In this document: positions 1 to 35,359 of the stretch, one piece after another
How the letters are laid out: each line of letters begins with the position of its first letter
How positions within the stretch are numbered: the first letter of the stretch is position 1
NCBI GenBank assembly: GCA_008632985.1
Contig: QPGO01000383.1
Coordinates: 1-35,359 of the forward strand
Origin: Psammoneis japonica
Lineage: Eukaryota
Direction: 5' to 3'
Length of the DNA: 35,359 nt
Translations under genes and position numbers: made by a program
Notes under the pieces: generated by a model
The model's database searches: none
The model's input: only the letters and a program-made list of their open reading frames with translations
What the model was told of the DNA's origin: nothing

Positions 1-750
1 TGCATGCGCAGCAGCTTCTTGGGGTGAAAACAACGTCGCCGGTGGAAGTGCGCTCATGCTGGTGACAAAGCCAAGAAAATGGCGAGCACCAGCGGCGCTG
101 AGCTTTCAAAAGTTTTGCTGCTCCTTCACCCGATGTGCACGGCAGAAGCACATGGGAGACCATGTTGTTCAGCAATGGAGGAGAGTGCCCATTGGGTGGG
201 CTTGATGGCCGGCATCCCTGACAGCTGGGTGACACCATGCCATCCTGATGCCCCCCCCCCCCCCCCCACACCCCGAACAAAACGAAGAGGGGCTCTCTCT
301 CGCAAAAAGAAAAAAGAGAGGGAGAGAGAGTGCAAGACCCATCAAAAAGAAGGGTCTTGTTGAAGACACCCATGAAGAAAAGGAGTCAAAATGTGCGCAG
401 CATGAAGCAGCAGTGAAAAGAAAAATGTGAGTGCAGAAAAATGCAAGAAACTGAGATTCCAGCCAGAGAGCGCGGTCACCTCGGCTGAGATGCGCTGCAC
501 ACTGCACGCGTGCAGCTTCTCCTTGGGGTGAAACAACGTCAACGTAGAACACCACACGTCTTGCACCAATGAAAATTATGGCGCGACTTGTTGATGGTGT
601 CAGCATGGCAAAGCGCAGCTGTTGTTTGTTTGCGGATGCCCTTCCGCGTTGTGCATGCCCACCAATGAGTAACTCGACTAGTTTTTGGGCCCGCCCGTCC
701 GCCGTCACACCGAGACGGCAGGGGTGTCAATTTTCAATGTTTTTCTTCAT
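1..750. repeat. TpA-depleted degenerate repeat-derived sequence (unclassified, truncated by window start)
   Basis: No TA dinucleotide seen in 1-540 although CpG is common. Imperfect direct repeat gcagcttct..ttggggtgaaa(a)caacgtc at ~11-37 and ~512-540. Poly-C at ~251-268. Normal TA content resumes at ~755. Confidence 0.55.
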
Positions 751-1089
751 CACTTAAGAGTAATATAGAGGTTATACCATATATTCGTGCATTTACACAA
801 ATGGTATGTTTTTGAAATTTTGGCTGGTCACTCCTATTGCCAGAAATTTTTAGTATTGAAATTTCTTCATGACATCATGCCAATCATCGTATGAATACCC
901 TCAGGTATGGAGTATTACAAATCAATTGATTACGTTCTCAACGGACCTCAACCTCCACCGCACCTGGTGGCGTCGCTGATGATGGTCTGAACTCACGATC
1001 ATGCACACAAATGGCGTGTGGGTGTTCTCGTTTGTAGAGGAAGCGGCCATTGTCGTTGGTTACTGGTAACCGCATAGAGGAGGGATATA

Positions 1090-3128
1090 ATGAAGAGGCA
1101 AAGCAGTGGTGGTAACAGAGAGGCGAGAGGATCCGATCCTATTCCTACTTCTGTTTCTGTTAGGACCTTTGTTTTGAGTGCAGCTGTATGCGCATTGTTC
1201 AGTTTTGCGGTTGGGTATTCGTTGGATCCGCTCTTGACATGCTACGAACAATTCTTGCAGCAGAGACGAGAGGCTTCAGAAGAGATTCAGTACATTCGAG
1301 AGCAGGACGAAACGTTTGGTGAACAATGCGGATCAGCCTATCATCCCATTTCCTTTTTTCGGAAAAAGTCTCAAGCTCCACCCACAAAGTACTCGTCCAA
1401 GACATTTTATGGCAATGACAACGATCAGTGCTCGACTACGTTTGATATGAGTCCCAACACAAGCAAGGGATTTTCGAAAAAGATGCTTTCCTCAGGAGGT
1501 CACTTGTTGGTGGATATGAGAGGCGTCGACGGAGACTTTTTAGATTCGTCCTCGAGGTTGGGCCATGCAATCGTGACGACTGCTAGGGAATCTTCGCTTA
1601 ACATGCTGTCCTTTCACTGTCACCAAATGGTTCCGTGTGGAGTGAGCTGTATTGGATTAATGTCTGAGGGGTACATGTCCTTCCATACTTGGCCTGAAGA
1701 ACAAGTGATTACCTTTGATATGTTTGCGAGCGGGACGTTTGAGATTACTGACTTTATGCCCAGCATCGAACGGAACTTTGGGGTTTCCAGAAACGGACCA
1801 CCCACTGTCATTTGGGGACACAAGCTGAGGGGTCGCAAGGATGGTGTGAAAACGACCGACTTGACGAGGCGTATCCTAGGTTTTACTGGTGTGGATGTAA
1901 AGAAAGAGGTACACAATAATGTATTGCTGATTGTCTTTGCGAATTCTTGGTCTTTCCCGCGTTCTCTCATTCTCATCAACCGTCTGTACTTGTTCAGATT
2001 GCATCCTTTGAAACAGAACACCAAAAGATTCAAGTTCATGACGTGGTTAAGAAGGACCTTGCCAACATTATGGCGGACTCGCACGAAACCAATCGTATTT
2101 TGCACTTGAACGGAGCCATCCAGTCGTCCCTGCCGTCGTTTTACGAGGCATTGGTACACCCCGCCATGTTTTCTCACGCGAATCCCCAACGCGTTGTGAT
2201 TGCCGGTGGTGGGTATGGTTCGGCCCTTCGTGAGGTACTCAAGCACAGTTCTGTCAAGAGTGCAACCATGATTGAATTGGACGAGCATGTGGTGGACGTT
2301 ACGAAGGAATTCCTCCCGGAATTGCATGATTGCACAGATCTTGTCGGAGTTGCAGATGTTTGTCTTGACGATCCAAAGGCTACAGTACAATACGAAGATG
2401 CAGAGGCTTGGTTTGTGAACCGATACGCCAACAAAAACAACATCCTGGGGGATCTTTTGGATGTCGTCATTATTAACTCAATGTATGTCGAATTTCACAG
2501 CTTGCAATTGATAAGTCGATTCAACGAACCTTGAGACTCAACCCAGCGCTACCCGTTCTCTCTTACTCTTCTAAACTACAGCGATCCCCATGTTGATTTG
2601 CCCTCAAGCGATCAACTTCACGTCCACGCAAAGTTTGTTCAGTCCCTGTACAATTCGCTTTCGGACGATGGAATTGTCGTTATGCTCATGGGGAAAGCCC
2701 CCGAGGTTACCGATGCTCCAAACACTCCACCCATCAAACACCGTGGCATCATGACACGTATGCTTCAACAGGCAGGCTTTGGCGGAACAGTCGCATATGA
2801 AGAGACACACGGCGGTTTTAACGGACCGCGTAGTTTTCTCGTGGCATTCAAGAGCGAAACGTCCCGCAACCACTGGCTTGCCAGTGAGGCAGTCAAGGAA
2901 CACGACATGATTTCACGGGCGGTACCGACGGCATCTGGAGAATCGCCGTTTCGATACTATGATGGGGCAATCATGACGTCGTACCAACGACAAGAACAAG
3001 ATGATGATGAGGCTACAAACTGTATTGGGAAAGACGAGCTCGTCAGCTATCTGGAAAAGGCCAAGAGTCCAGAGGACTGGTCACGGCAATTGTCGCAGCT
3101 TCCTGCAATATGTAAGGAAACCAAATGA
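1090..3128 (+). CDS. S-adenosylmethionine decarboxylase-like / spermidine synthase-like fusion (diatom long-chain polyamine synthase type). Exons 1090-1908, 1998-2482, 2582-3128; ~616 aa
   Basis: N-terminal hydrophobic anchor FVLSAAVCALFSFAVGYSL. Class-1b AdoMetDC motifs GHLLVD...SFHTWPE..ITFDMF. Aminopropyltransferase motifs EALVHPAM.SH.NP.RV.I.GGG.G..LREVLKH, IELDE.VV and DVVIINSIDP (across intron 2). GT-AG introns 1909-1997 and 2483-2581 join the three ORFs in frame. Confidence 0.88.
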
Positions 3129-3850
3129 AATCAAGTCAGAACTTTAGAGAGCGACGGGTCGAAGAGGGAGATTCTTTCATAATCTACGCACCCTTATTTG
3201 TCGCATCCATGGGGGAACAATATATGCACTTACCCCCATTGCTGTATCGTATTATTTGTATAAATTGTGGTTACAAAACACTACGTCTGAGTCTGTCTCC
3301 GTTTCAAATAATCCTCTACTTGACTCGTTCTCTTGTAGCCCAATAAAGTACCAAGATAATCTTTCTGACACCCGTGGAGAAGCTACAATAATTTTTAACT
3401 GAACAACGGAATTCGTCTGCCTTTCTAATCCAATGCATTTCACAGACTTGCTTTTTGTCTTCATGCACCCACTATCTCGATAGAGTAGATGTTAGAATCC
3501 AGAGCAAGTTTCATTTCTACAACATTTTTCTCTTGCTTTGCTCTTTCTCTAGAGTAGAGCTTTCGTCTGCAATAAAGTCGATGTCTGTCAATGGTACCAG
3601 TGAAAACGTATAAAACAAACCTCAAGAGCAATAAGAGCGCACAATACGTGAACCCGAAGCGGCGCTGAATTTCGACTGTAACGTTACGGTACCGTAGCAA
3701 TCTAGAGTTATTCATCAAATCGCAGATAGCAAAAGAGAAAAACTACAACAGAAAGGCTTCATAAGACAACAGAACATTCTCGTAACTCCATTTCTATGAA
3801 ACATAAACTAATCTTTATTCTTACTCCCAATTATTCTCACGCCATGAACG

Positions 3851-6112
3851 TCATGGCATGGCATCCAGTGCCATGAGAACGTGTCCAAAGGTTGGTCGTT
3901 TTGAAGGATCCTGGTTCAGGCACGCCGTAATCAAGGCTGCCAGCGCTTCGGGACACCAGTCGGGTATCGGTGGACGATGGTTTCGATTCAACACCGCCAG
4001 AGCACACTGAATGGCACTCATGCCATCGTAGGGACACTCTCCCGTGAGAAGTTCCCACAGTATAATACCAAACGAATAGACATCAGCCGGTTCGGCATAA
4101 TGCTGATTGGCCAAGACTTCGGGTGCCATCCATTGGACCGTTCCACAATTTCCAGTCATGCTGTTGGTTTGATGAGCTTTGAGTCGCGAAAGACCAAAGT
4201 CACAAACCTTGGTTGTATACGCATCATCCAATAAAAGATTGGCCGATTTCAAGTCGCGGTGTAGCACGGGTGGCGTTCCGCTGTGCAGATACGTCATGCC
4301 CCGTGCCGCTCCACACGCCACCCGCTTGACCAAGGCCCACGGCCACGTGCCTTGTGGAGGAATACCCCGTGCTCTAGGCCATTGACTGGTATCCAAACCA
4401 TTGCACGGTTCAAAGGGTGGTTGCAGCGGCAAGCGCAGCGCGTCCCAGAGTGACCCATTGGCAGCCAACTCGGTCACAATGGCACGATTCGGTGGTTCCA
4501 AACACGCTCCCATGTAGAGACAAATGTTGGGATGACGCATTCCCTTGAGCATATTGATTTCAGCCGCAAATTCCTCGAGAATGGATTTGAGTTCCACTTG
4601 CGCCGACGCCACCTTGACGGCAACCGGCGTCCCTCTCCACGTCGCCTCCCACACTTGACCAAAGCCACCACCGCCAATAACTCGCACGAGTTGAAGCTCA
4701 TCAAAGCGAATCGAACCGCGCAACGACGATCCAGCGTCGGTAGCGAGCGTCAAGTCCTTGCGCTTGTGTACGATATTGTTGCGGGGACCCGGCGAGGCCG
4801 CCTTGGCGGCCTCGGCAATCAGGGCGTCATTCTTTTGCTTGAGCAGCGGGTCCTTGGGAGAATACGCCATGTCTCCCGATTCCATTCGGGCAATCACCAA
4901 ATCATCATCGTGATGATGTTCACTGAGATTGGGCAAAAACGGAAGTATCTGTTGTTGCGGTTGTTGCTGCTGCTGTTGTTGTTGATCTCTTGGTGGCTGT
5001 TGTTGTGATACCGTAAAGGGCACAGCGGTATCAATCAACTCTTGTGGTAGAGCAACGCTCCGTCGTCGTCGTCCAGCCTTGGGTGTCACAAAGTCTTCAG
5101 ATAAGAAATCAATTTCTTGTTGTTGCTGCGAGGCTGCACTCAAATCACTGCCTTGCTGTCGAATGTACGGTAGCATCACTGGTGCTGCGCTGTTGTGATT
5201 GTCCAAGGCGCTCAAATCACTACCTTGTGGTCGAATGTACGGTAGCATTACTGGTGCGGCACTGTTGTTGTTGTTGTTATGATTGTCCAAGGACGACTCG
5301 TCATTGTCGGTGGGGAGCGAACAAAAGGATGACACGGGTGACAGTGTCAGGGCGGTTTTCCCCCGCACCAATTGCGGTGAAACATTGGAAGCTTCAAATC
5401 CCTCCAAACCACTGGCCGCCACAACGACCGCACGCTTATTGCTGGCAGCCAGCGGTGGTGACTTTGCAGACGAAGGTGAGGATGCACCAAAGGCCTTGTT
5501 TGCGGCGGCAGCATTGGGATTGTTGCCCGACACATTGTGATGATAGTACGGCCGACTGTTGATGATAACAGGACTTTTCTTCGTGGTGGCATTCATGTCA
5601 ATTCCATCGCTCGCGCTCACCTTGCGATGACGATGTTGTTGCTGTTGAAAGCGAGGTGGATAATAGAGGGTGGATGATGTTGCTTCTGTGTCGGCGTTGT
5701 AGTTCAAGTGCACAACTTCTTCGTCCCTCGTCCACTCGTCCGTTTTCTTCTTTTTCTTCTTATGCAAATACGTCACTTTTTGGTGCTGTTGGTCGTTGTT
5801 GTCCGACATGAGTTGCAAAAACAGAGCCAACAACAAACCCAACACACATACCAACGCCATGGCGGACACTTGCCACGGTCCTTGTGACGTATTCGTAGCA
5901 GCAGCCTCTTGTTCCATCCAGTATTCTTCTTCGGGAGATCGTTTGCGCCGGACGTGAGGCTTGTTTATGGTACGATCAAACAGCGGATGACGACGAAACA
6001 AATCATCATCCGGGGCATGCCGTTCTTGAATACGTTTACGCACATTGCCATCACCCAAACCGGTAATGTAATGGGGTGCACGTATTCTTCTTCTTGACGT
6101 TGAACTTGCCAT
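3851..6112 (-). CDS. TKL-group (Raf/MAPKKK-like) Ser/Thr protein kinase with a single predicted TM helix
   Basis: GGGGFGQV, VAVK, HPNI, HRDLKSAN, DFG, GTVQWMAPE, DVYSFGIILWE. TM segment ALVCVLGLLLALFLQLM. Start placed at ATG 6112 (MASSTSRRR); upstream in-frame ATGs exist and the track start at 6529 is TTG. Confidence 0.9.
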   Translation of the reverse strand: MASSTSRRRIRAPHYITGLGDGNVRKRIQERHAPDDDLFRRHPLFDRTINKPHVRRKRSPEEEYWMEQEAAATNTSQGPWQVSAMALVCVLGLLLALFLQLMSDNNDQQHQKVTYLHKKKKKKTDEWTRDEEVVHLNYNADTEATSSTLYYPPRFQQQQHRHRKVSASDGIDMNATTKKSPVIINSRPYYHHNVSGNNPNAAAANKAFGASSPSSAKSPPLAASNKRAVVVAASGLEGFEASNVSPQLVRGKTALTLSPVSSFCSLPTDNDESSLDNHNNNNNSAAPVMLPYIRPQGSDLSALDNHNSAAPVMLPYIRQQGSDLSAASQQQQEIDFLSEDFVTPKAGRRRRSVALPQELIDTAVPFTVSQQQPPRDQQQQQQQQPQQQILPFLPNLSEHHHDDDLVIARMESGDMAYSPKDPLLKQKNDALIAEAAKAASPGPRNNIVHKRKDLTLATDAGSSLRGSIRFDELQLVRVIGGGGFGQVWEATWRGTPVAVKVASAQVELKSILEEFAAEINMLKGMRHPNICLYMGACLEPPNRAIVTELAANGSLWDALRLPLQPPFEPCNGLDTSQWPRARGIPPQGTWPWALVKRVACGAARGMTYLHSGTPPVLHRDLKSANLLLDDAYTTKVCDFGLSRLKAHQTNSMTGNCGTVQWMAPEVLANQHYAEPADVYSFGIILWELLTGECPYDGMSAIQCALAVLNRNHRPPIPDWCPEALAALITACLNQDPSKRPTFGHVLMALDAMP
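5136..5291 (-). repeat. Intragenic ~72-bp tandem duplication in the kinase linker
   Basis: Two copies encoding LDNHN..SAAPVMLPYIR[PQ]QGSDLSA. Confidence 0.85.
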
Positions 6113-6544
6113 GGTGCTCTGCCCATGGAGTGTGTTGTGTGTCTCGTGGGAATGGTTCGCAACTGCTACACACGACCTACCGTTTGTGTAGAAATTGGTA
6201 CAAATTCTACGACGAAAGCCTGGGCTTGACACCTCGAGACCGTAGATGTACGAAGGGTCACGTATTGTGACGTCATTGGCGAATCTGGTTGGACAAAAGC
6301 ACATTATTGCCCTGTGGTTTTGTATCAGGTCATACGTAGAAATCATGTAACGCTTCTTTACCCGTTGTCGAATCTGTGAAGCAGGATCACTGCTGCTGGC
6401 TGTCGGACAGGACTGACAGAAGGACTGACTGAATGACGAGTGGATAGATATAGATCCCGCGCCGCGGAGCGAGAGGTCGAGGCGAGAGCGGGCGGCGCAT
6501 GCAGTGGAATCTCTGGCACCTTGAGGCAATTCCCGAATTTCTGC

Positions 6545-8820
6545 TAAAAAACAAGTGAATCATCAGAAGACACAGGTGGGAAGATGGCAAGTGGATGGTG
6601 GGAGTGGGAGATTCCAGAGTCACAAAAAAGTGAACTCCAACACCTCCTGTTGTGTCATGCAGGCCCAGCTTCTTGAAAATGAGAGTGACATGCTGGCACA
6701 GCAGCTTTTGCAGCTCTTCTGTGCAGTTGCTTGAGACAGCTGTTTCTTGCTGCACCTTGAGAACAACAGCAGTTCTTCCCTCACACTGTGCAACCATGAT
6801 GCTTGTTTCTCCACCAACAACTCTGTCATGCATCGTCTCTGAAGCAACTGACACACCAGAGGCCAGCCAAGCAGTTGGCGGCCCTGCACTTCTCTGCTCT
6901 CTGCAGCAGCTCCACAATGGCTGACCTTGCACTGTGTGTGATTGATGAAAAAGCTTCTGTTTCCTGATCCACTGCTGCCCAATGGGAGGCTTGAGGGCAC
7001 TGGAATGACTCAACACAAAAAGTGTTGTGAGCTTTGTGGGGTTCTGGCCAAGATCAGGAGGAGAGCTTTGTTTTGATGCCAACCTCAAACACATGATCAG
7101 AAAGCTCAATTTGTGCCAATGATGGGGAGCACCCTTGCTGCACTTTCATCAGTCAGTCACTTGCTGGGCTTGTGCAAGGGCTGCAGCTGCATCTTGACTT
7201 TTTTGCACACACTCCAGAAGGAAGAGCCCACACAATGGCTTGAGCACTGGGCATCCTCATGGGCAACACTGTCACACACTTTCCACCTTTGTGTTTGAGA
7301 TTTCTCTGGTGTGACAGCTTCCATCATGTTGCAGACTCACTCGCCCATTGCGGGTTGATGCCAAGAAGCTTGGGGGCAAAAGAAAAGCACTCACACTGTC
7401 CCCTGCATGCCACAGCACTTGCTGGTGCCAGCTTTGCCACCCACAAGGAGCTTTCAGTCATGTGCAATGTGTGGCACTCTCCTCACAACAGCAGAAGGGG
7501 CAGTGGGATGTGCTCCTCATGCCACTGCTCAAATGGAACATTACGGCGCTGACTGCTCTGATGCTTCCCACCTCCAATCCTCGCCTTCAAAGACTTGGGG
7601 ACAAGCCAACTTTGCAGGGCTGACAGCAGCAACCTTGAGACAACTTCCTTTCCAACTCATCACACAGAGCTGGGCTGGTGCAACAAAGAAGTGCAAAGTT
7701 GACAAAACAGCAGGGACTCTCCCTTTGTGTGGTCAGTGGCACACAGTTGAGGAGGCACCAATCAGCATGAAAAGCCTTTTTGTGTGGCGCCCCAAGCACT
7801 TGCACAGAAGAAGTTTTTGCACACACAGCATCAGCTGGTGGGCTGGGCAGAATCTGTTTGCAACAAGCAGCACCTTTGTCCATGTCACCTTGCAGTGGAT
7901 TTTGTCAATGTGCTTGAAAGATGATGAAGGCCAAGGGCACAGTCTTTGCTGAGTGTTCCTTTTGGTGGAGACTGCATCTCCATGTGTCAGATCTCAAGGA
8001 GGAGTCATGCACACCAAAGCTTTTGTGGAAAAGAGCTGTGCCAGGCACTCAAATGACCATTTCCTCCAGAGGCTGGACAGCATCCAGTGGGAACAAGCCA
8101 CTCCCATGCATCAGTGCTGCACAATGCCAAAGGTTGAGAGCCCCATCCAGTGGCTGCACAGCACTGTGTTTTAACAAGGCAGAGTCTGACAAACTTCTTA
8201 GAAATTGGGCTGACCCACAGTTTGGAAAGAACTTGAAGCACTTTGGAAAATGGTTGCAGTTTGCTGGCTCCTCTTCCATCTCATTTGACAAGGCTGCACT
8301 GCACTTGCAAAGAAATCCTTCTGCCAGTCCTTTTCCTCTTGAGCATTTTTGTGCAATCTCCACATGTGTGTGCAGCAAAGGCTTTGTGCCTTTGTGCAAA
8401 GCTGGTGGGTCCTGCTCTGTTTGCTGCTGGCAGTTGTGCAACTGGGGTTGATTGTTTGTTGCCTGCCTCCAAGAGGTTCCCTTTGATTGAGAGTCTGGCT
8501 GTCCTCAAATGCAAGAACCTTTCATTTTGTCAACAAGAATTTGGTGCTCACATGAAATTTCAAATGATGGGTGGTCTCTGTTGCCTGAGCCAGCCTTCAA
8601 ATGTGCACTTTGCTGTGTGACAACAAACACTTGGAGTTGCCCATCTGTGGCCATTTATCCTGAAAATCATCTGTGCGCTGAGTTGTGAAGGACACACACT
8701 GGTTCTGGGTTTTTGATTTGGGGTGCTGGGCAAAGTGCTTTTGTGTGGCTCTTGCTCTCCACTCTGCTGTTGGCACTGAAATTTTTGGCAGAGCTGCACC
8801 TTGAAACCAGGTTTGGAAAA
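6545..8820 (-). mobile_element. Heavily mutated repeat/TE relic of unidentified family with a residual minus-strand reading frame
   Basis: About 4 TA and few CG in ~2.3 kb by manual scan. The minus-strand frame near 7050-7330 reads like protein interrupted only by TGA, which is compatible with CGA>TGA. Confidence 0.55.
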
Positions 8821-9257
8821 GTGTTACAGTGCTATCCGATGCAATGTACAATCTCACCAACTATCAAGACACCAAGAAAAACGCCGTTGCTTGCATCCAG
8901 ACATTGGCAGACTCGTTCTAATCAAGATTGTGGGATCGAAAGAAAGTTGACATTCGCATTTGCTCATTCAGCCACCTTATCAAAGTTCATCTTTTCTACT
9001 TTTCTATCGTAACATTCTTCATTCATGCAGTCGAAGTTGATGGCTATGTAGGGCCTGCTGTGCGCATCATAGCTTACATCAGTGCAGTCGCATTTTCATC
9101 CCTCCGGATCCACTGCTTTTAGCGATCTATGTTTTTTATTTTGAAATTTTGAACGTGTCACCCCTCAGAAATTCCCTCCGACAAATTCCGTGCTTGCGCC
9201 AGATCTTTTCATTTCGCTCTGCGGTCGCTGATCTTGCGAACATGAAGAGCGGTTATC

Positions 9258-11913
9258 ATGATATTTGCTGCTATTGCTTTCACAATCCTTTTCTTATTCG
9301 TTCCTGTGTCTTGCTTGTTGTCCGATAATGATGAATCTTTCATTTCATGGTGCCACTGCATGGGACGGTTCGGCAATCAAGTCGACCAATTTCTAGGCGG
9401 CTTGCGCATCGCCAAACAATTGAATCGCACGCTCGTGGTTCCACCCTTTGTGGAATACATCGGGCGCAGTCGACGTTATGTGCCTTTTGAGGAGTATTTC
9501 AATATGTCTAGCTTGCAGCGTACCATCGAGTGTTATCCATGGAGAACTTTTTTCGACGGTATGGACATGACGATTCCTGGAACAGAACAGCCTTTTGCAT
9601 CAAAACGTCGACATTTAACAAAGAGGAGTGCGACATGAGACGAGGACAGCCGTCAACGGATTTCTGGGATTTGTACGATGTTCAATTTGATGAGTCGGTT
9701 CATTACGAGCATTTCCAACTGACTCAGCCTCAAGTCTTTTCCGAATTGTATCCAGCGTCGCAATACCCGGTCGTTCTACTTCAGGGATGTCCTGGGGCCT
9801 ATCCCGTGTTGGCAAAGGACCGTAAATTGCAACGTCACGTTGTTTTTCGTGATGATATGCTACAGGAGAGTCTTGAACAGATTCAGGATCTCCCCAGACC
9901 AATCTTGTCAGTTCACATCCGCAATGGTTTGGATTGGCAACGGGCGTGTCAACATGGAGTTGGAGAGATCTCCTTCATGGAGTCGCCGCAATGTCTAGAT
10001 CCCGTTGGGAATGATACCATTCATGAAAATATGTGTTATCCAAGTCAGAACTTCACAGTGATTAGCGTTCGTCGCGTCGCTGTGGCAAAGGGTGCACAGT
10101 CAGTCTACATTGCAACCGACAAGGATTCGTGGACAATCGAGGTACGGAAAGAATTACGTCGTCATGGTCATGGACACGTTTTAGTACAGACAAGCCCATT
10201 TACGGGTGACAATGCTTATATACAAGACTTGGTTGTATTGAGCACCACAGACTTTTTTCTAGGGAATTGTATTTCGTCCTTTACGGGCTTCGCCGCTCGA
10301 TATCGACGTCATGTGAACATGCTGGACACGTTCTTTGTCGGGCTCAACTACACGGAAGATGATGTGGATGACATAAGCAACAGAGAAAGTTATCCATCAC
10401 GTAGGGAGGAGGTATCGATACCCGTCGACGAGTTCGGATACCATTGGCATGACTACTATGAGCAAGAAAACAGGCGTGCCAAGGCTTGTTACATTTTGCC
10501 CAATGCGGGTTCTGCCGTATCCGAAACGAGCTTGGATTCAACCGAGAAGGACTTTTTCGACGAGTGTGACTATGGCGCTGTGAACAAGCTACGTCGTGAG
10601 ATGAAATACGAATTTCATCGCAAGAATGGAGCGGAATCGTCACACTGGTTTGCACGGGTGAAAATTCTGTGCTTTGTCATGGCAAAAACGTCATGCTTCA
10701 CTTCCCAGACAAGATCGAATCTGGCACAAGAGACTGGCGAGAAGAGAAGAAGATGATTGAGCTAGTGGATGACAATGATGAAGAGTCTACTTATGACCTG
10801 AGAATTTCTCGTCCAACAATAGTGCTGAAGCCTGACTCGCACGCGAATTTCTATCATGCCATGTGTGATTTCTCTAATCTCTATCTGTCTTCACACGTGG
10901 TGGATAGCATCGAGTTTTCAGATTCTCGACATACGAAACAAGAGCTCAAGAAAACTTTTGATTTGCTCGTTTGGACGGATAGAACACAATTTCGTTCAAA
11001 GTTCGACGTGCTATATCGAGCATGGATTGGTTTAGACGGAGAGATTATAACCGCATCATCCTATGCCGGAAAGAAGGTATACTTTGATGAGCTGTTGCTC
11101 AGCTTGAATCCACGGGAACGACAAACAACTTCTTTTACAATATGTACGTCCCCGGCATGATGCGTCCGCTCGATGACAAGTGGGCACGGGGATCTTTCGA
11201 CGTGTCTTGCAGTGGCAGTGACTTCTTTGTAGACTTTTTGGATTTTATAAATCGCAACAACGCCGCCCTGGTCAACACTGCTGATGACTACATGAAGCGA
11301 TCTGATCGCCCCTTGGTCGTTCGAATGCTGTCACGGAGTAGCGGGACAGGGGCCACATCCGGACTCGCAAACTACTGAACGAACAAGAGGTGTTGATGGC
11401 GGTTCGCGAGAAATACAGTGACCAGCAGGTGGATATTTCCATTGTTGACTTTGATTGGTCGCAGCAGCACACAATCGAGAAGCAGATGGAGACTTTTCAA
11501 GCCTGTGACGTGCTCTTTGGTATGCATGGAGCTGGTCTAGCCAACATGTTATTCATGCCCCGATGGTCAAGCGTAGTGGAAGCCTACAACTGTGACGATG
11601 ACTGGTGCTATTCGGACCTGAGCCGCCTTTCAGGTTTTTCGTACTTCCGAGCTACGGAGGCCGACGTGGAACGTTTCAAGCCTGCGGTGGAGGTAAAAGA
11701 GTCTCATCAGGATCACAAGAAATACTTTGACTACAAAATCGACGTGGCCGTAGCCCTAAGGCTCATGAGAATGCTATGGGCGCGGTGATCAGACACAAAG
11801 ACTCTCCTTTTGATGCAAACAGCAAGTCTGTGCAAGATATATTGCGCTTGGATACGGAAAATCCTCACGATCCCAATGTGGTGAAGCCTTATCATATTCT
11901 TGACGAGTTGTAG
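9258..11913 (+). CDS. POFUT1-EOGT: Fusion of protein O-fucosyltransferase 1-like (GT65) and EGF-domain-specific O-GlcNAc transferase-like (GT61) domains. Signal peptide, C-terminal LDEL, ~886 aa after correcting five -1 frameshifts (~9520, ~10640, ~11125, ~11362, ~11767)
   Basis: POFUT1 motifs: WCHCMGRFGNQVDQFLG..IAKQLNRTLVVPP, YHRV.S, VHIRNGLDW..AC, SPQC, SVYIATD, DFFLGNCISSFTGF. EOGT motifs: FFDECDYG, ANFYHAMCDFSNLY, GKKVYF..L.PR, FFYN, RKLLNE, FGMHGAGLANMLFMPRW..VVEAYNCDDDWCYSDLSRLSG. The last frame ends ...ILDEL, TAG at 11911-11913. Confidence 0.82.
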
Positions 11914-12298
11914 GTGAATACCACCTGCAGGTTCTCCGAAGGTGTCTGATCTTTCAAAAGTAGCGCGAAACGAAGAACACTATAGAGACTATTTTATGTC
12001 GTGCGTATCAGTCTCCTTCTTTGTTCAACGCGAGCACAGCTGATTAGATTTTCTTTGTCACGCGAGAAGATTTTGAATGAAGACTAACTTTTCGTGACTT
12101 TGTAATTGTGGAGTAGGATACATTCGGTTCGGCAAGGTTGAACGGCTTTTCCAAAATCATCCTTACTATTCTTATTGTCTTTTTCTCGACCTACTTATGG
12201 ATTGACGATCTGGCTATTACAATGACAACGAGCGACGAAGCATGCGTCCGAGCGCTCACTCTGAAGGGCGAACCTTGCACTCCGCGGTCCATTGAAAC

Positions 12299-13624
12299 CT
12301 AAGGGTCCTCATCAGGCGCCTTGCAGATCAGGTAAGAATCAGCCGGGCGGACCTTGCACTCGAGACCAGGGCAGCACGCCAGATTGGAACATCCATTCCA
12401 ACGGCCCGTACAGCTGCCGGTCGGCGCACCAAAGGAGTTCCAATAGTAGTGCTGACAACCGTTGGCAATGCCACAGCGATCAACGGCGGCACACGTGTCC
12501 GCCGAATTTAAGCAACTAGTGAAATCCATGGTGCAACAACCGCTGCCACTGTTTGTTCCGGTCGGGTTCGCCGTCACAGGAGGACTTCCAGTAGGAGGTG
12601 AAGGAGGTGGAGGATTGGGGTTGATAGTAGGACTGGGAGTTGCGGGAGGTTCAACGGTTGGAGGAGGAGACGGGCTGGGGGTTGGCGATACGGTGGGTCC
12701 GGCAGCTCGAATGACAATCTCAGAACACTGCCAGTATTGCTGGGGATTATCTCCGCTGTCCGGGAGGGGCGGGTAACAGATCTTGCTCATTGATCCGTAA
12801 GGCGTCCATCCTTCAGGCCAACTGTAGTTGTTGTATCCAACGTTACGACAACCCAAATTCGTCAGCCAGTGCCATTGAAGTAAGACACGATCACCCGTAA
12901 CTCCATCGGGTAGCTTGAAGCGATGCCTAAAAAATCTCCAGAAACGTCAGCCTTGCTGTCTGTAATCATCTCACTAAATCCTGGAATGGTTGCATCAGCT
13001 GCGATTTTGGTGCGACACAGGGAGAGACGTGGATCGGAATCAGATCAGGAAAAGAAACGAAGACAAAAGAGATGCAGTACAATTTGTAATAAACTTACAG
13101 CCTCCCGGCCTAAGATAGGCACGATCTGGATAGCTTGGATCCTTTGGAGCTCCATAGAGTTGATCATCGATAAATTCGAGGCGGTTTGCGTCAAAGCAAG
13201 CTTGAGTGGGTGCGTCAACGTCGAGGCAAATTCCCATCTCGATGTGTCCAAGGTGGTTCGCTGATAGGATGGACTCGACTTCGATGATCTGCCCCTCTAT
13301 GTATGTCGCCTGAGGCGTAAACGGCATGGGATTGCCAGACCCTGTCACCCAATTGGTTGTGTAGTCCTTAGCATTGGCACCGACGTCACGTTTTCCACAG
13401 ACCCCGTAGGTATCGCCGCCCACCAAGTGGCAATGGGGACAGTACTCAACGAGGGGGAAAAGGTCAGCGTTGGCGTTGCCGGACTGAACACCATCTTCAG
13501 CCGAGAAAATCTGACGGCTACGGGGGCTGCTCATGTACCCATGCCCATTCACAGTCGTCGCGACGTTGAAGGCGAGGGTAAGGATGAGACTTGAAATCAA
13601 CATGATGTGGGAACAAGTTTCCAA
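12299..13624 (-). CDS. Secreted lytic polysaccharide monooxygenase-like (AA15/AA10, chitin-binding-3 type) protein with Pro-rich linker and Cys-rich C-terminal module. Intron 12999-13098; one -1 frameshift at A-run 12929-12934
   Basis: Signal peptide ending VNG then HGYMSSPRSR (N-terminal His). Second His motif SANHLGHIEMGIC. HRFKLP..LLQWHW and QQYWQCSEI. PTPSPSPPPT linker. C-terminal C..RW..C...CCPGLEC module. Start may be at 13603. Confidence 0.8.
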
Positions 13625-14286
13625 TCTTTATCTGAAACTCTGCAGTTTCTTACAATCTCCAGATTTTATGAGACTGGCAAAATGTGCGAAAAGGGAAGGG
13701 GTTGCAAGTTGCATACATGGGTGACGTCGAAAAGAACAACATTCTAGAATCGAACCGGATTCTCTAGAGGGCCCTAGAATCTTGTGAGCTGTCGTTCATG
13801 TCACGTGCACTCAACCGCTTCCGCCAGAAAAAGTCATCACGCCTTCTTATGCTTTGGGCATGGCGTCGCAACAGAGATGCGATACTCAGTGATAAATGAG
13901 ATGAAAATCACTAAGTGGACGTCCGCGCTTTCAGTCATTTAGCCAAGGGTCCCAAGGCCCGTCCATTTAAATAGGGCATGACCACAGTCTTGAAGGCATC
14001 GTCTGAATCATAATTGGTTGAAAGCAACTCATGACCAGCATCTTGTCATGTCTTGTCCAACCCCGATAGAGGGTGTGGGTGCGTGGGCAAAAGGTGAACC
14101 TCCGGCCCTCCGGCACATCGTCGCTGACGTTCGAACCGTTTCAAAAAAATTCGTCGGGCATCGGGCAGTGTCGCAAGCAAAGGAGGAAGCAGGTCAGACC
14201 GTCTCAAGACCGTTGAGATAACGCTTCTATAACGGATTAATTGGCTCACATTGCTGCATGCATGACGCGAGCGCTTCATAGCTTGA

Positions 14287-15490
14287 AATGAAGTCTCCCG
14301 CGATGCTTGCCGCAACCTCCTATCTCGCCTCCACCAAGGCCCTCCATCTGCTTTTTCCTTTCTTTGATCTTGTGTGTCAAAGTTCCAACAACTCTGCTGG
14401 TGTCATCACCTCGACTCATCCACCTGGGACTCTTTCGTCCAAGAAGAAGAAGGCCTCGCCAAATGTTGCCCTCTCGGTCCCGTCTTTGCCAGCCCAGCCC
14501 TCTCTCTCTCTCTCTTTCTCTCTTGTTCTTTTGTCTGCTTAGCCAAGAACTCCTTCAGCATCTCCCTGGCTGCTCTTGCATTGACGATGCACACGTCTTT
14601 TTTCCTCGCCACTCCACTCTCTCCCATGGTTCCTGGAACGCTTTTCTGCCCTTGTTGGTGCTCCCTGCAGCATCACCCTCAAGCTCCACAAAACCAAGAT
14701 TCTCACCTCCATCACTGGCACCAGTCCCATCCCCTCTCTCTCTCACTCTCAAGCTGGCCCTCTCTGTGCTGCTCTTTTGCATCTCAACCCTTTGAACACC
14801 AACCCTCCCTGCAGTCCTGAGCTCACCTCTGGTGTCCTCTTCCTTGGTCAGCCCCTTGGCTCCCATGAGTTTGCCAACTCCTTCCTCTTCACTGCCTCAT
14901 CCACTCTCTCTGACAAAGTTGGCAAGCTCCTCACCTGCCTTCACAACACAAACAAACCCAAGCCCAACTTTTCAAACACTGTTTCACGCCCTCCTCCGCT
15001 CACCTTCTTGGTGCTGATTTCTGCCATGACTTCAAACCTGACAACCCCCCCTGATCCCTTCCTTTGGACATCTTCCTTCCAAGATTCTCTTTTGACTGCC
15101 ACCCATTGGTTCCTTTGCTGTGTCACCTCCCATGCTGACACTCTCCCAGATCATTCCCTTGCCATCGCCTTTCTTCCAGCTTCTCTCAGCGGCTCTGGTG
15201 TTTGGGACCCAACAGCTGCTGCCATTTCTTCCTTTCTTGTTGCTCTCCTCCATTCCTTCCAATTTGCCTTCCATGGAGTTCAGCTGCTGTTCAGAGATGC
15301 CATTGCTCTCCCTTGCTGCTTCAGGCTGTCCATGTCCTCTTGGAACAACCCCAGCTTGACCCTTTGCCTCTCCACACATGATCTTCTGCCACTGTGCCCC
15401 TGCTCTTGCCTCTGCATCCACCCTTTCATTTTGCAGCACACTGAGCATCACAGCCATGGTGCTTTTCACAGCTTCTTTGGGTCTGCTTAA
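14287..15490 (+). mobile_element. 5'-truncated, degenerate non-LTR retrotransposon (RT domain; CRE-like by motif)
   Basis: RT motifs in order across frames: NEVSR, FPFFDL, EEG..CPLGP (QGxPL-like), CIDD at 14577-14588 (=YIDD), KTKILTS, FLGQPLGS, LP...SGSGVWDP (LPxxxGGLG-like). Confidence 0.75.
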
Positions 15491-18400
15491 AATGATGAAA
15501 AGTCACAGGCAGGGAGCAACAACTGCAAATTGTCAGTGAACCTAGTGGCGCGTGCAATTTGGTCACACCATGTGCAGATGGCAGGTCAGACCTCCTTTTT
15601 TTTGACAGCCAAGTGGATCTCTCTGAAGTCTGCTTCTCTTGCACTTTCTCATTGGCGCACATGTCATCCATTGTTGCCAGTTTCCAGGGAGGTTCATGTC
15701 AATTGCTGACTTGACTGTCCCTGCTTTGACAGGTTTTGGCCCCCTTGTGTTGCACCATGCTTTCTGCACTGTAAACCCCATTTTGTTTTGTTTGGTTTGT
15801 GATCTGATCAAGTGCACCTCTGACCTGCTCTGACCCTGCAAGGTTTTGTTGCCAGAGGAACTTCTGCTTGTGCAAGAACATCTTTTTTGTGCACCTCTCC
15901 CATGGTGACTCCTCCAAGAGGAAAGTCCATCATTGACACCCTTGCTTTCATCAAGGCTGCACTCCAGAAACTTTTCCAAGTCCCTCAAGCCATTCAGCTC
16001 CTTGAAGGCATTTGCAGCAATGCACCAGTTTTTGATCTGGATCTGTTTCTTGATGACAACAAACACACACACAATTGAAAGATCACACTTCAGAGATTGT
16101 CTCAGGTTGCACCCACAGAAAACCCCACTTTTGCCAAGTGCAAGGGGTCCTTCTGATGTCACATCTGTCAAATCCTCACTTCAAGTGAAAGCTCCACTTG
16201 CAGTGGGATCTAAGTGACACACCAAACAACTGCATCACATCAAAAGTGCCTCCAACAAGTGGATCTTTGCTCCCCCCCATGATTCACACTGCACATCTCT
16301 GGCATCCAAGAATCTGTTCAGCCCAGGTGCAGCACCATTGGATGTGCGCAAGCAGTTTGATCAGAATGCTGCAGGTGAAATGAAGGTCCAAAGTTCACTT
16401 GCTCCATTTCATGTGGCCCCATGTCATGGCCAGACCATGTCATTCTGGCTTCTGGCTGGTGGGTTGTTGTTTGTGATGAATCTGACCCCAGGCCACAAGG
16501 CATTGCTTCATGAGCCAAAAGTGCATGTCACAACAACTCTCTGCACACCAGCATTTTTCAATGATGCCTCAACACTCCATGCACACAGCTGATTGTGAGC
16601 ACTGTGTGAGCCCCACAGTGTTTCCTTGCAGCCATGGTGGTCATTGGGGCTTTGCGGTTGCGGATGACAAGGCTGATGACCAGCCACAATGAGCGCACAA
16701 TTTGCTGTCTCTTGAACCACCCCACACAATTCACAAGCTGCTGTCATGGTCTGACACATGCTTCCAAAGATCAGCAAGCTTCATCAGATTGTTGCATCAT
16801 GCTGTGGCACCAATGGCCACAGTGCATTGGAGCAGATGCCATTTCAAGTTCATCCATCTTTTTGCAAAGAGGTGCCAGGGCCACTCAATGGTCACCCGCA
16901 GTCTGTCAACTGCTGGCTGCTTTGTGGTGTTCCAACAAGACTCTTCTTCCTTGCACTGTGAGCATGAAAAATGACTGTGTCCATCAAGAGTGCAATGTGC
17001 ACCAAGAAGTGCCCAACAAGAGCAATGCACAGTGAACATGCCTCCTCAGCAGCACATGCCTCTGCAAGTGCACCAAGAAACAGAAGATTGTTGTTGAGAC
17101 TCCTGACTCTTTCCACTTTTTTTAGCCTGGTCAGACAGTCTTGTGACCAGTGAACACACCAGCAATCATGCTCCAAGTCAGATTTGTGGACAGGAATGAA
17201 GGAACAATGAATTGTCAACACAGAGTGTGGTGGGTGACAATGCCTCAGCTGGCTGCTCCCAAAGCCCCCGGCCAAGGAGACAGCTGTCCAAAAGCCAGCT
17301 GATGCTGTTGTTCCAGCTGGGGGCACTTTTGCAGCTGGTCTTAATGCACCAAGCACTGACAATGATCATCTTTCACATCATGCACCCTTGGTGTGCAACA
17401 TCAAAATGATGCCCAACAAGGCCTCAAAGAGATCATGCCTGGTGTGCACAGGAGATTTCCTTTTTCATGGTTGACCAGCCTTCACACTGGCAACCCTTGT
17501 GTCAAAGGATTTCACATTTTTTTGTCAGTTCTTGAAACGTGAAGTGGCCATGGGAGGGGGGGGTGTCACAGCTTCAAGGTGCACAAGGATGGCTGCCAAT
17601 GGATCAAGCTGCAACAGGAATCATTCGAAAATGTCGCGTGGGTCATGACTGACATTTTGCACAAGGAAAAACACAAAATCGTGTGGAAATGCACACAATG
17701 TCATACGAGAGAGTGATTGGAGCTAATGACTTTTCGGGAACTCAATTGAAATGCCATCTGATCGACGGCATTGCGATGGCCTTCACAAAATGCCGTGGAT
17801 CAGATGGCATTTCAATTGATTTCCCGAGAAGTTGACACTCGCACACGGATGGATGGACAGACTGACAACAATTGTTTTTGGTGCTCTCCCACACAATTTC
17901 CACGTGATGACTCTCAGGACCCGAATGATTCCCATTGTGCTGCCCCACCCACCACAACCCTGCCTCTGGATTTTTGCACATCACAGTCAACTTCAGATCT
18001 CCTGCAGAGCAGTCCATTGCTTTGTTGCCAACAGACAACAGCCTGATGATCACCTTCTGCGGCAGATCTTCTTTCTCCTGAGAGTGAGTTTGCTCATGTT
18101 CTGCTGTTGCCAACATCAACACCAAGGATGTTGCTGCAACTCTGTGTGTGGGCAATGACCCTTGCACTCCCATTGACAATCAGAGAAGGGCACAGGAGCC
18201 AACAAATGTGCCCAACGACTTTTTTGAATTGGTTTGTGCAGCATTGGATCATGGCACTGGGGCTTTGCAGTGACCAGCTCAACACACATCTCTCTGAACT
18301 CACGTTTGGATGCACATGGTGGTGGCACTGCTCCCACGGCACAAAATGAGAATCTTTTCAGGACAGCACCATCAGCTTTTTGAAGGATGGACATGATGGT

Positions 18401-20660
18401 GCTCAACTGGATGCTGGTGCTGACATGGCTGCTGACCCACTGTGCAGAACCAGTGTCTGAGCACCCAGGTGTGACAAGCCATTGACTGTGGAGATTGGAG
18501 GCAAGCTGCCCAGCAAAAGAACTCCAGAAGGACAAATTCACATGGAAGCAGCGCCAGGGCCCCAGCAAAAATGTCAAGACAAAAGTCCAGAGTGTTGAGA
18601 AACTGCACAAAATCCAGCATGGAATCAGCACCGGGGATGTCACAAAAATGACACAAAATTCTGGACTTTCTTGGCATTTCTGCTGTGGACCTCACACTTC
18701 TTTTGCACAAATTTGTCATTCCAGAGTTTTCTTTTGTGGGACAGCAAGGCCACTCTGCGTGCAAGTTGCGCACATGCAACACAGCAAGACATGCAGAGCT
18801 TGAGTCAGTCCCTCTGCATTCCCTTGGCACGAGAATGGGGTTGAGCTCTCAGCACTGCATGGATCTCATGCAGCCCCCTCATGCAAGATGTGCCAATTGT
18901 GTGAGAGCCAGTCAGCTCATGACTTGTCTGCACAGAACTCTTGCAGCTTGCCATGTTGGCGGGCTCACAAGGAATCACACTTTCAGAACAGCATGCTTCC
19001 AAACAATCAGCTGCCCCAATGGGCCAGTGGACAGATGCAGGACATTGCTCACACAACAAGGTCAGTCAAATGGTGGAAGCAACCCAGTGCGCTGCTGCCA
19101 AAAAATGTTGCTGACACCAAATGCTGTGGCCAGTGGCACATCTGGAATTTGTCCTGGCTGATCCACATTGTCTTTTCACTCAGGTTCTGACAAGCACTGT
19201 TATCATGTCTGTTTTTGTCTTGAACATGCAAGCCAGAGTTTGTTCTCTGAGAGACATGTTGTTCAAGCAACTCTCTTTCTGCTGTCTGTTGTGTCAGCCT
19301 GGCACTTGGTGCTGCAGGCAACAGACAAAATTTTAAAAAAATGCTGCTCTCACATTGTGTCATTTCTTCTTCACAGAAAGCATGCATCAAATGTTCATTG
19401 GAAATGCAGCAAAATTGACAGGAACATGTGTCACTTGGTCAATGTCAGCAGCCCTGGTGAGTGCCTCTGTCAAAAGGCACATTTCCATGGGGTGTCCAGC
19501 ACAACAAACAATGTGCCATGCATGTTCAAATTCCAAGCCAGGGTGATGTGTCTTTTGTGTTTTTAGCATGGTCTGCAGTGTTCATTTTGTCCATTTGTTC
19601 CAACTCTGCAAAGTTGACTAATCTCAAACTGAGTGGTCCACAGCCCATGGGCGGTTGAGTTGTCCAATCTTGTGGAGCACATCAATTTCCTTGCATTTTG
19701 ATTTTTTGTGCTGCTGAGCTTTGTGTTGCACCCATCAAGCATTTCATCATCAAAAGTGACATCTCATGCTCAAATGAAGGTGCACACAGATGCTCTTGCT
19801 GTGCATCATGCAGGCTTTTCATCTGATGCACCATCTTGTTCAACTCAATTGGCGTGGACCAGGCTTTTTGTGATCTGCTTCCTTCTGTGCCACTTTGCAG
19901 TGCTGAGGTGGAAGCAGTCTGTGTGTGCTGGTCAAGCCACAGCAAGCTCATTGGTTTCCTTTTCATCCACACAGCACTGCACATTGACAAGATGAGAGAG
20001 TGAGTGTTGTTTCCGGCCTGCACCACCCACTCTTTGCAACTCTCTGGCCAGAGCCCCAAATCTGGGTTCCCAGGTCTGGAGCCCCAGCTTGAGGTCTGGT
20101 GCTCATGGCCTGTGCTGCAACCAATCAGAGAGCTCATCCAAGAGTGTGTCAAACACCAGAAATGGCAGAGTCTGAGAGCAACAGAGGGCAGCCAACCCAT
20201 CAATGATCAGCCTTTTTTGCACCTGGCTGGTGGCTGGAGCAACAGTTGCTGTGCACTCACTCTCATGTTGAAGTTCCAGCAAGCAAGAAAACTTCTGTGT
20301 GAAATGACATGTGCACTGCAGAATCAACACTTTGCATCGGCATGTCAGTGCTGGCTCTGGGCCATTCAAGGGCCTTTCAAGGAATGTCATGCATCTGCAC
20401 CCCAGCGTCACTTTGAGAAGCACACTGGAAAATGACCCTCCTTGGGCTGTCGAATGGAAACAAAGTGTCTTTTGTCCCAGCTCCAGGCTTGTTGAAGACC
20501 TCTTTAGAGGGTTTTTGAATCAGGGTGGGATGCTGGCAAGTGGTTTTTAACAGATGCAGATTTGAAGATCTTTCACAAATTGCACTGGGCTCCACGCACA
20601 CTGGTCTGCATGGAGAATGGGGGGATGGCTGAAACATGCCCTTGAATGAAGTCTCGGTCA
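15490..20660. mobile_element. Array of further TpA/CpG-depleted repeat relics, unclassified
   Basis: Near absence of TA and CG with TG/CA excess. Many Cys/His-rich spurious ORFs on both strands. No family motif recognised. Abrupt return to normal composition at ~20665. Confidence 0.5.
17729..17832. repeat. Inverted repeat/hairpin, 44-bp arms (41/44 match) with 16-nt spacer
   Basis: acttttcgggaactcaattgaaatgccatctgatcgacggcatt (17729-17772) versus the reverse complement of 17789-17832. Confidence 0.85.
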
Positions 20661-21037
20661 TTGGGCGATTATTTTATTGCTGTGCGTAGTGTATGTGCAT
20701 CGTAGCTAAAACAGACTCTGATAGAATTATGCTTGCTAGAGTGTCCTTTTCTACTCAAAGTATTCACCTTAATTTTTCCCAGGGGAAGACTCAGAGAAAG
20801 CAACACCACACTGTCTAATTGAGACCCCATGCGCAAAGGAGGAAACATTTGCTGTTACTCGTTTGAATGTGAACGCAATCAGAAGCAGGCTTGCCACCTT
20901 AGCATCGGAAAGACATATATGGTATGTAGCTTTGCACGATAGTAGTTTTCTTCGTTTGGAGTGGATTAATTTCAGACGAGGAATGGGTCGAATCCTGAAA
21001 CGAAGGATACGGTTATCTTCTTTGAAATGTCGTGAAA

Positions 21038-22600
21038 TCATATTTCAGTAGCGTTGTGGAAGATTCTAGCATTCACGCCCACCAACTTTAAAGCATCCCG
21101 CACTATTCGCAGAGCATCTTCTGGAAACAGAATAATGTCACCTCCTGGATACGTGGTATTCGGTCGTTCATTGTGCCAAACCATATAAGGTCCTCTCATT
21201 GCCAAGAGCGAGCCAAACCGAATCCAATTGAGATCCGGCGGTGGCGGTGGAACAAGCTGCACCGAAACCGCTCCCTTTGGCAAGTAGATGCCATTCATCA
21301 ACCCTGCCCCGTTCATACCAACCAAGACTGCGTAGTTCTGTACTGATTGAATCTGCTGCGCAACGGTGCCACGAAAGCTTACCAAGTCCACCTCTGCCGA
21401 GGGTTTGAGTTTGGAGTTTAGGTACCGGACCACTTCTCCCTCATTGATGATGCACCGTCGACGGCGCTGGTCAGCTCGGGAAATGAAAGCTATTCGTGGC
21501 TTGGTTATTAGAGGAGGCGGTTGCTCACCCAGAGCCTGGTACTTCATGTAATCAATAAACGAGTTGACATTGCGAGACACAGCTTCTGGATCCTGCGACT
21601 CGGGAAACGAGTCATGAAATGGCGGAAGATCAATGTACAGATCACGAAAGCAAATATTTTTCCTTCCGGCTGAACCATTCATTGGGAAATTCCGAATATC
21701 CAATGGTACAAGAGAATGGCGCGACAAAAGTTGTAGGCCTGAATTATGAAAGTCGCTTGCACGTAAAAACGGTTCCCGAAAGAGGCTTGTGTTCCAAACC
21801 ACGTACTTGCCCCTGTCACGCACCACCGGCATGATCAATACATTCGGTCTAATCATCCTCCTGCCTCCTCCAAAGCTTCCATATTCCAAGAGCTCACTCG
21901 TCAAGAGCTGTTTGTAGAGAGGCAAGAGCGTATCATAGTGCACATGGAAGTAATTGGACTTGTACCACCAAAACACATCGACAAGAAATGTGGGCGTGTC
22001 AATGGTGGCGTCGCATGTTGGTGCCTCGTTATCCGAGCGACGCACGGCACTTTTGTAGCCAAGAAATTGAGTTAAGATCGTTTCCGCTTGCTGTGCTTGA
22101 TCATTGCGTACGACAAACTGTATCGGCGCAATGAGATCTTGTGTGGCGTTCGCCAAGCTGGAGGGAATCGTGGCAAAGTCTCCATAGATCTGTAGCCGAT
22201 GAAGCATGACATTATTCACGTGACAGTACCCCAGAAACGTGCTGCAGGGGTCCAGTATTTTCACATCTTGTAGTTGCACTGCTTTCGTCCCCAACAAGAC
22301 TTCTGGAGGAAATCCCCGTCCCAGATACGAATCGTACTCGAGGTCCAGCTTGGATGGAATGTTCAACACCAAGCTTGTAGCAAGAAGGAAGCAACACACA
22401 AAAACTGATTTTGGCCAATAATAAACAACAGCTCGTGACATATCGACGCGAGTCGCACCATGATGAAAAGCTCGTGCCGTTTCAGCCACTGGCCTCAGGT
22501 CAGATGATGCAGTAACATTATCCGTGATACTTTCCCCACATGCTTCCTTCTCTGCATCGGAAGTTTGTTTCCGTATCCTCCCTCTTCGTTGAGAAATCAT
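21038..22600 (-). CDS. Glycosyltransferase family 61 (DUF563), POMGNT2-like, type II membrane protein
   Basis: TM SVFVCCFLLATSLVL. NYFHVHYDTLLPLY (compare POMGNT2 NLMHVFHDDLLPLF), ICF, ISR...RCIINEGE, LVGMNGAGLMNGIYLPKGAVSVQLVP. Intronless 520-aa ORF. Confidence 0.8.
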   Translation of the reverse strand: MISQRRGRIRKQTSDAEKEACGESITDNVTASSDLRPVAETARAFHHGATRVDMSRAVVYYWPKSVFVCCFLLATSLVLNIPSKLDLEYDSYLGRGFPPEVLLGTKAVQLQDVKILDPCSTFLGYCHVNNVMLHRLQIYGDFATIPSSLANATQDLIAPIQFVVRNDQAQQAETILTQFLGYKSAVRRSDNEAPTCDATIDTPTFLVDVFWWYKSNYFHVHYDTLLPLYKQLLTSELLEYGSFGGGRRMIRPNVLIMPVVRDRGKYVVWNTSLFREPFLRASDFHNSGLQLLSRHSLVPLDIRNFPMNGSAGRKNICFRDLYIDLPPFHDSFPESQDPEAVSRNVNSFIDYMKYQALGEQPPPLITKPRIAFISRADQRRRRCIINEGEVVRYLNSKLKPSAEVDLVSFRGTVAQQIQSVQNYAVLVGMNGAGLMNGIYLPKGAVSVQLVPPPPPDLNWIRFGSLLAMRGPYMVWHNERPNTTYPGGDIILFPEDALRIVRDALKLVGVNARIFHNATEI

Positions 22601-23382
22601 TTCGGTGTTTTCATCACGTCTACTCTAGCTGCAAAAACCTGTTACATATTTACAGGAGAATATACAGTATGCCTTGCTATCGGTTATCTTCGTCTTGTCG
22701 GTGTGATCGATGATGGTGAAATGAAAAGCGCCTCTCTAGTAGGAACCTACGGACGGACGTCACACGTACGGTACGGTAGTCCTTGATGGATGCTTTCAGC
22801 TTCATAATCATTCAAACTCTCTCTATCAAAGTAGCGAGTCTAACGTAGAGAGATGAAGGAGATCAATCGATGAGAGGGCATTGGGCTGAGAGGTAGTCTA
22901 GCTAATAATCATGTACTGTCTATATAAAGTCCCGCCACTCTCAGTCCACATTCTTTTTTCGGCTGCAGGCGCAGCTCATCTTTTGATTTTTGGTTGGTTT
23001 TTTTGCTTTCAGCTCATCTTATGATTTTTCTTAGCTTTTTCCTTTGATACACTCTAGGCCCTAGATGTCCGCCTCCTAAATAGTAGACCGTGATTATGGT
23101 AGAGAAAGTAAGACCACGCATGGACCCGTCTTGAGGACTTGTCCTGAATTCTGGTTGGCTTCTTTGCCTCGAAAGAAAACAGGTCAGTTCTTGGAAGGAT
23201 TCTTGTTCAATGTATACTTTAACATGTATCTTCTAACTTGATAAATACGACTTGTATGGTTCAACATGTACTCATGCAGCAATAATGTTGGATGTATCTT
23301 CTAACTTGACTCATCATGCAAGATGTATATAGATATGTATGCAAACAGCAGGGGCCTTAGCGCTAAGGGCCTTAGCAAACTT

Positions 23383-23924
23383 CTAAGGCGGGGGGATTAC
23401 ACTCTCGCAATGTCGCCCAGTGAACCCTTCCTCACACACACATTTATATCTTTGACCCTCTGAAACGCAGTGCCCTCCGTTTTTGCAAGGGTTGGGATGG
23501 CAAGGGTTTGGCGGTGGGATTTCACTCTCGCAATGTGGCCCAGTGTACCCTTCGGCACACTGGCATCTATATTGGTCACACCTTGTCTGGCATGTCCCTC
23601 CGTTATCGCAAGGATTGGGAAGGCACGGGTTACTCGGTGGGGCACCAGAGCTTTCTGAACCCGAGCACTCCGCACTCGAGCTTAGTGCACGAGCCCTGAG
23701 TTGAGGTGCCCCTTTGACGGTGCCCTAGTGGAGAAGCAAGACACAAACACCATGGTGAGCGATACAATTCTCCTCCAGATTGCAAAGTATACAAATGACA
23801 TTGACTCTGCAATGGACCAAACAAATTGCTCTCAACACAGAAAAAGACTACATACCGGTGCGCCTTCCACGACGATGGAAGCGGCCGCGACCAAGGCGAG
23901 GACAGCTAGCAGACAAAGTTTCAT
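23383..23924 (-). CDS. Small secreted protein with two EGF-like repeats (136 aa). Exons 23924-23856 and 23724-23383; not in the ORF track
   Basis: ATG at 23924, signal peptide MKLCLLAVLALVAAASIVVEG. gtatgt...ctag intron 23855-23725, phase 0. NPCLPNPCDNGGTCQTRCDQYRCQCAEGYTGPHCE and NPCHPNPCKNGGHCVSEGQRYKCVCEEGFTGRHCE. TAG at 23385-23383. Confidence 0.85.
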
Positions 23925-24034
23925 AGCTCCAATGATTCGGAAAGCCCGTTGCGTTCTTCGCTTGTTTTAGCTTAAGCTATCTGCAATATCAGAGGAAGGA
24001 TAGGAAAAGATTAGCAACATATATTCCTTGAAAA

Positions 24035-24620
24035 TCGAACGCGAGCGTTCGGTCAACGATGAGAACTCATGCACAGTTGTTGAATAACGCTTCCAGAACA
24101 TTTCATACAACGCCACATTTGCAAGAACGAAACGCGCAAGTCAGTCGCAGCCACAACGAGACGGACTCGTGGTCATTTCGAAGACATGGTGTTCAATCGC
24201 ATCGAATCCGAGCACGCGGTCAACGATGAGGACTCATGCAATCCTGTCGAATAGCGCTTCCAGAACAGTTCATCTACTAGCAACCTAAGTTTGTATGGAG
24301 AGGTCAAAAAGCCAACCGCGCAAGCACAGCGTGACGGACACAAGTCATCTCGACGCGACTACATCCCGGAGAAGCCAACCGCGCAAGCACAGCGTGACGG
24401 ACACAAGTCATCTCGACGCGACTACATCCCGGAGATAAAGCTAGTGTTCAATCGTATTGAACCCGAGCTTGTGGTTAGCAACGAGAATCCATGCAATCGT
24501 GACCAAAAAGCGCTTTCAGGAACACTTCATATCGATGTATTTTGCAAGAACAAGTCGACAAGCCAGCCGAAAGCGCAAAGCGACTGGTCTCCAGTCGACA
24601 GTAGGTGCAATCGACCGAAA
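24035..24620. repeat. Degenerate ~170-bp tandem repeat (3 units) upstream of the EGF gene, containing a perfect 63-bp tandem duplication (24309-24434)
   Basis: Core ggtcaacgatgag.actcatgca at ~24051 and ~24218, diverged at ~24473. Exact 63-mer at 24309-24371 and 24372-24434. Related units at ~27470-27740. Confidence 0.8.
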
Positions 24621-26327
24621 TGCTTGCTACAAAACGGACGCAACGCGTACACTTGCAGAGTTCCTGCTCTTTACTTTCGTACGATTCCACGGAATTCTCG
24701 AAACTGGACTCCGCAAACGACAATCACATGACCGTAGATTGCGCATGATGTTAAGAGGGCGAGTATACGAGCAGCAGAGCATGCGCTGACGACGGAGAAC
24801 CCACCTTTGCTTTGATGTGTATGAACTCGTTGAATGTACCCTTTTCGATTTCCTGCTTCTTCTTTTTATGAGAGAATGGGGGATTGATTTGCGAAGCATG
24901 ACGGTGGTTCCATCAGGTCATTTGCGAAGGGTTACAATAAGTGGCATGCGCCGTCATGTCGTCACGATGAGAACATGGTGAAATCAATCGTGTTGCGAGA
25001 AAAAATTGGCGCACAAAAGAGAACACCGACGCCACAAGCACGATCAGTTCCAGAAACATTTTGTAGCATATCAAAGCACTTATAAGCGAACAAGAGATTC
25101 TTTAACACGGGCGACGGTTACCCTCTACTAGTCACAGCACGCTCGAATTCGCATTGTAAGATCGATGGAGACGCCATGACGCCATGGCGGCGCTCTTGGA
25201 CTGCGCGCACCGCGATGACGAATGACCGATGATGCGTCCAACTCCAACTCAATTTTGCGAGAGCGCGAACTCGCCAGACCGTATCTTTTCACTACGCGGT
25301 ACCTTACAAGCTACTGTACAAGACGTCAAAAGATCCAAAGTTGGTTCGTTTGACGTCGACAATGAGCCACCAGCCGCACTGCCGGTTGTTACATGGAGAG
25401 CATGAAGCTATTTGTAATGAGTATGATGCCAAAAAGAAACGGACGACAAGATGTCTCAGAGAGGCTGAAAGGCAACGGAACATCATCTTGCGTCAAAATT
25501 TCGATCTTTGACAAACCCACTGGATCTTTGCGGGGGGGAATGCAAAAAGGTGTTGGGTCACTGGGCCACCCTCTTGTTTTGCATCAATTGTCCCGTTATT
25601 TTGAATGCTGGATCGGTTTCATCATGCTTGTTGTTTGATGCACAGTGTCTTGCACATGCACTCTGCTGTCATTCGAAATGACAACAGGCCAGGCTTGAAA
25701 CGGTCGCGCCGTGAGACCCGTGTGGATGCCCACGCTACAAAGCAAACTTGAGAACTGCTTTTGAGACATCCAGGACATTTGGTGGCAGTGACACTTGCAC
25801 AGAGAGGCTAAAGTGGATCAATTGATGGGAGAGAGCATGTTGGGACGAGAGGCAAGCCAGCTGACAATCATGTGCTGTCATGTGCAAAGTTCCGCCACTC
25901 TCAGTCCACATGCTTTTTTCGGCTGCTGTTGCAGCTCATCTTTTGATTTTTGGTTGTTTTTGTTGGCCTTTGGCTCATCTTTCAATTTTTCTTGGTTTTC
26001 TTGTTTCAGTCTGCTTGAGACATGTCTCCCAAATGGCAGACCGAGATCACGACTTCATGTGGAGAAAGTGGGACCTCGCATGGACCCGCCTTGAGGACTG
26101 TTCCCGATTTCTGGTCGGCTTTGTTGCAGCAAAAGAAAATGGGTCAATTCTTGCAAGGATTCTTCTTTAACGTGCACTTTCCATGCATCTTCTAACTTGA
26201 TCCATGTGACTTGTGTGGTTCAACATGTGCCTCATGCAGCAACAATGTTGGATGCATCTTCTAACTTGACTCATCATGCAACATGCATGTCAACATGCAT
26301 GCATGCAGCAGGCGCCTCTGCAATCTT

Positions 26328-27290
26328 TTAAAACGGGGGGATTGCACTCTCGCAAAAATGCCCAGCACAACCTTTGGCACACACACATCTCCACCTGTGA
26401 CCCCTTGACTGGCGACGCGTTCCAGCTCTAGGTGGGACCTCGCACTGCTGCACTGTGACATCAACAGTTTTTTGGATCGCCTCGCATGTCGCGCACGTGC
26501 ATTTCTGCGTGTAAAATTCTACAAAATTGTCTCATGCTCCCTGTTTTGCGAAGCCAAAGGCTTTCTATTTTCAACATTTATGAGAATGAAAATACACTGG
26601 GCATGTTCTTTAATGTCTGAAGAACACACCCGGGCAAACCATCAATGATGTGCTCCAAGTGTGAAGGAGGAGATGCGTTCGTAAAATTGCCTCTTTTTCT
26701 GTTGGCGATCATTCACATTTTCATTGCAGGATAAATTTGCTACGGAGCTCGCACGTGGAATTCTATGGGCCCAATGTCACGCGGAGTCCCACCTGGGACT
26801 GGAACCCGTCTGGCATGTCCCTCCGTTCTTGCAAGGGTTGGGACGGCACAGGCCAGTTGCAGGGGACTTCACTCTCGCAATGTCATCCAGTGTGACCGTC
26901 GGCACACTGACATCTGCACCTGCCACCCCTTGATGCGCAACTCCCTCCATTCTGGCAAGGGTTGGGATTGCACGGGTTGGTCGCAGGGACTTCACTCTCG
27001 CAATGTCGTCCAGTGCAACCGTCGGCACACTGACATCTACACCTGTCACCCCTTGATGCGCAACTCCCTCCGTTCTGGCAAGGGTTGGGATCGCACGGGT
27101 TAGTCGCAGGGACTTCACTCTTGCAATGTCGTCCAGTGCAACTGTTGGCACACTGACATCTGTGCCTGTCACCCCTTGACACGCAACTCCCTCCATTCTG
27201 GCAAGGGTTGGGATCGCATGGGTTGGTGCCTTCCATGATGGTGGAAGCGCCCGCGACAAAGGCAAGGACATTTGGCAGACAAAGTTTCGT
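26328..27290 (-). pseudogene. Pseudogene paralog of the secreted EGF protein, four 40-aa EGF repeats
   Basis: ACG in place of ATG. Signal-peptide remnant KLCLPNVLAFVAGAS. Three 120-bp NPCxPNPCQNGGSC repeats plus a fourth split by an insertion. In-frame TGA at 26883-26885, 1-nt frameshift at ~26862, conserved Tyr replaced by Cys/His. Confidence 0.85.
26414..26810. mobile_element. 397-bp MITE-like non-autonomous DNA transposon, 25-bp TIRs, 4-bp TSD (TGGC)
   Basis: TIRs gacgcgttccagctctaggtgggac and revcomp gacgggttccagtcccaggtgggac (21/25). TGGC at 26410-26413 and 26811-26814. Removing the element plus one TSD restores NGGTCQSRGHRWRCVC in frame. Confidence 0.85.
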
Positions 27291-27759
27291 TGTTCGGAAA
27301 ACCGATTGTGCTCTCTTGCATTCTTTGCTTGCTTCAGTTCAAGTTCTCTGCAATGTCAAAGAAAGGACAGGCAAAGCGGTTGGCAACACACATTCTTTAA
27401 ACACGAGTCTAGAGAGGAGTCAATGAGGAAAGGCCCACAAGGAAGTGCCACGGCTCATGATCCACTCGGATGTTCAATTGCATCAAAGTCAAGCATGCGG
27501 TCAGCTGTGAGAACTCATGCAATCGTTTTGAACAGCGCTTCTAGCAGCAGCAGATCAGCTCACACAACGCCATGTGTGTTCAAGAACAGAACGGACAAGT
27601 CGCTTCACAAGCACAATGGGACAGACACGCTGTTATCTTGATGACCAAATGACAGTGTTCAATTGCACCGAACCTGATCAACGACAAGAACTCACACAAT
27701 GATTGTGATTTTGATGTTGCACTCATTGAAAGCGCTTCTTTCAATTTCTGGTTTCTTCC

Positions 27760-30700
27760 ATCCTGTGAGAAAATGGGACAGTGCCTGACACCCAAAGAAC
27801 AATCACTTGACACCACCTGTCAATTTCCTGTTTCTTTTTCTTTTTTTTGTGGCACCCTGACACCCGAAGAACACGACCTGTGTCTTGCAAGGCTGCAGCA
27901 TGTGCCCAATGTACAGCAGGGCAGGTTGTGAGTTGTGAGCTGAACAGCCTGCGATGGTCATGGTGGGCCGTGCAGGTCAGTGAGCTGTCAACGTCGCTGA
28001 TGACATTGATGCAACATCTCAATCTCCGGGTCACCCTTGAGCAAGCTCCATCTGACCCTGCACTCTCACTGCGAATGAAGCCAAACCAATGAAGAAACAT
28101 CTTTGTAAAGCCTCCAGAGCATCCAGGGTGTGACCACAATTTGTGTCAGCCAAAAGAGAAAAAAACACAACGAATGATGCACAACAAACCTTCAAAAAAA
28201 GTGGGCTCTCCCAAGGGGTTTGGTGAGCAGGTCTGTCCAACTGCAGCTGGAGTCAAGTTTTGAAACTCCAGCTCTTGCAGCCAGCACACTTTGTGTTTTG
28301 AGCCATGAAAGTGCACCCACCCATTTGGCTGGAGCTCATCATGCCCCAGCTCTCTCTTGCTTCTGGCTGGTTTGGTGGTGCTTGTGAGGCGGCCAGTGCA
28401 AAACATCCGTCATTGTTGTCTTCATGTGCTGCAGACAGCAGAAACTAATTTGGCAATGGACAAGCCTCCAAAAGGAGCCAGACTTGGTGTGCACAAATGT
28501 CTGCTGGCTTGAGCCAAGTTTTTGCAAGCAGATGTTGAAAGATGAGGTGAGAAGTGTCCGTGCAAGATCAGTGCACTGGACAGGGCCAACCACTCAGAAT
28601 GAGTGGCACGCCATTGTCTCTCATCCCAAAAAAGGATCAAACAATGTGGTTTGTCAACAATTTTCACACAAGCCAAATGAGAAGATGCAAAGTGGTTGCC
28701 TTGCCCCTTGTTCCACCCCGCAGACTCAGGACACATGCTCATAAAATTTGAGGGTTTTCAGTGGGCAATGTTGCTCAGCCTGAGTGTGAGCTGCCAGCTG
28801 CCACCACCACATGAAGCTTGGTGCTGCATTGCAAAAGCTTTGCACTTTAATTTTGGCAATGTGGACAAATTGTGAGATGCAATGCCTGCCAACGGGCTTG
28901 CTCAACTTGTCACAGAGGACATTTTTTAGGAGAAGATGTCTGGCTCATCTCAGGAGTTGTGTTTTGTGCACATGCACAAAGTCACTTGAGGTGCACTGGA
29001 CAATCATCTTGAGAAGGCAGATGCACCATGCTTGAGAAGCTGGAAGATGCTGAGCTCAAGGTCAGCACCTTAAAGCAGCTGTTCTGCCCAACACACTTGA
29101 AGCATGATCTCAGGCATGGGGTCACTCATGACAGCACCCAACACTTGAGGGAAAAGAGTGAGGCCACACAGCACATTGGTGAGCTGCTGCTGAGATGTGT
29201 GGTTGCACACATGGGGAGACGTTTCAGTGCCCCTTGCAAAACTTGCAGATGGGGCCTCCAAGCAGGAGCAGAAGACTTCCATTGAAAGAAAAGCTCTCCC
29301 AACCATCAAGTGAGTGACATCAGAAGACACACTTCTTGCACATCCAGGTTTTAACAAACCATTTGAAATTTGCACACTGATGCACCTCAATGTCAACTCA
29401 GAGCAGCAGCATTTCAAGACAACAAACCTGTCACATTTTGCAGCAGAAAGCTTGTTGGTGGTGCTCAACTCAAACACACAACAATGCAATGAGAGCTGCT
29501 CACAATTTCTGAGCCTCTAAAAAATTCACATCTGGGCTGTTCTCCTTGGTCATCATGTTGTTGCTCCACACACTGATCACCAAAGCCTTGCGTGCAGCAC
29601 AAAGCATTCAATGCCAAGCACACCACACACCACTGGCACTTGACATGCAAAAAATGCAGCCCCAAGTTGGTCAGTCATCTCAACTTTGAACCATCTTTGG
29701 ACTTTGGGTGCAGCACAACAACTGCACAAACACTGCCTAAAGTGCATCATTCTCTGCACAAAAGGCCTTCATGAACAAAGTGAAAAAATTGTGATGATTC
29801 CACCAGTTTGAACAAAAGCAGCAAGAGAATGAGTGCCTGTGTTGCACAACATTTGAACTTCACACAACTGCTCTGCATGATCACTCCATGTTCTGTGGGG
29901 GAGAGAAATGTCAAACAGACAGAGTTGGCTCATTGTCGGAACAAAATTTGTGCTTCAGAGTCATTGCAGAGGCAACTGACTGAGTCGCACCATGTGCAAT
30001 TGTGTTGTGCACAGGAGAGGCATGCACAGAAACTGCCATTGCCCAGCATTTCCACCACTGACACAGCACAAGAGCTGTGGTGCACTCTGCATGCTCCAAA
30101 TGCAACTCATGTCAGAGGACAAAAAGATGCAATGTCACAGATGTGGAAAGCACCCAGAAAAAGTGGCAGAAATTGTCCCTTGGGAGACCATTTTTGCATG
30201 GAAATGATTGGAGAAAGTGCACCAGTCAAAAGCACAAAAAGAAGATTTGCACATTTGTGGGCAGCAGCTGTGGTTGATCCAGAGCAACTCTGGACAGTTC
30301 AAAATCACCCAGCTGGCTGCCAAACATGCTGGCATTGCAGCAAATGTCATCATCAAGCAAACTTGGCCATGCAGATGTCCATGGCAAAGAATGATCATCT
30401 TCAATCAAGGAACTGAGCAAATGTCCCAATTTAGACAAATGGCTTCAGAACACTGTGGCCTCCAAAAGAAATCCACAAGCAAATGAAATCCACAGAGGTG
30501 GGTGCCACAGTGGAACATGCACGTCAGACAATTGGGAGTGTGATGCAGTCGTTCTCAGCTTGAGACATTCTTGGCTCAAATGAAAACAACATGCAGAGTG
30601 GCACACTCTCCACAGTTCTTGCATTTGCCAAGCAAACTGAGGCTTGCTCATGCCGCCACATGTGCAAGCCCAATGCAAAACTGGTGCACAGCAGCAGAGA

Positions 30701-30960
30701 TGTGTTGTTGAAAACAACATGCATCCAGCCAAGGCCCAAGTGGAAGCACACACAGGAGGACAGAAAGCTTGAGCTCATCTGTGTGAATGACAAACAAAAA
30801 AATGACAAGAGATGAGACTGCCAATGTGCCACAGGGCAGTTGGCACTCATCAAATAAGAACAAAAACCTAAATGTGGGACTGGCTGGACAGTGGCCAGAC
30901 ATGGCATGTGGCCACCCTCTCGTTTTACCCAGAATCATCCTGCCATTTTGAGTGCCAGAT
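27760..30960 (+). mobile_element. Degenerate Ty3/Gypsy LTR retrotransposon pol region (RT-RNase H-integrase); LTRs not identified
   Basis: LKDEV, IPKKDQT..F, EGFQWA, QKLCTLI, LEKLEDA.LKV (RT). LAHPGFNKPFEI (RNase H). TW.CRCPW...I.F.QGTE and NPQ (integrase). Domain order RT-RH-IN. TA/CG depleted. Confidence 0.8.
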
Positions 30961-31234
30961 GGGTGTCATCACGGTTCTTTGTTCGCCGTGTCGCGCACAT
31001 GTGCTCTGCGGCTGTCATTCTAAATTACAGTTCAGGCTTCACACGGTCGCACCGGTTTGGTGGTAGCACCACTGCGCGGACAGAGTGGCCAAAGTAGATC
31101 AATCAACAGGAGAGACGGCATTGGGACGTGTTCTTCGCCTCTCAATGCCACCCATGGAGCACTGACCCACCACGTAAAATTCTTTCCTCAGGACTCTACT
31201 AGCTGATGTTCTTATTCTACCTTTAACTAAACTT

Positions 31235-32881
31235 CTAAACAAAATCATAATGCTCTCGAAATCCATCTAAATCACGTGATGCCGCCAAGGGGATTAGATC
31301 CCACCTCTCACAACACGACAAGGCAATCCGTAGATAACTCCAACAATGCGTTGCCGACGGGTTGAGACTGAGTGTCTGTAAATAGCATCTCGCCGCATCC
31401 TCGTAATTGGACAGATTGGAGTGAGAAATGGCCATGTTAAGCCAGGCACGAGCGTAGCGTGGTTTCAGTTGTAATGCGTCGTGGTATGCATGAAGCGCAT
31501 CGTTGGATTGATTACTATTGGCTAATGTTGCTCCAAGCTTGTTGTGTAGCTGATAATTGTCCGGATGCGTCTCGAGAGCCTTGCGAAAGCAATCAATCGC
31601 CTTGTCGTAGTTTCGACTGACATTGTACACGACACCCAAGGCTTCTCGGACATCGGCAGCGGTAGTGTCGTCGCCTGTGCAACACGTCAAAGCGTGCTGC
31701 AGCAGGCGTTGGACTTTGTCTTGGGGGCTTTCATTTTCAATAGACGCCAGTTCCATTCCAGCGAATTGAGGATTGTGCGTAATGTACTTTTGCAAATTAT
31801 CCAATGCGCGTTCATGGTTCAATTCATTAACATACGAAACGCCCAATGCCAAGAGTGCTTGTGTTGAATATGGATCTCGATCAACAGCGTTTTCCAGAGC
31901 AGCAATCGCCCTGGAATCCTCGTCGTTTTCGGCATGGCACTTTCCTAGCATGAGCCACGCGGTAGCATTGTCCTCGTCAACATGACGGAGCTCGGTCTCA
32001 AAACTAGCAACAGCCTTTCGGGTGAAGCCCTCTTCAAACTCCTTCATACCACGAGCCATCCAATCAATCGATTCATCCGAGGGATGCTCTCGTGATTCTT
32101 CGCTAAATTCATACGCTTCTCGTTCCTGCTCAAGTACGTCTTGAGCTTGTGGTGACGTCCACAAATTGGCAGCTTCATGATTCGCATCGGCGTATTCTTG
32201 CTTGTACTCTGCCTCCGCTTCTGCCCATGCCTTGGCCAATTCTTCAATTGTGGCACCCTGTACAATTCCTTCGTGTCCTACCGTGGCGACATCCTCCTCC
32301 TCCTCCAATATTCCCTCGTGCCAATTATCAATCGTGACGTTTTCTGCGTGTTCCTCGACTTGTTCCTGTACAGCATCCTGTACTGTTTCTTGTTGTTGTA
32401 GCTCTGTTTGTCTAGCTTGCAGTTGTTGCTGATGCTGATGTAAGTGATGCTGTTGTTGAATCATCATTTGCTGCTGAATGTGTTGTTGCATTCGCATATG
32501 TTGATGATGCATTTGCATCTGTTGCTGAGGATGCATGTGCATCTGATGAGCATGATGCTGCATCATCATGGGTCCTGCCGTGTTATGTTGTTGGTGGTGA
32601 ATTGCAGGACGACTACTCTCATTCCACGCTCGATTCATCATTGTCGGATTCCTCTGTGTTGTATTAGTAGCAGGTGGCGGTACAGCCATGGTAGTACTTG
32701 GCATGGCCAGAGCCGTCGGTGGTGCATGAGGCATAGCGACCGCGTTGCTCATGCTGGCATGTCCCAAAAAGGAGGCCATGCTTTTCATGACGGAATCATT
32801 GTTGTTGCTTCCTACCGTTTGTCCAATGACGGCAGCTGCCGCACGGTCGATGGTGGAGCCGGCAGCTCCACAGTCGGCCAT
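31235..32881 (-). CDS. PEX5: Peroxisomal targeting signal 1 receptor (TPR protein)
   Basis: N-terminal Cys (MADCG). TPRs AWLMLGKCHAENDED..AI.AL, ALLALGVSYVNE, NKLGATLANSNQS..A...Y..AL.LKPRY.RA..N.AIS..NL. First plausible ATG at 32881. Confidence 0.93.
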   Translation of the reverse strand: MADCGAAGSTIDRAAAAVIGQTVGSNNNDSVMKSMASFLGHASMSNAVAMPHAPPTALAMPSTTMAVPPPATNTTQRNPTMMNRAWNESSRPAIHHQQHNTAGPMMMQHHAHQMHMHPQQQMQMHHQHMRMQQHIQQQMMIQQQHHLHQHQQQLQARQTELQQQETVQDAVQEQVEEHAENVTIDNWHEGILEEEEDVATVGHEGIVQGATIEELAKAWAEAEAEYKQEYADANHEAANLWTSPQAQDVLEQEREAYEFSEESREHPSDESIDWMARGMKEFEEGFTRKAVASFETELRHVDEDNATAWLMLGKCHAENDEDSRAIAALENAVDRDPYSTQALLALGVSYVNELNHERALDNLQKYITHNPQFAGMELASIENESPQDKVQRLLQHALTCCTGDDTTAADVREALGVVYNVSRNYDKAIDCFRKALETHPDNYQLHNKLGATLANSNQSNDALHAYHDALQLKPRYARAWLNMAISHSNLSNYEDAARCYLQTLSLNPSATHCWSYLRIALSCCERWDLIPLAASRDLDGFREHYDFV

Positions 32882-33376
32882 GGTCTCTGAAAATAAAAAA
32901 AATTGTGACACATTTTTCGTGACGCGACGAGCGACGAGGGCAGACTCTGAATAAATCGCGCGATGATCACGCGACACGATTACTGTAGTGCAAGCACAAA
33001 GTTCTAAGATTGATCGGCAGCAACAACAAAGCTCACAGCTCGTTCTCGTCGTCTCGTTCTTCAGGAGGCATGCTAGAATGGCTAATTGCAGCCAATGTTT
33101 TCGTACTTTCACTGAAAGAACCCAAGTGTGGATTATCTTGCTGTTTCATTTAGAATAGTCCAACCTCTAAGCCGACTCTACAGTCTTTCTAATACCAGTA
33201 CAGAGGCCACCACGAAGCTAAAAAAATCCCGAAGCATTCGTTCCTTGTCTCATTGTAGTAAAATGAAAAGAGCAACCTCTAAAACATCTGAATCGTCATG
33301 ATGACCTTATTTTGAAGGCAAAACAGTTATACTCTAGAGAATACTCTCGATTTTAAACAACGAAATATTCAATTCC

Positions 33377-34039
33377 TTATGATTCAAAAAGCCCTTCTTC
33401 ATCAAACTCCCACTCATCGTCGTCATCCACTTTATCAAAATCAATTCCCTTTACCATTCCTTCCGGTACATCCACACTTTCACGTTTGTATCCCGACGCC
33501 ACCTTGTCAATTAAATACATGACATCGACCGCCGCCGACACGTCGGCTTGTGCAAAGGACAAGTTTGGAATCGTCTTCATGTGACTCAACCGTTGTGCCA
33601 AGGTGTGTCGAATCGGTTTGGAGCTTCGAACCAACCACGAGTAGGCTCGGCGCTTGTCCACGGCATCATCTCCCCGAATGGAAACCGTCACTCGTGCTTG
33701 ACGGAGATCGGGAGAAACATTGACGTGCACGACACTAATGCATTGTCGTACGTCCGAATCGAGATAATCCACGTCACGGCCTTTAATGTTGCCACTGTGA
33801 ATAATTTGAGATAATTCGGTACCAACCAGTCGACCGACACGTTCTTGACGTTTGGAACGTTCGGCTCCGGTGGATCTGGAAGAAGAAGAAGAAGAGTAAT
33901 ATGACATGCTGAGAGTTGATGTATGTTGTCTTGGTTGTGTTGGAATTGGTGCTTGGAACGAGTGAACCGCAAGGCTATTTATGAAAATCACCGCCAGCAA
34001 TATGAATCCATAACAAACAGTAGCTTTCAAACTTCTCAT
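33377..34039 (-). CDS. rbfA: Ribosome-binding factor A, plastid-targeted
   Basis: RQERVGRLV..ELSQII, ISVVHVNVSPDLRQARV.VS, IRHTLAQRL.HMK..PNLSF. Signal peptide followed by S-FQAP (ASAFAP-like). ATG at 34039. Confidence 0.9.
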   Translation of the reverse strand: MRSLKATVCYGFILLAVIFINSLAVHSFQAPIPTQPRQHTSTLSMSYYSSSSSSRSTGAERSKRQERVGRLVGTELSQIIHSGNIKGRDVDYLDSDVRQCISVVHVNVSPDLRQARVTVSIRGDDAVDKRRAYSWLVRSSKPIRHTLAQRLSHMKTIPNLSFAQADVSAAVDVMYLIDKVASGYKRESVDVPEGMVKGIDFDKVDDDDEWEFDEEGLFES

Positions 34040-34490
34040 GATACACAAGCTTTCTTTCTACTGACAACGTCTTCACTGATGTGATGGATGATTCGGCGAG
34101 TGTCGACGGCTTGCGTTCATGCTGGTTCGTTGAGCTCTGCTTGCGTTCGTTCAGTGGTCGTCGGCGAACCTCGCGCAAATCGCGCGTTTTCTGAGTTCAC
34201 CATGAATTGCATCCTTCATCCTGTAGAATCGTATTTATCGAATTGCGTCACGATTTAGTACGTCAGCCACAATTATGGATCCATCTCTTGCGTGGTCCTC
34301 CGTGTTTTTTGCTCGTGCTTTCGTTCATCGTCACTCATTTTTCTTTTTGTTCTTTCGTCATTCCAATTCACGCCATTCCATCGCACTATCTTCCTTGTGA
34401 GAATCGGGTTTTGTAAAAGCTGCTGGAGTTACTTACTTGTGTATGAGAAGAAGTGTCCTTTTCCTTTCTAATCAACTAGTATTCGACAAC

Positions 34491-35359
34491 ATGAGAATTA
34501 GCAAGACCGCAGCAGTGGCTCTCTTGGGCATTTCCACAAGCACGACAACGACCAATCAGCTCTTTTGCAATGGCTTTTCTTCGTTATCTACTACAGCCAT
34601 AAAACGTCATTCGTTTTCCATTGTCCCAACATCATCATCATCAAGCATCGTGACACAACGCTTTGCTTCGACTCTTTCGGATCAAGCAGTTGAAACAACG
34701 AGTAGTACTACACCGCAATCCCTGATCCCAACCGGTAAACCCATTGCAGAAGAGCCATGTTTCGTATTTCAAGGGTGGATTGGCTGCCGTTCGAATCCGT
34801 GATGACATGACAACAACGAAAACGACTCCAACAACCAAAACGACATCCTCCTCTTCACTCTTTTCGGGACCACCTACTCCCATGGAAACCAATAAGCCGG
34901 CAGGCAGTCAGGGAGATATTTGATGGGAAAACAAGTGGTGTTTCCCAATGGCGCCGTGGACTCGTGGTGGCTCAACGGTTTCCTCTCGTGTTTGTCTTGA
35001 GTATGCCGACCACGATTTGCAAGTGGATGGTACAGTGTCGGTTCTTGATAGCATGGCGTGTGTCTCGGTCGGTAAGGGAGTGGTGGATTGTTTTGGCAAT
35101 TCTCTCGTCGAAAATAGCAGCAACACGGAGAATGAATCTTCTTCTTCCAAATCAAGAGCCATTTTCTCTCCCATCCCCAAAGTTTCGGATATCGGTCTCA
35201 TCAACTCACCATTACTTACGGGAACAACCATGGTGGATGCCTTGGCACCGTTGGTAAGGACAAAACATGCTTGTGGTTGGATGTGTATGAATGAAATGAG
35301 AAATTTTGCAAAGACAATGCCGATACGCAGTTGCGGATTGGAGCGACCAATGAAAAAAC
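34491..35359 (+). CDS. Divergent ATP synthase F1 alpha-like protein with bipartite presequence; partial, several -1 frameshifts
   Basis: Signal-like N-terminus, CNG-FSS cleavage motif and Ser/Thr-rich transit-like segment. Downstream frames read VVDCFGN..RAIFSPIP....INSPLLTGTTMVDALAP.GKGQNMLVVG (compare F1-alpha VVDALG..PLQTG..AID...PIGRGQRELIIG). Confidence 0.65.

Follow-up and report, generated by a model that had tools for sequence, protein, structure and literature searches.

A single gene of Psammoneis japonica, located in a contig of 35,359 nucleotides (QPGO01000383.1, hereinafter the window), joins a POFUT1-like and an EOGT-like glycosyltransferase domain in one polypeptide. This POFUT1-EOGT fusion is real and, as judged by sequence comparison, is best explained, with a probability of about 0.55, as an intact gene for an ER protein in which both domains would be active on folded EGF repeats. 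Nearly all work on POFUT1 and EOGT has treated them as distinct enzymes of animals that modulate Notch and further proteins with EGF repeats.

The fusion gene and its reading frame

The features of the locus are as follows.

9258-11913, plus strand: POFUT1-EOGT fusion gene, six frame pieces as assembled
9242..9328, plus strand: overlapping short ORF of 28 codons in another frame, starting with ATG 9242 and covering the start at 9258
9258..9329, plus strand: ATG start and hydrophobic N-terminus (residues 1-24), either a signal peptide or a signal anchor
9333..10336, plus strand: predicted POFUT1 (GT65)-type O-fucosyltransferase domain, residues 26-360 (PF10250, matches to POFUT1 in the PDB)
10337..10779, plus strand: middle region, residues 361-508, with an acidic start, four cysteines and the stretch FFDECDYG
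10780..11755, plus strand: predicted EOGT-like GT61 domain, residues 509-835 (PF04577, matches to EOGT 9wjk in the PDB)
11756..11913, plus strand: C-terminal tail with LDEL (11899-11910) and the stop codon TAG (11911-11913)
9510/11, 10640/41, 11113/14, 11360 and 11765/66: assembly gaps of one base each, located with contigs of public reads

The start codon is the ATG at 9258, with an in-frame stop (9243-9245) four codons upstream. The ATG at 9242 was ruled out as the start of the fusion protein: it lies in another frame, and the reads contain no indel there. In public reads of the same sample, one additional base is present at all five frame breaks, in all contigs that cover them. The depth of the extra base in the X1 run is, in order, 61.4/61.4 and 35.5+32.2 of 67.7 at the first two breaks and 40/40, 46/46 and 30.4+33 of 63.4 at the last three, and the X2 run behaves in the same way at the breaks; both runs represent one sample and one study, possibly the source of the assembly itself, and hence test the consensus rather than the biology. 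At four of the five breaks, two alternative letters are inserted, either of which completes the same amino acid; at two of these breaks the alternatives occur in different contigs of one run, and at the remaining two they distinguish one run from the other. No further indels are listed between the read contigs and the window in the interval 9200-11950. Because the reads supply one base at each break, in every contig, the five breaks are single-base deletions in the assembly, and in its native state the gene is a single ORF without introns, about 886 codons long; the corrected reading contains 886 codons and no stops. Introns were ruled out as an explanation for the changes of frame, since homology continues through every break without interruption and the reads insert precisely one base. 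The assembly of this window drops single bases and breaks genes that the reads show to be intact.

Five frame breaks within 2.66 kb might be taken as the mark of a decaying pseudogene, or of a chance joining, be it of two neighboring genes or through misassembly, the more so as, uncorrected at 10640, the ORF ending at 10756 overlaps one that opens at 10600, and no fused relative was found among the protein matches listed or in metagenome contigs. With the missing base found in all read contigs at each break and no in-frame stop in the corrected reading, this possibility is largely refuted and must be considered highly improbable. Further evidence against it comes from the read coverage (30/30 depth bins over 9200-11950 are covered in two runs, with no joints reported), from the lack of a second signal peptide or hydrophobic segment that could serve a separate EOGT gene, and from the differences between the read contigs and the window. 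Among the 40 differences listed (there are 67 further ones), 21 are synonymous, compared to an expectation of about 21% for random changes (p=1.5e-5) and of 34% for transitions only (p=0.01); this excess is counted as purifying selection on the fusion ORF. In both catalytic cores, most of the listed differences are synonymous, and the non-synonymous haplotype differences are concentrated in the middle region. The GC content and GC3 of the fusion gene resemble those of the neighboring genes; the codon usage correlation is too noisy for short genes to add anything further.

The N-terminal half

The N-terminal half is readily recognizable as a complete, predicted POFUT1 (GT65)-type domain. A profile search identifies PF10250 (O-FucT) in frame piece A (61.4 bits, 1.5e-16) and in piece B (82.5 bits, 5.6e-23), well above the gathering cut-off of 31.5 bits. 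When searched against the PDB at E<=0.01, piece B matches four distinct sequences, all of them POFUT1 (3.3e-40 to 3.2e-25, a match at 3.7e-40 among them), and piece A matches POFUT1 at 3e-15 to 1e-13, with no POFUT2 among the matches of either piece at this threshold; the comparison comprises solved structures.

The catalytic and donor-binding residues of POFUT1 are Asn51, Arg245 and Ser362 in the mouse numbering (PMC12717137). N40 (9375-9377) in the conserved block CxC-MGRFGNQ, R222 (9920-9922) in HIRNG, and S340/S341 in GNCISSFT (10262-10285) align with these three positions, so that the POFUT1-like domain with the GRFGNQ Asn and the HIRNG Arg that had been read from the letters alone is borne out by both the profile and the residue alignment. 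The cysteines C32/C34, C114/C125, C231, C246, C260 and C338 align with those of mouse and Caenorhabditis elegans POFUT1, and within the piece B alignment every cysteine of the mouse protein has a matching one. In POFUT1, these cysteines, the CxC and the pairs that follow it, are joined in disulfides. The closest named relatives of this half are holozoan POFUT1 proteins, from choanoflagellates and animals. In the phylogenetic tree, it is the sister of P0001, a POFUT1-like protein from a metagenome (54% identity, SH-aLRT 100).

The middle region and the junction

Residues 362-508 show no significant match to known sequences. The beginning of this region (residues 362-410) is acidic, with 13 D+E against 6 K+R, in agreement with the acidic linker described in the sequence-only reading. 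The same reading placed the junction inside one uninterrupted ORF, took FFDECDYG for the N-terminus of EOGT and concluded that the fusion does not depend on frameshift correction. The stop-to-stop ORF 9512-10756 indeed exists, but the true frame leaves it at about 10640, and a search with the FFDECDYG stretch returns no EOGT at a threshold as loose as E<=10. Significant similarity to EOGT begins only at about 10780, in the frame piece that follows the 10640 break. Because the middle matches nothing significantly and the EOGT similarity starts in the next piece, the fusion relies on the correction at 10640, contrary to that claim; the correction itself is backed by the reads.

There is no detectable counterpart of the first ~200 residues of EOGT, including the N-terminal domain P32-G93 and Cys135-Cys187, which counts against the bifunctional reading. 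The middle region has a length compatible with this missing part and contains four cysteines, with no significant match.

The C-terminal half

The C-terminal half is, by its sequence, recognizable as a predicted EOGT-like GT61 domain. PF04577 (GT61) is identified in piece E with 55.4 bits (1e-14), compared to a gathering cut-off of 27 bits, and the frame pieces match mouse EOGT (9wjk) at 5.8e-9 and 1.1e-18. A subfamily profile matches mouse EOGT at 6e-45 and POMGNT2 at 9e-7, a gap of about 125 bits; the comparison covers the solved GT61 structures. The second GT61 gene of the window served as a control: it favors POMGNT2, opposite to the C-terminal half. The closest Atlas cluster bears the name EOGT, which serves as a lead only. 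The profile match spans mouse EOGT residues ~228-504, and it is to this extent that the full EOGT-like domain claimed from the letters holds, the first ~200 residues being undetectable.

In EOGT, N245, R372 and R377 form an N-R-R triad that is joined by H248 (residue roles are given in PMC13123520), and Q412 and H432 are EOGT-specific uridine contacts that are reported to be invariant in metazoan EOGT (PMC13123520). The C-terminal half keeps five of the six UDP-contact residues. N531/H534 of the NFYH motif (10846-10857) are the equivalents of N245/H248; R694 (11334-11336) and R705 (11366-11368) correspond to R372 and R377; and Q744 (11483-11485) corresponds to Q412. Three deviations count against the bifunctional reading: N764 (11543-11545) replaces the uridine contact H432; R694 and R705 are separated by 10 residues, compared to 4 in EOGT, that is, six residues are inserted; and the position of the EOGT glycosylation site N263, invariant in metazoans, is occupied by Val. 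There are no sequons over the whole C-terminal half.

The same three deviations could be read as a sign that one half of the real fusion has lost catalysis and functions solely in EGF binding or as a chaperone module. For Ofut1 of the fly, a non-catalytic chaperone function has been discussed. This explanation appears improbable given that the equivalents of the N-R-R triad, H248 and Q412 are present along with the Asn, Arg and Ser of POFUT1, and that the listed read differences are mostly synonymous in both cores.

Predicted targeting to the ER

The fusion product is predicted to be an ER-lumenal protein, with one N-terminal hydrophobic segment and an xDEL end. Residues 1-24 comprise the sole hydrophobic segment, whose Kyte-Doolittle mean over 19 residues is 2.6 (other windows do not exceed 1.6), consistent with the signal peptide noted earlier; the protein ends in HILDEL, followed by TAG (11911-11913), so that the previously noted C-terminal LDEL also stands. 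Several details are less favorable to a bifunctional ER enzyme: the hydrophobic segment lacks a basic n-region, LDEL differs from the classical K/HDEL, and a short ORF begins at an upstream ATG (9242) and overlaps the start of the gene. In the diatom Phaeodactylum tricornutum, DDEL is an ER retention signal (PMC3229587).

Nearby EGF-repeat genes and the proposed function

The window also encodes two candidate acceptors.

26886..27338, minus strand: candidate acceptor gene 1, at least three EGF repeats (Pfam EGF 3.5e-11, hEGF 2.4e-8)
27000-27095 and 27123-27218, minus strand: complete EGF repeats of gene 1, with more in other frames downstream
23386..23724, minus strand: candidate acceptor gene 2, two EGF repeats (Pfam EGF 3.8e-18, hEGF 1.5e-8)
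23407-23502 and 23530-23625, minus strand: EGF repeats of gene 2

A six-frame pattern scan of the window detects four complete six-Cys EGF patterns. When compared with the consensus sites for EGF O-glycosylation (PMC8950332), three of the four contain an O-Fuc site and three of the four an O-GlcNAc site; the O-Glc site is found in 0/4. Gene 1 contains CQNGGSC O-Fuc sites and one complete O-GlcNAc site, and gene 2 has the O-Fuc site in one of its two repeats and the O-GlcNAc site in both. In one O-GlcNAc-type site, Cys precedes Thr where an aromatic residue is expected, which speaks against the bifunctional reading. From the motifs, we infer that these two genes, 11-15 kb off, might encode substrates of the fusion enzyme.

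Under the preferred explanation, a nuclear gene that is intact and free of introns, in an alga with plastids, probably a diatom or a different ochrophyte, would encode a protein of the ER lumen. This protein, about 886 residues long, would consist, from N to C, of a signal peptide, a POFUT1-type GDP-fucose:protein O-fucosyltransferase, a lineage-specific middle (about 150 residues), a UDP-GlcNAc transferase of EOGT type and the LDEL retrieval signal. The POFUT1-type domain would attach O-fucose to the Ser/Thr between Cys2 and Cys3 (C2-x4-(S/T)-C3) and the EOGT-type domain would attach O-GlcNAc to the Ser/Thr between Cys5 and Cys6, both using as acceptors the folded EGF repeats of proteins destined for secretion, for instance the products of the two genes nearby. 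On this reading, the fusion would connect, in the manner of a Rosetta stone, two enzymes that animals keep as distinct proteins.

Natural fusions of glycosyltransferases mostly build one glycan step by step. It is conceivable, if on the whole unlikely, that the domains of this real fusion do the same, or that the GT61 half uses a different donor or acceptor; it could, for instance, add a beta-linked GlcNAc, Xyl or Ara onto O-fucose, a Fringe-like or POMGNT2-like step. GT61 includes POMGNT2, an enzyme extending O-mannose (PMC13123520), and the plant Xyl/Ara transferases (PMC12507850). The donor-site region, with H432 replaced by Asn and the six-residue insert, is unlike that of metazoan EOGT, and the N-terminal part of EOGT is unrecognizable. 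Nevertheless, the advantage of the EOGT match over POMGNT2, the retention of the EOGT-specific uridine contact Q412 and the separate O-GlcNAc consensus site in the nearby EGF repeats all argue against this alternative.

Search for other fused forms

A word-index search restricted to longer proteins yields no match for ORF B and P0151 as the single match for piece E. HMMER reports 302 matches to ORF B, and none of the 150 listed is aligned beyond query residue ~295; a Pfam scan of 23 POFUT1-like matches detects GT61 in 0/23, and the EOGT half has 0 matches among 150 listed POFUT1-like cluster representatives (blastp, E<=1). A scan of metagenome contigs with ORF B found no fused form, and one with the GT61 alignment returned 22 loci, with a POFUT1-like part in 0/22 (tblastn). 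Scans of viral contigs likewise gave no fused form, and the Atlas look-ups gave family-level leads only, with no fused cluster. No published description of a POFUT1-EOGT fusion was found in the literature searched.

The sequence-only reading called for placing each half in its family, for inspecting reads at the junction and for a search for existing descriptions. Profiles and searches point to POFUT1 as the only family matched in the PDB by the first half and, among solved GT61 structures, to EOGT over POMGNT2 for the second; instead of a stop or misjoin at the junction, the reads restore the frame; and neither a fused relative nor a publication was found. None of the refuting outcomes named in that reading was encountered in these comparisons, and the fusion that it proposed is supported; the presence of EGF repeats with both consensus sites in the window adds to this.

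Implications and comparison with known systems

The fusion, together with nearby EGF genes that carry both motifs, suggests that the "Notch-type" sugar code works outside animals too. It is quite possible, albeit tentative, that in a photosynthetic stramenopile, and without Notch, one fused ER enzyme installs O-fucose and O-GlcNAc on secreted EGF proteins. If so, the module for EGF O-glycosylation is either older than animals or was acquired by the alga in one piece, and the natural fusion would be genetic evidence for the pairing of POFUT1 and EOGT on the same folded domain and would argue, Rosetta-stone style, for functional coupling of both modifications. EGF O-glycosylation, possibly in the role of ER folding quality control, would be extended to one of the major groups of primary producers in the sea, and a compact single-polypeptide tool for EGF-domain glyco-engineering would become available.

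Other multi-domain glycosyltransferase fusions include LARGE1 and PgtA. Dictyostelium PgtB (GT1/GT2/GT4/GT61-like) resembles the present fusion in including a GT61 member (PMC13123520), although its triad is F-R-R rather than N-R-R and its partner domains differ. None of these three proteins is known to pair GT65 with GT61 or to target EGF repeats.

The N-terminal half is collinear with animal POFUT1/Ofut1 (mouse 5KXH, human 5UX6, C. elegans 3ZY2) over almost all of the catalytic domain (chain positions ~8-351) and shares with it CxC-MGRFGNQ, HxRxG, GNCxSSFT, the aligned cysteines and the predicted ER-lumenal site with an xDEL-type end. Unlike POFUT1, a stand-alone protein of ~390 residues, the fusion continues for ~525 residues into GT61 and has its putative ER signal at the end of the second domain. 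Gazave et al. 2009 (PMC2770060) list O-fut as holozoan-specific. With mouse EOGT (9WJK), the fusion shares the equivalents of N245/H248, R372, R377 and Q412, the YNC-D..CY.DL.RL.G block and an xDEL end, here a putative ER signal; it differs in the replacement of H432 by Asn, the six-residue insert between the two Arg and the lack of the N263 sequon. Furthermore, the N-terminal domain of EOGT (P32-G93) and the next ~130 residues are unrecognizable in the fusion, and the C-terminal half has no signal peptide of its own, being placed behind POFUT1. The conservation of EOGT has been traced within Metazoa (PMC13123520).

The nearest relatives of the N-terminal half are stand-alone POFUT1-like proteins of protists (P0001 and those of Paulinella micropora, Hyaloraphidium curvatum and choanoflagellates); P0001 (413 aa), unlike the fusion, has a C-terminal transmembrane segment and no GT61 domain. 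A relative of the C-terminal half, from the same GT61 subfamily, is P0151 (381 aa, from an ENA metagenome contig; 33% identity over 351 residues, 3e-62). The predicted protein P0151 contains no POFUT1 part, and its N-terminus begins just before the KPDSHANFYH block, so that it may be a truncated gene model. In contrast to the fusion, it keeps His at the H432 position; in both proteins, a Gly/Ser/Thr-rich stretch of 10 residues separates the two Arg.

Reading frame of the fusion gene

The fusion gene (9258-11913, plus strand) joins a POFUT1-type N-terminal half, a middle region and an EOGT-like GT61 C-terminal half, and we favor, with a probability of roughly 0.55, the prediction that its product is a soluble, bifunctional enzyme of the ER lumen, a single polypeptide that would add both O-fucose and O-GlcNAc to folded EGF repeats. 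The coding signal consists of six stop-free pieces, in frames 0, 2, 1, 0, 2 and 1:

9258-9509, plus strand, piece A
9512-10639, plus strand, piece B
10642-11112, plus strand, piece C
11115-11360, plus strand, piece D
11363-11764, plus strand, piece E
11767-11913, plus strand, piece F

All frame changes go in one direction, as for one missing base each. Introns at the breaks were rejected because the similarity to known proteins is continuous across them, and the joined pieces, with X at each break, give 886 codons with zero stops. Of the words sampled from 9200-11950, 80% and 69% occur in two public DNA runs (X1 and X2; one sample, one study), which both cover 30 of 30 depth bins there; these runs may be the source of the assembly, so that the comparison is a check on the consensus and not an independent isolate. 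The run contigs aligned on this interval carry exactly one extra base at each of five breaks and nowhere else, and no joints are reported where they cover it.

Depth of run contigs with the extra base, out of total depth
Break 9510/11: X1 61.4 of 61.4; X2 10.7 of 10.7
Break 10640/41: X1 35.5 + 32.2 of 67.7; X2 7.4 + 8.7 of 16.1
Break 11113/14: X1 40 of 40; X2 6.19 of 6.19
Break 11360: X1 46 of 46; X2 13.3 of 13.3
Break 11765/66: X1 30.4 + 33 of 63.4; X2 11.2 + 10.7 of 21.9

The five breaks are assembly errors. At four of them, two alternative inserted letters occur, with the same amino acid either way (AGG/AGA, TCC/TCA, CGG/CGT, ATT/ATC); both alternatives are present inside each run at 10640/41 and 11765/66, and one per run at 9510/11 and 11113/14. 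Contigs that pair over the same stretch show divergence of up to about 8% (15 of 192 and 18 of 229 letters), and we infer that the consensus lost a base at sites of disagreement between two sequence versions, probably haplotypes. Such losses probably extend beyond 9200-11950, and frameshifted-looking genes elsewhere in this assembly may be intact.

The 40 listed of the 107 differences between contigs and window include 21 synonymous and 19 non-synonymous changes, compared with an expected synonymous share of about 21% if changes were random (p=1.5e-5), or 34% if all were transitions (p=0.01). Among those listed, the non-synonymous ones concentrate in two parts of the middle region (residues 361-508; 10337-10779), namely residues 418-429 and 491-503; the middle region has an acidic start and four Cys. 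The sequence-only reading placed the junction, GNCISSF followed by FFDECDYG, inside one ORF and considered the fusion independent of frameshift correction. Significant EOGT similarity, however, begins at about 10780, past the break at 10640, so the fusion does rest on correcting that break, for which the reads supply the base. The interpretation of FFDECDYG as the EOGT N-terminus lacks statistical support because the middle region does not match EOGT even at a threshold of E<=10; its resemblance to the EOGT N-lobe we treat as a presumptive lead only. The corrected junction has zero stops, lacks a second hydrophobic segment and requires no second start. It is very improbable that the locus is a pseudogene, a pair of genes or a misassembly; a single transcript would span both halves. 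The GC content of the gene (0.47; GC3 0.48-0.55) is similar to that of its neighbors. The ATG at 9258 lies four codons past an in-frame stop, and residues 1-24 are the sole hydrophobic segment of the protein. Another ATG in good context, at 9242, opens a 28-codon ORF (9242-9328, plus strand) that overlaps the start but is read in a different frame; this ORF may act as a regulatory uORF, or transcription may begin farther downstream.

The POFUT1-type half

Pieces A and B match PF10250 (O-FucT; 1.5e-16 and 5.6e-23). Among solved structures, the stop-to-stop ORF B (9512-10756) matches POFUT1 alone (mouse 3.3e-40 and 3.7e-40, human 3.9e-39, C. elegans 3.2e-25), with no POFUT2 match at E<=0.01; piece A likewise matches only POFUT1 (3e-15 to 1e-13), and together the alignments span chain positions ~8-351 of ~355. 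According to the available text of PMC12717137, Asn51 of POFUT1 is the proton shuttle, and Arg245 and Ser362 act on the diphosphate; the aligned equivalents are N40 (GRFGNQ), R222 (HIRNG) and S340/S341 (GNCISSFT), in agreement with the proposed retention of the Asn and Arg in a POFUT1-like domain. The CxC and six downstream Cys match Cys positions of mouse or nematode POFUT1.

A HMMER search of the full library with ORF B identifies 302 proteins at E<=1e-3. The top match, P0001, a 413-residue metagenome protein (54% identity), ends in a transmembrane segment and has no GT61 domain, unlike the fusion protein; the next named matches are POFUT1 of a choanoflagellate, a sea cucumber, a tunicate and a hemichordate. 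In a quick tree of 68 rows (the query and 67 sequences of 300-520 residues out of the best 100 of the 302 matches; many forks without support, POFUT2 outgroup not included), the query pairs with P0001 (SH-aLRT 100) within a 25-row group with sequences named from Paulinella micropora, the fungus Hyaloraphidium curvatum and choanoflagellates, the named animal sequences being among the other 43 rows. Another protein from this search, the POFUT1-like model P0014, is split by a Mos1-transposase HTH domain, which probably reflects either an inserted transposon or an artefact of gene modelling in an animal genome.

The matches listed (the best 150 of 302 for ORF B) and the scans of metagenome and viral contigs include no fused relative, although diatom proteomes may be thin in the protein libraries. 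Open-access full text yielded no paper that describes such a fusion or treats diatom POFUT1 or EOGT; to this extent the fusion appears to be previously undescribed. Gazave et al. 2009 (PMC2770060, available text) consider O-fut holozoan-specific, and a microalgal review treats GT61 proteins as putative N-glycan xylosyltransferases (PMC12507850).

The GT61 half

Piece E matches PF04577 (GT61; 1e-14). Among solved structures, piece C matches EOGT 9WJK alone (5.8e-9; 1.5e-7 when trimmed) and piece E matches EOGT (1.1e-18) and POMGNT2 (~1e-6); piece D by itself has no meaningful match. A profile of the pieces and P0151, a 381-residue metagenome protein that is the sole close relative found, matches EOGT with 6e-45 (157 bits; chain 198-474, mouse residues ~228-504) and POMGNT2 with 9e-7 (31 bits), which bears out the EOGT-like assignment among solved GT61 structures, plant-type GT61 having none.

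In the available text of PMC13123520, EOGT contacts UDP through N245, H248, R372, R377, Q412 and H432, with N-R-R a GT61-wide triad and Q412 and H432 EOGT-specific. The C-terminal half retains N531, H534, R694, R705 and Q744, whereas N764 replaces the contact His at the H432 position and six extra Gly/Ser/Thr-rich residues separate the two Arg. P0151 has the same insertion together with the contact His. The N263 sequon, described in the same text as invariant in metazoan EOGT, corresponds to Val, and a scan found no sequon anywhere in this half. The changed donor-site residues, as well as the precedent of POMGNT2, allow use of another donor or acceptor, for example extension of the O-fucose; this is the main alternative, although an unlikely one. 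That one half is dead is more doubtful still, the catalytic equivalents of the N-terminal half and most UDP contacts being in place. Bifunctional EGF modification remains the preferred reading.

A second, intact GT61 gene (21038-22624, minus strand; 528 codons, N-terminal membrane anchor) lies between the fusion gene and the EGF-repeat genes. Used as an internal control, it prefers POMGNT2 (3e-7) over EOGT (0.006) among solved structures, and it has only 27.5% identity to the fusion C-terminal half over 109 residues.

Gene neighborhood and predicted localization

A scan of all six window frames detects four complete six-Cys EGF patterns in two genes:

23407-23625, minus strand, EGF repeats of one gene
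27000-27218, minus strand, EGF repeats of the other gene

The Pfam EGF and hEGF families confirm these (3.8e-18 and 3.5e-11). By the consensus sites in the available text of PMC8950332, C2-x4-(S/T)-C3 occurs in three of the four patterns, as does C5-xxGx(S/T)Gxx-C6, and C1-xSx(P/A)-C2 in none; such repeats would be candidate acceptors. Further partial repeats lie downstream in shifted frames, probably through the same kind of single-base assembly error. The two small genes (22900-23900 and 26000-27400, minus strand) are paralogs: each probably encodes a signal peptide, and their C-terminal parts resemble each other (23017-23232 and 26058-26219).

Other genes of the window include an LPMO_10 (AA10-like) gene convergent with the fusion gene (12299-13627, minus strand), with a 93-base intron (12947-13039), a Pro/Thr-rich linker and a Cys-rich C-terminal module. 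The region 14000-16000 has strong negative GC skew (-0.31 and -0.24) and AT skew; a Ser/Pro/Leu-rich ORF (14585-15490, plus strand) matches no Pfam family. At 1078-3128 (plus strand), AdoMet decarboxylase and spermine/spermidine synthase domains in adjacent overlapping frames may belong to one fused gene that contains a frame break and, at 2532-2534, an in-frame stop; this pairing is known from diatoms, where fusions of this type have been connected with the synthesis of long-chain polyamines. The signal peptide of an RbfA homolog (33377-34057, minus strand) leads into ...AVHS/FQAP, which resembles the ASAFAP-type plastid presequence seen in algae with complex red plastids; this resemblance to a bipartite targeting presequence hints at such a plastid. 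Taken with the AdoMet decarboxylase pairing and the LPMO intron, a diatom is a plausible source.

The fusion protein ends in LDEL, as previously noted. Compared with DDEL, which Phaeodactylum tricornutum uses to retain proteins in the ER (PMC3229587, available text), this tail is a putative ER signal, and the protein would reside in the ER.

Follow-up and report, generated by a model that had tools for sequence, protein, structure and literature searches.

Results and Discussion

Genes and Other Features of the Locus

The window, by which we mean the whole stretch of DNA that was analysed (35,359 nt), carries a fused glycosyltransferase gene, an LPMO gene, a long gene-poor spacer, a second GT61 gene (GT61-2) and two EGF-repeat loci, one live (EGF-A) and one dead (EGF-B). 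The features are given below, where X1 denotes independent DNA contigs and X2 contigs of a spliced (cDNA-like) run.

9258..11788, plus strand: two-domain reading frame, POFUT1 and EOGT-like (GT61) (Pfam, PDB matches, frame map)
9258-~9518, ~9521-~10640, ~10640-~11121, ~11124-11362 and 11363-11788 (stop included): the five pieces of that frame in the window
12299..13603, minus strand: LPMO (AA10-like) gene with Pro/Thr-rich linker and Cys-rich C-terminal module (passes the cut-off of Pfam LPMO_10 with E 1.1e-6)
12999-13098, minus strand: LPMO intron (X2 joint 12998/13099, CT..AC ends)
13700..20700: gene-poor spacer (composition, Pfam, inverted repeat, X1 depth)
21038..22624 (gene 21038..22600), minus strand: GT61-2, unbroken frame of 528 codons (Pfam GT61, E 2e-14)
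22847..24263: duplication unit A, EGF-A and flanks, matching unit B (25801-27680) in pieces at 68-80% identity (repeat search, blastn)
23924..23383, minus strand: EGF-A coding region (translation, GT..AG ends, X2 joints, Pfam)
23924-23856, minus strand: EGF-A exon 1, signal peptide of 23 codons
23855-23725, minus strand: EGF-A intron (GT..AG ends, X2 joint 23723/23855)
23724-23383, minus strand: EGF-A exon 2, linker, two EGF repeats and stop
23981-24804, minus strand: intron in the EGF-A 5' leader (X2 joint 23980/24805)
26334..27290, minus strand: EGF-B, decayed tandem copy with four EGF repeats (translations, 123-nt repeat units)
26414..26810: MITE-like insert, ~397 nt, bounded by terminal inverted repeats of 30 nt (80% complementary) and splitting EGF-B repeat 4

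The Fused Enzyme

The two domains of the fused gene follow one another in one reading direction over ~843 codons, with a hydrophobic N-terminus and, in the frame that carries the POFUT1 end, no stop codon between them. Pfam O-FucT is found in two of the ORF pieces, at E 1.6e-16 in one and 5.6e-23 in the other, and Glyco_transf_61 in the final piece (E 1e-14), while a phmmer search of the PDB matches the first half to mouse POFUT1 (E 3.3e-40 over ~280 residues) and the second to mouse EOGT (9wjk, E 5.8e-9 and 1.1e-18), with a weaker match to POMGNT2 (8e-7). These scores, together with the conservation of residues required for activity, bear out the identities proposed in a first-pass annotation of this DNA, namely POFUT1 proper and an EOGT-like, rather than generic, GT61 enzyme.

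Like animal POFUT1 (GT65; mouse 5KXH/5KXQ, human 5UX6), the fused chain has an N-terminal signal, the MGRFGNQ and GNC-x-SSFT stretches and the catalytic Arg of H-x-R, which corresponds by chain offset to mouse R245, and all 23 of the family-invariant columns are kept; the R240A mutant of POFUT1 is inactive, according to a section of PMC11990869. Unlike the animal enzymes it is without a KDEL-type end, the chain continuing into the GT61 domain, and named animal sequences are no more than 29-36% identical to it. In a tree of 33 rows the window's POFUT1 part groups with unnamed environmental sequences and is not nested among animals; every named animal and the one choanoflagellate fall on a separate branch, the split having a support of 94/92, below the star threshold.

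In the GT61 half the equivalents of the EOGT UDP-contact residues N245, H248, R377 and Q412 (from the list in an excerpt of PMC13123520) are kept, as is the YNC-x-D-x-x-CY-x-DL-x-RL stretch of mouse EOGT (GT61; 9WJK, same excerpt), its best PDB match. It differs from EOGT in having Asn for H432, D-G-E in place of DYD295-297, no HDEL-like end and a loop between the UDP-binding arginines (R372, R377) that is ~6 residues longer, a property common to its nearest relative, P0151. POFUT1 takes the place of the first ~100 residues of EOGT, and an EOGT activity of this half is putative.

The EGF Proteins and Their Acceptor Sites

EGF-A encodes a 136 residue secreted protein with two EGF repeats (Pfam EGF E 3.8e-18, hEGF E 1.5e-8); 45 nt before its ATG the same frame is closed by a stop. 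Its intron was predicted from sequence and only then found as an X2 splice joint. The gene annotated as intact is real: spliced, with a signal peptide, two repeats and both kinds of acceptor motif. CDNGGTC, CAEGYTGPHC and CEEGFTGRHC are all present exactly as quoted in the first-pass annotation, and the O-fucose consensus occurs in one of the two repeats and the EOGT consensus in both (forms of the motifs as in portions of PMC11990869 and PMC13123520). The protein resembles the diatom and stramenopile EGF-like proteins, such as Sig1-3 of Thalassiosira weissflogii and an EGF-like membrane protein of Seminavis (part of PMC8027222), in being extracellular with EGF-like repeats. It differs from them as a secreted chain of 136 residues that has just two repeats and lacks a membrane span. 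The same part links the stramenopile proteins to sex and to flagellar hairs.

The second locus, EGF-B (Pfam EGF E 3.5e-11, 26777-27338, minus strand), is built of 123-nt units that are ~90% alike, and the motif C[Q/K]NGG[S/T]C, previously noted for it, is found in 4/4 repeats. It had been called a pseudogene, and rightly so: its start has changed from ATG to ACG, repeat 3 contains a stop codon, the frame shifts between repeats 3 and 4 and the MITE-like insert interrupts it; in its C5-C6 loops the aromatic residue is replaced by Cys or His. The insert is of high copy number (X1 word depth 86477 in that bin), with X1 showing loose ends at 26414 and a joint 26408/26810 of the kind expected where the insert is missing. 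EGF-A and EGF-B derive from one tandem duplication and therefore amount to a single independent event. The O-glucose motif C1-X-S-X-P-C2 is, as annotated, absent from all six EGF repeats, which read C-x-P-N-P-C; the accompanying absence of a POGLUT applies to the window and cannot be extended to the genome as a whole.

These acceptor sites bear on what the GT61 half transfers. Rather than being an O-GlcNAc transferase it might use another UDP-sugar (xylose, arabinose) or extend, in the manner of Fringe, the O-fucose made by the POFUT1 half, so that one site would carry a disaccharide in place of two separate monosaccharides. Enzymes for consecutive steps of a pathway are commonly fused, and both the replacement of H432 and the lengthened Arg-Arg loop fit such an alternative. 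More than one kind of donor and of acceptor is used within GT61, as stated in parts of PMC13123520 and PMC12507850. However, EOGT is by far the best PDB match, all four contact residues (Asn, His, Arg, Gln) are kept and an EOGT-type Thr-Gly site lies in both EGF-A repeats, and we consider a different chemistry decidedly unlikely.

The second GT61 gene, found where it had been annotated, has a type-II-like N-terminal membrane span and lies on the strand of EGF-A, ~0.8 kb downstream of it. It is a separate, unrelated gene. By the PDB scores (POMGNT2 3.2e-7 vs EOGT 6.2e-3) it is not EOGT-like, yet of its nearest Atlas clusters, all GT61, the nearest one is named 'EOGT' (score 0.98). It is like POMGNT2 and the microalgal GT61 proteins in its best PDB match, its N-x-x-H and Arg-rich motifs and a type-II membrane start as in Golgi transferases, although the POMGNT2 match is weak and confined to the C-terminal lobe. 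GT61 genes are reported to be common in microalgae, as putative N-glycan core beta-1,2-xylosyltransferases (a section of PMC12507850).

Frame Breaks and the State of the Genes

Both domains of the POFUT1-EOGT fusion lie where they had been annotated, but they do not form one open frame there, the annotation having missed four breaks, each as if one base were missing from the window. The break points were placed by tblastn of the relatives P0001 and P0151; three are fixed by homology and so cannot be introns, and P0151 (39% identity) is continuous through two of them. At break 1 the frame is restored by an additional A behind 9511 in the sole X1 contig (61.4/61.4 depth), giving Ser-Arg-Leu as in P0001; the X2 contig over 9231-10132 exceeds the window by one letter along its span and does not have X1's extra A at this break. 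Many differences in the X1 and X2 contigs reveal the presence of a second haplotype or copy that has diverged. X2 contigs are present on the fusion, GT61-2 (22294-22694), the LPMO gene and EGF-A. The LPMO gene is also frame-broken in the window, at an A6 run (12929-12934); X2 has an extra A behind 12928, placing it in frame, while X1 agrees with the window (0/42.8 depth with the extra A).

Such breaks might mean that the locus is a decaying relic, with pseudogenes on this haplotype in place of the fusion, of the LPMO gene and of EGF-B alike, and with function residing on another allele or lost. The four breaks in the fusion, the LPMO break in which the X1 DNA agrees with the window, the multiple independent lesions of EGF-B, transposon-like insert included, and the second haplotype or copy are all in keeping with decay. 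Against it, the fusion breaks are alike in all four cases and none of the five pieces contains a nonsense codon, a pattern that resembles consensus error or very recent change more than old decay; moreover, X1 restores break 1, the catalytic residues are intact and spliced-run contigs lie on the fusion. Decay of the locus as a whole is unlikely in our estimation, and we infer that the organism itself carries an intact fused gene.

A Candidate Enzyme-Substrate Neighbourhood

The presence of the fusion near an EGF gene suggests an enzyme-with-substrate neighbourhood outside animals, with two EGF-glycosylating enzymes known from animals joined in one gene of a microbial eukaryote. One secretory-pathway polypeptide would contain two catalytic domains. 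Its N-terminal POFUT1 part would fucosylate, with GDP-fucose as donor, the Ser/Thr that precedes C3 in a folded EGF repeat; the animal counterpart of its C-terminal EOGT-like part transfers GlcNAc from UDP-GlcNAc to a Ser/Thr in the C5-C6 loop. Nascent EGF proteins would be O-glycosylated on both sites by the fused enzyme in the ER and then secreted. Among them would be that of EGF-A, the live member of a tandem gene pair, ~12 kb away, that encodes small secreted proteins of EGF repeats only. Judging from sequence, we tentatively take as the best joint explanation, at somewhat less than even probability, that the fused enzyme may glycosylate EGF-A at both sites and that the neighbourhood is selected and not accidental; the sugar specificities are likewise presumed from those of the animal enzymes. 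The acceptor motifs themselves belong to the usual make-up of this type of EGF repeat and are therefore weak evidence, of compatibility and not of co-evolution.

The genes may, alternatively, be chance neighbours, a real fused enzyme acting on EGF proteins encoded elsewhere (for example large EGF-rich surface or flagellar proteins), with EGF-A, EGF-B and GT61-2 lying within 12-15 kb by accident. Between the fusion and the EGF genes sit an unrelated gene, that of the LPMO, and ~9 kb of gene-poor, repeat-bearing spacer. No Pfam match was obtained in the seven longest frames of the spacer, which is CT-rich and strongly skewed at 14-16 kb; it also has a hairpin of 44 nt (17729-17832) and, at ~17578-18204, a sequence of high copy number (X1 word depth 4439 in that bin). 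The single duplication behind the two EGF loci also fits accident, as do the EGF-like proteins known from diatoms and other stramenopiles (part of PMC8027222) and the reported wide spread of GT61 genes in microalgae (part of PMC12507850). Further POFUT1-GT61 fusions were found in 0/150 best relatives and 0/78 POFUT1-bearing metagenome loci; GT61 lies beside POFUT1 in none of these 78 and EGF nearby in one, so that 77 are without nearby EGF, though most are short, only 20/78 having at least 1.5 kb downstream.

Accident is nevertheless rather unlikely in our view. POFUT1 relatives are very rare in the lineage, the fusion's POFUT1 having only one close cluster, a metagenomic one, so that enzyme and acceptor genes, neither of them common, lie close together. 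For the previously proposed self-contained module, possibly acquired or mobilised as an island with the LPMO gene, we find no support, nor for gene transfer: base composition is even across the window and the POFUT1 part, as described, does not nest among animals.

Adjacency of POFUT1 and EGF genes recurs, moreover, in L001, a prokaryote-like metagenome contig (GC 0.68) in which a POFUT1-domain ORF adjoins a secreted EGF protein and a GDP-fucose-synthase-like gene. As in the window, the EGF protein bears the O-fucose motif C2-X4-T-C3; unlike the window, L001 is without GT61, and its POFUT1 falls in a different branch of the tree. The pairing is an independent parallel. In L001 an MFS-like membrane part precedes the POFUT1 within a single open frame, inside which the gene call of the collection (P0010) starts.

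Layout of the Window

Most likely the window holds a gene for a bifunctional EGF-domain O-glycosyltransferase close to a live gene for a secreted EGF mini-protein that is a candidate substrate, the copy of the enzyme gene seen here being broken in frame and its GT61 specificity a presumed one. The features were placed using six-frame open reading frames (ORFs) together with Pfam, and the internal structure of EGF-A, the secreted two-EGF gene, is included.

Features between 9258 and 27290
9258-11788, + strand: POFUT1 domain followed by GT61 domain (the fusion)
13603-12299, - strand: LPMO_10 gene
22600-21038, - strand: second GT61 gene (GT61-2)
23924-23383, - strand: EGF-A, two EGF repeats
23924, - strand: EGF-A ATG, followed by a 23-codon signal peptide
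23723/23855, - strand: EGF-A intron of 131 nt, GT..AG, predicted and then seen as a joint in the spliced sequencing run X2
to 23383 (stop), - strand: EGF-A second exon with a Ser-rich linker and two EGF repeats
27290-26334, - strand: EGF-B, a decayed tandem copy with four EGF repeats

Outside this stretch ORFs and Pfam place an AdoMetDC-spermine-synthase fusion gene, a protein kinase, PEX5 and RbfA. The window is eukaryotic, with GT..AG introns of ~100-130 nt, and tRNA and Rfam scans returned no matches within it. Approximately 7 kb of the 9258-27290 stretch is without a Pfam match (0 of 7 frames).

The Two Halves of the Fusion

By its sequence the N-terminal part of the fusion is POFUT1 proper. 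It scores 61.2 and 82.5 bits with the Pfam O-FucT family (cut-off 31.5), all 4 of its PDB matches are POFUT1 (best E 3.3e-40), and in an 11-row alignment (A1) it keeps each of the 23 invariant columns. The catalytic Arg is retained, with H-I-R in place of H-L-R at chain index 214, corresponding by offset to mouse R245 (human R240); the R240A mutant of POFUT1 is enzymatically inactive according to the excerpted part of PMC11990869.

For the C-terminal part, which gives 55.4 bits with Pfam GT61 against a cut-off of 27, the last frame piece finds EOGT best in the PDB (1.1e-18, versus 8e-7 for POMGNT2) and the middle piece has EOGT as its only significant match (9WJK, 5.8e-9). The UDP contacts of EOGT, as listed in excerpts of PMC13123520, are N245, H248, R372, R377, Q412 and H432. 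Equivalents of N245 and H248 are present within an N-F-Y-H motif and those of R377 and Q412 are aligned, both from PDB alignments, and the R372 equivalent, placed through P0151, the closest relative of this part (L-S-R / L-T-R), is assigned less firmly on account of a longer Arg-to-Arg loop that the fusion and P0151 have in common. Unlike EOGT, the fusion has Asn at the H432 position and its C-terminus is without a K/HDEL ER-retention signal. Neither H432 nor HDEL is a proven need for activity; H432A EOGT was poorly expressed and not assayed, as far as the excerpts of PMC13123520 go. By sequence the GT61 half is EOGT-like, and its sugar specificity is inferred.

The second GT61 gene has a type-II membrane start and matches POMGNT2 (3e-7) ahead of EOGT (6e-3) in the PDB, and its sequence assigns it to a different GT61 branch from that of the fusion. 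Its Atlas neighbors are GT61 clusters, with EOGT as the automatic name of the nearest one. PMC12507850 reports that microalgae commonly carry GT61 genes, which are putative N-glycan xylosyltransferases; given this and the difference in branch, the presence of GT61-2, the immediate same-strand neighbor of EGF-A, offers weak support for an EGF-directed module.

One Gene or Two

Beyond the end of POFUT1 its frame runs on for a further ~400 nt with neither a stop codon nor a new signal peptide. No homology to anything was found for the linker (10350-10690), and neither 10400-10756 nor frame piece 4 by itself had a meaningful PDB match. The closest POFUT1 relative, P0001, a metagenomic protein of 51-54% identity and the only hit of the near-relative protein search, consists of POFUT1 alone and a membrane span at its C-terminus. 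None of the best 150 of 302 relatives, from 1.84 billion representatives, aligns past query residue 295, and among those listed none of the 12 with long tails carries a GT61 domain. Longer relatives of the 414-aa piece were absent at E<=1e-5, the corresponding search with the last EOGT-like piece gave only P0151 (381 aa), and a metagenome scan with a single protein produced no match, close relatives being absent from the contig collections. Among 78 POFUT1-bearing metagenome loci, just 20 of which have at least 1.5 kb downstream, there was no EOGT-like or GT61 match. Since a fused relative is found in neither the protein nor the metagenome collections, the fusion looks unique to its lineage within their reach. 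Neither a fusion of POFUT1 with EOGT nor a diatom POFUT1 was the subject of any paper listed in the literature covered by our search.

Frame Breaks and Read Evidence

In the window the fusion consists of five frame pieces free of internal nonsense codons, and all four switches are in the same direction, as if one base were missing at each. The POFUT1 part shifts at ~9519 (break 1) and the EOGT-like part three times, at ~10640, 11122 and 11362 (breaks 2-4). Homology to P0001 pins break 1 to ~9515-9521 and homology to P0151 pins breaks 3 and 4 to ~11122 and 11362-11363, in each case within a few bases, so that these three cannot be introns. Break 2 (10600-10756) could in principle be an intron rather than a frame shift, the stretch offering 13 GT..AG pairs of suitable length. 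All are poor candidates, with neither a convincing donor nor a convincing pyrimidine tract, and the runs report no joint at this position.

In order to read the breaks against sequencing data we aligned contigs from three runs, X1 (DNA), X2 and X3, all of one sample and one study, which may themselves be the source of the window sequence. X2 is recorded merely by a guess at its kind ('DNA?') and is read here as spliced, that is, cDNA-like, because of three joints with CT..AC ends. Its contigs leave 14443-20712 bare and 25729-27600, EGF-B included, almost bare, and X3 contributes none; such gaps are not used as evidence. At break 1 the sole X1 contig has an extra A behind 9511 (61.4/61.4 depth) that removes the shift and restores the frame, giving Ser-Arg-Leu as in P0001. 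In X2, the contig covering 9231-10132 is without this extra A, yet exceeds the window in length by one letter. Among the differences listed, read support for restoration of the fusion frame concerns break 1 only.

The LPMO gene, whose intron 12999-13098 is proved by an X2 joint, presents a similar picture. In the window it is out of frame between that intron (12925-12998 region) and an A6 run at 12929-12934; X2 contigs have A7 there (81.9/81.9), with the gene in frame, and the X1 DNA contig agrees with the window in having A6. The pattern may come from a null allele or from a homopolymer miscall that both share. Taken together, X1 at break 1 and X2 at the LPMO A-run establish that, for these two sites at a minimum, the sample does contain an intact version. 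The window is then one of two things, a consensus with errors or a haplotype in decay. We consider it probable, with appreciable doubt, that the fusion is intact in the organism.

Within the 9763-13945 block, X1 shows numerous substitutions and short indels at roughly half depth and X2 shows such differences at full depth, pointing to a second, divergent haplotype or copy of the block in the sample; the X2 contig over 11899-12565, for example, differs from the window at 60 of 668 letters. The LPMO C-terminus (12299-12560, - strand) carries a Cys-rich module of ~80 residues after a Pro/Thr-rich linker. Its only Pfam match, to a knottin-type family, is below cut-off (E 0.0067), and it may be a small binding module.

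EGF-A and EGF-B

EGF-A has an in-frame stop 45 nt upstream of its ATG, and a second X2 joint (23980/24805) removes a leader intron; this intron contains a perfect 63-nt tandem duplication at 24309-24434 (2 copies, 100% identical). The repeats of both EGF loci have the six-Cys EGF fold and match Pfam EGF and hEGF. In EGF-A, C2-X4-T-C3 occurs in repeat 1 and His takes the place of its Thr in repeat 2, leaving an O-fucose site in one of the two; both repeats contain the EOGT site C5-X4-T-G-X2-C6. In EGF-B all four repeats have the O-fucose site and three of them the Thr-Gly. The consensus forms C2-X4-S/T-C3 and C5-X4-T/S-G-X2-C6 are as they appear in excerpts of PMC11990869 and PMC13123520, and with them the repeats of EGF-A and EGF-B are predicted acceptors for POFUT1 and EOGT. 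Every motif quoted in the first-pass annotation is present in the sequence.

EGF-B is a tandem copy of EGF-A, with flanks and coding parts matching at 68-80% and with internal 123-nt units that are ~90% alike. It is dead on the window sequence: the ATG is ACG, repeat 3 contains a stop codon, the frame shifts ahead of repeat 4, and repeat 4 is itself split by a ~397-nt MITE-like element (26414-26810) with 30-nt inverted ends. An X1 joint, 26408/26810, represents an 'empty site' at this insert. The element is very high-copy (contig word depth 86477 in its bin); word depths, this one and the 4439 of a second repeat, are taken as evidence for high copy number and depth was never used for gene ranking. 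Repeats 1 and 2 of EGF-B (26883-27224, - strand) have Arg-Gly-Asp in the C3-C4 loop. The aromatic residue of the C5-C6 loop is replaced in all three full repeats, by Cys in two, giving these an odd number of cysteines, and by His in one.

Origin and Meaning of the Neighborhood

A POFUT1 tree of 33 rows was built from the window, L001 (a metagenome contig with POFUT1 beside an EGF protein) and 31 of the relatives P0001-P0045 (300-520 aa), leaving out the other 14 of these and P0046-P0150. Organism names were obtained for 8 of the 17 relatives looked up, seven animals and one choanoflagellate. The window pairs with P0001 (100/99), and the pair groups with environmental sequences; a split (94/92) sets them apart from L001, the choanoflagellate and every named animal. 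Base composition is even throughout the window.

Several points count for an enzyme-substrate link. POFUT1 is rare in the lineage; EGF-A bears both acceptor sites and, as predicted from its signal peptide, enters the secretory pathway; the fusion, the LPMO gene, GT61-2 and EGF-A are each touched by X2 contigs; and EGF repeats are the only known acceptors of POFUT1 and EOGT domains in the excerpts of PMC11990869 and PMC13123520. The pairing of POFUT1 with an EGF protein on L001, described below, counts in its favor as well. Counted against the link are that the two EGF loci represent one event and that the 12 kb from the fusion to the EGF genes holds an unrelated gene and repeats. The acceptor motifs, moreover, are the usual look of hEGF-type repeats, and this too counts against it. 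Among the 78 distant POFUT1 metagenome loci GT61 occurs in none and EGF in one. Gene linkage beyond chance is a plausible reading, not an established one.

The first-pass annotation had described an enzyme-EGF cluster, possibly acquired as an island. The cluster as an observation stands, and its interpretation survives in part, as a fusion near a live EGF gene that is a candidate substrate. The island with horizontal acquisition finds no support, as the composition is even and nothing in the phylogeny points to a recent transfer from an animal source. A more far-reaching proposal, that a non-animal eukaryote has a bifunctional POFUT1-EOGT enzyme whose gene is linked to those of its own secreted EGF substrates, with both 'Notch-type' O-glycosylations outside animals, evolving and travelling as an enzyme-acceptor cassette, strikes us as improbable.

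Work on POFUT1 and EOGT has dealt almost exclusively with their regulation of Notch signaling and matrix proteins in animals. Were the proposal true, one polypeptide with both activities would be a 'Rosetta stone', implying that the two modifications act jointly on one substrate class, and would be evidence for a role of EGF O-glycosylation in a unicellular, non-animal lineage. EGF-A, as a small neighboring protein, is a substrate candidate that can be tested directly, and a compact two-activity enzyme could serve as a tool for glycosylating recombinant EGF domains.

A Parallel in a Metagenome Contig

L001 (1-4265, GC 0.68) is prokaryote-like and unrelated to the window. It carries a divergent gene pair consisting of a signal-bearing, secreted one-EGF protein with an O-fucose motif and a Thr/Pro-rich tail, and a long frame with an MFS_1 part that ends in a POFUT1 domain (Pfam 2.7e-49); P0010 is nearly identical to this frame and is the collection's own, shorter gene call. 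A GDP-fucose-synthase-like epimerase adjoins the pair. Searching 185,579 species genomes twice, once with the L001 POFUT1 and once with alignment A2, brought up no relative. By analogy L001 would echo the enzyme-plus-acceptor principle, with POFUT1, an EGF acceptor and GDP-fucose synthesis side by side, and this trio poses the same question for bacteria.

Other Features of the Window

At 1078-3128 (+ strand) a single gene with two apparent introns combines an S-adenosylmethionine decarboxylase domain (Pfam 1.5e-17) with a spermine/spermidine synthase domain (9.2e-24); decarboxylase-spermine synthase fusions are known in diatoms, in long-chain polyamine synthesis. The 14000-16000 region is C+T-rich and strongly skewed (GC skew -0.31 and -0.24, AT skew down to -0.29), with long low-complexity Ser/Pro/Leu frames that have no Pfam match. 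Finally, 17578-18204 is a very high-copy sequence (contig word depth 4439 in its bin) enclosing a 44-nt hairpin at 17729-17832 that is 93% complementary, and an X1 joint connecting 17697 with 26420 suggests that this repeat and the element in EGF-B have related ends.

Follow-up and report, generated by a model that had tools for sequence, protein, structure and literature searches.

Blocks depleted of TpA and CpG around a duplicated EGF gene suggest region-directed TpA hypermutation in the diatom Psammoneis japonica

Results

The DNA analyzed in this study, hereafter called the window, is a single 35-kb stretch of Psammoneis japonica contig QPGO01000383.1 (1-35,359), where a kinase gene, an O-FucT gene, and two copies of an EGF gene are found along with large non-genic stretches in which nearly every TA and CG step is now TG or CA. 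These stretches form four blocks with sharp edges (within ~150 bp). When pooled, the blocks gave rho values of 0.05 for TpA (0.57 for pooled normal DNA), 0.21 for CpG, and 1.8 for TpG/CpA, with TpA/ApT ratios of 0.0-0.1. The density of TpA was 2.9/kb in the blocks vs. 38.5/kb in normal DNA, and that of CpG was 11.8/kb vs. 57.6/kb, while the GC content was unchanged (0.49 vs. 0.48). A preliminary description of this DNA had assigned the signature to about half the window; the signature is indeed present, but its extent is smaller, either 13,617 bp (38.5% of the window) by the block limits drawn here or, by a rho TpA cut-off of <0.2, 53 out of 140 overlapping windows of 500 bp.

The block at the edge of the window (1-540), recognized by composition, contains 0 TpA and 22 CpG, its CpG loss being partial. 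The second block (6500-8820), which sits between the kinase gene and the O-FucT gene, retains 5 TpA and 10 CpG along with 527 TpG + CpA, and the largest one (14540-20500) retains 13 TpA and 50 CpG with a young insertion counted in. The fourth block (25440-30850), which holds copy B of the EGF gene, is nearly devoid of TpA throughout as judged from composition, with roughly half of the CpG gone from 25440-27700 and almost all of it from 27700-30850. The loss of TpA extends past that of CpG at 1-540 and partly at 14000-14540, and therefore the two processes are not strictly coupled. A search of 142 ORFs from the blocks against Pfam gave no family above the curated cut-off except EGF in copy B, and thus no such match in 14540-20500, and repeat partners of the other blocks were not found within the window even when YpR steps were merged before the comparison (YR collapse). 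The blocks other than that of copy B may have begun as repeats of great age or as inserted viral DNA, by now too degraded to be recognized. When 470 kb flanking the orthologues of the kinase gene in other diatoms and protists were scanned, both depletions occurred in only 1 of 1751 windows, so the process is not general.

Two young, high-copy insertions lie inside the blocks. The MITE-like insertion in copy B (26409-26810), whose ~25-bp terminal inverted repeats occupy 26414-26438 and 26786-26810, is normal in composition, with 11 TpA and 21 CpG. In the sequencing run X1, represented by k-mer contigs with depths from one run, a contig lacks this insertion (joint 26408>26810, with loose ends at 26414; bin depth ~40,000). 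The palindromic insertion in the largest block (17635-17848), with an inverted repeat at 17729-17832, contains 2 TpA and 12 CpG and is also lacking from an X1 contig (joint 17634>17849; bin depth 4190). Each contig without the insertion is probably the other allele.

The intact copy A of the EGF gene (22831-24355, minus strand), which has normal TpA and CpG, was delimited by self-BLAST, composition, translation, and Pfam. Its coding sequence (23383-23924, minus strand) runs from the ATG at 23924-23922 to the stop TAG at 23385-23383 and is interrupted by a GT..AG intron at 23725-23855 (minus strand); a contig from a second data set, X2, links 23723 to 23855 (ends CT..AC, cut +1), indicating that copy A is spliced. 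The product of 136 aa has two EGF domains (Pfam EGF on exon 3, E = 3.7e-18) and would be a small, secreted-type protein, judging from a signal peptide recognized by eye. The copy A stretch also includes the 3'UTR and an upstream part, and its composition stays normal through the 3'UTR and the intron (rho TpA 0.85-0.87 around 22501-23500). Copy B (25785-27700, minus strand), defined by alignment to copy A and by translation, is a pseudogene: its ATG has become ACG, an in-frame stop and the insertion interrupt it, and the aromatic residues of its EGF repeats are replaced by H/C/W. By blastn, 22847-23458 matches 25801-26403 with 75.9% identity over 627 columns, and the count of TpA is 43 in the 612 bp of copy A vs. 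5 in the 603 bp of copy B. Inside copy B, TRF detected 3.3 tandem 123-bp EGF units (26818-27227, minus strand), whose identity rises from 89.9% to 97.6% on YR collapse; all 11 differences between units B1 and B2 lie at YR steps, and the units differ mutually almost only at YpR steps. Copies A and B are tandem duplicates, of which B decayed in a depleted block and A, in normal DNA, did not.

The two copies were compared over three alignable segments with 1008 aligned bp. The intact/mutated pair noticed in the preliminary description was recovered: the 54 TpA of copy A correspond in copy B to TA at 3, TG at 17, CA at 24, CG at 0, and other sequences at 10 sites. The 41 forward changes into TG/CA, as opposed to 5 in reverse from TG/CA of A to TA of B (binomial p = 4e-8), agree with the claimed direction on both strands, and the loss is strand-symmetric overall. 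The transition fraction per strand was 0.39 for TpA, 0.29 for CpG, and 0.09-0.15 for six other contexts (Fisher p = 8e-11 for TpA vs. non-CpG contexts). Adenine was changed at 29/76 TpA, while the changes at ApA (5/97), GpA (7/81), and CpA (10/81) were at background level. In addition, 24 of the 47 CpG in copy A became TG/CA and 17 were kept. By arithmetic from the counts, the loss of TpA is about 3-4 times faster than that of CpG, and faster than other substitutions by roughly two orders of magnitude. Between 22900-23345 and 25860-26310, for which roughly 20 TA changes had been counted by hand, we found 25, since the 34 TpA of copy A correspond to 13 TpG, 12 CpA, 2 TpA, and 7 other or gapped sites; the stretch of copy B contains 3 TpA. 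The five word pairs quoted as examples are all readable in the sequence, and the signature is stronger than first described.

The direction of these changes was polarized with EGF outgroups and with the tandem units inside copy B. The TAT codon shared by the EGF units A1 and A2 is CAC, TGT, and TGC in B1, B2, and B3, respectively, and the GYTG/GFTG site has C, C, and H in the B units, as had been noticed earlier, while Notch1 and DLL1 EGF repeats have Y/F/W at both positions. At four TpA sites with A1 and/or A2 as the outgroup, 10 of 12 copies in the B units were changed (6 CA, 4 TG), with TATA becoming CACA, TGTA, or TGCA; a single ancestral TpA can thus be found as TG in one unit but as CA in its neighbor. 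Both the outgroups and the tandem units show TA to be the ancestral state. The site with GTG in one unit and GCA in others (column 47) is real, but its proposed ancestor GTA is uncertain, with GCG equally possible. Within the blocks, transitions have converted both TpA and CpG, each of them a self-complementary step, to TpG/CpA.

The depleted sequence recurs in X1, which is possibly the sample behind the assembly and therefore not independent of it. The X1 contigs reproduce ~5.3 kb of two of the four blocks with 0 differing letters, at depths of 34-36 vs. 34 for a gene contig (contig depths of one run); those at the largest block are 14113-14941, 14919-16752, and 18273-20915, two of which have one gap each. 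Some block bins reached 2-4 times the base depth (150, 109, and 177). The step at 27389-90 is CA in the window, TG in an X1 contig, and TA in copy A. Two sequence forms in X1, which are read as alleles, thus differ in outcome at this site, and the process must be recent or ongoing.

The TpA that survive in the blocks are strongly biased in context. The 40 residual TpA comprise 29 YTAR, 7 YTAY, 3 RTAR, and 1 RTAY, although YTAR accounts for only 16% of the 813 TpA in normal DNA (p = 2e-14), and the survival was 0.354 for YTAR, 0.051 for YTAY, 0.022 for RTAR, and 0.006 for RTAY. Outside YTAR, only 0.7-2.7% of TpA survive in the deep blocks, and all 3 TpA retained in copy B are CTAA. TAY is thus preferred over TAR, and RTAR sites changed from copy A to copy B into CA nine times and into TG three times. 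Strand-wise rates from RTAY and YTAR predict, by arithmetic, 0.046 for the mixed classes, and the context fits independent strand hits at 5'-TAY-3' (A>G), equivalent to 5'-RTA-3' (T>C). The dependence on context is strong for TpA loss and slight for CpG loss. The preliminary description had overlooked the YTAR bias, as well as the CpG loss and the sharp-edged blocks.

Discussion

Regional A:T>G:C hypermutation of this kind has so far been reported in only one alga, the unrelated Bigelowiella natans, by Mettrop et al., who describe A>G/T>C hypermutation restricted to TpA in viral DNA that is integrated and silent (10.64898/2026.01.13.699255). In mutation-accumulation lines, 230 of 231 mutations in two viral regions, the larger of which is single-copy and silent, were A>G or T>C and fell on TpA; the de novo rate was raised ~1000-fold with on/off behavior between lines, and a TadA-type adenine deaminase was proposed, with an ADAT2-like candidate named (10.64898/2026.01.13.699255). 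The changes in P. japonica are alike in that the excess of A:T>G:C changes at TpA, yielding TpG and CpA, is confined to discrete regions, and that low rho TpA with high rho CpA + TpG in clustered windows is left as the long-term footprint. There are, however, several differences. The organism is a diatom, a stramenopile, rather than a chlorarachniophyte; rho TpA is 0.04-0.05 instead of 0.45; the context TAY>TAR is seen here; CpG, an effect on which is unmentioned in the preprint, is also lost; one target, copy B, comes from a host EGF gene and not from viral or other foreign DNA; and the rate was measured in lines there, while only the footprint is read from sequence here. The comparison suggests the same kind of process as in B. 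natans, more extreme, in a pennate diatom, where identity of the mechanism is our assumption. No description of TpA-targeted hypermutation in diatoms was found in the literature searched, as the preliminary description had supposed, but the same TpA-only signature is thus known in another SAR alga.

We consider it most probable, at about 0.6, that the blocks arose from region-marking TpA hypermutation of the B. natans kind together with CpG decay through 5mC, the TpA part being most likely enzymatic. The process would mark regions, that is, silent and probably methylated chromatin, rather than duplications, a view based on a single 35-kb locus and the contig depths from one run. The blocks that lost TpA lost CpG as well, which makes a connection with methylated or silent chromatin likely; the CpG loss itself suggests that the blocks are methylated, and diatom transposable elements are reported to be methylated by DNMT5a (PMC9998398). 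The CpG component would be ordinary 5mC deamination, which accounts for the loss in non-genic blocks. Pure 5mC decay of the whole pattern is nevertheless rejected, in agreement with the earlier opinion: 5mC deamination cannot produce TpA>TpG/CpA, and the TpA loss is larger (3/54 kept vs. 17/47 for CpG), faster, and farther-reaching.

More tentatively, the TpA component might proceed through conversion of adenine to hypoxanthine by a candidate TadA/ADAT2-like deaminase acting on DNA. The context TA is native to this family, in which the edited A34 follows U33, and the site of TadA itself, UAC, matches TAY; among the candidates named earlier, a TadA-like deaminase fits the observed context and is the leading guess. 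Fungal ADAT-type mRNA editing, on the other hand, prefers A/G after the edited A, a mismatch with TAY that speaks against the analogy.

It is also conceivable, though unlikely, that thymine is the target, with a TET/JBP-like dioxygenase oxidizing T in 5'-RTA-3' as well as 5mC in CpG within silent chromatin, where mispairing of 5hmU/5fU and 5fC would yield T>C at TpA and C>T at CpG. Duplex data cannot separate A>G at TAY from T>C at RTA, and one activity on 5-methylpyrimidines would explain the joint loss of TpA and CpG in the deep blocks. In dinoflagellates, 5hmU is concentrated at TpA; telomere repeats carry base J at their TpA steps; and T>C is favored by 5-formyluracil. However, TpA is gone where CpG is largely kept, as in 1-540, the context dependence differs between the two losses, and the literature on 5-hydroxymethyluracil found with diatom as a search term concerns, judging from titles, dinoflagellates.

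An improbable alternative dispenses with a dedicated mutator, supposing that a bias inherent in polymerases or repair comes to light in chromatin that is silent, replicates late, or is poor in mismatch repair. Its source would be T:G mispairs at TpA or WA>WG patches of the Pol-eta type that follow 5mC deamination, and genes would be kept clean by repair. Non-genic, CpG-depleted blocks are expected of methylated silent DNA, and in mismatch-repair deficiency the spectrum includes C>T at CpG together with T>C. In addition, AID/Pol-eta somatic hypermutation acts on A:T pairs in the vicinity of deaminated cytosines, changing A to G. The effect is, however, too large and too specific, given the survival in the deep blocks; ApA, GpA, and CpA adenines stay at background, unlike in WA>WG, which disfavors the Pol-eta candidate put forward earlier; units B1 and B2 differ at YR steps only; and the non-coding parts of copy A retain TpA.

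The preliminary description had called the pattern repeat-targeted, a "reverse RIP", and we regard as quite improbable a defense triggered by duplication, in which repeats would be recognized and then mutated at TpA. In its favor, the target with the best documentation, copy B, is a duplicate with tandem repeats, some block bins exceed the base depth in X1, and DNMT4 enzymes, which are related to fungal RID and whose function is given as unknown, are present in some diatoms (PMC9998398). Only copy B was hit, however, ~5.3 kb of two blocks has the depth of the gene contig, the other blocks have no partner in the window after YR collapse, and the main target in B. natans is single copy (10.64898/2026.01.13.699255). 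The resemblance to fungal RIP lies in dense, context-specific transitions, which ruin one copy of a gene and can be recognized afterwards by their dinucleotide footprint. RIP changes C to T at CpA, raises TpA, lowers GC, and mutates both members of a duplicated pair. In the present case the changes run the other way, with TpA/ApT close to zero in the blocks, GC is unchanged, and copy A is spared, and fungal RIP itself is therefore rejected.

An artefact of long-read assembly, with the modified bases 5mC and modified A read wrongly as T and G, would match both conversions, and the library type of X1 is not on record, but this explanation is very improbable because the X1 k-mer contigs repeat the block sequence at normal depth, one ancestral TpA yields different products in adjacent tandem units, and copy B is independently a pseudogene. 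Reversed polarity, in which copy A would have undergone CpA>TpA changes by classical RIP and copy B would represent the unmutated state, is allowed by the symmetry of a two-sequence alignment but already contradicted by the splicing of copy A, its retention of the aromatic residues of Notch/DLL1, its composition of normal DNA with TpG/CpA not depleted, and the mutual divergence of the B units where both A units have TA.

It is possible, though doubtful at present, that an adenine deaminase of ancient origin, directed to DNA by chromatin and with the specificity 5'-TAY-3', is common to diatoms and chlorarachniophytes. Such an enzyme would permanently rewrite whatever DNA enters the silent compartment, even host pseudogenes, would act side by side with CpG methylation but independently of it, and would still be active in this lineage. 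In P. japonica, the intact sister copy of a mutated gene reveals the direction of hypermutation. If diatoms and chlorarachniophytes do share such a deaminase, it would represent a natural A-to-G editor of a double-stranded genome and, next to that of fungi, a second class of genome defense by mutation.

Genomic setting and regional extent of the signature

The window comes from the nuclear genome of a pennate diatom. Encoded by the ORF at 3851-6529 is a kinase domain that shares 74-75% identity with its best matches, the best named of which is from Fragilaria crotonensis (74%), and 64-69% with those of other named diatoms. The other genes are an AdoMetDC/spermine-synthase pair, an O-FucT gene, two GT61 pieces, and genes for LPMO_10, a TPR protein, and RbfA. 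The plus-strand region 1090-2534 encodes an AdoMetDC domain of bacterial type and then, in the neighboring frame, a spermine/spermidine-synthase domain, presumably resembling the fused polyamine gene of diatoms; the homolog search returned no relatives of the AdoMetDC ORF. For the GT61 glycosyltransferase at 21038-22600 (-), only two distant relatives were detectable in a search of 5.8 billion proteins, the closest being a Trichoplax protein with 33% identity. Among these homolog searches, that with the kinase domain was the only one to tie the DNA to diatoms. Rfam gave no matches across the window.

The conversion of TpA into TpG or CpA claimed in the preliminary description is confirmed and enlarged here, while the interpretation placed on it is partly supported. 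The signature is regional and takes in CpG, both of which had been missed. It fills blocks at 1-540, 6500-8820, 14540-20500, and 25440-30850, which together, leaving out two young insertions, make up 13,617 bp or 38.5% of the window. TpA occurs 2.9 times per kb in the blocks versus 38.5 in the other 21,126 bp (hereafter normal DNA), and CpG 11.8 versus 57.6 times. The pooled relative abundances (rho) of TpA, CpG, and TpG/CpA are 0.05, 0.21, and 1.80 in the blocks and 0.57, 1.00, and 1.22 in normal DNA, and the GC content is flat (0.49 versus 0.48). The blocks occupy intergenic spaces and have borders sharp to about 150 bp. The loss of TpA is partly independent of that of CpG and extends past it: 1-540 has 0 TpA and 22 CpG, rho CpG is still 0.49-0.67 across 25440-27700, and 14000-14540 is a further edge of TpA loss alone, in part.

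In 6500-8820, 14540-20500, and 27700-30850, TAA and TAG are gone, and each of the six reading frames contains open stretches 100-300 codons long in which C, H, W, and Q abound; none of these matches a Pfam family above its cutoff, and gene finders would probably over-call genes in the blocks.

An intact gene and its mutated duplicate

Self-BLAST found a single duplicate pair, 22847-23458 versus 25801-26403 (75.9% identity over 627 columns), which grows to about 22831-24355 (copy A) versus 25785-27700 (copy B), both on the minus strand, when pyrimidine-purine (YR) steps are collapsed before alignment (YR collapse). Copy A is a working gene. One contig of the sequencing run X2 links 23723 to 23855 (GT..AG ends, minus strand), a second links 23980 to 24805, and the spliced frame encodes 136 amino acids with a hydrophobic N-terminus, by eye a predicted signal peptide, and two EGF domains (Pfam EGF on exon 3, E=3.7e-18); the 3'UTR spans 22891-23382. 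A perfect 63-bp tandem duplication (two copies, 100%) lies at 24309-24435, in intron 1 or the upstream portion, among diverged repeats of ~170 bp at 24034-24530. Copy B is a pseudogene with ACG in place of the ATG start codon and an in-frame stop, and it consists of 3.3 tandem 123-bp EGF units plus fragments, split by a 402-bp insertion. Its left flank, 25564-25847, resembles the right edge of the block at 30910-31128 (72-76% identity; with YR steps collapsed, 90% across 74 bp), a similarity suggestive of an ancestral duplication or rearrangement of larger extent.

Between 22900-23345 and 25860-26310, where the changes had been noticed before, 34 TpA steps of copy A correspond in copy B to 13 TpG, 12 CpA, and 2 kept TpA. 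Over all 1008 aligned bases, the 54 TpA steps of copy A became TG at 17 and CA at 24 sites, were kept at 3, never became CG, and met other steps at 10, and its 47 CpG steps became TG at 13 and CA at 11 sites, were kept at 17, never became TA, and met other steps at 6. The reverse direction is rare, with TG or CA in copy A becoming TA in copy B at 5 sites and CG at 9, so that the asymmetry is 41 versus 5 for TpA (p=4e-8) and 24 versus 9 for CpG (p=0.014). Per strand, transitions affect 39% of TpA positions, 29% of CpG positions, and 9-15% of those in the six remaining contexts (TpC 0.10). Adenine changed in 5/97, 7/81, and 10/81 cases after A, G, and C, which is background, versus 29/76 after T; the excess is thus specific to TpA, as had been proposed, and not a matter of A>G in general. 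A Pol-eta-type WA>WG error, also put forward previously as a mechanism, fails on these same ApA adenines.

Three lines of evidence, independent of one another, identify TA and CG as the ancestral states, and with them the proposed TA>TG/CA direction holds. The first comes from the tandem EGF units of copy B (B1-B3), with the two units of copy A as outgroup. A site that reads TATA in both A units is CACA in B1, TGTA in B2, and TGCA in B3; at four TpA sites with an outgroup, 10 of the 12 unit copies are altered (6 CA, 4 TG), as are 8 of 24 copies of CpG. All 11 differences between B1 and B2 fall at YR steps; comparing either of them with B3 brings in just one more substitution and, where the unit ends, a difference of 4 bases, and the identity among the units rises from 89.9% to 97.6% on YR collapse. 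The second is the EGF fold. Its two aromatic positions hold Y or F in each A domain and Y, F, or W in the aligned repeats of Notch1 and DLL1, but H, C, or W in the units of copy B. The third is composition, copy A being like the remaining normal DNA and copy B having 5 TpA in 603 bp. Together, these lines rule out, for practical purposes, that copy A underwent RIP-like CpA>TpA mutation.

Sequence context and the nature of the TpA step

By simple arithmetic, TpA decays about 3 times as fast as CpG in the alignment of the two copies (kept 3/54 TpA, 17/47 CpG), about 4 times as fast in the B units (kept 2/12 and 16/24), and roughly two orders of magnitude above background, judged by how few other changes separate these units. 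The 40 residual TpA in the blocks comprise 29 YTAR, 7 YTAY, 3 RTAR, and 1 RTAY, versus 16% YTAR and 32% RTAY among the 813 TpA of normal DNA (YTAR excess, p=2e-14). Relative to normal density, survival is 0.354 for YTAR, 0.051 for YTAY, 0.022 for RTAR, and 0.006 for RTAY. A model in which the strands mutate independently, with rates derived arithmetically from RTAY and YTAR (TAY 2.56, TAR 0.52), predicts 0.046 for the two mixed classes, near their observed values. In the alignment of the copies, all three kept TpA are CTAA and 0 of 38 were kept in the three other contexts, and RTAR sites became CA 9 times and TG 3 times, in agreement with the strand-wise model. Of the CpG in the deep blocks, 8-16% survive, and the flanking bases make little difference to this. 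TG and CA outcomes in the blocks are roughly equal overall, and there is therefore no replication or transcription strand bias to use.

Such behavior would be expected of a base-specific enzyme directed to silent chromatin and acting on one strand at a time at 5'-TAY-3' (A>G) or, equivalently, at 5'-RTA-3' (T>C). The native context of TadA/ADAT enzymes is U33-A34, and the site of TadA is UAC. Our leading, still tentative reading, with a probability of roughly 0.4, is that a TadA/ADAT-type adenine deaminase performs the TpA step. Thymine oxidation seems to us an unlikely origin of this step, and a passive bias of repair or polymerase even less likely.

Copy number, reads, and recent activity

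Contigs from X1, a run on one sample that may be the assembly's own and whose library type is not on record, match 14113-14941, 14919-16752, and 18273-20915 with 0 other letters and one gap in each of the first two, and their depth is 34-36 versus 34 for the gene contig at 23507-24338. The covered parts of two blocks therefore look single copy. This bears on the earlier proposal that repeats are targeted, which the evidence from this locus fails to support: copy A is spared, including its noncoding parts, and YR-collapsed self-BLAST of the window found neither partners for the other blocks nor LTRs. For the same reasons it is quite improbable that duplication triggers the TpA step, although a few block bins do reach 2-4 times the base depth in X1. 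That the blocks are an artefact is least credible of all, since a sequence that recurs in X1 contigs letter for letter, the two gaps aside, over parts of two blocks and at gene-contig depth is not a base-calling product.

The blocks could be ancient repeats or viral inserts degraded past recognition. Pfam searches with 142 stop-to-stop block ORFs (35 + 107) gave nothing at the curated cutoff except EGF in copy B, the matches below the cutoff being DUFs, LprI, Gallidermin, and Chromo_shadow, and tblastn of 194 block ORFs against 80 diatom/protist metagenome loci (470 kb) gave no matches.

Further X1 contigs, with a depth of about 55 and ~1% difference from the window, are read as a second allele. 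Among the 40 listed of 196 difference rows, those in 25595-27559 include 15 of 17 that are transitions altering a YR step (13 sites, two adjacent doubles), the other two being one non-YR transition and one transversion. At 27389-90, the window has CA, the other X1 contig TG, and copy A TA. Provided that the window and contig forms represent alleles, each of them lost this ancestral TpA on its own, and the process is recent or ongoing. Over 21491-27559, the listed rows have TpA in the window and TpG/CpA in the other contig at 8 sites, some within the GT61 gene, and the reverse at 0. The rows being a selection, this could have arisen by chance, or it may reflect alleles mutated to different extents.

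Two short, very abundant pieces of normal composition within the blocks, 26409-26810 with terminal inverted repeats of about 25 bp and 17635-17848, a palindrome with 104-bp arms, are young insertions; X1 also has contigs without them (joints 26408 to 26810 and 17634 to 17849). Their summed contig depths are about 40,000 and 4,190, respectively, versus 35-60 elsewhere. They look like currently active MITE-like families. Being young, they give no information on immunity to hypermutation.

X2, recorded as "DNA?", is probably an RNA library because it has GT..AG-type joints and covers almost only normal-composition, mostly genic DNA: 13 of 30 bins, all of normal composition, with trace depth in two bins mostly in the third block. 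Its cover on 20640-25287 and 31264-33900 falls on mostly genic DNA. Its near-absence over the blocks is the part that lacks cover and was not counted as evidence. A further run, X3, placed no sequence on the window.

Relation to known systems and biological meaning

In 80 metagenome loci around kinase orthologs (469,969 bp, 1751 windows), rho TpA was <0.2 in 9 windows, and TpA and CpG were both depleted in one (L043:501) versus 41 of 140 in the DNA studied here. The hypermutation is thus not general among relatives, though short contigs and possible transcripts are numerous in this set, and absence there is weak evidence. The locus L043 is a microbial-mat contig beside a kinase ortholog (53-57% identity), of which 300-2700 is a 2.4-kb stretch that is CpG-poor and TpG/CpA-rich, with mild TpA loss except at 450-750 (1-2 TpA per 300 bp).

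The direction is opposite to that of fungal RIP, as previously stated, and RIP also fails on the spared copy; decay of 5mC, likewise judged insufficient before, accounts for the CpG half only. The full-text literature searched contains no TpA-targeted hypermutation of this kind in diatoms, in line with the preliminary description, which knew of none. The one report so far of TpA-specific A:T>G:C hypermutation is a 2026 preprint on a chlorarachniophyte, Bigelowiella natans. In its mutation-accumulation lines, 231 of 302 nuclear mutations fell in a pair of integrated viral regions: an NCLDV insert of 186 kb, which is reported to be single copy and without transcription, and a virophage insert of 25 kb; 230 of the 231 were A>G or T>C, all on TpA per the authors, at a rate of about 6e-7 versus 3.5e-10 elsewhere (10.64898/2026.01.13.699255). 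The preprint also describes 124 genomic clusters of TpA-poor, CpA+TpG-rich windows, and in it Mettrop et al. put forward an ADAT2-like protein as a candidate for the enzyme and mention neither diatoms nor CpG (10.64898/2026.01.13.699255). By analogy, we class the diatom case with this very recently described process, with which it shares the defining TpA signature and regional confinement. It differs in the diatom lineage, in a rho TpA of 0.04-0.05 versus 0.45 in B. natans, in the accompanying CpG loss, in the TAY context, and in having a host gene copy as a target.

Since host-derived DNA can be a target, "foreignness" is not required. The erasure of TpA can be nearly complete, leaving few stop codons, many spurious ORFs, invisible pseudogenes and transposable elements, and odd k-mer spectra. 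The strand-wise TAY context narrows the search for an enzyme, and if an enzyme does underlie the TpA loss, nature would have an A-to-G editor of DNA in it. The end state of such hypermutation in a pennate diatom extends it to a second, ecologically weighty SAR lineage, where the process becomes testable and added constraints are placed on its enzyme.
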